NCBI GenBank assembly: GCA_036172245.1
Contig: JAYWIR010000007.1
Location: 1,426,001-1,490,000 of the forward strand
Direction: 5' to 3'
Length of the DNA: 64,000 bases
DNA from: Raillietiella orientalis
Lineage: Eukaryota
Shown here: in pieces, positions 1 through 64,000 of the stretch
How the letters are laid out: each line of letters starts with the position of its first letter
Position numbering within the stretch: the first letter of the stretch is position 1
Notes under the pieces: model-generated
Seen by the model: only the letters and a program-made list of their open reading frames with translations
What the model was told of the DNA's origin: nothing
Databases searched by the model: none
Translations under genes and position numbers: made by a program

Positions 1-202
1 AATCAGAGAAGAGAAATGTGCGTAATGGTGCCAAAATACCAAAGACACGAAAGTTAACAAAATACATCGTTAGGAAAGGTTTCTTTGGACTTCAAAAGGA
101 ATGTTACGATTATACGATTGTATTTTGAAAAGTTTGTGTCGACGATTGAGGCAGTCTTGATGGCAGCGTTGATGTTTTGGGCAGCCCCGTGAACTCGTTG
201 AA

Positions 203-3200
203 ATGAAAATGAACTTCACCGATAAAGAAAACTCTGATGATGCTCAGTGGCAGCAAAATATAGAAAATTTACATGTGCTTAGGAATGATATGAATAAATT
301 AATAATGGATTATTTGGTTACAGGTATTTTTTTGTATGTGAATGAAATTTGCAATTGCATTTGCCGAGGATTGTTCTGCGGTTAGGGCACGCACAATTTG
401 AATGAAAGTATGAAAATAGGGGAAAGTTTCAACACAGTTTGTAGTATGTGCTTTCGATTACAATCACAGGGCCCGTAATGTAAGCTCACTAAATGTGGCC
501 TTAACATATTCATGTGCGACATATGTTGGGTAAACAAAACAAAAGAACCGACATATGGAAATTTGCAAACTTGGTAACGTGCATTTCTAATGCTTTAATT
601 CATGAATCCTTGTTCTGGTTTGCAATTTTTTCGTGTTGAGTAATTTGGTGTCTGGCATAATAAAGATAGTGAAAGGGAAAAAAGGGCAATGCGAGTTTTT
701 AAGATGCCTTACGTAGACAGCTTTTAATATAAACTCATTATTCCATAAGCATACTTAATTCATGAGTAGGATAAAAAACAGTGGCAAAATTGGTAACTTT
801 AAAAAGTGAGTCACTATTTACCAGTATTTGCATGAGCCGTTTTGTTTACGTGTGAGTACCTGGATTATTATGCATGAAATTTGGATTTTGCTTAAAAATG
901 TCATGGTAAAAGGAAAGAGTCGTAGTGCACAGCAGTTGTGCCCATTGGGTATTTTTTTAATAATTCTAAGATTTTTTAACAAAGACTCTTTAGTAACAAC
1001 ATTTGTTTTGGAACAAAGACGAAGTGTCATTTGAAGTTTTACTGTACTATGCACTACTTTCAATGATTATTCTTGTTTTTTTCCTGATTTCCTTAAGCTG
1101 ATTATGAAATTGCCCCCTGTTGTCCATACAAGTATATGATTGAATAAAAACCACAAAACATGATAAGCTTTATGCCTTAAATAAGGCTTCATGTTTATTC
1201 TTCATCACACTGTATTGATAATTAATCATGATAATTGGTAATGATCATATTGCATTATTAGCTTACTGATAAAGAAAATTAGCATTTATAATCTAATGAA
1301 ATTGAGTTGCTTTAATTTACAAAAAGGAATTTGGCTTTGGATTGTATTATGTTGGCTGTGTGTGTTCATCCAAAGACTGTTTTTCAGTAGATCAAAATCA
1401 TGGAGTAATGGCTTTTATCATGAATGTGTGCTTGTTTGCTGATTTTCTTCTAAAATCTTATGCTATTTGTTTCTGTGGCTGTGTAAGAATCTGTAGTGGT
1501 TTTTTATCAGGTTAAAAAAAATTGTTGTAACAAGCTGTTTACAATCGATTATAATATGTCTGTGTTTAATCATAATGAACAACTTGATAGTCAAGCATGT
1601 ATAATTTTCCCTAAATGTTCCCTAAATTCTTTTATTAATTACCTTAATATTTCCTATATGTGTTTTTAATTTTTCGCTCCAACCAATTATCTTCAATGTA
1701 TTTGTACTTATTGCAATCATAATAATGTCCAGTAGTCTGCAATCTGCATATGTATGCTCTGGTAAGATTTGTTTTCTTCATTTTTTGCTACCCTTACAGT
1801 GTGTGACTTTTTCTGAACAAGGCATTTATTGGCATGTACACAAATTTAGAATATTTTTACTAGTAAAGTGTTGAAATTAATTATGCTAAAATTATACAAA
1901 TTGCAACTTTGGAAATATTTATTTGAGAAGTAGAATGCATGAGTTCATGCATTAGGAAAGAACTACAGGAGTTGCCCTAACTACTAACAGCTAAAATATC
2001 TGATGCCATTGGTAACATTTGGACAATAAATGAACTTTTTTTTATCACAAGGATGAAGCACAACTTCTTTATTCCGACATCAGACTAAATGATTTATACT
2101 TGTAGGGTTATAATAATTCTCATGTTAGCTTTAGTTAGAGCTCAGACTTTTTGTGGAAAGAAACTTAGGAAACTTTCATGAGAAAAGCAGTTTGTAAGTC
2201 TCCCCCCTCCTCCTCTTGAATGAATATAAGAAATGAAAACAAACAATCTATTTGAGTAATTTGAAAATTAAGTGCATCATACTCCATGGTGAGAATTAGA
2301 ATAACAAAAGATTAGTAAAATCATTTAACTTAAGACAAAGGTTTTTCATGCAATGGTGAGCAAGTTCACAAAGCAGAACTTTGCTGGATGAAATGCAGCA
2401 TCTATGATTATGTGCACTCCAAAAAGAACCCTTCAGTAAGCGTTATTTTTGGGTGGAATGAGAATCTAGAAATTTTAGTTTGTGTTATCATTTGGGAAAG
2501 TTTTTAGTTTTATTCATGCAGTTCTTCATGTTTAGCCATATCAATGGGAACAGCATTGTTTGACAGTATCATTCATTTTTGAAATGCTACACTGATTGTC
2601 AGATTGATGCCTTTTTAATTTTCCTTTATGACTTTTTTGAAAGTTGACTTTAAAAATTATCCCTGTTTTTGTTATAATCCTAATCCTAATGATTGTGGTG
2701 GTTTTGCAAATTCTTACTTGAAAGGTTTTGATGTGTTCATTCATATACATTTTAGAAGAAAAAGGTAGGCAATCTGACAAGTCAAACATACTATTTCATC
2801 AGTTCTAAGTTCTGTTTTTATACATGAATCTGTCCTGAAAGCATAGTATGCACAAAAATCTTTGTGAAAATAAAAGACTCTTAATACAATAAGGTTGTTT
2901 TTATTTTTTCTCAAGCAAGAAATTTATGCATCTTTTGTATTTTACAGTTTTGAGGTGATATAAAGCTCAGGAAAATGCTTATGAAATTTCTCAGTGCACA
3001 TTTTTATAGCTTGCATTTTATGCATTAGTTGAATATTTGTTTTCTTTGGAAGATATTGTTAAACTTTTAATTCTCTCATGGAAATGTGAGAAATAGTTGC
3101 AATCTGCTTCTTATGATTTTGTGTGCACTTGTGATCCCTATTTGTCGGTTTTGGTTTCATTTTTGAGTAGCTCGTAGCTTTAGTCACTACTTTTTCAGAC

Positions 3201-4157
3201 ATCTAAGTCATGACAGTCGTTCTAAAAGTTACATCACAGGTGTGTAATCTTCGAAATTTGCAAACAGGAAAATTTGTATAAACATTGAGGTGTAAATATG
3301 CCATCCTTCATCGTAAAATAATCTTTGGTTTTCCATTTTTTTTTGGTGGAAGTCATGGTCCTTTTTCGCATTTTTAATTGACTGAGTGATTATCCGCCAG
3401 TAATTTTTAATTTACTTCCTTTCCGAGAATTGTTAAAAAAAATTCCATGTATTGCTATTTTAATTTACATTTGTTCTCTTTTGCATATATTTGTCCTCTT
3501 TCCTCCCAATCTTAGTATATTTCTTTTTGTTTTCAGAAGGATTTAAAGAGGTAGCAGAAAAATTCCAAATTGAAGCTGGCATCCATCCTCCAGTTGAATT
3601 AAGCACTTTAGATAACCGTATTCAAATCCGTGATACTATTCAAAATGGGAAAATACAGGATGCTATTTCCATGATCAATACATTGTACCCTGAACTGTTG
3701 GATGATGACACATACTTGCTTTTTCATTTGCAGGTAAAACAAACTTTCCTAAGTTAATCGTTTTAAATTGTTCTTGTAGCAGCAGCATTTAATAGAACTT
3801 ATTCGAGAAGGTAAAATAGAAGAGGGACTGCAGTTTGCCCAAGAGCACCTATCAGAACATGGGGAAAAGAATCCAAAGATAGCTGAGGAATTGGAAAGAA
3901 CACTTGCCTTGCTTGCTTTTGAGAATCCTGAGCAGTCTCCTTTTTGGGACTTACTACATCCATCTTACAGGCAAAAAGTAGCTAGTGAAGTGAATATAGC
4001 TATTTTGAAGCAAGAAGACCAGCAAGAACCGTGCTCCAAGCTTTCAATAATTTTGAAAATGTTGTTATGGGCACAGATGGAATTGGATAAAGCCAAAGTG
4101 AAATATCCAAAAATGACTGATCTAACAACGGCAAAACTAGAACCATCCATTAAATAA
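203..4157 (+). CDS. GID8: Glucose-induced degradation protein 8 homolog (CTLH E3 ligase subunit, LisH-CTLH-CRA). Exons 203-323, 3537-3733, 3780-4157; 231 aa
   Basis: GT-AG joins give an open 696-nt [24 protein letters not shown] (LisH), [32 protein letters not shown] (CTLH), [32 protein letters not shown] (CRA). The exon 3 acceptor is TAGCAGCAG, so +/-1 Gln is possible. AATAAA at 4153-4158 and 4521-4526. Confidence 0.93.
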
Positions 4158-6229
4158 AGGACCTACATCAAGTTATTTATATGTATTCTAGTAATGCTTG
4201 CAGTGTTATCAGAGTATATATACAAGTAATCATTACTAGAGTACGTATAAATGATAAGCAGTAACTAACTATCACATGTAATTACCAAAGAATGCAAAGC
4301 ATATAACAGAGTATAATTGCATAGAATTTATTTTGTATTATTTAACTACAGTTGTATAATATACAGACGTGTTTTTATAAGATTCACAGACTGCTTTTAT
4401 GATGGCAGCACACTCATCAACCTATACTTGCACATTTCAAATTCTGAAGTCAACAGGTTGGGATTTTCCTAGGACTCCAATAATTAAGGTTCATGGATGG
4501 ATAATGAAGTTTTTTTTTCCAATAAAGGATTTTTCAGGATGACAAGCACTGAGTGCACGAAAAGATTCGTTAATACTCGAAAGTTCTAAGCCTAGAAGCA
4601 AAAGAGCATGGATCCTCGAAAAGTTAATTGCGTTAACTCATCAATCGTCCAAACCGAATTATCTTTAATCAGTCTTTCGTAAACTAGGTTTTCTTGGGAT
4701 AAGTTAGACATATAAGGATTCTATAAATCGTCACAAAGAATTAATGGGATTGACGAGTAGCAAAATTTGTTGCAAACGTAGATCATCCGCATAATTAGAA
4801 ACTACGAATGGAAATCTCGAATGCGGATGCATGGCAACGCGATCTTTGGAATAGATGACCATTGCTGTCCTTTACAGATTCTGGTGTCGACTTCTGTTCC
4901 GTGCGTTTCCAAGGTCTTTGCTGGACAAGCAATCCCCGAGGGAATTTTTCGAGACGCATTGGCCCCCACGGGAACTTCGAATGGTACGTCGATTAACGAA
5001 AGAAAAGGAGCTCCTAGAACTTCTGCCAACACAAACTCGAGCCATTCATGGTGCAACCAGTCCCAACGTAAGAACCAGTCACATCTCCCCGCGTGTGAGG
5101 ATGACTGAGGACCAGTAAGGAAAAGCAGCTGAAAGCAAGACTGCGTTTCATGGTTTGGTTATTTGGATGTTCCCAGCGGAGGTAGCAAGGCACAGAGTCC
5201 GGTTCCCTTGTCACCACTGCTTTCACCGGGACTGAATGACCTCCCTCTAACTGGATTGATGGAAGGGCACGTACATGAGCAAACGGCGGCTGCATTTCTT
5301 TCCCGGGCTTTTTCTTTCCCGTGACTGACATCGTCATCATTCTTGCTTATTACGAGCTTGGTGTGAAGCTGTTCGTAATTTGCATTTTCGCTAACAGCTT
5401 CGTATTCAGAACTGTTATTGGGGGCTGTGCCGAGAAATAAACAAAGCTGCCCGCAGCTGTGCTTCTATGATGAAAGCGGCGGGTCTCTCAAACAGGGGAA
5501 CAGTCCCCGTTTGCCAGAGGGCAAACTCGTGATTTGTACATCCCTGGGCGTGTTTATCACATCTATACATGTGTGTACATCTAAAACAACGTTCAGATGA
5601 AAATTAGGGTTAAAAGAATAGATGTAGCATTTGGACAGTAAAAAACAAGACACTTGCATGATTTCTGGATTTCACTTTATGCACAATAAATATAAGGCAA
5701 TTACAGAGAGACTGAATTGATAATATCGAGTACAATTTTAATTCTGAGAAGTAATTAAGGACAAAGATCCCCAAAACGGAATGCCAGAAGTATTCCTTTC
5801 TACACTTTCTGACACTGATCGTTTATACAAGTGTCAAAGATACATCCTGTAGATACCGACTGTGTTACTTTCATCCAAATGATCTCTATTCCACTACCAT
5901 CCACTCTTTTTAATCGTGAATAGCGTTTCCTCAATATGTACTTTTCAGTTGGTCAGTAATTTGTATTTCCTGTTCTCATCTCAGTGTTCTTGCATAAAGT
6001 TTTCAGTCGAGCAGGCACGGACAGACCGGAAAAGAAAAAAACAGGAAAAAATACTTGGAACAGATTACCAATGGCTCCAACTTGTAGATGTGCAGTGCAG
6101 CTGCAGCAGTTTGCTCCCATTTTTCCTATTCCTTCTCCTCTCTGAGAATTCGACCGCCCTCTGAAGTCTCACCTTAATGCAAGCCAAAGTTATTATACTA
6201 CGATCAATTTTTTCGTGAATACACACATT

Positions 6230-6690
6230 AGTAATTCGTTTGTAGTCAAAACTCACGTCTGCTTCCCTGTAGGATTCGAGGACTCAGCTGCTGCTCCTTG
6301 TGAAAAGTTCTTTCGAACCATTCTGCGGCGACTTCAGTCATCTGCTATCGCTTCGCTCTTCCACTACTCCCTGCTTCCCACATTGAGCTTCGAGATTCCT
6401 TCAATAATTCCACATTAGGGGAGGGCCGTTTTTTCTGAAGTGTCCAGTTGTGAGTCGAAACCTACCACTGACTCCCCTATCTGACATTGAAACTGCTTGA
6501 AGGAGTTTACGTGCTGACCACTCTGAAAGAAGCGTTGAGGAATCCAACTCCGGCATGAGCGAGAATCATGAAAGTGCAGCGAAAGGGAATTCCTCTTCTG
6601 CGTTTTCTCGTCAGTGCCACCCGAGGACGTCATGCGCGGCTGGAACGAAATGGACCCGATCAGGCTCACAACATGACCCTTAGAGCTGTC
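6230..6690 (-). mobile_element. Possible decayed RTE-type LINE 3' end
   Basis: Broken minus-strand frames give GHVVSL, RKNGPPLMW and KLNVGSRE*WKSEAIADD*SRRRMVR. These resemble the RTE RT C-terminus (GHV.R..RGRP..W..A.DR..WR..V). Heavily degraded. Confidence 0.3.
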
Positions 6691-8839
6691 TGAAGGTATG
6701 ACAGCTGCACACCAGCACCGGTATGTTTGTTAGCACACGGTGACTCATCAGAAAAAAGTTCCTGGAGAGGGTTGCAGGATGCCGAAGGCAATTGTCTAAG
6801 GTTTCTTCACTCTTTCAATTGTAGAAGGTGATCGGCATTTTCTTGGTTACAAGTTTGCCAGATTCTTTGGTTTCAGCACAGTTACCGAGGGCGCTGCATG
6901 TTGTTGCCTGGGTCTCATGCCACGAAAGATGGATCCCTCGGGATGGTTCGTCGTAGGGACGCAGGTACTCCTTTTCTGGTAAAGAGTTGAGCAGGACTCC
7001 AGCATATTCCCCCTTCCCTCTTTCTAGAGCGCTCCAAGGCGGAGGAACTTCTTCCGAGGGGCCAGGCGACACCAAGCGCCATTCGCCGCCGCGCCAGACA
7101 GCTCAGGAGGGAGGAGGGAATCCGTCCTTGGGAGCGGTCGCTTGGAGACACGCTCTTTGCAGTTTGTCTACCCGCTCACCGTGAAGATCGGACGGCGACT
7201 TGGGATTTGGACAGTGAGGTGGCTGACAACCGTGCTGAAGGCCCACCTGGAGCATAGGAGGTCGGTACCTCTTCCAGTGGATGCGCTTCGTAGAGGCAAC
7301 AGGTTTCATCGAGCTGTGCACCGCGCAGTGGAGGTCCGCGCAGGGGAAGAGACCGGAAGAGCGGCGCCGACCAACGCAGGTCAGGGTGCTCTTCAGCAAG
7401 GGAGAGCAGTGCTCCTCCGTGTTGGAGCAGGGAGCGCGCACTTCCATGCGCCTCCCGCGGACACCCCAGTCGCGAATAGCCAGCTTGGGAAAGACTCGTG
7501 GCCCTGCCGCCCACCCATGGACTGCGGACAGCTCTGCAGGGGAGTCGTCAGGAGCTCGGCAGCGATTGCAGCATGCTGCGGGAGGGTCTATCGATGTCGG
7601 CGTTTCTGTTTACCACAAAGCTGTCAGCCTCGTACGGTGGTTCGGGTGGGAGACCGGGGCATCCTCTCTTCTGGCCAGCACGTGGACACCCTCGCACTCC
7701 TCACCCCCCGGTGCCAGAGTGGACGAAGGCGCGATCCGTCTGCTTGAGGACTCCTCGTCTCTGCGGATGCACCGGACTTGGGAAGGGGTGGAGGGTAAGG
7801 GACATCCGCGTGCTGCCATGGGATGGCGCAGAGTCCAAGATGAGCACTGCTCTAGCTAGCAGCAGATTCTTGGACGGAAGAGAACCCGGGCCGATCAAAG
7901 AGGGAACTTTTGCTTGGGGACCCCGACGAAGAGGAGAAAAAGTCCTTCCTCCGTGCTCCCATTACTCATGTGCCCTCCCCGAAACCTGAGGGAGGGGCAT
8001 TTCGTGAGTGAGGGACGCATGCCCTCTCCTGGCGACATCGGTCGCCGGGCGGATGCTTCGGTTGCTGGCTGCGGAGCTCAGAAGGCCTTCTATCGCTCGC
8101 ATTCTTCAGGTGTCTCCTCACCATCAGGTAGGTGCTGAAGATGGACGTCGCCAACTCGGCATCCGAGCCTATGGAGCTGCACCCAGCACATGCCGCTCCG
8201 GCGTACCCAGAGGGTGAGTTCTCTCCGTTTGGTTCAAGGTGCTTGTTTTCTCTTCCTCCTTGAAGGACGTGAGATCAAGTTGTCGTGCACCACTGGAGGA
8301 GTCCGCAGACTCCTCGACGGCTGGAAGACAAGCGACCCCGATTGACTCTGTCACTCCATGTTGCAGGGTAGCGAAATGGATCGGAGAAGGGGAATCTGTT
8401 GAGTGTGTCTCCTCCAGTGGGGGGAATCCGTGATCCCTCCTGCTGTGTTCTGATTCTTCCTCTCTCCTCTTAGGTGACAGCAAGAGGTGGCGTTCTTTTT
8501 CTGCACCATGCGTTCCAGTGCAACGAACGTCGATACTCCATGCCTGGGAGATGTGTCCCTCGGAATCGCTCACCGGTGCGAGGCAAACGAATCGCTCTTA
8601 CACTGCCCACGCGCTGTGGTGCCTTCCGTGACGTGCGGAAGCTGCTGGCGACAGCACTGCTCCATCCGCGGCGGCATCACCGTTCCACGAGCGAGACCCG
8701 TGGGGGTCGGGAGCTCCTTCCTCCCGTTCTGCGTCCCTTCGCGCAGTCTTCTCCGCCGTCCTCTATCCCGCTGCGAGCGGATTCGCCAGAGCATTTGGCC
8801 TTCTTCGTCATTGCGTTTCCCCGCCGTGGAAAGTTGATT

Positions 8840-8945
8840 CACCCCCTTCGGGGGTTCCTCTAGAGGGTGCTAAAAGCTCTTCGGGGAAGCCTTTCAGAAA
8901 AAATTGGAAGCGCACTTTCGGGGTTCTCTTCAGAGGAGGAAACAG
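8840..8945 (+). repeat. Internal fragment of the SINE-like family
   Basis: cctttcagaaaaaattggaagcgcactttcggggttctcttcagaggaggaaacag matches ~10437-10494 and the reverse complement of ~30825-30866. Confidence 0.5.
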
Positions 8946-8990
8946 CTACGGTAGCACAGCTACTTATAAAAGGCAGTGCTGTCAATTTAA

Positions 8991-9524
8991 TCTTTTGGGT
9001 GCGGAGCTCATAAGATTGAAGCGTTCTGTGTTTACGGCACGCGAGTCACAGTGGCGATCTCTGTGGATGGAAGGTTTTTTCGAGTACCGCGTGCTCTATC
9101 AGAGGTGCCACAGATTGACTTTATATAAAGTGCTGATTAAAGTTACTATTATAATTGTTTACTTACATTACATTAAATAATATTTTCATTTTTCCCAAAC
9201 ATGCATGATTTATTTGAAAATTATAATTCCAATAAATGAATAATTCATTCCCATTTTAAGATATCACAAGAATGAAAAACAATATAATAAATTCTATACG
9301 ACACCCAGACAGAGAACAGTCAGCTGATATAAATAGAATTTTGTTTACTATCGTTGCTAAGGGACTGAATTATAAGAACTATGTGTCCATCAAAAACATG
9401 GATAGTGTTCACTTATGTCGTGTGTATGAGGTCAAAACATTGGTCATATGCATATATGCGTTGTCCATAGAGCACTCTGACAACTTCCGTCGGACGCATA
9501 TACGCGTCTATAGCACTCAAAGGG
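8991..9524. mobile_element. piggyBac-like non-autonomous element (MITE)
   Basis: TTAA on both sides (8987-8990, 9525-9528). Right end is GCACTCAAAGGG-TTAA; the left end TCTTTTGGGTGC matches its reverse complement at 9/12. Subterminal palindrome gacgcatatacgcgtc; AT-rich non-coding interior. Confidence 0.45.
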
Positions 9525-10081
9525 TTAAAATGCTGAGGGTGAGGGGAGGAAGACTCTAAAAAAAAATAAAAATAAAAAGCAAAAAATAAGGGAAATGAAA
9601 AAAAAAAAAAAATCGAGATATGGAAACGCGCCCATGCAAGGGCACAACTTATTACCGAGATACCACTAAGAGGTACAGGCTGGCTTTCTGATAAGAAAAG
9701 GATTCTCAAGGCCTACGCGGACGAGGAAGGCGCCCCACACCATTCCGCACGGCGAACTCCACAAAAAGTGCCCGTGGGAAGAGTTACGGCCTCTCGTAGC
9801 AGCAAATCACCGCATGAGGAGCTCCGTATCCGCACGATGCAATTGTGGACAAGGTCAGAACAGCAGCGGTGGAAGCTGCAAGATGGAAACCGGCATCCGC
9901 AGATCATCCCTGGTCCTGATCCAACTCCGAGGCCAGATCCGGTGCCACAGAGGGGCAATGGGATGGTGGTGCTAGCTCGTCACTCCTCTGGAAATGGGGA
10001 AGAGGCCTTCAGCATTTCCAGGAACGGAAAAGCATCCAGACACCAAGGTGTTTCCAGCCAGCTATCCAAAAAAAGTCCAGA

Positions 10082-10797
10082 CCTCGTTGGCGGCTTGCAG
10101 CTGCGGCGCCTGAGCGTGGTGCCAAGCGTTGCTGGTTCGAATCCCACAGGGGGAAGGAAAGGCGCCGAGAACGGGGGTTGCGTCGTGGATTTCGAATCCC
10201 TTCCTCAAGATGACGCCGGCTGGCCTATTCGGGTGCGGCACTGGAAGAAGCTGGAAACCCCCGGATGCACCCGATGAGTGGCCAGAATTGGAAGTTGACC
10301 CTCCGGGGTTCTTCTAGAAATCAAGGAGCCGTTTCCCTCCAGGTTTTGAGAATGGGACGCCCCCCATCGGGTACCACGGAGCGGGTTGATGCCTTACCAG
10401 AGTGTCAAAAAGCGCGCTACTCCACGTGGGGAGCGCCCTTCAGGAAAAACTGGGAAGCGTCCCTTCGGGGTTCCCTTTAGAGGAGGAGCAAACAGGGAAC
10501 AGTTCCCTTGCAGGTTCCCTCCGGATAAGAAACAATGAAGCGGCTTCCTACGAGGGGACTCTCCAGAGAGAGTAAAGAAGAGGTGGTTCCCTTAGGGACT
10601 CCCTCGCAAGCGTGAAAGGAAACGACTCCTTCCTCCGGAGCCCTTCTGGATTCGTAGGGTGTTCTCTCAGGGATTGCCATCTAAGTTGAAAAGTTGACAC
10701 GCACCCTCGGATGGTGTTGAAGTGCTTCGTGAGCACCCCGTAAGAAGGCGAACGGTTTGTCCTAAGTACTCTGGCGAACCAAAAGGAGAAGAAAAGG
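10082..10797 (+). mobile_element. tRNA-derived SINE-like element, diverged copy
   Basis: Perfect B box GGTTCGAATCC at 10134-10144. Colinear with the reverse complements of 30485-31259 and 39180-39866. Ends tactctggcgaaccaaaaggagaagaaaa. Confidence 0.65.
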
Positions 10798-12039
10798 AAC
10801 ACGGAAGGTACGCCATACCTCCAGTTTTGCGGATGCGACGGATGTAGGGGACCGAGAGGAATCTTCTCTTACTTTGGATACCACCTGGGTCTCGCATGGG
10901 AGGATTCAGGGCTGTCAATCCCCTGAATCCTTGCATGCTTTTGAACTTCGGGCGGGTTCGAAACAATTTTGATAACTACATTGATTCTTTCAGGTTTATT
11001 GAACCCTCAAGATTCGGGGTGGCACCTTTGCCATCCCGAATCCGCCCGAAGTTCAAAAATCCCACCATGCAGTCTTCTCCACGCGATCCAGGGATGGTGA
11101 TGGAGCGGCATGTGCAGCGGAATCCGGGCCGATGCAGCATGAGATGCTCGTGTGCATCTGGAGTCTCTCCTCGGTTATGAGTGCCGTCAAGGTCACTTGT
11201 GCTAGCGAATTCTTCTTTTCTGCCTCTCGAGATGAATCCCAGATATCTTTGGTTGTTACCGCTGGAATGATGCGGCCGAACGGAGTGGCGCCGGGATGCT
11301 GGAGACGTGTCTGTGTGAGGTTCCGCTCCCATTCCGATCGGTTCACTCTCTTTGGTTCCGGATTTGTGCAGAACTTCCGAGGCTTCCTCTGCTGGACGTT
11401 CGCATCCTTTTGCAGCGGACAGGGGACGCACACGCGCCGGCCCAAACGAAAAGGGCACCTCCTCCTGTCCCCAGGTAGCCCCGGTCTGCCCACTGCCAGG
11501 AGTGAGGGCCCCTCCGCGGGGCTTCTGTGCAGCTCCTCTAAAAGTCTCACCCTCTCGCCGCCTTCCTACCCTCAGCCTCGCAACAACCTGCAGGGTCTTT
11601 CTTCCTCTTGGAAATCTCCTCGTCTCCCTGTAAAGGTGCTCACGAGGGCGGCAGCTTCTGCGTCCTCCGGGGAGGGGGGGGGAACGCAAGTGCAAGGAAG
11701 AGCAGTGCGCCTGTGCCATGCACCTCAAGGCACTCGGCTGAGTTTGAAGGTGTTCCAGGTTGTTGGGGAGTCCTTCCTCACGGACTGCAGTACCTGGAAA
11801 CGGGAAACCTGGAAACCTGGAGGGAGATCCACAAAGCGAGCCCAGATATTACCCGTGTCTGTGATTCTCCCAGTGCGCTCGCCGCTGGAAATCGCCCAAA
11901 GTCCCAGGAAGACCGCGTGGGTGCCAGACACCCCACTTGCCGTAGGGCTGCTCCAACTACGGAAGAACGGCGACAGTGACCGATTGGCACGGTGGCAGGT
12001 CCCTTGCAAACTAGGCAAGCAGAGAAGAAGAGCATAGGG

Positions 12040-12330
12040 TGCTGCACCGCGCGTCACTTCCTGCATCCGCCATCCTTGTTGCCCTCCCCAAAGGAATTCT
12101 CGGATGGACCGATCGCCTCGAAATCCCACTAGAAAAGCTCGAGAGCCACGCGGGGTTGGTAGACGTCTCCGTGCTTCCCTTGAAGTGGGCGGCACCATTT
12201 GCTCCCGGTGACGCCGAAGGAGGAAAGGTAAACAACACGCCGTGTGGGTTGGGGATTCTACTAGACCGTTCGAGAACATCAAGGGGTAGGAAACAACGAA
12301 AGAAGGCGCGACTCGCAGGCCGGCCTCACG
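12040..12330 (+). mobile_element. Possible decayed RTE-type LINE RT C-terminal fragment
   Basis: GILGWTDRLEIPLEKLESHAGLVDVSVLPLKWAAPFA...SRGRKQRK resembles the RTE pattern G...DRI.NE.IR...V.DI....LKW.WAGH...R.RGR. Confidence 0.35.
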
Positions 12331-15300
12331 AGAAGGCAGGGATCAATGAATCAATCGAAGGAGAGAAAGGGACAGGGATCGCCGGTTACACCCGTGGCGC
12401 CCTCTGGAATCTGCGTGCGATGCCAGCGGACATCCTCCTTCGCTCTGGCGTCCCACGAAGGCCTCTTTGTCGCATCACTCCCTGCTGCGGAGTGGAGGCG
12501 TGTGGACCTCCTTCCTTGCTGCCGCTCCTCCTCGGTGCTCCGGGATGCTGCGATCCTCCCGACGCAATGCACGGTGGGGGTGACGAGGGAGGCGGGCGAA
12601 TGTTCCTTGTCCCGCCTGAAGCAGCATCGCAGCAACTCTTCGGCAGCAGTGCCTTCGGGACGAAGAGGAGCGGCCGCGAAGGTCGCACGCGCCGAAGGGC
12701 AGAGCCTCTTCTTTCATTCAGCTGAGGGGGACCGCAGAGCTGACCCGGTAGGTAAATCTCCAAGGAGGAATGTCCTGACATCCTGCGCGACAGAGCAGCC
12801 CTTCGGCGCGGGCACCCGGTGCCCGCCGCGTCAGCCGACTGATCCGTCCTCCACTTTCGCCGCTCCGGCTACGGGGCACGAGATCACCCATCATGCGTGT
12901 CGGTCACTGTCGCCTCTCCCTCTTAGGGGCAGGAGAGCGAGTGCTGCGGCTAGGAGGGCGAGGGTGAGGGGACTGGTTCGTGCCCGCTCCTTCCCATTCC
13001 CCCCCCCCCACTTCCTCTTGGGGGGGACCGCTCCCAGGTTGTGTGGGCGGGAAACACCAACGCTGAGATCCAGGTGCCTCCTGTCGCCGAGCGTTGCAGC
13101 TGTTCGGGAGGCAGGAGACCCATTCGCCGCAGCGCCTTCATGCTGCGCCTGGCCCGTGGACAGAGAGCTGCCGGGTGACTCCTCTCTCTGTCACCCGCAG
13201 TGGGATTCCAGAAAGGTGAAGCGCCACCTGGAGGTCAACTGCCGGAACCGGGAAGGCTCTGAAGTCCTCGGTGCCGCCGGGGGTTTTTCTGAGACCTGCG
13301 TCCTTGCAGGTTGGTTCAACCATCTGTCCTCTACTGCAAACCCTCCAAGCTCTTCCTCATTCGCTCGTGGCTCTTCGAGCTTCCGAGCGCATGCGCATGC
13401 AGGGGACGCGGAGTGAAGTCGGCCGGAGTTGGACGGCAGGGCCGGCTTGCTGCAGCCTCGAAGACTCCGCTCTGGATAGCAACAGCAGCAGCCACCTCAC
13501 TACCTGACCCCCGACCTTTCTCTGTGGGAATCCGATGCCGGGGAGATTGGTTCCTCAATCTCCACAGCTCCCGAAAGAGAGTCTGCTGCTCCCTGTTCTC
13601 GAGCACCACGGAGGGGCTCTCCGGAATCTCTGCCGTCGCCACACTGCTGAACCACGAGAGGCGGCAACCAACCGCCGGTTTGCCTCAAGTGGAGATGGCG
13701 GAAAACGCTCCCTCTCATCGAAACCACGGGAACAGGGAAGTATGTGGCCTTGACCTCTGCCAGAGGTACCGAGTCCCTCCTGCACCTGCCAGAGGAGTCT
13801 GTTGCCCTCCAGGGTGTATGGAAACGATCCGCCCGTTCCCGAAGGGCATGTCCCGCCCCTCTCTTCCCTCCCAAATGGATGCTATCTTTTCGTCGATGGA
13901 GGGGGCGCTGAAGCCTTCCTCTTCTTGCCGTTCGCCACGACAGCCGGACGAGACCGGGGAAGAGCAAACGGGAAGGCGCCCTGGGGTGCAGGAGGCGTCC
14001 GCTATTCCGAGGACTCTCGCTCACTTTCGAAGGCGCGCTCCGAGTATCCCGCCGCTCGGAGGGGGCGACTTGCTGCCCTCCAGGCTTCTCGCCGCGCCCT
14101 CTCGCGGTAGCGATTCGTCCGTCGGCAGTCCGAAAGCGAAAGGAGGAGGAGGAGACGTCCCTTTCCCGCAGAACGAGAGGGGTTCGGGATGCACGGCGCG
14201 GGCGAAGTGGGGAGCCGAGGGGTATTTTGAAGTGCCCTTCCGTACGTAGCTCAGCGCCGTCTGCTGGGGCGCCGCGGCAGCCTCGCGCTGAACCCTGGAG
14301 GCGAGGAGTAGCGGGGACGCCGTCTCCATCGCATCCCCTCTTCAGGATGAAAACGATCACACTCCTGCTGCAAGGAAGAAACTGACAGCATCCTGGATGG
14401 GGGAGTCCTCTGCGATCCCTTCCCGCTCACCCTTCCAGCTTAAGGGCGGTTCTTCTGCTCCCCTTCCACTTCTGGCCATGAGCCCCTCGCCAGGCAGCCT
14501 TCCCACAGTCAAAGACGCCTCCCGAACTTGGACCGGTGCGGCTAGTGACCTTTGTCTTTCTGGAACGGCCGCTCCTATGGAAACGCCCTGGAATGACCGG
14601 GTGCGAACAGCGTAACCCGGCAATCACGTTCCAGATTAATTCATTTGCTTGTCTCGATGACCCGTTCCAGGGACCTCTGACAGCTGACCTGAGAGCGGCC
14701 TCCCCTCCCGGCTGCTTCTCGTGTCGTGGGGGGGCACCTCTTCTGTGTATGCTGACTTTTTGTAATGGACTTCTCGCTCAACCTTTGACTCCGAACATCC
14801 GGGTCATTTTTTTTTGGAAATCAGTAGACTCGTTACAGCAGGAAGGGAGGTGCCACATGGGCCGGCCGAAACAGGAGGGACCGTTTCTTCGCTGGGGATA
14901 CAGATCAGTAGGAGAGGAGTCAGTCCGCTTACGCAGCACCGGGGCAAGGGAAGGGAGAAAGGGGTCGCGCTTTGGATTGGTCCGCGCTCCATCTCCCTAG
15001 GACCTCCTGTCGCACCTCTCCGCGTGGCAGCGAGCGACCGCCGACCTTACTGGTAGGGGGTTCTCAGGGCACGGAGAACTCGCATCCAGGAGATCCCACC
15101 CCTCGTGAGTAGGGGACTCCTCTCGGGCACTCCCCCGCTGGGGTGCCACTCGGGGCCTCCCTCGGAAAACGCCGACGAAGCACCGGACTGCCGCCCCCCT
15201 CCGCGGGTCCTGAACAAGGTCTCCGGGCACGAATTCGCCCTCCGGCGCTCAACCTTTTCCTCCTCTCGCCGCCGCTGCAGACATTCCGGGTGGCCTCGTG

Positions 15301-17000
15301 CTGGGAACCCGGCGGGAACGCGCAGGACGGCGTTGCTGACCTCGCCCTTGCCTGCTCGAGATTGCAAAAGTCGCCGCTCGAGGGGATGCACGAGCACGCC
15401 CGAGGAGGGGTGGCTGTCTCGCGACCTCGCCTCGGGGACCGTCCGCCACGCGCACCCGCGCCCTGTCCCCCACGCTAGTGAACGTCAGGGTGCTGGACCT
15501 AGCCCGGAAGCGGACTGCTCCTTACGAACTGGGCCACCGCTTTCCCTGTCCCCCACGGAGGTACGCGTGCGCTCGTCGACCTGAAGGCGCCCACGGGGGC
15601 TCCTAGGGGCCGGAAGGACGCTCTCGAGGGCGTGGTCAAAGTCGTCCACGTCGCTCCCACAGGCACGGCCTGCTGACCTCCGCACAGCTGCGCGCGTGAA
15701 GAGTGAGTCTACACGGGAGGGAAAAGCGGTGAGTCGTCCGGGAAGGCCGTCAGCGTGGGGGCACGCGAGGACGAAGATCCCGTGTCCGCCTACACCCTTC
15801 CAGCTCCAGGTATAAGCTGGTACCAGAGAGGACGTAGCACCCGAGGCTGTCACATCGACGGCCCTGCTCCGTGAGGTCAGAATGTAGGGGTGTCAGCAAC
15901 CGGTGGGCAGGTCCGTGCCGGGAGCTTCAGAAGCCGCGCCAACGCCAGGGTCTCTGCCGACCGTTGTGAGCGGTACACCTGCCGCTTTCTCGGCGGCCGG
16001 GTACTTCCCAATACAGGCGCAGAGGTCGCCATGGAAAGCGGAGGGCGCGGGACCGTGGGCAGGGTAGTCAGGAGGAGAGGAGCGGGAGTGCTCGCTCGCG
16101 CCGCGGGCAAGAACCAGTTTCCTTCAGGAGGGCCGGGATTGAAGGACTCTTCTCCAGGGATGTCCTCGTCGACCTTCCGCCCCCACCTTCTCACCACGGT
16201 TCTTCAACCGACCGATGTTGTCAGGCGACAGCGTTCGGGGAGAGGGAAGAAGGGGGGAGAGAAAGACGGACCGCAAGCTCGCACCCGCGCCGTCGCCTCC
16301 GAGTTGACGCATCGAGGGAGGCGGTAGTCATGAAGACGGACTCCGGAGGCGACCGCTCCTTCCTCCACACCGCAGCAGGGCTCTCCGCCGCACATACGCG
16401 AGCTCACGTCTGCGCTCGACTTGGGGAGGGGGAGAGGGGGGAGACTAAAGCGGGGAAGGAGAAACCGTGCGTCGTTGCTGTGGCAACCTCTTCGGTTGCC
16501 TCAGGACGGCAATCAGCCGTCCGATGGAGCGTACGGCGCGATCGAGTGTAGGGAACCCCAGCGCCTTCCTCCACAACCGCGTCTTCCTCCTTTGCTCCTC
16601 CTCCTACCCGTGGCCCATGGCCCCCTGATGACCCAGTTCCTCCCCGATGAGCACTCCCCGGGCATTCCCTCGAGGACTCGCGGAGAACGTCCAAGGCGGA
16701 GACGCTCCCTTCACTGAAGCCCCTCATCCCCTCCTCTTCCACGTCATCCATGCCTCCCTCCCTCTCGTCCGCCGCTCCGTTCCGGGTGCGTCCCCCGCCG
16801 CCGCCTTCGAACGGCACCACCGTCCCGTCAACAACACGCACGCAGGCACGCTCACGTTCACCGGAAAGAGAGAGAGAGAAAGAGATGCGGCTGTGGGAAG
16901 GGGGGGGGATGAGAACACGGGCTGCCGGAAGCGGCAGCCCGTGCCCCTGTGGTACGCCCTCTGGCGAGCACGGGTGGCTGGCTGGCAGTTGAAGCTCGCG

Positions 17001-17285
17001 ATGGCTCCGAGAAGGACCTGCGCCCTCGTCTTCGTCTTCCAGCTGGCGCTCATCGCGCTCTTCTGGGTGTTCAGCACGTACGACTACGGCGGATCGGGAC
17101 ATGAGAGCAACGGCACCACCGCCAACGGGCACGCTACCGCCAACGCCTTTGAGGGAGCGGCTGGAGGTGCGCATCATGCGCACGTGGGAGGGAAGGAGCT
17201 GCCACCGTGGGGCACCGTCGCCGGGGTGCAGGCCGGGGACCGTGGCACCCCAGTCACCCACGCCACCCTCACTGCTCCCGAACAG
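17001..17285 (+). CDS. Alternative first coding exon (1A) of the Rh ammonium transporter
   Basis: MAPRRTCALVFVFQLALIALFWVFSTYDY has the Rh TM1 pattern (Q..LF....Y-D) and parallels exon 1[23 protein letters not shown]. It ends at a strong donor CAG|GTAAG and joins in frame to the acceptor at 22731 (EQ|DVHQM). Confidence 0.6.
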
Positions 17286-20200
17286 GTAAGAAAGGGGCGC
17301 TCCGCCCGTACCCGGAGCGGCATCGATCTGTGCAGGAGAGAGGCGGCCTTTCGGGAGGCCTCAACGGATACGAGGACCTCGCCGTCATTGAGGTGGAAGA
17401 GAGAGTGTCCCGGTCCTACGACTCTTACGCAAGTAGGTGAAGGGGACGAGAGGGGGGAGACTCCGCAGCCAGCGGGGCCGCTTCCCCTACGCGGCTGCTC
17501 CCCGAGGGCAGCCTTCGCCTGGCTTCCAGGAAGATGGCGGTCGCTCCCAACCAGTCTCTTAGGGGAAAGGGGAGGAGGAGGGAGGGGTGGGTGAACTCCC
17601 GTCTCCTTCCGCGTGGTAGCAGGAGGTGCATGCGGCCGGCGCAGCAAAGGGAGGAGAGGAGCCTTCCCCCCCGTCGGAGCGGGGGTCCAAGAATTGGCGG
17701 CACCGAAAGGGGTGCTGGTGAACATGCCAGCCGCCTTCCAGGAGGAAGGAAGATCCAGGGGAAGCGAAAGGCACGTTAGGGGTCCTCGAGAAGGACAGCA
17801 TGGAGGAGGGGGGAACCTGGACGGAACGAGGGCAAGAATTCGGGAAAGCACTGGTCGAAGGGGGCTGCGGATGCTGGAGGCTGCGAGGTTCCGGGATCTT
17901 CCGTCGCGCGCCCTCGCGTGCGCAACTGCACGGGATGGGGAATGTACCCCTCCCAGGCGGAAGGAGGGTTCTCCCGAGTCTTCCGGGTCGGGCGCACGTG
18001 ACTCTCGCGTCAGCTGCCACAGGGGGGGGGGGGGGGTCTCTGCGGCCGCTCTCTTTCGTCCTCCACTCTCTCCTCTCTTAGAGAGAGGCCGAGGGCGTCT
18101 GCGCCCCCCGAGGTGGAGACACGGCAGCGGGCGGCCCACGATCAGGGGAGGCGACTCGGCGTCACGGCGCGGGATCGTCCGGCTCCCGGTGACGCCCGGG
18201 GACACTGGCGCAGGAAGATCCGCGAGCGACGATGGGGAGGAAAGGGAGAGCGGGGGTGGGGTGGGTCCCACAGCGCCCAAGCGCCTTCAATCCTTCGCTC
18301 CCCCCGCATCTACCGCAGGGTCCGTCCTGCCTCACTCTCGCTGGGAGTCCACGGGGAGCTGTCCGATGCTCCCTCGTCCGAAGGGGAGGCAGATGTCGGC
18401 CCAGCCCTTGGGGGACCGGCCGACCTCCTCCTCTCAGCCACGCGTTCCATCCGGCCAGGTGCACCCCCGCCAGGTTGCTGTGGAGGTGCGACCTCGCCGG
18501 CCGGTCAGTCACGTGATCCGCCGCTCGCCTCCTCGACTTTTCCGGAGGTCTTTCTTCCCCAGGGCCCCTGACCGAGCCTTCCGGGATGCCCTCTCGTGGG
18601 ACTCCTCGCAGGAGGAGGAGAAATCCGCGGCGGCGCTCTGGGAGGCGGCCGCCTCTCCCACGAGCTGCCGCGGGATACTCGACTCAAGGAAGGGATTGAG
18701 ATGCGGGCTGGGCGCAGCTTCCGGCAGCCCTCCTCCCCTCTTCTTCCGTTCCTTCTCCAGGACGTCGCGGATTCTACCGTGCGTCCTGCCGTCCTATCCG
18801 CAGCGAACCGATGGGTGGGAGACACGGAAGGAGGAGGGAGATTCGATTGGCAAGGCGAAGAACGCGCTGGCGCCTCCCTGCATATGTGTAGCCTCCTCCT
18901 GTGCGTGCGGCCGCTTCGCCCTCTCGGGAGAGGAGCTCCTCATCTTTCTCCCTCCTTTCTCCTCCTCCCAGCCAGAAGATAAAGAGCAGGTCTTTTCCTG
19001 ATTCCTTCCCTCCTGATTTTACGAGAGGAGTGTCTGACGGCTCCCTTCTCCCTTCTCCCCGCCGTTTGCTTCCGAGGACAGCGGGATCGTCAAGAGGGAA
19101 TATCCGGTTTCAGAGAAGACGAGGAAGGAGAAGAGGCACGAGAAATCTCGCGGAGGGAAGAACTCTGCGGGGTCGGCGGGGTCCCAGGGCAGCCAGCCTA
19201 CGGGTGCGCGACGCTCGCGGCGGTCGCGTGGCTTCCAGAGAGCCGTGTCCGACGAGCCCCCTCCGAGGTGGTGGGCCGATCAACAGGCAAAGATGGAAGG
19301 TCACGCGGTTCGCAACCGCTTCCATCGGTCTGGCGACCAGCGGAAGCGGCTGTTGCGCCTCCGGGTACCGTCTCCGCTACCTCTGCCACCCAGGTAACGT
19401 CCAGTCGGGGCAGAGACCACCCTCAACGAATTGCCAGTTTCCACTTTCCCTGGTTTCCAGGGAGACTAGGCAGTTGGGGGCGGGCAACGGAATTTCTTCC
19501 CATTTTCCTGGCTTTTCGGCACCTATCAGGCTGCTGCTGCTGCCGCCACCACGAATCTCCGATCGTGGATGCTCGCCGTGCAGCTGCCAACCTCTTTGCT
19601 TCCTGAGGTTGCCACAGAGCTCGGAGCATATCTGACCGATAGGGATCTCAATCCGTCCGGCAGGGAAGTACAAAATGCCAAGAGTTGGTCCAGGGGGATA
19701 TCGGGGGAATACAAACAACGCGAGTGCCTCCAGAGAGCCGTGCCGCTGAGAGAAGCTGCGGATGGAGACGCTCGGGTCCCTCCCCTTTCATGAGGCTGCG
19801 TGTGCAAGGCGGCAGGGAAGGATGAGGAAGCAGGTGAATGTAAATAAAATGCAAATGCCTCTTGAAGAGCGCCCACGCCTCTCGTCTCTGACTCGCAGAT
19901 GAGATGCCTGCATTTTTAGTACCTCGACATCCCCTTGCAGTGGCTTGGGATGCGAAGAGCCGGTTTCGCTGCGAGCATCCAACAACAGATGGCATTGTGG
20001 AGTTGGCGGGTCTTATCGCACCACAGAAGGGAGGGGGGGGGAGGATAAGGAGGGAAAAAAAAGGGCAGAACTTCGAGTGTGGTCGCGCAGGGATAGGGAC
20101 TTCCGTTTCTCTCCGCCGCTTGGCACTCAGGGACTTGTATTTTCATGTGGGCGTCCTAGCGGATGCAGATGAAGAGGTCCTGAAGACGCTCACGATACGA

Positions 20201-20776
20201 TCAAACGGCGGCCATTAGCGCTCCCGCACACCCACACCCACACAAAAAAAAAAAAAAACAGACGCGCGCCTGCCCGGTGCACAACTGCTTTGAGCCGACT
20301 GACCGTGACCCTTGCTGCGGTCGGACCCTAGGACAAACAGAGGTCCGCGAGACCCTAGCGTGCCGGCTGGGAGAAAGTGTCAAGCCAAAAGCGAAGTGTG
20401 CAGTGAGCAGAAGAAAAAAAAACTGAAACGAGAGATGAATGTTTTCGTAAAATTCAAAATGGAAACTGTCCAGGACCGAAACGAATCCGCGAGAGAGGAG
20501 ATCGACACGTGACAACAAGAAAGAGAAGCCATGTGTAGGAATTCACGCAAAGCTAGAAATTACGCGCGTAATATCTCTTGAATGTTTGCTTTATGCTTCT
20601 GCTCTTTCTCTCCTCCCCTCCCCTTCCTCGATTTTTTGCCGAATATTTCGCAAGGCTGAACGTGTGCTAAGATTCATAAGAAGATTTCTGAAGGAAAGGC
20701 GAGGGGGAGGGGAGGGGAGATAGAAACGATTTATCGCAGATAACTCGTGCTGTTCTCGTTCTAATTTTTCTTGCGC

Positions 20777-20827
20777 GTCCAGCGGAGCACACGGGAAGTC
20801 CAGCGGAGCACACGGGAAGGAGCACAC
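20777..20827. repeat. 21-bp tandem duplication (gtccagcggagcacacgggaa x2 plus a partial copy)
   Basis: Exact duplication read directly. It is flanked by two copies of tctcgttctaat. Confidence 0.8.
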
Positions 20828-22140
20828 TTCTCGTTCTAATGTCCCCAAGCACGGTGGGCTGTATCTTCCCGCAGCACCAAAGCACGTCATTTGCAGTGGC
20901 TTCTTTCCCTTGCGCGTTTCCTCAGAGGTGAACGAAGAAAGCGCGATTGTTCCGACGAGCTGAATGTACAGTAAGCGTCACCATCGGCTTCTCTAGAAAG
21001 AAGTGGTTAGGCAGGCTTGCACTGAGACTGGGTCTGTCTGCCGGAAAGCAGCATCTGCTCTCCAGAGCCACGCTCCTAGGATTCCTTTTTCCCGCCCCCT
21101 TCAGTCCCTGTTCCCTCTTCCCCGCTCCTCCCCTTACCCTGTTCCCTCGATACTCGCAGAAGCTGTGATGTGCCGTCTACTCTGAAGACAACACAGGAAG
21201 ATTTCATCTGAAGCGGACAAGAATCTAGAGACGAATCTCGGTTGCCTAGCAGCGGGCAAGGAGCCCTGCTGGATGCATGTGGCTGAATCGAGGATTCCAG
21301 CATGGCTCGTACGCTATCTTCGACGTTTCGCCTTCCACTCTTTTTCCTTCCCTCGCTCTTCCTTTCCATTGAGCACATGCGTCCTATTAAGCCCCCTCCT
21401 CGGCACAGACACTCCTTGGAGAATGACATCGGAAGGAGAATCCAAGCTCCTTTCAGTGCGAAAAAAGAAAGAAAATGACTACCCCGTGGGTTCCGGAAAT
21501 CTTTCTTCAGAAGGAGAAAAAAATTCTCGCGACCTGTTCGGGACCCATCGCTGCTTCAACGGCGATCCTCTCTGCGGCGAGGAGGAGGCACGCCAGAAAG
21601 GCCGCTTTCTGCAGGCACGACCTTCCTGATCTTCATCATCTTCGAGGAGAGAGCCCTCAGGAATAGTATTGATCAAAGGGTTCTCTCCGACCACCTCCCA
21701 CTCCAATCTTCCATCCCCCGTTCCCAATGAGCTCCCGTGGAAGAGAGGAGGGAATCGTCTCCAGACCTCTGAGGGGATATAGTGTCTCCTGTGAGACGGA
21801 CGTCTTGGTCTGGATTATAGATGACGGGCCGGCGGACACTCCCTACCCCACCTGCGGGAGGTGCCAATCGGGTCTCAGGGACCGGCCGCGAGGAAGCGCG
21901 CCGAGCGCGCTTGCCTTATCTCCTCTTCTAGGCTACCCTCGAGATAAAAAAAAGAAAAAGAGAAGAAAAAGGTGCGCTTCCTGGAAGCCACACTTCTCGA
22001 AAGGGGGACGTCCCAGTTTTTGTTTGTTTGTTTGTTTTTGTTTCTTTGTGTTACTGATCTCGTGTCGCTTGCCCCCTGTCGGCGACCGACGGGTGGCGTG
22101 AGCGCCGGTCGCCGTGGTGCCCTAGAAAGAGAAGTTCTCC

Positions 22141-25100
22141 ATGCTGAAGCTGCAGCTCGGGCCGAGGGAAGAATGCGGAGGCGGCTGCTGCAGGCGGCTG
22201 CTCACTCCACGATTCCGTCACGTGTTCCTGCTGTGCCAGCTGGGATTCATCGTGCTCTTCGCCGTCCTGGCCGTGTATGATCAGGATGGAGACGCCCGGG
22301 ACCCCCTGCACAACAGTCATCCGGCCCTGTGGGGCCCTGCGGCGAACTGGAACATCGTCACCATCACGCCCAAACGTAAACATCATATGGGGCGTGCGCT
22401 ACTCTTCGTCCGGGATTTGGAAGAAGGGTACTGGAGGGAAAGGGGGAGAGGAAAAAAGAAGTGGGCAAGGGAGCAGGGAAAATGGGGTTGGGACAAGCAC
22501 GAGATATCCGGATACGCACGGAAGGTGGTCTCTGTACCTTTGCGTTCCTCCCGCGACGGCAGCCATCACCAGCCTCCCGTCCCCCAAGGTCCCTGCTCTC
22601 TGCCCAACCTCCCCCTTCCCCCAGCAGCGCATCCAATGGGATTTCCCGTGCGCCGATGTCGCGTCCCGCTCCTCCTCTTCCCTTCTGTCCTTCCGAGCGG
22701 CCTGGCGCTGACCCCGCGGCAGTGTTCCAGGACGTACATCAAATGATCTTCATCGGCTTCGGCTTCTTGATGACCTTCCTCAAGAGGTACAGCTACAGCG
22801 CGGTGGGTCTGAACCTCCTGATCGCCGCCCTACTCGTCCAGTGGGCCATCATCTGCCAGGGACTCTTCAGGATGAGCGGCGGGTACTTCTCCGTGGGACT
22901 GCTCTCGTAAGCACCTCCCCAGCCATCACTTCCTTCTCCCTTCCCGCTCCTCCTCTCCCTCTTCCCACTGCCCCTCTCTTCCGCCGCCTCCATTCATCCT
23001 CGCCAGGAACTCCCTTCTGAAGCAGGAAAGCGGAGAAAGACGAAGAGATGCCGGAGATTGCGAGTCTTCCTCGTGCGCCTCCCGCACCTGCTCGCGCAAC
23101 CCCGAGAACGGCGAGAGAGGGAGCAGGGAAAAGGATCTTCGCGGCATCCCCAGGGGGAAGACCCAGGGAACGATGACCGGGTCTGCCGTGGTTTTCCCCT
23201 CACAGGTTCCTCCTCTCCCTCACGATTCTCGTGAGTCCTGGCTGGACAAGACTGGCGGTCCCAGACCTCCCTCGTCATCCCTCCCTCCCCATGGGCATCC
23301 TGGAAGACGTACCCTGAGCCTTGGACTCCCTTGCGGGGCCGCAACCCGCAGCGACAGCAAATCCGAAGAGGTCCTTCCTGGTTCCCAGGCCCACTTCCTG
23401 CCCTCCCTCGCGAACCCTGTGCGGGCTGCTCCTCGTTCCCTCCACCTCGCCTAATCGATCGGCCCCCTCCGGCATGGCCGTGCCTCCTCCTCCAGAGCCC
23501 TCGGGGCATGTCTTTCAGGCTGCTAAACGCTGACATCGCAGCGGCCGCGGTGCTCATCTCCTTCGGCGCGCTGCTGGGGACGACATCGCCATTGCAGCTG
23601 CTCATGATGGCCTTCCTGGAGATGGCCGTCTTCGCGACCAACGAGCACGTGCTCTACCACGTCCTGGAGGTAGGAGGGGCCAAAGGTGCCCCCCCCCCGC
23701 CCACTGGTAACGCACGTCAACCCCCTTCCTCCTCCGGCAGGTGGCCGACGTCGGAGGGTCCATCGTTGTGCACACGTTCGGGGCATACTTCGGCCTGGCC
23801 GCTAGCTTCGCTCTCTTCCGCCCGGAGGCGTGCGGCCACCACAACGAGGAGGCATGCGTGCGCTCCGACATAACTGCCATGATAGGTGAGCTGGGGAGAC
23901 GAGTCCCCCCTCCCGTCCCTTTCTCCTTCCTGCTGCTGCGGCAGGGAGGGAGGAGCGAGGTCAAGGGGGTGGAGGAGCGCTGGGCGAAGGGGAGCTGGGT
24001 GGGTAGAGGCGAGGGGGCAGGGGCCTCGAGACCACTGTGGCCTCCGAAGATCACACCCCAAGCTCCCGGGAACCTCCGCGATCTCTCCCTCGAGCGCCTC
24101 TCGGCCAGGGGCCGGACACGCTCACAAGACCACGGCGGGGCGCTTCCTGTTTGCAGTTTCTCAGAAGAGGAAGAGGTCCCTGAGGGCACGCCTCCAGAGT
24201 CACAGGCATTGGGGGGAGGAGAGGCCAAAATTTCTCCACCCCGTCCTGGCGTCGACAAACCCCCTCGGGCCGGCTGACTTGCACTTTTCTCAGAGGAGGG
24301 CGGAGGCCAACTGGATAGAGGCCGCTGGCCGCTTCCGACCTCCCCCCGGCAAGGAGCCGAGATACCGTCCCTCACTCCTTCCCTTGCGCTTCTGTAGGTT
24401 CTGAGGGGATTTTGTGGCCCGACAGACCGTACGGATGTGAGCCGGAGGCGAGGTTTTCCTGAGTGTGGAGGTCCTCAGGGGAGAACCCTCATTTCCCCCT
24501 CCCTTCTTCCTTCTCCTCCTCCTCCTCCTCCAGCTCGCAGCTGTTTGGCTCGGGCTCATCGTGCCGCTTTTGCCAAAGTCGACGGCTCGCAATCGTGGAG
24601 GTCGTTCGTCGGGAGAAGGGAGGGGGATGAGGAGCACGGAGAGCGTCGAAGGATAACGATAGGGGGAACGGATCAAGCAAGGGAACGGGCACAGTAGGGT
24701 GTGGGAACGACGGAACGCGACGGAGGTCCTCCACCCTGCTCGATCGGCCTGCCGTCCGTTTCCTGGCCGATCTCCGGGGTTCCGTCGCGTTCCTTCCTTC
24801 TGGAGAGCTGCGCTGGCAGTGTGATGCCTCCGGGAGAGCGGCAAATCTGACTGACAGCTCAGAGCGAGATCCCCGAGCCGCTTGAATTTTTCCACTCCGC
24901 CGCGCTCTCTCCGCGCCGCATATCCGCGTGATTTGCACGAAGGGCGGGGAGGCCCTTCGAGGAAGAAGGCACGGATCTCCGCAGCAGCAGCCGTGCGCTG
25001 CGCCCGTTGGGAAATGAGGATCCATCCGCAGGCTTGAGGTGGCACCTGTGCCTCGGAAGGTCGGCAGCGCCCGGCCGGACTCCAGAGGGAAGCTGGATGC

Positions 25101-28100
25101 GTCCTGGAGCGCGAAGAATGCTCCCAGCCCCTTCTCGGCGAGGGATCGAAGGCACCCGGGAGCCGCTGGGACAGGCCTTTCGGCCCGCTCCGTCGAGCGC
25201 CGAGACGGTGCGACGCGCCGGGAAGCTTCGATTGTCTAGAGGGGAGTCGCTGCCCTCCGACGCGGAGCCCCGGGGGCAGAGGGGCGCGGTCAAAGGCGCC
25301 CTCTCTGCCTGCTTTTCCGCTCCTTGCGTGCCTCGCCAGGGCTGGATTCCCCACTGCGCTGTTGCGGAAACCACGAGAAGCCGCTGTCTTCCCCAGGGAC
25401 TCTCTTCCTGTGGGTGTACTGGCCGAGTTTCAACGGAGGCCTGGCGTCCGGGGACGAGCAGACGCGGGCCATCATCAACACGTACCTGTCCCTCGCCGCC
25501 TGCACTCTGACGACCTTCGCGACGTCATACGTGGTCAGCAAAGAGTCCAAGCTCGACATGGTACACGTGCAGAACGCCAGTCTTGCGGGCGGGGTCGCCG
25601 TGGGAGCCGTCGCCAACGCAGCCATCAACCCCTACGGGGCGCTCATCATCGGGAGCATCGCGGGCATCGTGTCGACCGGCGGCTACCACTACATCACGGT
25701 AATTTGCATTCCTCCAGGCCGGAAGCTGCCTCCTTGTCCGGGGGAAGAGAAGGGGTCCCCCTTCTCTTCCCCCGGACGCGCACCCCCGGAAACGACGCAC
25801 GTTCCGCTACGGTCGCCGGCCACATGGGCGGCGCGGAATGTCCTTGCGCTTCGTCCACAGAGTGCCGCGGTGGAGGGAGGGGATGGGGGAGCAGCAGCAG
25901 CCGTCGGACTGGTGCACCCCCGCCCACCGGCGGAAGCCACCAGCAACCTTCCAGCTCGCTCGACTTCCTCTCCCCGTCCCGTTCGGAGCCGAGCGGCTGG
26001 GTCGAACGGGTGACCCCGACGGATACGCTCCAGCCTCCGCACCTCTCACGCGCACTCGCCACCGCCCCTGCTCGCAGCCCGGCAACCCAACGCAGAAGGC
26101 GAGTGGGCGCTCACCGCCCACTCGCCTTCCTCCCGATTCGCGATTTCGCGGAAGAGGGTAGCGCCCTCGGGGCGGGCGAGGCAGGCTCTGGCAGCTCTCT
26201 CCCCCGCCGGGCTACGTGCTGATACCGCTGCTCCGGACCGTGCGACCCGCGGCCGAGCCTTTCCTCGACTCAAGCGGTCCGCCCGCTCAGGCGGACAAGC
26301 GGGTTCGAAACTCGTCGAGGACGACTTCCGGTCGCTGAAACGCCACTGCTTTCCGTGCGTTGTCTTTGGCGCCATTTCGAACGGGCAGAGGCCGCCGCGC
26401 TGCGGGTAGGCGGAGCGGCGCGGCGGCCGCTGCGGGTGCGGGGAGGAGGCGAAGATGGCGACGCGGCGCGGAGGTACTCGGGGCTACCTACCAAGGTCGA
26501 AGTCTCGAAAGATCATTGAAAAATAAAAAACTGCAACAAATAAATGATAAATAAATAAAAAATTATAAATGAATGTGTTTGCTGTATGAAATAACACATG
26601 TGTTTGTAAATAGTTTGATAAAAATCATAAGGATTGTAAGAACAAATATATGTGCTCATTATCTATATTTATATATACACACTTATATAGATTAATGCAC
26701 ATTTCTTGCATATTTCTTAATATTTATTGATATAAATATTAAGTTTCTAAACAAATCATGAAATAATTCATGATTTGTTTAATATATGTATATATATAAA
26801 CATAATGAATATATTGTTTGTTTTTTATTTTCTTTCACTGTTTTGAATTTTCACAATGATTTTTTATTTTTCCAAATTCGATACCTATATATTCACTTGT
26901 TAAATTTGTAAATATATAGTAGTATAGATAGGAAACATATGTCTTTTTTAATAGTCTTCAACGTATACATTAATGATTCATTAATACATATGATGAACAG
27001 AATTAATAACATGTATGTGGATAAATATTAATAAACATGCATGCTAAAATAAATCTGCACATTGATCTCTATATAAATATATACTTATGTATAATAACAT
27101 GTATATTCATTTCTTATGATATTGAATAAGTATTTTAAAAACACACATATATAGATGTATATTATTACTTACATCAATAAGTGATAACGTGTGAAAAATG
27201 TAAATTAATATATATATATAATAAACACATATGAAACCTCTTTTTTTAATTTTATGATATGTAATAACATTTATTGACATAAGTATTAATAAAAATGTGT
27301 GTTAAAATAAATTTCTTTATTAATCCATATATAAGCATATGCATTATTCCCTATGTGAATATAAATATTAATCACTATATGAATGTATGTGTAATGATAT
27401 ATACATAAGACAACGTGTTTGAGGTGATCGTTCGCGATTCGACGGAGCCTTTGCGCACGGTTCGAACGCAGCGCGCCGAGTGCACCGGTGGCTTTCCGAC
27501 GTTTCCGCGGCAACGGCGAGCGGCCCGCCACTCCGTCGCGGGTGAGGTACGCTGTCGCTGCGAGCGTACGGAGTTGCAGCACGCGAGCCACGAGCGTACG
27601 AATGTCGGATTCTGCGCTCGCCTCGCCTCGGCGATTCCTTTTTGAGACTCCAAGCCGTTTCTCCCGTGCGGCCGAAGCGGGGACCCTGGGTCCCTCACTC
27701 GGAGGAGATGCTGACGCCCGCAAAGAGCACGTGATTCGCACGCGCGCGGTCCTTCCTCTCTGAACCCGTCTCCCAGCACGACCGTCTCCCAGACCTTGGC
27801 ACGTTCCGGAGATGTGCCCCGGGTGCGGCGGCGCTCTCCCGGGAAGCACGCCCCGTCTGGAGGCGCCGAGCTCCGCATGCTGAAACCATGTAGGGATCGA
27901 GCTGGGATGCCGAGGAGCGCCGCCGTGAACACGTGGGATGGGCAAGGAACGGTCGATGAATCACCAGACGCATCCCTCTGTGGGGAGGGGAAAGATTTAG
28001 ATGGATTTCGAGTCCCCTGCTGTTGTTGTTGTTGGGACTTCTCGACCCCTCGAAGAGTGGTCATGAAGCTCCTTTGGCTAAGCCCTCGGAGAGGGACGTG

Positions 28101-31100
28101 CAGGTGGCAGGTGCAGCCAAAAAAAAAAAAAAAGGACTCGGGACGCGACGGTCGACTCGAAAACGGGGGGACGCAGCCATTTATGTGGAGGATCCACGGG
28201 GGGAACCACGGACGCGTTGCGGCAACTCTTGCACGCCACGCCTACCGTAGTTCCCTCCCCCATTCCCCTTTTCCACGTGGACCCCCAAGGAAGAGCGATG
28301 CATTTCGCTGCGTCAGAATGGCTTCCCCAAGACTGATGATGTCACCGGTGATGGATGAATTGGAGGACCTCTCTAAACTCCAGCCCAAACCTTTTAGAAC
28401 GATTGCCTAGCGGGTCCCCGCGCCCACTGCCCGCAGTCGCCTCCGACGCAAGCGCAAGACCGGCCCCTCGGCGGACCGCGCTGGGTCCGAGCACGCCGCT
28501 GTCCGTTGCGCGTCTTTGCGGCGGCGCCTGCTAAGGATGGGGATGGTGCCAGGAGCGGTCGGTGGCCAAGAGGCTGGCGGGTTGGTCGGCGCATGGTCCG
28601 GAGGAAGGAGGATGCCGTGGGGTGATATCAAGTGATCCCTTAAGCGGAACCTTTTCGCGCTTGCGTGCGCGGGAAGGGGAGGAACGGGAGCCGAGGTGGC
28701 CCCTGGCCCGTGGCATTCTCAGCCGCACCATCTCCGAGCCGGATGCTTCTCGTTCCTCCCCAGAACGCAGGGGCGTGTCTCAGCGCTGGTTCACCGCAGA
28801 GTCGCCCTGCCTGCAGGGTTCCCGCATGCGGGCAACGCGAACAAGCTGAGTCCAGGTGGGCAATTCAAGGCCCCAGCGTCCTGTCCGACGGTTCTTTCCA
28901 GGAACGCTCGACGTTCCGGCGAGAAAAAAACACCTCCTCGATCTGTTGGTGCACACAGTGTGCGATGTGTACACGTGACGTGCATTTGCCTTCTGCTCGT
29001 GTGACAAAAACGAAAAAAAGAAAGAGAGAGAAAGAAAAAAATGGATGAATGCAAAGCCCTGAGAGACAAAAGTGCTGCGGAATGTGAAATTCCAAAGGGC
29101 GACGAGACGCTGCTTTTATAGGCTCTCTTTGATCACCGATAAAGTAGCGAGCTGGTTCCCCCCCCCCCTCCCCCGCTTTATTTTATTTTTTTTTCTTTTC
29201 TGGCAAAACACGGAATACCTTCCCTATCCTTGCTTTCCTTTTTTTTTGTTCGGTCGTGTGATTTGAAATGGCGGGTGCAGGACCGAGGTCCACGAAACGA
29301 AACCCTTCCGATCGATCTGCTCTTGAAACAGCCATCGGCAGGGAGCAGACAGCGACCGCCCCGCAGGCGGGGAAGAATCCTCAAGTATTCCCTGTACGTT
29401 TCAGCCTTTCATCCTGAAGAAATGGAGGGTGCACGACACGTGTGGGGTGCACAACCTCCATGGAATACCCGGAGTGTTGTCTTCCTTGATCAGCATCATC
29501 GTTGCTTTGACTGCCCGAAAGGAAGAATATGGTTACAAGTGAGTAATCACGGCTACTCACCAAAGGTGAGGGGGGGGGGGCACCCGGATAACGCGGGATG
29601 TGCGTTCCGCGTTATACGAGCCCAGTGGGCGTGATTGGGTGGTATCCGTAAAAGACATAAAATGCATATTTTAAGCAGTGGAATATTTCCCATTTTCGTT
29701 TGAGGCACAACGGAAAAAAGAGAAAAGAGACGGAAAGTGCTTATGTTTGGCCTTCAACTTGAAGTAACGAAAAGCGTTTCGAGTTTTGTTTATGTGTAAT
29801 CCTTTGGCACACTTCGCTCTCGACGTCGGAAAGCGGACCTTCGCGCGCACTTCTTTCACCCACGAAAGTTCGAGTGAAGAGGGATTTGACCCCCATCGAG
29901 TCATGCGTTCGCGTTCTGCTTAAAAACAGCTGAACTGACACTTCACCACAACATGGAAATTCATCCACAGAATCGCACGAGGCTGATTGGCCGCGTTATG
30001 CGAATCCGAGCCACACGGGGGTCTGCTGCATTTTGTAAATTGAATTTGGCTTCATGTGAGGGAGCGTCCAATTGAAAATTTGCTCAAATAATGCCATGCT
30101 GAGTACTTTCGTTGATTTAAGGAATTGCACGACTTTGCATTACCCCGATATTTTGTTATGGTACACACCACAATGAACCCCAGCAAATAACTGTCCAACA
30201 AATTCATGAAACCATCGCATAACACAAGCTTACAAAGGGAGGGACGTCCAAGAACACAAAACGGAAAGAAGGTGGCTTCTTCTCCCGGTGTTCCCTTTGG
30301 AACTTCGTGTGTTTGGTCGCATACTTTCCTTGACACGTGTTAAAGTACAATTAGGATACGGGTGGGAGGGGTTTGGGCTGCAGACAACCGCAAGCACGGA
30401 CCGCCTCAGATATGAGGAAGATGCAGCAACCATGTGCAGCAACAGTACAGCGATGTCTGCTACTCCTGAAAATCGATGGAAATCCTTTCTTTTCTGTCTT
30501 CGCAGTTCTTTGGGACGGTTCCACGCCACCCGAGGGTGGGTAATTCTTCAAGATAGGGGTACTCCGGGAGGGAGGGGACCGCCCTATGAATCCAGAGAGG
30601 ACTCGGAGTCCGTTCCTCTCACGCCTGGAGAGGGATCCCTGGAAATGGAGAACACCTCCATCCTGGTTGTCTCCGAAGGGGAATCCAGAAGGGAATCTCC
30701 TTCCTCATTCTCTACGGAGGACTCCCGGGAGAATCCGCTCCATTCCTTCATCTCTGAAGGGTACCCGGAAAGGATCCGATCCTGGAATTTCTTCTCCGGA
30801 GGGATCCTCGCAAGGGATCCGCTCCTGTTTTTACTCCTCTGAAGAGAACCCAGAAAGAACGCTTCCGAAATTCAGAAGGACGCAGCTTCCCCGAAGGGAT
30901 CGGCTCGCTTCTCTGAACTCTCTCTGGGGAAGTGGTGGCGACACACCTACTCCATCAGTACGACGGGGAGGGTTCCCCCGGAATGGGGAGTCCGCTCATT
31001 TACAACCGGAGGGGAAGATCTCTCACTCCTTGATTCCTGGGAGGACCCGAAGGTCGACTACCGTTTGTCCCGGTCCTCATCGGGGGCATCCGGTTTGAAC

Positions 31101-33094
31101 CGCTACCAGTGCCGCTCCGAATGAATGGAGGCCAACCTGCGTCATCTCGCGGGAGGAACTCGAAGCCACGACGCACTGCGTCGATTCCTTTCGGAGTATT
31201 CGAACCTGCGACGCTTGGTGGTGCCACACGCGGAGACCTCCAACGGCCTCCGACGCGGGAAATCAGCCGCAGGTTGTGCAAGATACTTTCAAGCTGGAGT
31301 CTCTCTTGGAACAACTGTCTTGCTCTTGGTCCCTTAGAATTAGCAAACAGTGAGCACACACGTAATCTCGTCCGAGATACCCTGAGGAAGCTGCAGTTTT
31401 GCTATTGACGGTTCCATCCACGGCTTTCACGAGCACCACATCAAAAAAACCTCTTTTCTGTTCAAACTCACAGGAAGCCACAACATGCTGCTCGACAGAA
31501 CTACGCAAGAGAATGGTTGATGTGGTTAGGCGATGCAAAGTTCATCTTCACAGGCTTCTTGAACAGCCTCCACGCTCTCCTTCTGGATGCCTTGGGATGC
31601 AAAAAAAAACAGGATCTTCTCGTTCCGCGTCGATACAGGACCGACCTAAAACGGAAACTGTCTACATTTTCGCCTTTAGATCTGACTGATTGTTCCACTG
31701 CTTCATCTTGTAAGGAGAGTTGGATCTTGATTTCCTGCAAGCCTGTGAAGCCAAAGCCAGCCACCTGCACCTATAGATACGATCTTTTGCCCACAGCGCT
31801 GGCACCAACAAAGTAGAGGGAACCATTTCTTCAACCACGTCTGCAATTGGACATCGGAGCTCCGAATTGCGGTACCCTCAGCTCTTCTAAGACGGTCAGC
31901 GGCCGCTGAAAGTATCCCTGATGGAGGCCGGAGCATCTTTCGCAGCAGGACCCGAGTCCGTCGCGAGGCCGGTGGAAGAGCACAGATGTGTAGACCTCTA
32001 ATTCCTGCCACTACTGACCAGCGCAGGTAGTAAAGGAGCATTGAACGCTGAAGGAATATGGGAATCCTGGTTCGCTGGTCAATTTCTCTCGAGGCGAGAA
32101 ATGTTGGACGAGATACGAAGAGATATTTTTTCTGTAAAGGCTCCCTCTACTGATCTCTTAAATATCCAGATGCAGTGATAATGCACCCGTGAAACCAACC
32201 ATCCGCTCCCATTCTGCGCAAATATTCTCCTAGGTTCGCGAAGTTCCATCACATCACACCACTGCAGCATCACAAAAAGTTCTTGCGAGGCCTGCGACAG
32301 AAACAATTCGCCTATTTTCTGGGCTACGAACATGAAGCCCATTGACGGCTTTGTGAACATAAAGTCATCACTTTCATCGGTATTTGCATTTAAAAATGCC
32401 TCGCATCCGGGAATCAAATACCTTTTTAATTCCCACCTTGGATCACTCGGCTTAAAAGATTTTTATTTGGAAGCTAAAAAACTAACTCTGCGTATACAGA
32501 CGAACTGTAAGATTTGGATACTTCCGTATTTTGCGATGGGGCACTTTTGCTGCTGGGCACGTACCAGTAGCCTTCCACCACGATTCCGAATTACAACCTA
32601 TTTCAGTCTTTTTCAAGTTTATCCTGCACGAGCTCCTTCAATGAACAGTGCGGAGTTCCAAGAGATCAAGGGTGACTGGCCAAGTTTGGAACCTGGATCG
32701 AACAGATCGGCCGAAACTCAAGCACTGTACCAGTTTGCTGGATTATCCATCACAATTGCAACTGCCATTATAGGGGGTTTATTAACTGGTAATTGCATAA
32801 CGGAAATCATTGGTTCTGATGGTAATTCCAGGTTTGCTGATGCGAATGAAAATTCTCCATCCGCCGTACGGAGAACTCCTATATAATGATTGGATCAACT
32901 GGGAAGTTCCAGAAGATCATGCAAATGGAAACACCGCTTACGAAGGCACAGCTGTGAAAATAAGTTCTCAAAATACAATCAGTAAGACCAGGACACAGAA
33001 TGTTCCTCTATTGTATCACAAACTATCTCCTAACATAGATGACGCAGATAATACAGATGCAATTAATCTTGTTTCTCTGCAAGCTAAAATGTGA
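22141..33094 (+). CDS. Rh50: Rhesus (Rh50)-type ammonium transporter. Exons 22141-22375, 22723-22906, 23519-23669, 23741-23885, 25397-25698, 29405-29538, 32607-32788, 32832-33094; 531 aa
   Basis: All introns are GT-AG and the 1596-nt CDS is open. Motifs: [92 protein letters not shown]; both pore histidines are present. AATAAA at 33188-33193. Confidence 0.93.
26165..27635. mobile_element. Fold-back / long-TIR non-autonomous element with an AT-rich core (Rh intron 5)
   Basis: The GC-rich arms 26165-26515 and 27425-27635 are degenerate inverted repeats with several colinear blocks; 26496-26515 matches the reverse complement of 27425-27443 at 17/20. They enclose ~900 bp of very AT-rich DNA. Confidence 0.55.
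29581..30030. mobile_element. Possible pogo/Tigger-like MITE remnant
   Basis: ataacgcgg/ccgcgttat hairpin at 29588-29615, a second ccgcgttat at 29991, and a right end cgggggtctgctg like Tigger TIRs. The left TIR is not clear. Confidence 0.3.
30100..32420 (-). pseudogene. Decayed Polinton/adintovirus-like DNA polymerase B gene (N-terminal region), interrupted by a SINE
   Basis: Minus-strand motifs in the expected order across broken frames: [53 protein letters not shown], then past the [13 protein letters not shown] (VIYADFE-like). Frameshifts and stops are present. Confidence 0.55.
30485..31259 (-). mobile_element. tRNA-derived SINE-like element (longest copy) with 7-bp target-site duplication GGAAATC
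   Basis: B box GGTTCGAAT (31198-31206, minus strand), purine tail at 30485-30500, TSD at 30478-30484 and 31258-31264. Homologous to 39180-39866 and 10082-10797. Confidence 0.75.
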
Positions 33095-33282
33095 AATTGC
33101 ATGACCACTCTCCCACCTGACTTAAATGGTAAAATATTAAATTTCCTAAAACCTGAAAGTTTGAAAACCAGAAACACCACATTGAGTAATAAACTGAAAT
33201 TGCCTCAGGAGAAACTGACTTCATTTTGTATATTTTTATAAAATAATACTGATACCTACTATGTAATATACTTTAACTGCGA

Positions 33283-34347
33283 TTATTTTCTTTTCTTCGG
33301 TAAATGAGTAGTGATGGAAATGTCTGCAGAGCTGCCATCACCAGCTGTTTCAGTATTGTTTAAACTAGCTAAGAAATTAATCAAAAAACTATTACATGTT
33401 TTCAGCTCCTCAATCCGTTCAGATAATTCGGATATCTTTTCCTTTTTGCTATTCAGAACAGCAACAAATTTAGAATATAAATCAGCTTCCATTTCATTCT
33501 TTTTTTCTGCCAGTTCTGTAGCTTTCTTGGTTATATCTTCATACTCTACAACATTAAGATTAGTAATCACATTGCAATGTAAAATACAAAACACTACTGC
33601 TCTGAACTTGTTCTAAAGCTTGATTCTTTTCATCCAGCTTTGCAGTAAGTTGATGAACATGGCTAATCAGACTATCCATGAAATCTATGACACTGCACTA
33701 GAAATCATCATTTCTGCTATAAAACATATCAAATGAAAATTTCTACAAGTACAGAACAGGACTGAAACAAAACACTAAACCCAAAATTGCACCAGGATGC
33801 TTTCTTATTAAGTTCAGCATCTACCATTGTCACAGTCAATATGTCTGCAACTCATTATTTTTATCATCAGGTATGAACTGGACTATATGATCATTCAGAG
33901 ATTCGAGATTATAGGCATCAACGATGCTCAATTCAAACTACATTTGCATAATGCTAACCTCAATGAAAAAAAATTTTCCCAAACATAAATACACTTCATC
34001 TTCTAAGTATTTTATGGTTAAGATCGTATCATTTAAATGAAAATGATGATTTTGTTTCTCTGAATCTAAGAATGCTGACATCACTTGACTAACATAAAGT
34101 TTAGTATCTATATGGATATTCTGGGAAAGAATTTGCAAATCTGCTTCAGAAAGCTAAAATGCCATAAGAACTGGGAAACAGAACTTCCACTTACCATTTT
34201 CTTGATGGTGAATCCTTCTCCATTAGTAATGATAATATTTAGACCTAGATTGGAAATTTCAAACAGCTCAATCACATAAAACATAACTTTCTTTGAAGAG
34301 CCAAACATAACATGGATTTTCCCAACGTGTTTTTGTGAAAGTGCCAT
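33283..34347 (-). CDS. XRCC4: DNA repair protein XRCC4. Exons 34347-34195, 34153-33959, 33697-33598, 33545-33283; ~236 aa
   Basis: The spliced frame gives a beta-rich head, YLCLGKF, a coiled coil and EADLYSKFVAVLNSKKEKISEL, which matches the XRCC4 ligase IV-binding helix. Exon 3 boundaries and the start (34347 or 34353) are less certain. Confidence 0.82.
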
Positions 34348-34532
34348 TGGCATGTGTAAAGAATGCACTTTATACTTTTGTGTATGTGTCTTAATTAGTA
34401 AAATCAGGTATCCTAATGTACATAGATGTGAACACAAAATGCCTTAAGAATACAGCTTCTTATCTGGAAAAATATTATCCCTAAACATAATTTTTTTCAA
34501 TGAAAAGTATAAATGCAAGGATAATTTTGTTT

Positions 34533-34889
34533 TTAATTAACCAAAGATATTAAAGCTTGGACTAAATTTCCCCGATTTTCTCTCAACGTTCTTTCTGCTA
34601 CTGTTCGTGCTACTTCCAATTGTGACATTATAAGTTCCACATCCTCTTTCTTAATTGGAACTTTGGCTAGCTCTTTCTCTTTGGCTGCTTTTTCTTGTTT
34701 TTCCTTACTTCTACGGTCACCAATCAAAGTCATTGCTCCTTTAAAATCTCCGGTGGCAATTTCTTTTTCTTCTGCATAATCAGTAACCTTTTCCAAATCC
34801 GCCGCTCCACAGTCATGCTTGTGGGCCTTTTTGGGCCTATCTTCCACTTCATTATCAACATTTTCTTCAATGATACCGTCAGTTCCCAT
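34533..34889 (-). CDS. HYPK: Huntingtin-interacting protein K (NatA-associated); intronless CDS, 118 aa
   Basis: KHDCGAADLEKVTDYAEEKEI and the UBA-like tail EKELAKVPIKKEDVELIMSQLEVARTVAERTLRENRGNLVQALISLVN are HYPK hallmarks. Confidence 0.93.
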   Translation of the reverse strand: MGTDGIIEENVDNEVEDRPKKAHKHDCGAADLEKVTDYAEEKEIATGDFKGAMTLIGDRRSKEKQEKAAKEKELAKVPIKKEDVELIMSQLEVARTVAERTLRENRGNLVQALISLVN

Positions 34890-35549
34890 TGGGATCCAGA
34901 AATGTTGAAAAAGCTGATTACGCAGATTAAATTCGATTCTACTAAATACTTCCCAGGATAGAGAAATGAGCCAAAAGAAATGAAGGTAAAATTTTCGGAG
35001 ACAAACCAAAATGCATGTTCAACACCACACTACACTTCTGATAACACACAAACATAAGATGACTTTCTTTCCGAGAATTCCTATACTTTTTTTCAACACG
35101 CCAATGTCTATAACGTCAAAAATGTAGAATTTCAAAACTACATTCCAAACTTTCAAACAAGTGAATGAAACAAATTAACCATTCTCATGCAGGAAACGTT
35201 TTTGAGGTGCGTTTGAGAAGTGCCACACTGTGGTCTTATTTAAGATATTATTTAAACAATTATTTTTTTTTAGCTATTAAATAGTTCAGTTTGCAATTGA
35301 AATTTCTAGGTATTATAGAGAACCCGTGATTAATCTTAATAAATCAACACGATTTCCATAAAGATATACTCCGCGTCTTGTAAAAAAGGAAGGGATGCTT
35401 GAATGTTTTTCAAACAGATGCATTCTGCTTACATTATAATAATCTGAATTAAACTTCAAATCGGTAATTCGGAATATTTATCAAATACAAAAAAAAAACA
35501 TCTAGGAATCAAAAGTTTTCAGTATTAAGTCTCTGGCTGAACTAATGAA

Positions 35550-36600
35550 ATTATAAATGTTGCTATAAATATCGTTAACACAATGATAAGGAATCTTCCA
35601 GACTGTTAGCTTACATTCCTTTGATTCCTGGGATTACTCAAGTGACCTTGTTCTTGGATACACAAGTTGATTTGTTCTGAATGCTTTTCTGAACAGTTTT
35701 CACATTGTTTTATGAGGACAGAAAACAATCCTATTTTGAACTTGAAGAAATAAACACGATGTGTAATGTACATGCCTTAAGCAGTTAAGAGAATGCAATT
35801 CTGATTTGGTTTGATTGTAATTTTAAAAACTTTCGCCATTTATGATCTCAAAAGGACATCTGCAATTGCATTGCATAAATACATTTCTGTCTCTTCCATA
35901 GATTTCTACGTATGTGCTGAATATTATATCCACCATTTCTAAACCTAGTTTGGAAATTTCTTGAAAGCAGATATTGCAGTGCTGAGGGCAGGAGTCGTGT
36001 CCCTTGATCTCTGGAGCTGGATTAAAGAAAGCACTCCACCTTCCTTTGAATTTCCGTTATTTACTTGAAGCGCACTAGAAGGAACTCTTATCTCCAGTAT
36101 TTATGAAAATGCAAAGTTGTTACTTATCAAATTATGGAAATTCTCTTCCAATCTTCATTTGAAACTCTGGCAAAAAAAGAAATCGCAATGAACACTGTTC
36201 CTCAGGTTACCGTCTTCGGGTCCTGGAAAGTTTCTGGAAGGATTAAGCAAACATTTCTCCAATAATGGATTTCTAAAATTTAGGGGAATGAGTTATCAGA
36301 AAGTCTTTGAATAGTTTGCATTCTAAAACAATTTGCATTTTTCTGGTTGACAGCAAGAGCTTCGAGAAACTTTGAGACTAAATAAAGAATGCTATGCCGT
36401 GAAGGGCTTTATCGCAACTTATGAATCCATGTGCCCTAGGAAATCCTTTTCTATCCGGGGGTACATTTGATTACCTCCCTTGTACGGATAAGCACGGGGA
36501 GGTTGTCCTCTTAAGTCTTTAGTAGAAATTGGAGTTTTTTGTTCTATCGACATATGTGACCGATTTGCAAACAGAATATTTTTCAAAGTTTCATTTTTGA
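35550..36600 (-). mobile_element. Possible decayed pogo-family transposase relic
   Basis: Broken minus-strand frames give YPRIEKDF, KFLEAL, LPEFQMKI, INTGDKSSF and VIPG, in the order of the CENP-B HTH and DDE_1 motifs. Very degenerate. Confidence 0.3.
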
Positions 36601-39179
36601 CTTTAGTTCTCCAGGAATCTGAAGGAGAGAAGGAGTGCCACTGCATACGCTTTGTATCTTCGCCACTCTTTTGCTCTCGTCTTCTGCAGCTCTTTCAAAA
36701 CAGTGTTGCTGATGATGTGTTTGTTCTCTTCCTCAATACAAGCACATCTACATTCAAGAAGCTTGGTATCAATTCATTCAAAGTGTCATTACATTAGACT
36801 TCTTGTGTGTCTGTATTTCAGATGATTCATTCATTTTCTCATTGTTCTCCATCTCACCATCTCATGGAACTCGTGCACAAATTTCATTCAAGGTCTGATG
36901 TAAAAACTTAATGGGAAATATTAAGATGGTACGGAGTGTGAGTTACTTTGTATGTCAATTTTTATCATTTTATTTGGAGTCCAAATTTTCGAAGGGAACC
37001 TCCGAATTGCGAAATTCATTCTGCCTCACCAGTTACATGCTGAGGAGGTATGTGGAATATTTTGTTTCATGTTTATGGATTCCATACCCATGGAAGCCGT
37101 AAGTCCACCTGTTTCCCTGAAGGAAGGCGACCTACTCCTGTTTTTCCCACCTTGGTGAACCGGGAGCGATTTTTTCGAATTCCGAATTCAGTTTCCATCC
37201 GAGCAAAAGATGCCGCACCGACCAGTAGGTGACCGTCGAGGAACTCGGCCCAAATACCGTGCGAAGTCACCGTTTCACGCTTGACCTCGTACTGAGAAAA
37301 AAAGGGATTCTAGGTGCATACATGAACCTGATTTGTGTTGAAAATGGGATGAGTTTCACCAAGTCACAAAGCAAAGTCTTCAAGAGTAGAATTTTTTTTT
37401 TTTAAAAAAAAAAAAAAAACTCGAAGACTCTTCAAAATTTGATTACGTCCCCACGCCGAAACGCAGGGAGTGTTTGTGTGGTTTTCAAAAAAAGTGATTT
37501 ATTTGTTTTTGTGCTTTTTTGACGGGAGGTCGGGCTGAATTTTTCCTCTTCGACGGCTGTGTGTTTTGCGCATTCTCGTGATGGTTCTCGGGGACACTGT
37601 GGATGTCTTTTTCACGCTTATCATTTTTCCAAAGAATTCTTTCTCGCTTGCGCTTGAGGCTGTTGCATGGAGATCACCAGGTCTTTCTGGTGTCTTCTGC
37701 GATCTAAATCTTCAATGAGAAAACGGCAATATAAGAGACCTTGTTTGATAATTAATCGCGTAACACAATGGATGTATAGCGACGTGAAGATTTAAACTGC
37801 CGTCAATAAGACCGAAATCGGTTTCAAACGGCTTTCATTGAGTGCTGCCATTCGTACCATATGCGTTACAGTTGTTTCTACATATAGTCTCAATGTTTCC
37901 TTTGTTTCAAAGATTCTGATTGTGATTTATTTTGTAGTGGGTCATGACGCATGCGCGGCACTTGTTTGCAACGGCTTTCTAAAAAAAAAGAGAAGAAGAA
38001 AAATCTATTTTTTGTTTTTTTGGCATCATCGATTGCAAGTTGATGGAAGGCAGGCTTCTCTTGTTTCCATTTCATTCTTTTCTCCACGTAAGAAGAACCA
38101 AAAAAAAAAAAAAAACTCCAGTGCTTATTTCGTATCGTAATCAAAGGTTCCATTTTCAGTGACGTGTGAACGAAGGAGCAAAGCGGAAATCTTGCCTACT
38201 CTGATAAATCAGGATTTTTTGTAGCTGCTTCAGGGGCTGCTGATTTCGGCGGCCTCTCTCGCCACAAAGCATTCGAAGCAAATCCAACTTTAATACTTCA
38301 GAGATTCGTTTCTCCCAGCCAACTCCTCTACATGAGAACACACTTCCTCCTCATGTGCGACCACAGATCGAACAAGTGAAGGCGAGAAAATTCTTTTTAT
38401 TATCACTCACAACGTTTTCACGAATTGGCAACTCCAAACAGCCCGTGGAATCCCTGGTCCTTCCCGAGTCCAAGTCGGCTGCGTTCAGATTAATCGTGGC
38501 AGCTGCATGCAAGAAGAGCCATTTCTAGACCACAGCCTTTTGGACGAGATACTCGCGATACGCAGCGAAACCACAGCAGAGGATTTGGCCACCAACCAGA
38601 ACACGCACAATTGGCTTCCTGTGCGAGCAGCACGGAGCCGAACAGCTACCGAAGGCTTGTGAGGGGAACGGAAAGTCTTGTTCCGTGTTACCGGAAACAC
38701 ATCGCAGCAGGGAACACGATAGGGGTCTCCGAAAAAGATTGCGTCAGCAACGGTCACGGTTTAGAAGGGGGTGCAGGTTCCACAACAGCTCGCTGCCGTT
38801 TGAAGAGATGCTAGTAAGCGTGGGAAGTCGGGACGAAGGCACGAAGGTTGGAGGAAGAGTGCTAAATCGGTAGCGGGCAGCCGTTCAAAAGTATCTCGGG
38901 AAACCAAGGATTTATGACGAATCCCGGCCAAGAAAACACGGAAACGCCCGCGCGGAAAGGCATCAGAAAGGCAACACGGAGTAACGCACAGTCATCCAAG
39001 AGTGTGCAGCCGCGGCATTCTCCTATGGAGCAGATGACCCACCGTGCTAGCGGTCGCCGCCTTTCAAGAGATGCTGGCAGAGAGCGGCCGGAAGCTTCCA
39101 CGAAAGGAATCAGCAGGGTACCGAATCTCCGGACTGATGGAAATGCTTCTCGTTTCTGTCTTTGCTGTTTTCCTTTCCG

Positions 39180-39866
39180 TTTCTTCTTTTTTGGTTCGCA
39201 GAGTAGCTCAAGAGCCGTCGCGCCCTTGGCGGCGGCTCACGCAGCTCTTTAACGCTGTTCCACGCCACCCGAGGGTGCGTGTAATTCTCCAAGATAGGGG
39301 TACCCCGGGAGGGAGGGGACCGCCCTATGAATCCATGAAGGGCTTGGAGTCCGTTCCTCCCATGCCTGGGGAGGGATCCCCGGAATGGCGATGACCTCCG
39401 AAGGGGAACCCACGAAGGGAATCTCCTTTTTCATTCTCTCCGGAGTAACCGCTCCTGTTTACTCCCCTGAAGAGAACCCGGAGGGACGCTTCCGAATTTT
39501 CTCCGAAGGGATCGGCTCGTTTCTTTGCTTTCTGTGGCGACACACCTACTCCATCAGTACGACAGGGAGGGTTCCCCCGGAATGGGGAGTCCGCTCATTT
39601 ACAACCGGAGGGGAAGATCTCTCAATCCTTGATTCCTGGGAGGACCCGAAGGTCGACTACCGTTTGTCCCGGTCCTCATCGGGGGCATCCGGTTTGAACC
39701 GCTACCAGTGCCGCTCCGAATGAATGGAGGCCAACCTGCGTCATCTCGCGGGAGGAACTCGAAGCCACGACGCACTGCGTCGATTCCTTTCGGAGTATTC
39801 GAACCTGCGACGCTTGGTGGTGCCACACGCGAAGACCACCGTAACCACACGGCCTCCGACGTGGGC
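39180..39866 (-). mobile_element. tRNA-derived SINE-like element (copy with an internal ~100-bp deletion)
   Basis: Head GGAGGCCGTGTGGTTACGG (A-box-like, as in tRNA-Ser/Leu) and GCAGGTTCGAAT; ends tactctgcgaaccaaaaaagaagaa. Core nearly identical to 30941-31232. Confidence 0.75.
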
Positions 39867-42800
39867 GCTCTGTGAAAACGAAAGGAACTCGTGGCGGCTC
39901 GGGAGCGAGTCTGCGCCACAAAGACGTTCAGCTCAGAAATCCACATGGTTCCCTTCCCGGAAGAGCTGCGGAGCGCGAGATCGTCGTTGATTCACCAGGG
40001 AAAGCAAACATCGACGAGCAGCGGTGATCGAACCAGAAACCGATCGCCGTCAATCTTCTGGAGCGGCGGAAGGTAGGTGCGGGGGAGCAGCGAGCTCATC
40101 CCTTTGGTCTGGCCTCATCGGCGACGGGGCGCCGAGACCCCCCGGCGAACTCCCGCCAAACGCAGAAAGACCTGAGCTTCCGACGTTTCGGGAACCGGGT
40201 CACCAACAGAGGCGGGTCATTCGGCACTTCCAGGACGATTTAGCAGATCCGCATCGGGTGGACGCTGAGGGACAAACACAGCGTCAGTCGGTCCGGGACG
40301 CCGAACTGTTCCAGGCGCAGGGTGACCCGGGTGCGTGAAAAACGAGGCGGGAAACGCCGTCTTCGCATCCGTGGATTCGAATCGGAGGAATCCATTCGCA
40401 AAGGTGCTGCACGATTCCTTCTTCCGCTAAGAAGGGAGGAGGAGGAGTCGGTTACGACCTCGGACGATCGCTGGGGATGTCAGCGACGGCGAGAAATACG
40501 GGCAATAAACAAGGCGCGCGCCCGAAGGCTGGAGGCGCTTCCAAATGTCCCGGCGATGCCAAGCACCCGGGAAGCTGTCGTCGTTTCGAAGCATTTCCAG
40601 AATGCCCCACCGGAAGTATTCCGAGAAGAAAAGGAGATCCGGACGTGCCGGCGACGTGCATCGGACGGGCACGGAGTCGGAGTAGCAGCGCTCCCGCGCG
40701 TGGGGACGAGGGGCGCGCTGGATCCATCCTCACGCCGGAACAACAACAAAAAGCACCCTTCCTCCCCCCCCCCCCCCCCGAAACAAAGTGTTTTTTGTTT
40801 TGTCTTTGCAGGCGGCGCATGGGGAGGTGGCTCGCAGTCTCATGCAGTGCTGCTGAGCACCTGGCGCCATCGTGCGCACCTAGCCGCTGAGCGCGCGCGC
40901 CCCGCAAGGGATGGCGGCCGGGAAAAGCACGCAGGAGCTCGACCTCAGAAATTCGTACGTAGGAAGGGAGGGAAGCTTCCGCAGTATCCGGGCAGGGACG
41001 CTCCTCGACCGTCAGGTGTTCGCAGACGATCCATTCCCGGAGAGGAAGGTCGTCTCGGAACGATCAGATGGAAATCGCGGCGGTGACAAGCGAGACCCGG
41101 GACAACGGAAAGCCGAGGTGCAGCCGGGAAAGATCAAGGACGTCCCCCCCTGGCTCGAAATGCAGTTCGCCTTATTTGCCTTCCAATGCCGGATGGGGAG
41201 GAGGGGCATGCAAGTGTTAAAGCTGAGGCTTCCTCCCCTCCGAGCGCGCCTTCACGCCCTTTAGGGGCAGTCCTGGAAGTGCTGTGGAGCTCCAAGCACA
41301 TCCCTAATTCTGCGGTGAAAGGCCGCCCTTTGTGGGTCGCCCCATGGTGAGTGCTGCTTTCCTGCCGCATGCATCGGGCTTACAGTGCAGACGTCGGGGG
41401 CAGGAAGAGGTCCGGCGCACTGTTGATGAGGTGGAAAAAGACTGCGTCCCGGAAGGGAAGGTAAAGGAAAGAAAGAAAGCTGAAGAGGGTGGGTCGCTCT
41501 ACGAGCACCCATCCATCACGGCGGTGAAAGGAGGAAACACAAGGCAGCCGGTAGTCGATTTCGAAGGCAGGCGGCTCGGGTGTATGAGGAGGGGTGGGCG
41601 GGAGGTTTTGGACAAAGCCCCACAGGGGGACTTTGGTATCCCGGAGCTCGGCCTATCCATGAACCGCTTCCCGAGCACCGGAAGGCGTGTCTTGTTCCTC
41701 CTCCTCCTCCTACCTCCACGCAGGGGACGGACACAGTTCCTCGGCGCCGCGGTAGCAGCGAAAGAGCGTACTGCGTGACACGGGGTGGGGAAGGAAGGGA
41801 AGATCCGGCCGCACCTCCCCGCCACCTGGCCCAGTGTGGCGGCTGCTCCTCGCGGAGAGGCAGGAGGGCGGAAGAGGTGGGGTTGAGGGGAGCAGACGAT
41901 CCTCCGCGGGAGGAAGGCTGTGTCTGGTCTCTTCGAGTTCAGGGGTTGGGGGCGCCTGCTGCGTCCCCGGGCGCGGGGGAGCGCATCTCGACGTCATGCG
42001 CCCGCTGAGCAAGAGGACGCCCTTCTCCCCCTCCTTCCGGTTCCGGGGGGTGCAGCGAAGGATAACCTCAGTTGCGCCGCAAGCTGCCATGGCGCGAGGA
42101 CCCGGAAGAAGCCCGCCGGCTTGCCCCACTGCCAGGGCTGGCACAGAAGCGCTGGCACCTCTGAGCGGAGAGACTTGAAAAAGCGAAGGCCGTCGGGGGC
42201 GACACTCCCTGTCGTGGGGCGCCAAAGGCTGCACCTGGAGCCGGCGATCTCGGGAGGCACCTAAGACGGGATCTTTCCAGAAAGGATGCGGATTCCCGAC
42301 GGGAGGGGAGCGGGGGGGGAGATACCGGTTTGGCGTGGGCAGGCGGCCGATCATTTTTCGCGTCCGCGCGCGCATTTCTGACTGACGCACGCACGTCGCC
42401 TCCCTAGCCTGGGGCGGATGCCACCGCCCGCCTGCGCCTCTCTTACTCCCGGGGAACAGCCTTCCGCATCTTCAGGTAGGAAAGGACGCCGGCGTCACTC
42501 TGGCAACTGGCCATGCCCCAAAACCAGCAAGAACGCTCGTAGCGCAGGAGCGTTCCCGAGGCGCGCGGCGCCGCTTCCGGCCTGGGGCTCAGGGCACCAG
42601 TCACTCCCCTTCCGGGAAGGAGGAGAGAGCAGGTCGCGGCGTCCTACGGGCACTCTCGAAAGGGAGGATTCGCGAAGATGACTAAAGAGCTGCAGCGGAG
42701 ATGCTTGGGCAAGGACGGAACTTCGCGGCGTACCCCAGGAGCGAATTCAAGGTCGTGGTCAAAGGAGGGAGTGACATTGGAGAGAAAGGGGGCAGCGGGG

Positions 42801-43281
42801 GGGGGGTAGCGCCACAGTAATCCCTCGCTGCTTGCGGTGGGGTCCAGCAGGTGGCTGCCTGTGCCTGCCTACGTGCGCCCGCAGGGACGACCCCCGCGCG
42901 GCAGCTTTTGTGGCGCCCCCCTCTTCCGGTGCATCGGTCCAGGGCGCCCGTTCTTCTCGGAGTGGCCTCCTCCCTCTGCCTGCACCGCAGCAGCGAGGAG
43001 AGGGCGGGGACCTCCCCCTCCCCCTTCCTCCCCTGCCGCTGCCGCTTGGGTCGAACGCGCGCGCCCCCGCACTGCACATGGCGGGAAGTGAAACTGAGCC
43101 AAGAGATGGTACAGGCTTTATAGATCCAAATCCACATCCTCCTTGCCAGCACCTCGCGGGTGGATCTTCTCCCCTCCTCCTCCCGCTCTTCCTTTCCCGC
43201 CTCCCGGCCCGCCCTTTCCCCACAAAACACGACTCGTCCGATATCCTCACAGTGGCCAGAGGGCGTGCGGGGGGAGCGCCT

Positions 43282-45156
43282 TCAGCCCAGCCACGGGGGG
43301 GACAGCAGCAGCAGCAGCAGCACTGGGACGCACGCGCGCGCCAGGCACCGGGTGCATCCGGCGTGAGTGCGAACGTCCAGAGACGACCCAAGGGTCCTCG
43401 ACCCGTCAGCCACACGCTCCCCGCCGCCGGCGTCGTCGTTGTGCGGGACGTCTACCTCCACGTGGTCGGGCCTGCTCTGTTTGTTGTACTCCAGCCACGG
43501 CTGCCGCCGCTTCTCGTCCTTCGGTCGCGCCTTCGGCGTGCCGGAGGCCTCGTCTTTGGGCGACCCGAACCGTGGCGACTCAGCCGGTGCCGCGCCGGGC
43601 GCGCACGGCTTGGACCACTCGGGGGACTCCCTGAACTCCCTGAAGGACACCTGCTCCGGTGGCGTCGCCCCCTCGGCACCGGGGGAACCCAGGGAGCACT
43701 CGAAGGACCGCAGGGAGCTGTTCACGTGGATACTGGACGTCTCCTCGACCACCTTCCACACCCAGTGCAGGCGGCAATCGCAGACCAACTTGTTTTCTGA
43801 GGGAGGAAAGAGAGAGGAGGCAGGTGGTCGCCGCACTGGGTGGACGGACGCTACGGAGACGGCCTGGGGAGAGGGCGCGCGCCTCACGGTGCCGCCGCCG
43901 CCTGCGCGCGAAGAGGGGCGACGACGGGCGGGAATCCTCTGTTCTCCCCGGCCAACCCGGGGGACTTCGTCGTGGAGGGATGAGCAGGCGGGAGGAGAAG
44001 GAGGAGGAGAGCGCTAGCGGGAAGACATACGCGCGAGCAAGGAGCGATAGGAGGGGGAAGGGGAGGGGAGTGCCCCTTCGCTGCTCCCCGGCGAAGCTTT
44101 GAAGGACGCATCCATGCGCGCGCGTCCCTGGCGCCATTCCCTACCTGAGACCCGGAAGAACATGGTCTCCTTCTTGAGGTTGTCCAGAAGGGGTCTGAAG
44201 GTATCGTAAGGCAGCGTCTCCAGCTGGTTCTTGCGGAGGTCGACGTCGAAGAGAAGGGGCAGGCTACGGAAGATGGGCGACGGCAGGGAGCTCAGCTGGT
44301 TGCCGTCCAGCTTGAGGGACAGGAGGTTGTGCAGGTCGGCGAAGGAGTTGGGATACAGGAACTGGATGTAGTTCTTGCCGAGGTCCAGGTGCCTCAGGCT
44401 GTGCAGGTCGCGGAAGCAGTGGTTGGGGACCTTCCTGATCATGTTCTGCTGCAGGTCCAGCCTTGTCAGACTCTTCAGGCCGGCGAAGGTCTCGGGGCCG
44501 ATCTGCTGGATGTCGTTCTGGAAGAGCTCCAGCTCGTCCAGAGACACCAACCCGCTGAGCGCGCCCTCTTCGATGACCTGGATGCCGTTCCTGTCGATGT
44601 ACAGCTTGGCCAGGGAGGGCACGTCCACGAACGTGTTCTTGCGCAGGTGCGTGATGTGGTTGTCACTCAGGGTGAGCACCCGGAGGCTGGGGAGACCGGA
44701 GAAGGCCAGAGGCTCCACTACTTCGATCATGTTGTCGTGCAGGTCGATGTCCATCAGCGCGCTGATGTTGGCGAAGCTGCCAGAGGGCACGCGCGGGATG
44801 ATGGCGTTCGTGATGCGCAGGAACATCAGCTTGTGTAGAAGGGGAAACACCGACCTAGGCACGGAGCGCAGGGCGCCGTGACCGCGGTCGTTCAGAGTCA
44901 GCGAGGTCAGGTTGGGCACGGAGGCGAAGCGCCGCAGGGCGGGGTGGTCGTCGGTGACATTCCGAAGCACCGAGCAGTACGCCTCGCGCGCCTGGAAGCC
45001 GTCGGGAAAGTCGCAGTAGCAGACGAGGGACGCAAAGGGGTGGACACTGTCCATATCACACACGCTGACCTCTGGAGACGTCGGCTCTTCGTCCAGCTGC
45101 CAGGAGAATTCGCACGACGCCAGGAGGAGCAGGCAGGTCTGCAGGAGGCGGGCCAT
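43282..45156 (-). CDS. Connectin-like GPI-anchored leucine-rich-repeat cell-surface protein. Exons 45156-44145, 43796-43282; 508 aa
   Basis: Signal peptide MARLLQTCLLLLAS, Cys-rich cap (VCDM..VCYCD..AYC), ~10 LRRs (LxxLxLxxNxI), LRRCT ENKLVCDCRLHWV across a phase-1 intron, low-complexity stalk, and a hydrophobic C-terminus VPVLLLLLLSPPWLG with no cytoplasmic tail. Confidence 0.85.
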
Positions 45157-45974
45157 TCTCCACGGGGGCGTCCCGGAACGACCTGGAACGGAAGGGAACC
45201 AAGGAGCGGATGAAGCTGGGACGCGCGCGAGCCGGCGGCGCACCACCGCGCAGGCGCAGGGTGGCTGGACTGGAGTCTGGTCGCTGCAGCCAGGGTCGGA
45301 AGGCAAGCAGCGGGCGACCGACCCTTCCAGGATACTGTGGCGGGCAGGACAGACCCGCCGCCAACCTACGCGCCCTGCTCTTCGCGGGAAGAGGAGGCAC
45401 ATCCGCTCCGCGAAGGCTTCCGGTGGGCAGGAAGTCGGGAGCCGCGTCACCGCCGGGCAACCAGCCGAGAGGGCCGCGGCCGCGATATGGGGCCGCTTTG
45501 CGAGTGAGGCACGTCGAGATGGCCAGAAGGAGGGGAGGAAGCGGGACCGCGACCGACCCTTCTGCGGGGATCTGGTGGCACGACGAGGGTGAAGCCTCCA
45601 TTCCACGAAACGCTCTCCTCTGTATTTCCCGTACGCAGAGCCGCAGGGAGAAGGCAAAACGGAAATGGGAGGCCGATGGCGATCAACGCAGCCCTGAGAA
45701 AAACGCAGCCTTCCTGGCAGTCCCAACGCAGCCAGGAAGGAACCGGGAGAGCGGACGGGCCCTTTCTGCTTGAAGAAGGAGGGATCGTCTCGCTCCCTCC
45801 CGAATTCCGGTGCAGCCCGAAGAAGATGGGAAAGAGGGAGCGGGAAGGCGGGGAGGGGGAAGAGGATTTTTCGAGGAACACCGCCTGGAGGCAGCAGCGG
45901 TGGGGTCCTCCCGTCCCAAGGAAGCGGGCGCGCGGCGGCCGTCACCGGAAGTCCTTTCGTCCCCGTGCACGCAC

Positions 45975-46292
45975 CTGGTTCCTTGACCGCCGGAGTGGGG
46001 GGTCACGGCGCCTTCGGGAGTGGGTGGAGGAGGGATAACCAGCGGGCGGGAGGTTGCGGTTTTTCCGGTCGCGGCTCCGAGAGATACGCCGGCGGCGATC
46101 CCCAGGGAAGGGGGGGAGACGGCAGACCTTCCCCGTACAGGAAACCACAGGAGAGGAGGCAGCCGCGGATAGTTCCTTCGCGCCCCGGCGAGGTTGCCGG
46201 GCGCTGTCGCCCGGGATACGACCGCGACGGCGGCGCGGGGACAGGGGACACACACGTCACTGCACACGCCGGGTCGGCTGCAAAGCGAGTGA
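45975..46292 (-). other. Candidate non-coding first exon of the connectin-like gene
   Basis: A strong acceptor (ttccgttccag) opens the coding exon at 45182, which implies an upstream UTR exon. Donor AG|GTGCGT at 45975; Inr-like TCACTC near 46290. Confidence 0.3.
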
Positions 46293-49200
46293 CCGCGGCG
46301 GCCGCCGCTGACACCGCCCGCTCTGCGCGCGTGCGCTGGAGGAAGCGCCGCGGAAGGAAAGGAGGGAGGGCGGGGGGGGGAGGAGGGAAGTTCCGGCCGC
46401 CGGGCGGCGCGCGGGAGGAGCCACCGACGGCCCATTACGTAAATGAGGGGAAGCGGGGAGGGAGAGGGGGGATTCCCATTTCGCAAATTGGGGAGCTGAC
46501 CTAATTAGCGGAGCGGGGGAGGGGGGAGTTCCTGCTGTGGAGAAAAAGTAGGGAGGGAGAGGAGGCAGGTTGAGCCGTTCCGGGACGTTCCCCTGCTAAG
46601 CGACCCCTGCCACCTCTGCGGACGGCGACCTCTCCCATGGGCTGGAGAGGGACGGGGAGGATTCCTCGGTTCGTCCCCCACTCCGTTCGCCCGCAGGTTT
46701 CGGGACCTCGGGGGCGGGGACCTCACCCTTCTCTGGAATGAGGAAAAGGCGAGGCGGGCGTCCTTTCGCGCGAGGAGAGTAGGAAGGGGGAAGGGGCAGC
46801 TCCCCCGACTCGCGTGGCGTCGGGGCGGCCACTCCCCAGCCGACGGGCAGGGACTGCGTGAAGGCCGCGAGCGGGAACAAAAGGAAAGCGGAGGGGGAAG
46901 GGAGAGCGCTGGCGCGAGAGGAGGCGACCCGGCCGCCGCACGCTCCGCCCGCGGAAACGCCGGCGGCGGAGCCCGCCGCCTCCCGGAGGGCGGCGCGGAC
47001 TTCGGACGGTCTCGCCCGCCAGGCGAGGGGATCCGACGGCGGCGCCCGGAACGTGCGTTTCCCGGGGCTGCGCAGGAATGCACGCCGCGCATGCGCTGGC
47101 GGACCGTGAGACACACCTTCCCTCTCTGCTCGCGAGGGTGCGCGCGCGCCCACGTGCTCGAAAGGAACGGGGGAGGAGGAGGAGGAGGCGCCCTGGCAAA
47201 GAGCCAGGACGTCTCAGCAGGGTCGTGACGGTCGCCCCCCCTTCCCCCCGCCCTCTGCCACCAGTGGAGGGTCTCGACTGATGCTTGCCGCGCTCCGAGG
47301 GAGCGACTGACGGCCCGGGAACGCTCCTCGGGCCTTCTCCGTCCCGTGCATGAGCCAGCTCAATCTGTCGTCGGAAGACGCAGAGAAGAGAGAGGGGGAG
47401 GAGAGCCGCGCTCGCGGCAGCCAAAGCGACGGGCGGAGATCCGTTGGCTTTCGGAAGGGCCGGATGCGCACCGCTTCAGCACGGGAACGCCTCGGGCCCG
47501 GCCCCGCGCTCGCTCCAGCTCGTGTCTCGGAGAAGGGCGGGGTCCCCGCAGTCTTTGCGGGGGGAGGAGGGTGGCGCGACGACCGCGTTCCCCGCCGGAT
47601 GGAGGACGGCGCGCTCCTTCGACCGCCTTCCTCCTCCTCGCGCGGCGGCCGCAACGCCGCGGATGCCTCTGCTCCGCACTCAGGGTTGCCACCTGCCTCC
47701 CGTCCGCGAGGGCGAGGGAGTCCGTATTCGTCTCCTGCTCCCGCTCGCGTGCTTGAGGGAGGGACAGGAGGAGGAGGAGAGAGAGACCCGCGAAAGTCCT
47801 CTTCCCCCCTCCCCTTCTCCCCTTATTCACGGTACGCGGGTGGCTTCCCTAAGGCTCCGGCCGCCGCTCCTCCCACGCACTGTTTAAACGTTTCAAGGAT
47901 GTTGACAGAGGGGACGCGCGAACGCCCCGGCGGCACTCGAGTGACCGCGGGCCGAACGGGCGGGCGTCGGAGGGAAGGCGCCGCGCTTTAGCGTCCGTTT
48001 GACTGTGCAGCGCGGAGGCGGCAAAGCAGGAGGAGGGTCGACGCCCACGAGTTACCTGGAGTGAAGGAGTCATCGCGCGCCTCATCCCACTCTCCGCGGG
48101 GGGTGCAGCGCGCGGCAGCGAGCTGGTCTCCTCTTCCCCCCCCCCCCCTCCCAAGGTAGGAAGGGCAACTCCTTGCCGGCTTCTCTCCGAGAGCTTGCCT
48201 CCCCGCCGCCGTCCGTTTGCACCGCCAACGACGTGCGCAGGGGGGGCGAACGGACCGTCGCCGAGGAGGTGGCTCCGTGGCTCGCAATGCGGAGCGCGCG
48301 GGAGGCCGGCGATGTCCTTCCGACAAAGGAGCGGACGCAAGGATGGCGTCCCGAAGCGAAAGTGGGGATCGCACCCGCCGACGCTCGCGGCTCCCTTCCG
48401 AGCGGGCTCTTTCGCGCGCACGCGCAAAGGGCTCTCCGTGTACTTACGGGCGGGTAACAGCGGGAAGTTCCCCGACGCACGTGCTCGTAGCCGGGAAGAC
48501 CACGGGCTGCCAGCGAACAGGTGGATCTCCCTCGCGCGCGCGGCGACGATGACGACACGTGTTATCGACGGCCGCGCTGATAAACTCCGCTGGCCGGGAT
48601 CGCGAGCGTCTTTCGCGCGCAAAGCGCTAGACCTGGAACCGCAGGGAGATCACGCCTTTGTTCTCTCTCCTCCGGACCCGCCCGCGCCGCCACCGACTCT
48701 CAGCGTCTTCCGCGCCACCCCCTGGAAGTCGCCGGGTGGTGCCGACGCCGGACGGACGGCGCGGCCGGGAGGGAGTGTGCAGCGCCTGACGGGTTCCTTT
48801 CACCGCGGAGAGCGACAAGGCCGGTCAGCGGCAGTTGCAGCCGCCACCGTGCTAAACGAGACCCGCGCATTCTTTCGGAAGCGCGGATCGAAAGAGTGGC
48901 TCCCGAGGGATCGAATTAACAGGAGAACCGCCATTACGTCGTGCGCGTGGGCACGGCCACGAGCGGCCGAAATTCCTTCACAGCGCAGTCGGTCATGCGG
49001 CTCTCGTTCTTTGCCCCTCCTCCTCCCCCCCCCCTTTGCTCCCGTTCCTCTTCCTTCCCACTTAACGCAACCCTTGAGATGACTGCTTCCGTTTTCCCGC
49101 GCCGAAGAAGCAGGCCGCAAGGGGGGAAAATCCCGTAAATCCCGCACTAGATGTTCCTTTGAGAGGAGAGCGTAACGAGGGGGCACGCTACCCTTATTCG

Positions 49201-52200
49201 GCGGACAGGAGAAGGGGGTGGGAGGTGCGGAGAAGAGGGGCAATTAGGAGAACTGCGCGGGCGTCCGAGCCGAGCCGAGGGAAACGTCCTTGAGGCAGCG
49301 CGCACGCTGCTTCTCCCCCCTCCCCTGCTCGCGCCGCTCCCGGTCCGAGGACCAGCAGGGACGCTGGGGAAGGATTGGCCAAGCCCGAGTCGGAGTCGAT
49401 CCCGTCCGGGTGCGGCTCCCTGCAGAAGGACCCCAGGGACCACCAGCTTTCTCCTCAAAAGGCCCTCTCGCACGTTTGCAACTTCCCTTCGTTCCGGATG
49501 TGTGACCCTGCGAGGCGTGGGTGCCTTCGAGGAAACCACGAATGGGCGCACTCTTCTCAGGACCGGGAGCAAAGGTCCGCGAAGACATTCCTGACTGCAG
49601 TAACGGCCTGTCTTCTTTCTCCCTTTCCTCTCTTTTTCTTCTTCCGACACGCCTTCCAGAAGCTCTGAGACAAGGAGGCGCGGCTGCAGAGTGGGCAGCC
49701 GGAAGGTTAGGGCTTCAGACTTCCGCCCGGAGCAGCTTCAGACTTCCGCTCGGTGGCTCGCAAACCGAGGCCACCATCACGGACCACTGCTCGGCCGGGA
49801 GACCTCTGTCCGCCGGCCTCCTCCCGTTCCCACGCGCCTGCGAGAGGGAGGGCGGCCGTTCCGCTCCCTGCTTTCGTTTTTCGAGCCGACCGGTGGCCCC
49901 TTCTCGGCACATCAGTTGCTCTTGCGGTTGGAAACGAAGAGGACAGCCGGATGCGCTCATCGGGTTCCCGCCGACGATAGACGGCGAGCCTCCGTGTTAA
50001 CAAACTCGCCGCAGACGCCGCCCGGACGGTCGGGAGACAGCTCGCAGCGGGAGGGAAGCGAGGATCGCCACGGGAGCATTCCAGCGGGCTCGCAAGGCGG
50101 AAGGAATTCCAAGTGACGCCATCGCGGAAGCGCGACCGCGGTCAGTCGGCAACGAACTCGCGATGCTGCGCGCGTTTCGGACCTGCCCGCGGTCGCAGCT
50201 TCCCCCCCCCCCCCCCCGCGTCCCGAGGGAGCAAGCCCGGCGTGGGAGCGGCCACCACTTGGTGCGCAAACCGTCACGTGTTCAGCGCACGCCCACCCAT
50301 GTGCCACGATTGCACGGCGCCATCACACGTGGCTCAGCTCCTCGGCTATAATATCGCCCATGCGCCGAACCACCGCCGAACGGAGTGTCCCCTAACTGTG
50401 CGAGCGCGCGGGATCATCCGCAGGCGCGTGTGCACGGATGTGCGCCGGGACGTGACCTCACCGGGACTCGAAGCCATTCGGATTGTGGACAGCTGGAAGC
50501 AAGCGAGCCGCGGCGTCTGCACATGTGGAACAAATGGCCGCCGCTGCGCGCCTCCCCTTTTCCTCCTCTTCCTCTCCCCCTGGCCGTGGCGAGTCGGGCG
50601 CAGTCATGCAGCGCAGAGCAGCCGCAAGCGAGGAAGGAGGAGGAAGAGGAGGGAGGAGCAGGAAGGGAAAAAGAAGAAAGAGAGGAGGAGGAGAGGCCCG
50701 CATGAAGAGCGCGGGACGGGTGCTTCTTGCGGGCCTTTCCTTCGTAAGAAGACGAGGCTCTGACCCTTGCCAGCCACGGCGCCTGGCAGCGCCGTCCGGA
50801 ATCGCGCGCGCATCGTTGTGCGGCTGCTCCTCGCGCGCGTGGGGGGAGGAAGGGGGTGGGTGGGCAAGGAAAACATCTTTCTCGAGGTTCTCTCTCGGAG
50901 GAGGTTCCTACCCAGCTTCAGTTTGACATCGGGTCGCAGCGCCGATGGCCTCGTCCGCCTGAGATCGGTGAGGAGTCTGCAAGACATCCGGAACGCAAGA
51001 GAGTGAGACGGCAGGGCAGGAAGAAGCGGGAACGAGCCTGAGGCGGAGCAGCCGCTGTTCCTTTTCCAAGAACACTTTCGAATCCCGCAGGGAGGCGGGC
51101 TGACCTCTTCAGGAGGACTCCAAGAGGGTTTCCCTAGCTGCGAGAGAGGCAGAAGGGAGGCCGAGTAGCCATAGAGACTCGCGCGCCTCCGCAATGGCCG
51201 CCGCACCCGAGACTTCCGCATCGCCATTGCGCCTCTCTGCCAGGGCCGCGCGCTCCCTCTTCCGCCTGCCAGCTCAGGCCCCTGCACCCTTGGGATCCAA
51301 AGGTGCAGGGGCAGGAGCAGCAGGGCGACTTCTCGAATGGATGGGGAGCAAAAGAGGGGAGGAGAGGTCCCAGTCGCCAACCGTTCCGACCCCAGCCTTC
51401 GGGGTTCCGCCGCGCGTCTCCAGACCCCCCTCCCGAATAGGAGTTTGCCCCTCCCTCGGTATTTAGTCATACGCGAAGCGGGAAGGCGGATGGCACTGTG
51501 GGGAAAGGAGTGAGGAGAAGTGGGGAAGAGAGGGAGCTCTGATAGCGCTTTCCAGCACTGCCGCCAACAAAGAAACCCCGCCCGAGAAGCCCAAGGGAGA
51601 TGAGGGAGGAGGCGAAACAGTTGCCTGGAGCTCCGTGGAGGAAGGAAGCTGCTTGAGGTTCCTCTCCCAGGCAGCTAGCAGGGGGGAATGGAGGGGGGAC
51701 GAGAAGTGGCGATGCGCTCGAGGGATTGGCGAGGGACCCGTGGGAATGGGCTGCTCCTGAAAAGGGAGGAGAGAGAGGGAGGGGGGGGGGAGAGAAGGCA
51801 TGCCTTCCGGTCACCAGCGAGACGAGTCAAGAGCAGAGGGGGGGCCTACCGCAGGCCGTTGCCCAGGACCAACAGCGTTGCCTTCTTCTGTGAGACTTGC
51901 TAGCCCCGTTGGGCGCTCCGCACTTGACGAGAAGGGCGAGGAGGACGCAGAGCAACGGAGCTACTGAGGGGAGGTCCGTTCCCGGAGGCGAGGACGAGTC
52001 CCTGCAGGAGACTGCCAGGCGCTTCCAGGAGCTCTCGCAGGTCCCCGGCGGTCCCTTGGCTCTTCGCAGTCTCCTCTCCGCACGGCTCCCCTTCTCAGAA
52101 AGGACGTTGTGGATGCGAAGGGGGAAAGGGGAAGAGGAGGAAGGGAAGGGGAGGAAGAAGGGGAAAGGGGAGCAGATCGAGCACAGTGCGCCCGATACGG

Positions 52201-55200
52201 ACGGATTTCAGGGGTGAGGTGGGGCTACGAAGGGGGGGGGGGGTCCACGAGGTCAGGAAGGGAGCTTCTCTTTCGGGAGAGGGCACCTTCGCCAGGGAGA
52301 CCGTGCTCTCCTCTCCCTCTTCCTTCCTCCCTGTCCTTGGGGCGCGCGCTGCGACAGGGCCATCCCACGGGAGGGCAGAGAAATCGTCGACCGGTTCCTC
52401 CCCATCGTCCCGCTCCGATAAACCATCCTGAGCCTTCAGGTCCGCTCCCAGAGGAGGAGATCTGCCTCCTTTTCTGACCACTGTCTGAGTCCGTCTCGGC
52501 GGCAAACGAAGGGGAGGGGGAGGAAGAGCTGTCGGCCCGATCCGAGAGGAGGACGGAGTGCGTTGGGAACGCCTGCTCCAACTGCCATTTCTTACCCCTT
52601 CCCTCTCGAAAAGATGGAGAATCCCCGGGACTTCTGAAGTGGGGTATGACGGGCTGGCAATGGCGACACCCGCGCCCTCTCCTGCCGACCGCTTGAGGGG
52701 CCTCAGCATGTTTTGGATTCATTCAGAGCGAAGGCGGGGAGGAGGAGGATGGGGACCGGGAGCAAGCAAGGGAGTGAGAGGAACCCTGGAGACTCCGGGA
52801 CAAGGAGGGTGGCTTGTTTGCGCGCGCCTGCCATACTGCGGAGCGCCCGAGGGCACTCTACCCGCGTATGCGAGCGAGCGCCTCCTCCCCGGAGCGTTCC
52901 CTCTGGCTACTTGGAACGCTGTGGCCGGCACGCGTCGCCGGCACCCTGGAGACACGTTTAGGCCTCGCTGCTTGGGTTAGCTGAGCACCTGCACCACTCA
53001 ACACGCCTCCCCGGACGGCGTCCTCGCCTGGGAGATGGGCCATCCCCAAAGGACTCACGTCATTGCCCGTCTTCGCCACCAGCCATCGGCGAAGCGACAA
53101 GGGAGGGGGATGGGAGGGGGGGAGAAGAAAGGGAAAGAGTCGATAGCACAAGACGGGAAACGTCGCCACTGGCAGGACTTCCGGACCGTCACGAGCGCGC
53201 CGGTGCAAGAAGACGCGCCAACTCGTCCTTAGGCGTTCTCTTGCCGGAAACCTCGCGAGCGCTCCTTCCGCCGCCGGGGTGCACGGGCGGGGAGGGGGGG
53301 ACGCCTCTTCGAGAACACCGCCGCCGTTCCGCGTGTGCCGGTGACCGGAGCACTAGTGGTGGTCCGTTCCTCACGACTCCGGCAAACAAAGCGGTAAGCG
53401 CCGCCATCACCTCGGCATCCCTTGACCCGAAACACTCAGGCGCGCGCACAAACAAACTGCCTGCTGGAGGGGGGGGGGCGGAGCACGCCTGAGCGAGTGG
53501 CGATCCGCCCGCTTGCTCGGGCGTGATCCGCTCCCGTCGGCTGCTTGCGACGGACTCCCGCCACACTCGCCCGCTCAGAACTCCTGCAGGCCAAGACCCG
53601 GGAGTGCGAAGCGCCTCTTCCTCCAACGGTCGTTTTCAGGACAGCACCCGAGCTGCCGATTTCGGAACCGGGAGGGAATCATGCGTGCCTTTTCCCCGGT
53701 TCCTGGAGAGGGCAACCCCGCATCCACTCCCCACTGCCGCCGCACGCAACCCTTCCTCCATCCAGGAGGTTCGATCGGAAACGCTCGTTCCCGTCATCCC
53801 AGTAATGAGCGACACACGCGAGCATGAGGATTGTCAAGCGCACACCCCTCCCCTCCACCCTCGCCGCTCGCTTCTCTGGCACGTCCCCTTCGCAACGCGA
53901 ACCGGTCGCGCCTCTGAAGAGAGCAGCGATGCGTGGGCGATCAGCAGACGTGCCAAACACCATGCGGGAGGGAGGCAAAGGAACACCGCGGCAGCAGCCC
54001 CTCCGACGTCACTCGCGCGGAGCAGTGCCGCAGCGCGGCAAGGCGAAGTGGCGTTTTTTTTGTTTTTTTCCCTTTCCCCGGAGAGAGAGCAACGGGAGGA
54101 CGTCAGGGGGAGGGCTCGTCTCCGGAGGGTTTTCCTTCCTGCATCCGTCTGCAGTCGGTCTCGTGGTCGGCTCTGGATGCTCCTGGCCGGCAGTCAACTC
54201 TTCGCGGCTCCGAGCGAAAACGCCGCGACGGAACCGTCTCCGCACTTCTCACGTCCAACGATCAGAAAGGGGAAAAAGCTGCCGCACGGCCCGATGCAGC
54301 TTGAAGAGGTGGTCTCCCAGGGTAACGGCTTTACACGTAAACATAACCCTAACACACACATACCCAACATTTCTTTCCTTTCTTTGAAAAAGACGTCGCC
54401 TTCCGATGCAAAAATAAACCAAAGTGCGGATCGGGTTATCAGGAGAACGATGGAACGCGCACCGAATGTCTCATGGAGACGTATCTTATTCTCATCGCTG
54501 GAAGTGGGCACCATTAGCAAAAAAAAAAAAACAAAAACAAACAAACAGAAAAGAGAAAACAAAAAACCTGTTGCAGACCTCCGAAAGACTTAGAAAGGAC
54601 AAGGCATCTCGGGAAAGGCTATTAAAAAAAAAAAAAAAAAAAAACTCTCCCTGGAGAGGGCCTGGAAGTTCACTGAGATTTGAAAACACGCGCAGAATTA
54701 CTGCAACGAACGCGTCGGCGACTGGGAGGATTCCTCATTCACTCCGAGAGAGATCCGGCCACAGGGATCTCTCTTACTCATAGGAAACAACTCAATGGAA
54801 AGACACACAAAGAGCACAATGCATCGTAAACCCGACAACACCGGAGATGAAACAAAGGGTTTCCAGATGTGGTGAGTAATGTGGGAAGCATTCGTCTGAA
54901 TGATCAGGGAAGGCACTGAGCAAGCAAAACACGCCGACACGCTGCGGATCTCTTTAGGAAGCCCTCGCTTCCCTGGATAAGTCCTGGAAGACGTGGCTTC
55001 AAGACAGCTTGGTGGCGATCATCAACGGCCCAAGTTTTCACGGGGACGTAAATTCGAACCGGCAAACCTGGCTCAACCTTCCTCGAGAGAACGTCCGTAA
55101 GGGCAGCACCGTCCTCCTTGGGGTTTTCGACTTCCTGATTCGGAAAGGCGAGGAAAGGCTTCGGCCGTGGATTCAGGCTGGCGAGAAACCTCTGCCGAGC

Positions 55201-58149
55201 CAACGACATCGTTTCAAGAATCATGGATGACACACCGGTGTATTCAAGTGGGGCGAGAAGAATAAACATCTGATAACTCTCACGAGCAAAGGTCTCGTAC
55301 ATCTCTCAAAGATTATGCAGCGTGAAACGAAAAAAAGAAGAAAAAAAGAAAAGAATAGAATAGACACGAAAATCCTAGGCTCTCCCCCCCCCCTTCCAAA
55401 AAAAAGAAATCCTAGGCCCTCCCCCCCCCTCTCCAAAAAAAAAAAAAATCATAGGCCCCAAATGCAGCTGCTCATTGTTGCCAAGAGCAGTTTATTAATA
55501 CACGACACTGCACACATACGCGAGTAATCAATTCTGCTCAAGTGTGCGCACGCCGTGTGCGTGTTTTTGAATCACAGAGCGCTCGTGAAACCAACAGCAA
55601 GAGAAAAAAAAAAAAAAAGAAAAAAAAGGAGGAAATTTCAAGTTCTCATACCACGACTAGATCTTACACCGTAGAACGGAGCCATGATTGCTTTCTAACC
55701 TCCGCCACTCGGCTGATCTGCAATTCCAGTTTGATGATTCATTGACTCACAGGACACGTACAGTAAGTAGTTCGTACTCGATAGCTACTTTACCATCTCA
55801 CAATGGCAACGATCGATCCGGATCGGCAAACTTCTTCTTTTTCTTTTTTTTGGGGGGGGGGGGGGGGAGGGGGGGCTTTTCTCGAGAACTTGAGCTGATT
55901 CGGAAAGGAGCGTCTCTTACCATACACTCTCCCGTCGGTGGTCAGGATCGCCTTGTAATCCGCAAGTCCGCAAACTGTGACCGCCGCGTCCGCATAACGC
56001 CAAGACGGGGGCGCCCACCGCGATCTGGCGATGGATAGAGTCAGCCTCTCGCGATCACGCCATCGTCAGCCAACTCTACTGTACAAACAATACGAATCAC
56101 CATCCGTTCCGAAAGTACACTCGAGGAAAAGTCTCGGAAAGTTTCCCCAGCCGCGATATCCTCCCTGCTCAAGCTTTCCTTAATTGATTTTCCTGTCGAT
56201 TATACTCGGGGAGTGGGTGGGCGGGGGAGAAGTAATGAAAATTCGGATTGCCAGAAGATTTCATGTTTAGGCCTATTTGTCTTTCAGTTTCCTCGTCAGG
56301 AAAATCGAGAGATTCGATCCAGCATCGCTCTTTCTTTTCTTTTCTCTTCCTTTTTTTTGTCACGCCACCACATACGTCCACACCCACAAACGTAGGTGAT
56401 TCTTCATTCCAGCTTCTTCCATACCGTCATTTTTTCCGTTCACGGCAAGGACGAAGAATCCTTTCACATAGCACTGCAGCAGGGACGAAGAAGGTGTTTT
56501 GCCTTCATCTACAGATTAGGCGACGATGTCTCTCTCGACAGTGGTTGGCAAGCATGGAAAGAGGAAGATTTTTCGTGTGGCGACGGTTGGCACCACAGGG
56601 AACTTCACAGAACGCTTGAGAATCCATAAGGGAACTACCAACGACGTAAAGGAGAAACGATTAAATCTTCTGGAATAAACAAAAGTATTTAAGGAGCTCC
56701 TGCTAACCAAAAATAATCGTGGAAGCCCTCTTTTCAGGAGACCAAACCAAACCTTTATTTAAAAAAAAAAAAAAAAAAAAAGTATTTATTTATTTTTTCT
56801 GTTGGTACGATCAGCCGGACGATGCCGAGAGAGAACTTTGGGGAAAGAAGTGAATCCCAGCGTCAGAATAGTCTTCGACCACAAAGGAAGGAAGGCAGGG
56901 CGGGAGGGAGCGAGCATCTGCCGCAGGGACGTCAGCGGAAGTCCCCAACATTTATAAGGAATGCCTCCAAGGATGGCCTCGATTTCCCTCGACGGCGATA
57001 CGCGATTGCGAGAAATCAGAATTTCGGGTTTTCTTTCGATTCTTCCGTCGCCCATCCGAATGAAGCAGTGCTCGTAGGCGTACGAATCGGATGCAAATTC
57101 CCAAATGCTTAATTACATTACGTAATTACTTTATAAGTGCGTGAACAATCAATTTTTCCAGAGGTTTTTTTTTTTTTTTTTGAGAGGAAAGAAGAAAAAA
57201 AAAAAAAGAAACGAGAGGATTCTTTAAAAATGACTGGAATGACTGAAACGAACAGGATTTTTGACCATGAGTTTTTTTCGAGCTTTCCAATTACATGATT
57301 TCTCCTGTCATTATGGGTACCCTAAGACTTGCGCTTATCATGCTAGGGAGCATCCATCCCTACGAGAAAATTGAAAATGATTGCTTTTAGTCTTCGACGC
57401 GCTGTGAAATCCCGCGCTTTTGGTTTCGGAAGAGCAAACAATTCGGAAAACCTTGAAAAAGCGAGAGATGAATCAGCGATCGCTGCAGGACACCAACGGA
57501 AAAAGAATGCAAGAAAACCACCGTTTACCGATCGTTCAGATATATTATATTCACTCGATATATATTAATTACGATGGGAACGTTCAAGCAAAGGGATCCT
57601 TCTCTGTGGAGGATTCAATAACCACCACCGCCCACAATCGCCCATCTCACTGTGTCTTGCAGCGCCCCACTCGAAGCTTCTAGCTCGTGCCTTTTGTGCC
57701 CAATCCACGGATTCCCCGGAATGGTCAGTATGGGATTTTATTATTATTTTTCTCACACGGGAGGGGGAGAGCACTTGCTACAGATGCACTGCAAACGTTG
57801 GCATGGAAAACAAATCGAGTCGAGCAAAGGGTCCGATATCGAGCAACTTACACAAAAAGCTTAAAGACTCCTAGGTAAAATAATAGGCCCATACGCTGAG
57901 AAAGTGCGATGCGACCTATCTCTGAGAGACAATGCTCCATATGGCAAGCTATCCGATATTGCGATCATCTTACCCGATGAGACTCAAAATAATGATCCTG
58001 AAATCAGTGATTGATGGTTTTTTTTGTTTCCCGCCTTCAGTAGCCCTCTTTATTAAAAGTAGTTACTGCATTATGCAGTAACCACTTCGATTAAGTGATC
58101 ATCCAATGAAAATACTGTCTCATTCAACACAACTTATTTAGCCAAAGGA

Positions 58150-58480
58150 TGACTCGAAAATCTCAAAAGAATTTCATGGCGCCCTTGACGTGTGGATTGA
58201 AATGCCCTGGCACTCAAGCAAGAAACATCTGCTCAGGAGTTGCCTCTAGATTGCGCTGTGCATCATGTATTCAGTCGTACTTGTGGCATTCCAGTGTTCT
58301 GTGACTGCATTGAGAAGTACCCGAGTTTTACTAAAATGAGATTTTCCAACATTCAGCTGAGTTGGTCACGGATGATGTAATGAGCACGTACTGCATGCAA
58401 AAATATCTTGTAAGGGTCTGCACAAGACAAGAGGTCAGTTTAAAGCAACACCGGAGGACTCTGGCAGATGATGTGCGGAA
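58150..58480 (+). mobile_element. Decayed pogo transposase fragment, paralogous to 63.1-63.9 kb
   Basis: 58200-58274 aligns by eye with 63287-63360 (NALALKQETSAQELPLD vs NALALKQETLAQKVSID), preceded by KISKEFHG. Confidence 0.55.
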
Positions 58481-60619
58481 ATAGCATTGAAGATTAGAAA
58501 AGAGCAACCTCTATTAGAAGAAAGAAGCAACTCCACACTTGAATGTCTCAACTTTTAGGAAAACATTGGTACGGTTTGCTGTCAAGAGTGCATCCCAACC
58601 AACTTAAATATAAGTACACAATTGCCTTAAACGGCACCATTGCCATTAGCTTAAACAGTACAGCACCCGCGATGATTTCATTCCATTGAGGAATTCACAA
58701 ATTCACGTATAGGAAATGCAAATGGGCATTTTAGTTAATGATCTTCAATGGAATGCTCTTCACGTTCACAATACTAGGTGAAAACACATTACTGAAGCTA
58801 GACGTGAACTTTAGCAAATCTACGAATGGCAGGTATTTCGTCTGGTGGCACTTTTGAATTCGTCGCACTTGTGACTTTATGCTTTTTGTGGACACGCTTG
58901 ATTGATAGTGTATCCTCAATCTATCCTAATTATAGGAACGCCCATCAGGTGTTGCTTGTTGGTAAACAACCCATATCCTTAAAAGGCATGATAACCTGAC
59001 GAGAATATCTTTTGAAAAAGTTCAAAAAAAGTCCTTTTTTAAAGTTTGTGCGCTCCACAGAAACAAAAAAAAAATCGCTGCACATCAAAATTCGGGAAGA
59101 TTCGCTGTTTTCTAAGTTCCAGGGAATTTGGCGGAATACGAATTTCGTACAAAACTAAAAAAATATGTTTTCAAGACGCGATGCCTTCTTTCCCTCCTCC
59201 CGAGTTGGACGTTCAACAAGAAATGGTGGTAAGTATTTGAAATGATGTGATTTTAAAGGCAAGAAAAGGAATGGTCATTTTGGAAGCACTTTAGGTGTAC
59301 GCGTTTCGAAGCGCACGGAAGGTCAGCATGCTTCCAAAACTCGGATCGAAACCCTCTTCGTCGATGAAGCCCCTGAATACGGTGCCGTTTGCACACTTTA
59401 ACCAAATCGAAAATTTGTCAGTAAATCTCGATCTTCCCGAGTGGAAGGATCGAAGAGTGTTGAACCGAAGAACTCTTTAAGACCACAGGACGCTCAAACT
59501 CGTGGAACATCATTCTGGGAACTTGGGGTGAACTTGACTGATTTCACTGCTTTTAAATAAATGACTTGTTCTGGCCACAAAGTTTTTTCATATTATTGCT
59601 TTCCTCTTTGACGTACTTTTCCTTCATTCCGTCAGAAGCCAGTGAGAGCTGATAAGAAGCAGATAAATTCAAATTGGAGTGTATTCCAGTTGGATGGTGG
59701 TGGCACTTTATACTTCGGAAGAAAAGGAATTTCCAGACCGAAAAGCAAAGCGGGAAGAATTCTTTATCCGAAATGGAAAAGTCGTGATAATCGAAGAACC
59801 CGAGCTCTCCAGATCAAGAGATCATGTTCGTATGTGGGATAATGGAAAATCAGAAAGTAAAAATGATCACGAGCATCAGAGTCGCTAGTAGCGTTGCGAA
59901 AAGGGTTCACGTGGAAGAATCCGGGATGGATACGTTATGTCAAGCACCTCCTTGGTTTGCATGAGCTCGACCCGATAAACAGGGAAGAACTATCAAAGCC
60001 AATTATGGTAATGAAGGTAGGATTCAGGAAAGAAGCGAACGAGAACCGAAAGTCAGGTCCTGCCTTAAATATCCGCATTTGGCTGGTGCTCATAACATGA
60101 AAACGAGCTTATCTTACAACACTATTTCATAAGAATAAATATGATGGATGCTCGAGGTTTTCGCATCCATAGTCAGATTTCGGAACCCGTGCCAATTTTT
60201 TTCCAAACAGCTCTTAAATAGCAATTCCTTTCAACTGAAGCACAAAGAGTTAGAAATCAGAACGGTTCCAAGTCTTCAATATATACGGCGAGAGCCCCAC
60301 ATCCATCTGGGACGAAAGAGTGATACCGAACAAACAAAAACATTAAAGCCATTCCGCAATTCCCTGATGGATGAAACGGAGGGAAAATGGGTTGCGCAAC
60401 TATGAGGTCAAGTGAAAGTGAGCTAAGAAGGGAGTTGGACTTTCTGAAGGCATGGTGAAGAGCATGCATGCTGAGCAGCACACGAAATGATGATAGGGTA
60501 CCTGATAATAGCAGAAAGCGAATGCACACCTACAACTAAATAAGAACAATTTGCCGATGGAAAGATTAGTAGAACCTTGTTCGCACGCCCATCCACAGAT
60601 GCCCCAAAGCAAGAATCAC

Positions 60620-61200
60620 GAGAACGGAAAGAAAAAAAAAATTCGCCAACTGGTTGGCAGAACATTGGGAGAAAGTTGGTGGGGGTCGGGATTGAAATAA
60701 TGGGGTTTAATGAATGCTAAGAGGCGGAACAAATAAACACGCGTAAAAGGTCTAAAAGGCAGCGAAGACTAGAAAGTTCTGATAAAATATTTGGGTTGCT
60801 GGTGATGTCCCTCAGCCCTTACGGGCACAGCGGCTCAAATGATTTCCAAAGTCGCGCCATGAAACGGGCAAACTATTAGGTGTCATCCATGTCTTCCGTG
60901 GTTTGAAGATGAGACAAATTACCCAATTTGTATCTAAGTGTTGGACATCCCTGAAGTTGATAGACTTCAGGAATGCCTTACACTTAGATACCAAATTGAG
61001 TCGATAGACTTCAGGAACTTTCCTTGACATACTTTATTTTGAGGAAGCAAATCTCGGGCATTTGAAAACGGGGAACGCTTATGATCATCAGAAGGAGATG
61101 CAAGTAGAACCTCACGAAATAAGGGGTTTCAATGTAAACGAGAATAGGCCACACTGAACAAGGCTTCCCCAAATTCCACATCTCTTTTGGGAGCTGCGCA
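60620..61200 (-). mobile_element. Possible decayed Tigger/Jerky-like transposase (DDE_1) fragment
   Basis: KPRKTWMTPNSLPVSWRDFGNHL resembles the N.KAWMT...F..W...F motif. It is followed by PTNFLPMFCQPVGEF (LPPNTT..QP.D-like). Confidence 0.35.
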
Positions 61201-63099
61201 TTCACATCAGATGGGAACTCGGGTGGGAGCACTGTTCCTCTCTGAGCACTTTATCCGCGTTCCTTATCGCATCTTGAGATCACAGAACTCCGGAGTCCTG
61301 AAGGTGCTGCTTAAACAGCTCGCACATTCGAAATTCAATCTGAAGCTTCGGGTCCACACAAACCCCTCATATCGGTCGATCCTCTTTGCGCTTGAAGTAG
61401 CAGAGATACGCGAGTTTCTGATATTTCCGGGAAGATTCGCCTCTGTGCTTTTCCCAGAATTTTCGCAACCAGATTCGTGATCCTTCTAGAATTCTCACAG
61501 AACTTTCTCGTCTGGGGCTCCTCGAATTTTGAACGTTGCTGGAATCCCTGGCAATTCCCGCCTTTCTACCCGGGTGCCAAGCGATTAGAACAGCACGTTT
61601 GCCGGGCATTCCCATTTGCAAAATTCCCTGACTTGCCGCAGAATTATCTCGACTGCAAGCCGTTTTCCCTCGTTCTGCTATCTTCCCATGCGGTCTTCGT
61701 AATCAATGAGAAAGCAGTGTAACACTACTCTTGCCTACAACGGAAATTTTGTTCTTTGCAAGCCGTCCTTTCTCCCAAACCATGCTTTTCAAATCCCTGA
61801 AAAAGCCTCAGTCCCCTCGCATGTTATTTTCTTAACGTAACGTAACAGGCACAATAACTTCATGGATAACTCGACACTGGTTTTTCACAATATCGTCTCC
61901 CAAGGTTATTTCCGCCCAGCCTCTTCTAAAGGCACACACATTATTTCATTTCCGGGTGTTGTGACTCACATCCTTAGTCCCCACTCTAAGTTAACGCTGA
62001 GTTACTCCGAACGAATTGCAAATGAGAACCTGCAAATGTCGGTGCTGGGACGCGTATCGACAAGCTATAAACAACAGGAAATGCAATAACGCACACAAAA
62101 GAACAAGAAAGTAAATGAAACAACTTACTGTTCTGATCTGTATTCGTTTTTCCTACTTGAGCTGCGCTATCGCTTTCGAACCGGGTTTTCCTTCTGGGGT
62201 AAGAAAAATGTGTTGAAATCACACAGAAACAGAAAATTTATCGTAATCTCGTCCGTAATCCCATTTTTGAACACGCTCTTCCGTTAGTATGATTTGTAGC
62301 ATGCTATTACGATGACCAAAGGGCATCCCACAAGACTATTACCACATCCACTCGGATGCAAACGCATTTCCCTGCCAAAGTTCCCACTTTAGAAATCAGG
62401 GTGTCGATTACTCTCGCACTGCAGCATCTTCCGTCTATGTCTACGCCTAATAAGTGACGGATGAACTCTGGACTCGATTGAGCAAAACGCATTGTGACAT
62501 GCCCTTGTGTTTCAAGATCGCCTATCAGCACAGACTGCTTTGCAGTTTGTTCCAAAGATTTAACATCTCCAACGTAAAGCAGCTGAGGTGAATTCGACCG
62601 CGTTTTGAAAGCATTTCCCAGTATGTCTTCTTACCAAACGAGCGGATCCGCATCCCTCCAACAGTCCACAGTCTTTAGAGTGTGCACTGTTAGAGGAACG
62701 AGTGATGTAAGTCTTAAGAATGGAAGCAGCAGCTCAAAATCTTGACTGCTCGATAATCCTTACAACTTTCGCTCAACCTGCAGGACCATCGAGAAGGAAT
62801 TCGGTGGTGGAAAACAAAGGAATCAGAAGTTATGATGAAAACCGCGATCCCAAGAGTTGGACAGTGAACTGAACCAGGAAGGTATGAAGCTGGGGGACTG
62901 TACAATATCAGCGCAACTAATGATCCATCAGAAAGGTATAAACAGCTGTTTTGATATACCCGAATACGAACGTTCTGAATCGGAAGTAACGTTTTTTTTC
63001 TTTTTTCCTTTCGTCCAAGAACAAACAAAAGCAGAGCACCTCAAGTTTTGCTCTTCTAATCTTTGCGCTACCACGCCCTTGACTAAGCATTATAAGAGA

Positions 63100-63870
63100 A
63101 AGGAAAATCATGGAATGCTTACCAGCTCTGACACCAGTGCTCTAACATGCCATACAAATTGAAGGCACCAGAAATGCCCGATCCATTAAAAATTTCAAGG
63201 GAAGAATTTCATGCTAGCACTGGATGGTGCCCTCAACGTTCGAGTATATGTCGAGGGCACCACCCAATGCCCTGGCACCGACTCGGAAATGCTCTGGCAC
63301 TGAAGCAAGAAACTCTTGCTCAGAAGGTGTCTATAGATTATGCAATGCAGCAAGTATTTACCCGATGCCTTCTAATGCCATGCTATTGGATTACAGAGGC
63401 AACAGATACAGCACACACACGAAATGTGGGAAAAGCTTCGTTGTTCGATTTGCCAGTTAAAGCAACACTGCAAATGGGGAAAGAGCTGAAGCCTTTTTGC
63501 GACAAATGCAAGATGTTACATATCCGAAGACGAAAAATTCATTACTATATTGGAGAGTACTCCTAAAAAAAATTCCAGATAAGATAGTTATAGGGATAGT
63601 TACGAGATTTTCTGACAGAGATTCATTTTCACATTCATTTCAACCGTCGTCATTTTTGCATAGTATGATAAAGAGTACTGATTGGTGCTCTTTTACAGGA
63701 GGAAGAGGTATGCTAGTTGTGGACGTGTCTATGGAACTCCTCTAAGTGTTTTAGCTAGCAGGAATGAACTCAGTGTCCATACGGATTAGCATGAATTCAG
63801 AGTCACAACGATGTGATAATAAAAAAGCCTTTTAGGGATAATTTTCGGAGATATTCCCAATGGCTTGCGA
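63100..63870 (+). mobile_element. Decayed pogo (POGK-like) transposase pseudogene
   Basis: KLKAPEM..KISREEFHASTGWC (CENP-B HTH F.AS.GW), AQKVSIDY, TANG/ELKPF, RGMLVVD and GLA*IQSHNDVIIKKPFRDNFRRY (GLT..LQPLDV..NKPFK) occur in the correct order, with stops and frameshifts. Confidence 0.72.
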
Positions 63871-64000
63871 TTCGATTTGCGATTATGCCCTGAAAACGAG
63901 CGAGGGAAAAAAATCTTCACGTCTTTTCTAATGGATGCTTAAATCCTGAAAAACACAGCTTGCTCATGAAGCATCCATCAGAAAAGTAATCCATAAAAAA

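Follow-up and report, generated by a model that had tools for sequence, protein, structure and literature searches.

The window analyzed here, a stretch of 64,000 nucleotides, contains a single metazoan Rh (PF00909) gene with eight coding exons spanning 22141–33094; this gene and all features described below lie on the forward (+) strand. We recomputed the gene model and its reading frames, and this reproduced the frames, junction peptides and isoform lengths given in the original prediction. Exons 2–8 were placed by tblastn with homologues. The ORF of exon 2 (22723–22906), which encodes TM2–TM3, matched PF00909 at E 9.7e-7 (28.3 bits) and also matched RhAG (7uzq_L) at E 1e-19 and RhCG (3hd6) at E 1.2e-16. 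Exon 4 (23741–23885; E 1e-7, 31.5 bits) and exon 5 (25397–25698; E 2.1e-26, 93.1 bits, together with homologue matches) likewise scored above the Pfam gathering cut-off for PF00909 (Ammonium_transp), which is 23.2 bits. Exons 3 (23519–23669) and 6 (29405–29538) are placed by the tblastn matches and the recomputed model. Exon 7 (32607–32788), also placed by tblastn, is followed by a 43-nt intron and then by exon 8 (32832–33094), which has a C-terminal match at E 4e-7 and a stop codon ending at 33094. Exon 5 is 58–67% identical to 120 proteins among the matches listed, and those with a source name are mostly Rh type A, B or C, while the full-length 1B isoform described below is 45–53% identical to animal Rh proteins over ∼450 aa. 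The spliced model contains both HTFGAYFGL and HNLHG, which we take to be the histidine-bearing Rh pore motifs, aligned with the same stretches of the homologues. By these matches the gene is one Rh (Rh50-type) ammonium transporter gene of an animal. Close relatives of it were not found in protein and metagenome contig searches, where the best matches had 67% identity (exon 5) and 80% identity over 46 aa (exon 2).

Rh genes share a conserved phase-1 intron located one codon before the motif F/Y-Q-D-V-H, and joining exon 1B to an exon 2 that starts at 22723 gives a junction with the same position and phase. In the human RH genes the boundary between exons 1 and 2 (c.148/149) presumably represents this conserved intron, and exons 2, 3, 4 and 6 here, which measure 184, 151, 145 and 134 nt, are close in size to their human RHD counterparts. 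An AG at exactly the place of the acceptor used for this junction (AG1, 22721–22722), 2 nt before the F/Y codon, occurs in 34 of 79 Rh loci of other animals. Judged by its position and phase, the junction of 1B at 22723 represents the ancestral phase-1 intron.

Upstream of the shared exon 2 lie two exons that each combine an ATG with a donor and have homologous coding content; both are predicted to encode the cytoplasmic tail, TM1 and the first extracellular loop. The proximal one, exon 1B (22141–22375, 235 nt, ATG at 22141), ends in phase 1 and encodes a 27-aa tail, TM1 and a ∼31-aa loop. Its donor AAC|GTAAAC (22376–22381) is weak, with 5 of 9 consensus matches, and no donor with at least 6 of 9 matches occurs in the 1B frame. 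The distal one, exon 1A (17001–17285, 285 nt, ATG at 17001), lies ∼5 kb upstream of 1B, ends in phase 0 and encodes a short basic tail, TM1 (the best 19-aa hydropathy window covers residues 6–24) and a ∼66-aa loop rich in Gly, Ala, His and Thr. Its donor CAG|GTAAGA (17286–17291) matches CAG|GTAAGT at 8 of 9 positions and ranks first among the donors of the open frame 17060–17594, and no phase-1 GT with at least 6 of 9 donor matches was found in the 1A frame. The original prediction held that both exons encode an Rh TM1, and this proved correct: when a profile HMM of the Rh N-terminus, built from 92 of the 120 listed homologues, was run against the 1503 six-frame ORFs of the window, 1A (E 1.9e-5) and 1B (E 2.9e-5) were the top two matches, with the third-best ORF at E 0.074. 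A strong distal donor (8/9) combined with a weak proximal donor (5/9) is what one would expect if the distal exon must skip the proximal one.

Base composition and codon usage give a second view of 1A. GC by codon position in its TM part is 0.48/0.41/0.93, which resembles exons 2–5 (GC3 0.81–0.90), whereas the DNA flanking 1A lacks this periodicity; the corresponding difference between GC3 and GC2, 0.52, was reached by 0 of 24220 background windows. Using codon log-odds trained on exons 2–5 only, that is on four exons of the same gene, the whole of 1A scored 0.22 per codon versus a background of −0.73 (sd 0.18), with 0 of 7016 windows reaching this value, and its other two frames scored −0.45 to −0.84. 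The loop portion (17088–17285) scored 0.02 (0 of 7306 background windows) and the stretch 17166–17285 scored −0.08 (28 of 7566). For comparison, 1B scored 0.08, which 0 of 7186 background windows reached. In 60-nt windows, 1A stays above the background 95th percentile until 17211–17270 with one dip, the windows 17181–17240 and 17211–17270 lie above the 99th percentile, and the signal is at background from window 17241–17300 on, right past the 1A donor. The same method puts the end of 1B near 22375–22410, the signal dropping past ∼22410. Over the final 45 nt of 1A the score does not tell the frames apart (−0.43 vs −0.48, with 1817 of 7816 background windows reaching the score), so the phase at the donor depends on the exact assembled sequence. 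From these profiles 1A looks protein-coding up to the donor at 17285.

Despite this shared content the two first exons have little DNA similarity left. A blastn comparison of the 1A region (15500–19500) with the 1B region (20500–23000) returned one 25-nt match of 84% identity in the TM1 core; the other matches were of low complexity with E of at least 0.03 and were set aside. The limitation of the similarity to 25 nt indicates that the 1A copy is old. The original prediction also saw similar sequence upstream of the two exons, but this similarity is weak, amounting to 15 matches in 24 nt with a spacing to TM1 that differs by 13 codons, and since DNA similarity does not extend beyond the 25 nt it offers no evidence for a duplicated promoter. 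The codon signature indicates that 1A is still under coding constraint despite its divergence.

The phases of the two first exons call for different acceptors at exon 2. Phase-1 exon 1B joined to an exon start at 22723 reads ...TPK-L-FQDVH and gives 531 aa, while phase-0 exon 1A joined to an exon start at 22731 reads ...APEQ-DVH and gives 545 aa. The crossed pairings frameshift, as had been proposed: 1A joined to 22723 and 1B joined to 22731 run into stops after 102 and 141 aa, respectively. The respective stop codons end at 22746 and 23533, leaving 160 and 136 nt to the following exon junction. Nonsense-mediated decay (NMD) typically acts on transcripts in which a stop is followed by an exon junction more than ∼50 nt away, and by position both crossed forms would be candidates for it. 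The sole N-x-S/T sequon before DVH is N37-G-T in the 1A loop, 1B having none, which bears out the original statement that only 1A carries one; we infer that N37 would be glycosylated. The first loop of the 1A product is ∼35 aa longer than that of the 1B product.

A second difference between the predicted products lies at the junction itself. The residue preceding Q-D-V-H, where TM2 begins, is aromatic (F or Y) in all 98 motif-bearing homologues (22 of the 120 listed homologues lack the motif by the search pattern and were left out of the 98) and in all 79 loci. The 1B isoform keeps an aromatic residue here, while the isoform made by joining 1A to 22731 has Glu in this position and one residue fewer at the junction. 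This 1A product, which would be missing an invariant aromatic residue, may or may not work as a channel.

Both acceptors lie in one short 3′ splice region. A pyrimidine-rich tract (22655–22694) precedes a GAG at 22695–22697, with 18 of the 20 nt before this GAG being pyrimidines. The AG at 22696–22697 is the first AG past the tract and would give an exon start at 22698 in a 1A-compatible frame that keeps FQDVH. A CTGAC motif at 22708–22712 is the sole CTRAY within the final 80 nt of the intron and a putative branch point; the G of AG1 is 11 nt downstream of its A at 22711, and the G of AG2 is 19 nt downstream. AG1 is the ancestral acceptor that 1B requires. AG2 (22729–22730), which 1A ending at 17285 requires, is formed by the Phe-Gln codons TTC CAG, 8 nt inside exon 2. 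The contexts are CAG|TG at 22722 and CAG|GA at 22730, each with 12 pyrimidines in the 20 nt upstream; in AG1 contexts of other animals this count has a median of 13 and never falls below 10. That 1A is in frame with 22731 stands, but the claim that it is in frame only with 22731 does not, as exon starts at 22698 and 22563 are also in its phase-0 frame. The sequence gained through either start is not coding-like: the eight codons added by 22698 score −0.71, a test of low power, and the exon 2 frame upstream of 22722 scores −1.08 over 22563–22721. On these comparisons AG2 is the sole acceptor in the 1A frame that has a consensus CAG|G and brings no non-coding-like addition.

The sequence equivalent to AG2, TTYCAG, occurs in 18 of the 28 distinct acceptor contexts of other animals' Rh genes. 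In these animals the same pair, AG1 and AG2 8 nt apart, is present and AG1 alone keeps the frame. Since only one AG of the pair is in frame in these genes, spliceosomes normally appear to ignore AG2, and most splicing of a 1A transcript may be out of frame.

We favor, at about an even chance, the reading that the locus has two real alternative first exons, that both AGs are used without coupling to the 5′ exon, and that the crossed forms are cleared by NMD. Two transcription starts would give two pre-mRNAs with a common 3′ splice region, on which AG1 and AG2 would be used in some ratio whichever 5′ exon is present. Exon 1B would join exon 2 at the ancestral phase-1 acceptor (22723), and 1A, an old and strongly diverged second copy, would follow its best-fitting route from the donor at 17285 to 22731, with its terminal CAG supplying the conserved Gln. 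The in-frame pairings would yield protein, and the crossed pairings would meet early stops and presumably be degraded. It is from the arrangement of exons, sites and frames that we infer transcription and splicing of 1A, the use of AG2 and the NMD clearance of crossed forms.

Several other readings of 1A have to be weighed against uncoupled use of the two acceptors. In one of them 1A is spliced to AG1 (22723) and frameshifted, yielding a non-productive transcript that is either noise or a means of lowering Rh output through NMD, or else 1A is a silent relic. The first AG downstream of a branch point is generally favored, which together with the silent AG2 in 18 of the 28 other Rh contexts speaks for AG1, and productive splicing to AG2 would cost the invariant aromatic residue. 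The position of the resulting stop, which ends at 22746, 160 nt before the next junction, also fits the NMD rule. Moreover, relatives of 1A were found neither in metagenome contigs, where none of 539 pattern-matched stretches was confirmed by tblastn, nor when 1.84 billion representatives were searched exhaustively with HMMER. The single match from the latter search, P0121 (E 6.6e-6), was rejected as a 1A relative, as its six stretches match the low-complexity loop residues 52–76 and not the Rh N-terminus. However, an exon that never contributes an in-frame part of a protein should not keep an exon-like codon signature over 95 codons while its DNA diverged from that of 1B past recognition. A 102-aa peptide with TM1 only could be the selected product, but nothing points that way. 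We consider a non-productive or silent 1A rather unlikely.

A further reading has 1A joined in frame to the Rh body along a different path, with FQDVH retained. Four junctions that are in frame and give a full-length protein can be listed: two from phase-1 internal donors to 22723, starting at 17166 (GAG|GTGCGC, 508 aa) or at 17241 (533 aa), and two from the 17285 donor, ending at the GAG acceptor 22698 (556 aa) or at 22563 (601 aa). The 17166 junction has the merit of an ordinary loop, with 61 aa from Met to QDVH against a median of 58 in the 92 homologues, and F is kept. However, the codon signal runs on past 17166, the score of 17166–17285 being reached by only 28 of 7566 windows, and the donors at 17166 and 17241 have 5 and 2 of 9 matches versus 8 of 9 at 17285. 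The 22698 junction comes after the best pyrimidine tract (18/20) but needs an acceptor of the GAG type, and such acceptors are rare, while the 22563 junction is opposed by the stretch 22563–22721, which is not coding-like in the exon 2 frame (−1.08). An unrecognized small exon is another candidate of this kind, which the lack of a coding-like window between 1A and 1B speaks against. Tblastn with homologues revealed no hidden exon between 1A and 1B, a codon-score scan of that interval peaked at 0.21 as against 0.32–0.86 within 1A, and a Pfam search of 16 long ORFs between 17177 and 22098 returned no domain. An alternative in-frame route of 1A is in our judgment unlikely.

The original prediction had gone further than uncoupled use and proposed that acceptor choice is coupled to the promoter. 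Under full coupling the 5′ exon or promoter would dictate the AG, 1A with AG2 and 1B with AG1, and most mRNA would be productive. Such coupling could act through different use of the branch point, given the distances of 11 and 19 nt from the A at 22711 to the two AGs, or through the last exon bases (CAG vs AAC) in the second catalytic step. Both pre-mRNAs would carry an identical 3′ splice region, however, and 18 of the 28 Rh genes compared from other animals have this AG pair too, with a single sensible frame. The coupled version is not borne out by these data and we consider it quite improbable.

Splicing of 1A onto 1B at TAG|AAAGAG (start 22126) would give 631 aa with two TM1 segments, or 1A would serve 1B as a 5′ leader. 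This junction stays in the frame of the 1B ATG, keeps the full length and has a long T-rich tract and a TACTGAT motif upstream, but Rh proteins have 12 TM segments and a 13th at the N-terminus would invert their topology, and none of the 92 homologues has a two-TM1 N-terminus, their length from Met to the motif being 111 aa or less, so that this reading has very slim prospects. That the phase mismatch itself is unreal, owing to a 1-nt error in the assembly, or to a polymorphism, within the final ∼45 nt of 1A, is in keeping with the failure of those nucleotides to discriminate frames and with the phase-1 ending of both first exons at another Rh locus (L007, see below), but it is an ad hoc explanation, the sequence has no sign of an error and frame 0 is favored up to ∼17270, which makes it highly improbable.

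Should 1A be used as we propose under uncoupled acceptor choice, a duplicated first exon that is off the ancestral phase would have been rescued by a cryptic acceptor in coding sequence (TTC CAG), a site that stands ready-made in most of the animal Rh genes examined (18/28). The locus, with its two donors and its AGs spaced by 8 nt, would then serve as a compact natural model in which to study whether 3′ splice site choice is independent of the 5′ exon, and would show how much unproductive splicing a gene tolerates. The two channel isoforms would be alike except for TM1 and the first extracellular loop, and the 1A isoform, which has the sequon and lacks the aromatic residue, would allow a direct test of that residue and of a loop glycan. 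If coupling were true instead, the gene would be a natural case of long-range matching between a 5′ exon and a 3′ splice site that keeps one frame for two phases. Without such use of 1A, the locus would amount to an ordinary Rh gene preceded by a relic exon or by a non-productive start.

Known systems resemble parts of this arrangement. In UGT1A and the clustered protocadherins, homologous first exons, each thought to have its own promoter, are joined to a shared exon 2; as here, the first exons encode the N-terminal part of the protein and join a common exon, but all first exons have one phase and use one acceptor, whereas the phases differ here. In CDKN2A (INK4a/ARF), exon 2 is read in either of two frames, depending on the first exon used, and unrelated proteins result. 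There too, one downstream exon follows two first exons that differ in phase, but the acceptor is common and the frame changes, whereas here the frame would be kept by an 8-nt shift of the acceptor. Tandem acceptors (NAGNAG and wider spacings) are known to compete, and the coupling of splicing to NMD is also known. Our locus shares with them the nearby AGs and an early stop well upstream of the last junction when the out-of-frame choice is made. With a single upstream exon, however, an 8-nt shift always frameshifts, while here each AG would be productive for one of the first exons. In the literature matches that we examined, seen in part, two first exons combined with a tandem acceptor were not described, nor did the examined parts of the matches on Rhesus glycoprotein splice variants and invertebrate ammonia describe N-terminal Rh isoforms; a literature search for alternative first exons of Rh glycoproteins found none.

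At the level of gene structure, the phase-0 end of 1A departs from the conserved Rh arrangement and is required by none of the compared loci. One of these loci (L007), an Rh gene found on a metagenome contig from another animal, nevertheless offers a precedent for the doubled first exon: as is the case here, a lone exon 2 is preceded by two first exons, both of which carry an ATG, TM1 and a loop. Its first exons match the Rh N-terminal HMM at E 2.9e-7 and 4.5e-10 and lie 1.4 kb and 0.3 kb upstream of exon 2. Unlike 1A and 1B, both end in phase 1 and fit one ancestral acceptor, and exon 2 of L007 reads TAC CAA and lacks the second AG; as here, its two first exons are candidates for alternative use. 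As with 1A, it is the distal first exon of L007 that has the longer loop.

We confirmed, by reading both regions and recomputing the gene model, every exon, donor and acceptor coordinate behind the original prediction that an Rh ammonia-channel gene on the + strand has two alternative first coding exons requiring different acceptors. Exon 1A (17001–17285, 285 nt) opens with an ATG at 17001, ends with CAG in phase 0 and is followed by GTAAGA, while exon 1B (22141–22375, 235 nt) opens with an ATG at 22141, ends in phase 1 and is followed by GTAAAC. Exon 2 ends at 22906 and starts either at 22723, after the AG at 22721–22722 (AG1), or at 22731, after the AG at 22729–22730 (AG2). It was placed by tblastn with homologues, as were exons 3 (23519–23669), 4 (23741–23885), 5 (25397–25698, 302 nt), 6 (29405–29538), 7 (32607–32788) and 8 (32832–33094, including the stop), all on the + strand. 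In the recomputed model 1B joined to 22723 encodes 531 aa and 1A joined to 22731 encodes 545 aa. Crossing the pairs leads to early stops after 141 aa and 102 aa, the stop codons lying 136 nt and 160 nt, respectively, upstream of the next exon junction. Ahead of the DVH motif there is a single sequon, N37-G-T, which belongs to 1A. The 43-nt intron between exons 7 and 8 (32789–32831) is needed because a conserved C-terminal stretch sits in another frame; the remaining introns measure 71 to 3706 nt. In the human RH genes the stretch of exon 5 presumably corresponds to two exons (167 and 138 nt), in which case this gene would have one intron fewer.

Pfam PF00909 scored above cut-off on the ORFs holding exons 2, 4 and 5, and exon 2 matched the structures of human RhAG and RhCG. 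Among the matches listed, exon 5 is 58–67% identical to at least 120 proteins; where a source is named, most are annotated as Rh type A, B or C, and they come from molluscs, annelids, arthropods and vertebrates. The complete 1B isoform shares 45–53% identity with its best homologues, and no closer relative was found in the protein and contig collections searched. A tblastn search of both strands of the 64-kb window found no second Rh body, that is, no other sequence resembling exons 2 to 8. GC3 falls steeply along the gene, from 0.79–0.90 in exons 1B–5 to 0.64 in exon 6, 0.37 in exon 7 and 0.33 in exon 8, tracking the surrounding DNA (∼65% to 33–38% GC); AT-rich (32–40%) and GC-rich (62–70%) blocks alternate across the window. 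An interspersed repeat occurs in direct orientation at 30518–31259 and 39257–39865 (89–97% identical over 145 and 332 nt), one copy lying in intron 6 of the Rh gene.

Both first exons are Rh TM1 exons by a profile test. The N-termini of 92 of 120 homologues, taken from Met as far as the QDVH motif, went into a profile HMM; the other 28 lacked an initial Met or had no motif within 30–110 residues and were left out. Among the window's 1503 six-frame ORFs, all of which were searched with it, the ORFs of 1A (E = 1.9e-5) and 1B (E = 2.9e-5) ranked ahead of a third at E = 0.074. Each exon encodes one strongly hydrophobic 19-residue window (mean Kyte-Doolittle 2.44 in 1A, 2.61 in 1B). At the DNA level the two are alike over no more than 25 nt of the TM core (84%), so the copy is old. 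The similar upstream sequence that had also been claimed for them is not significant, as 15 of 24 nt match by count and the spacing to TM1 differs. An upstream ORF (16885–16992, ATG to stop), preceded by a (GA)n run at ∼16866–16884, terminates 8 nt short of the 1A ATG, in a different frame, and is relevant only if transcription starts further upstream. An A-rich run and a T-rich tract resembling (TTTG)n, with TACTGAT after it, occupy 21945–22060, 80–190 nt before the ATG of 1B. They could represent a simple repeat close to a promoter, or else provide the pyrimidine tract for an acceptor, for example TAG/AAAGAG at 22125/22126.

The DNA around 1A is 62–66% GC and long open frames are frequent there, so that the open frame of 1A by itself proves nothing; we therefore used two composition tests. 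In the TM part of 1A, GC by codon position is 0.48/0.41/0.93, similar to exons 2–5 (GC3 0.81–0.90), while flanks and introns show no such periodicity. Its GC3-GC2 difference of 0.52 was reached by none of 24220 background windows of equal length (12000–26000, both strands, exons removed). Codon log-odds, trained on the small set of exons 2–5 only against trinucleotide frequencies of GC-rich non-coding parts, were 0.22 per codon for whole 1A compared with −0.73 (sd 0.18) for background, a value that none of 7016 windows attained. By itself, the loop (17088–17285) scored 0.02 (attained by 0 of 7306), 17166–17285 scored −0.08 (28 of 7566), and 1B, likewise outside the training set, scored 0.08 (0 of 7186); the other two frames of 1A always scored lower. 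In 60-nt windows the 1A signal exceeds the 95th percentile of the background between 17001 and 17270, except for a single dip at 17151–17210, and is at background from 17241–17300 onward. The 1B signal ends between 22375 and 22410, in agreement with its donor. At the 17285 donor, 8 of 9 positions agree with the consensus; just one other GT scores 7 of 9 or better, that at 17432, which is also in phase 0 and lies in background-like sequence, and no GT in phase 1 attains 6 of 9. From this composition and donor evidence we conclude that 1A is translated, or was until very recently, as an exon ending at 17285 in phase 0. Over its last 45 nt, however, frames 0 and 1 are indistinguishable (−0.43 vs −0.48).

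The two acceptors were compared with 80 Rh loci of other animals, retrieved from metagenome contigs with exon 2 as query (maximum identity 80%); in 79 the upstream flank was long enough for analysis. In 34 of these the F/Y codon is preceded, at a distance of exactly 2 nt, by an AG, which is the position and phase of 22723, and in the remaining 45 the frame runs on upstream (cDNA-like or intronless). AG1 is thus the ancestral acceptor, and its position agrees with the exon 1/2 boundary of the human RH genes. The 34 intron-bearing loci represent 28 distinct acceptor contexts, 18 of which read TTYCAG and so likewise have a second AG 8 nt downstream, indicating that AG2 is a by-product of Phe-Gln codons and no special feature of this window. 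Pyrimidine content at AG1 is ordinary (12/20; median 13 and minimum 10 in the other contexts). What is special here is solely the existence of a phase-0 first exon. Only one CTRAY motif occurs in the final 80 nt of the intron. Its A, at 22711, is separated by 11 nt from AG1 and by 19 nt from AG2, a shorter distance to AG1 than in all 28 other contexts (nearest 13 nt). Were this A to serve as a branch point, AG1 would lie exceptionally near it, which we regard as a lead and not a result.

We propose that two transcription starts would yield two pre-mRNAs with an identical 3' splice region, on which AG1 and AG2 would both be used at some ratio. Protein would come from 1B with AG1 and 1A with AG2, crossed forms would stop early and be lost to NMD, and in transcripts starting at 1A the strong distal donor would outcompete the weak proximal one. 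We give this model about an even chance. Against a working product of 1A and 22731, all 98 motif-bearing homologues of the 120 listed have F (94) or Y (4) immediately ahead of Q-D-V-H, as do 79 of 79 Rh loci (F or Y); this position corresponds to F54 of RhAG in 7uzq, at the outer end of TM2. The 1A product would have Glu there and be one residue shorter. Moreover, a silent AG2 is kept in 18 other Rh genes, which implies that AG1 normally wins and hence that most 1A transcripts would be unproductive unless the choice is shifted. That 1A is non-productive or a relic is unlikely in our estimate.

Slightly less likely still is that 1A joins the Rh body by another in-frame route. Splicing from 17285 to 22698, after GAG, would give a full-length 556-aa product retaining FQDVH, and to 22563 one of 601 aa; the internal donors 17166 and 17241 joined to 22723 would give 508 and 533 aa. 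However, 22563–22721 is not coding-like in the exon 2 frame (−1.08), GAG acceptors are rare, and the internal donors are weak (5/9 and 2/9 matches), with the 1A codon signal running on past both. No hidden exon between 1A and 1B was seen by tblastn with homologues, Pfam or a codon-score scan. A true coupling of the 5' exon to the acceptor, the boldest reading and the one originally put forward as promoter-coupled choice, we consider improbable, as the 3' splice region is common to both pre-mRNAs and we see no reason for a promoter to set the acceptor. Splicing of 1A to 22126, into the 1B exon, is in frame and full length (631 aa) and is very unlikely, since its two TM1 segments would include an extra N-terminal one that would invert an Rh protein. 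We likewise attach very little weight to a 1-nt sequence error in the last 45 nt or so of 1A.

Duplicated first exons do occur in Rh genes, as seen in L007, an Rh locus on an AT-rich (36% GC) contig from another animal. There, within 4633–6177, two alternative TM1 first exons (4633–4894, HMM E = 2.9e-7; 5698–5881, E = 4.5e-10) precede a single exon 2 starting at 5999. Each of the two ends in phase 1 and can join the one ancestral acceptor in frame, so that the phase mismatch is what distinguishes the present gene. L007 alone among the 34 intron-bearing loci, many of which have a short upstream flank, shows two upstream HMM matches. Alternative first exons, tandem acceptors and splicing coupled to NMD are each already known; entries listed by literature searches held no description, for Rh genes, of first exons of different phase sharing one frame through two AGs 8 nt apart. 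Judged from sequence, the arrangement is a well-founded prediction and, if true, would be a new form of these known arrangements.

Tail to tail with the Rh gene lies an uninterrupted HYPK-like ORF on the − strand (34536–35018; HYPK UBA domain PF19026, E = 4.2e-18). Its best matches are arthropod huntingtin-interacting protein K sequences, with 66–72% identity across roughly two thirds of the ORF, a weak hint that the source animal may be an arthropod. A 662-aa open frame at 44017–46002, also on the − strand, carries numerous leucine-rich repeats (LRR_8, E = 3.6e-68, six stretches) and is probably a single-exon LRR protein gene.
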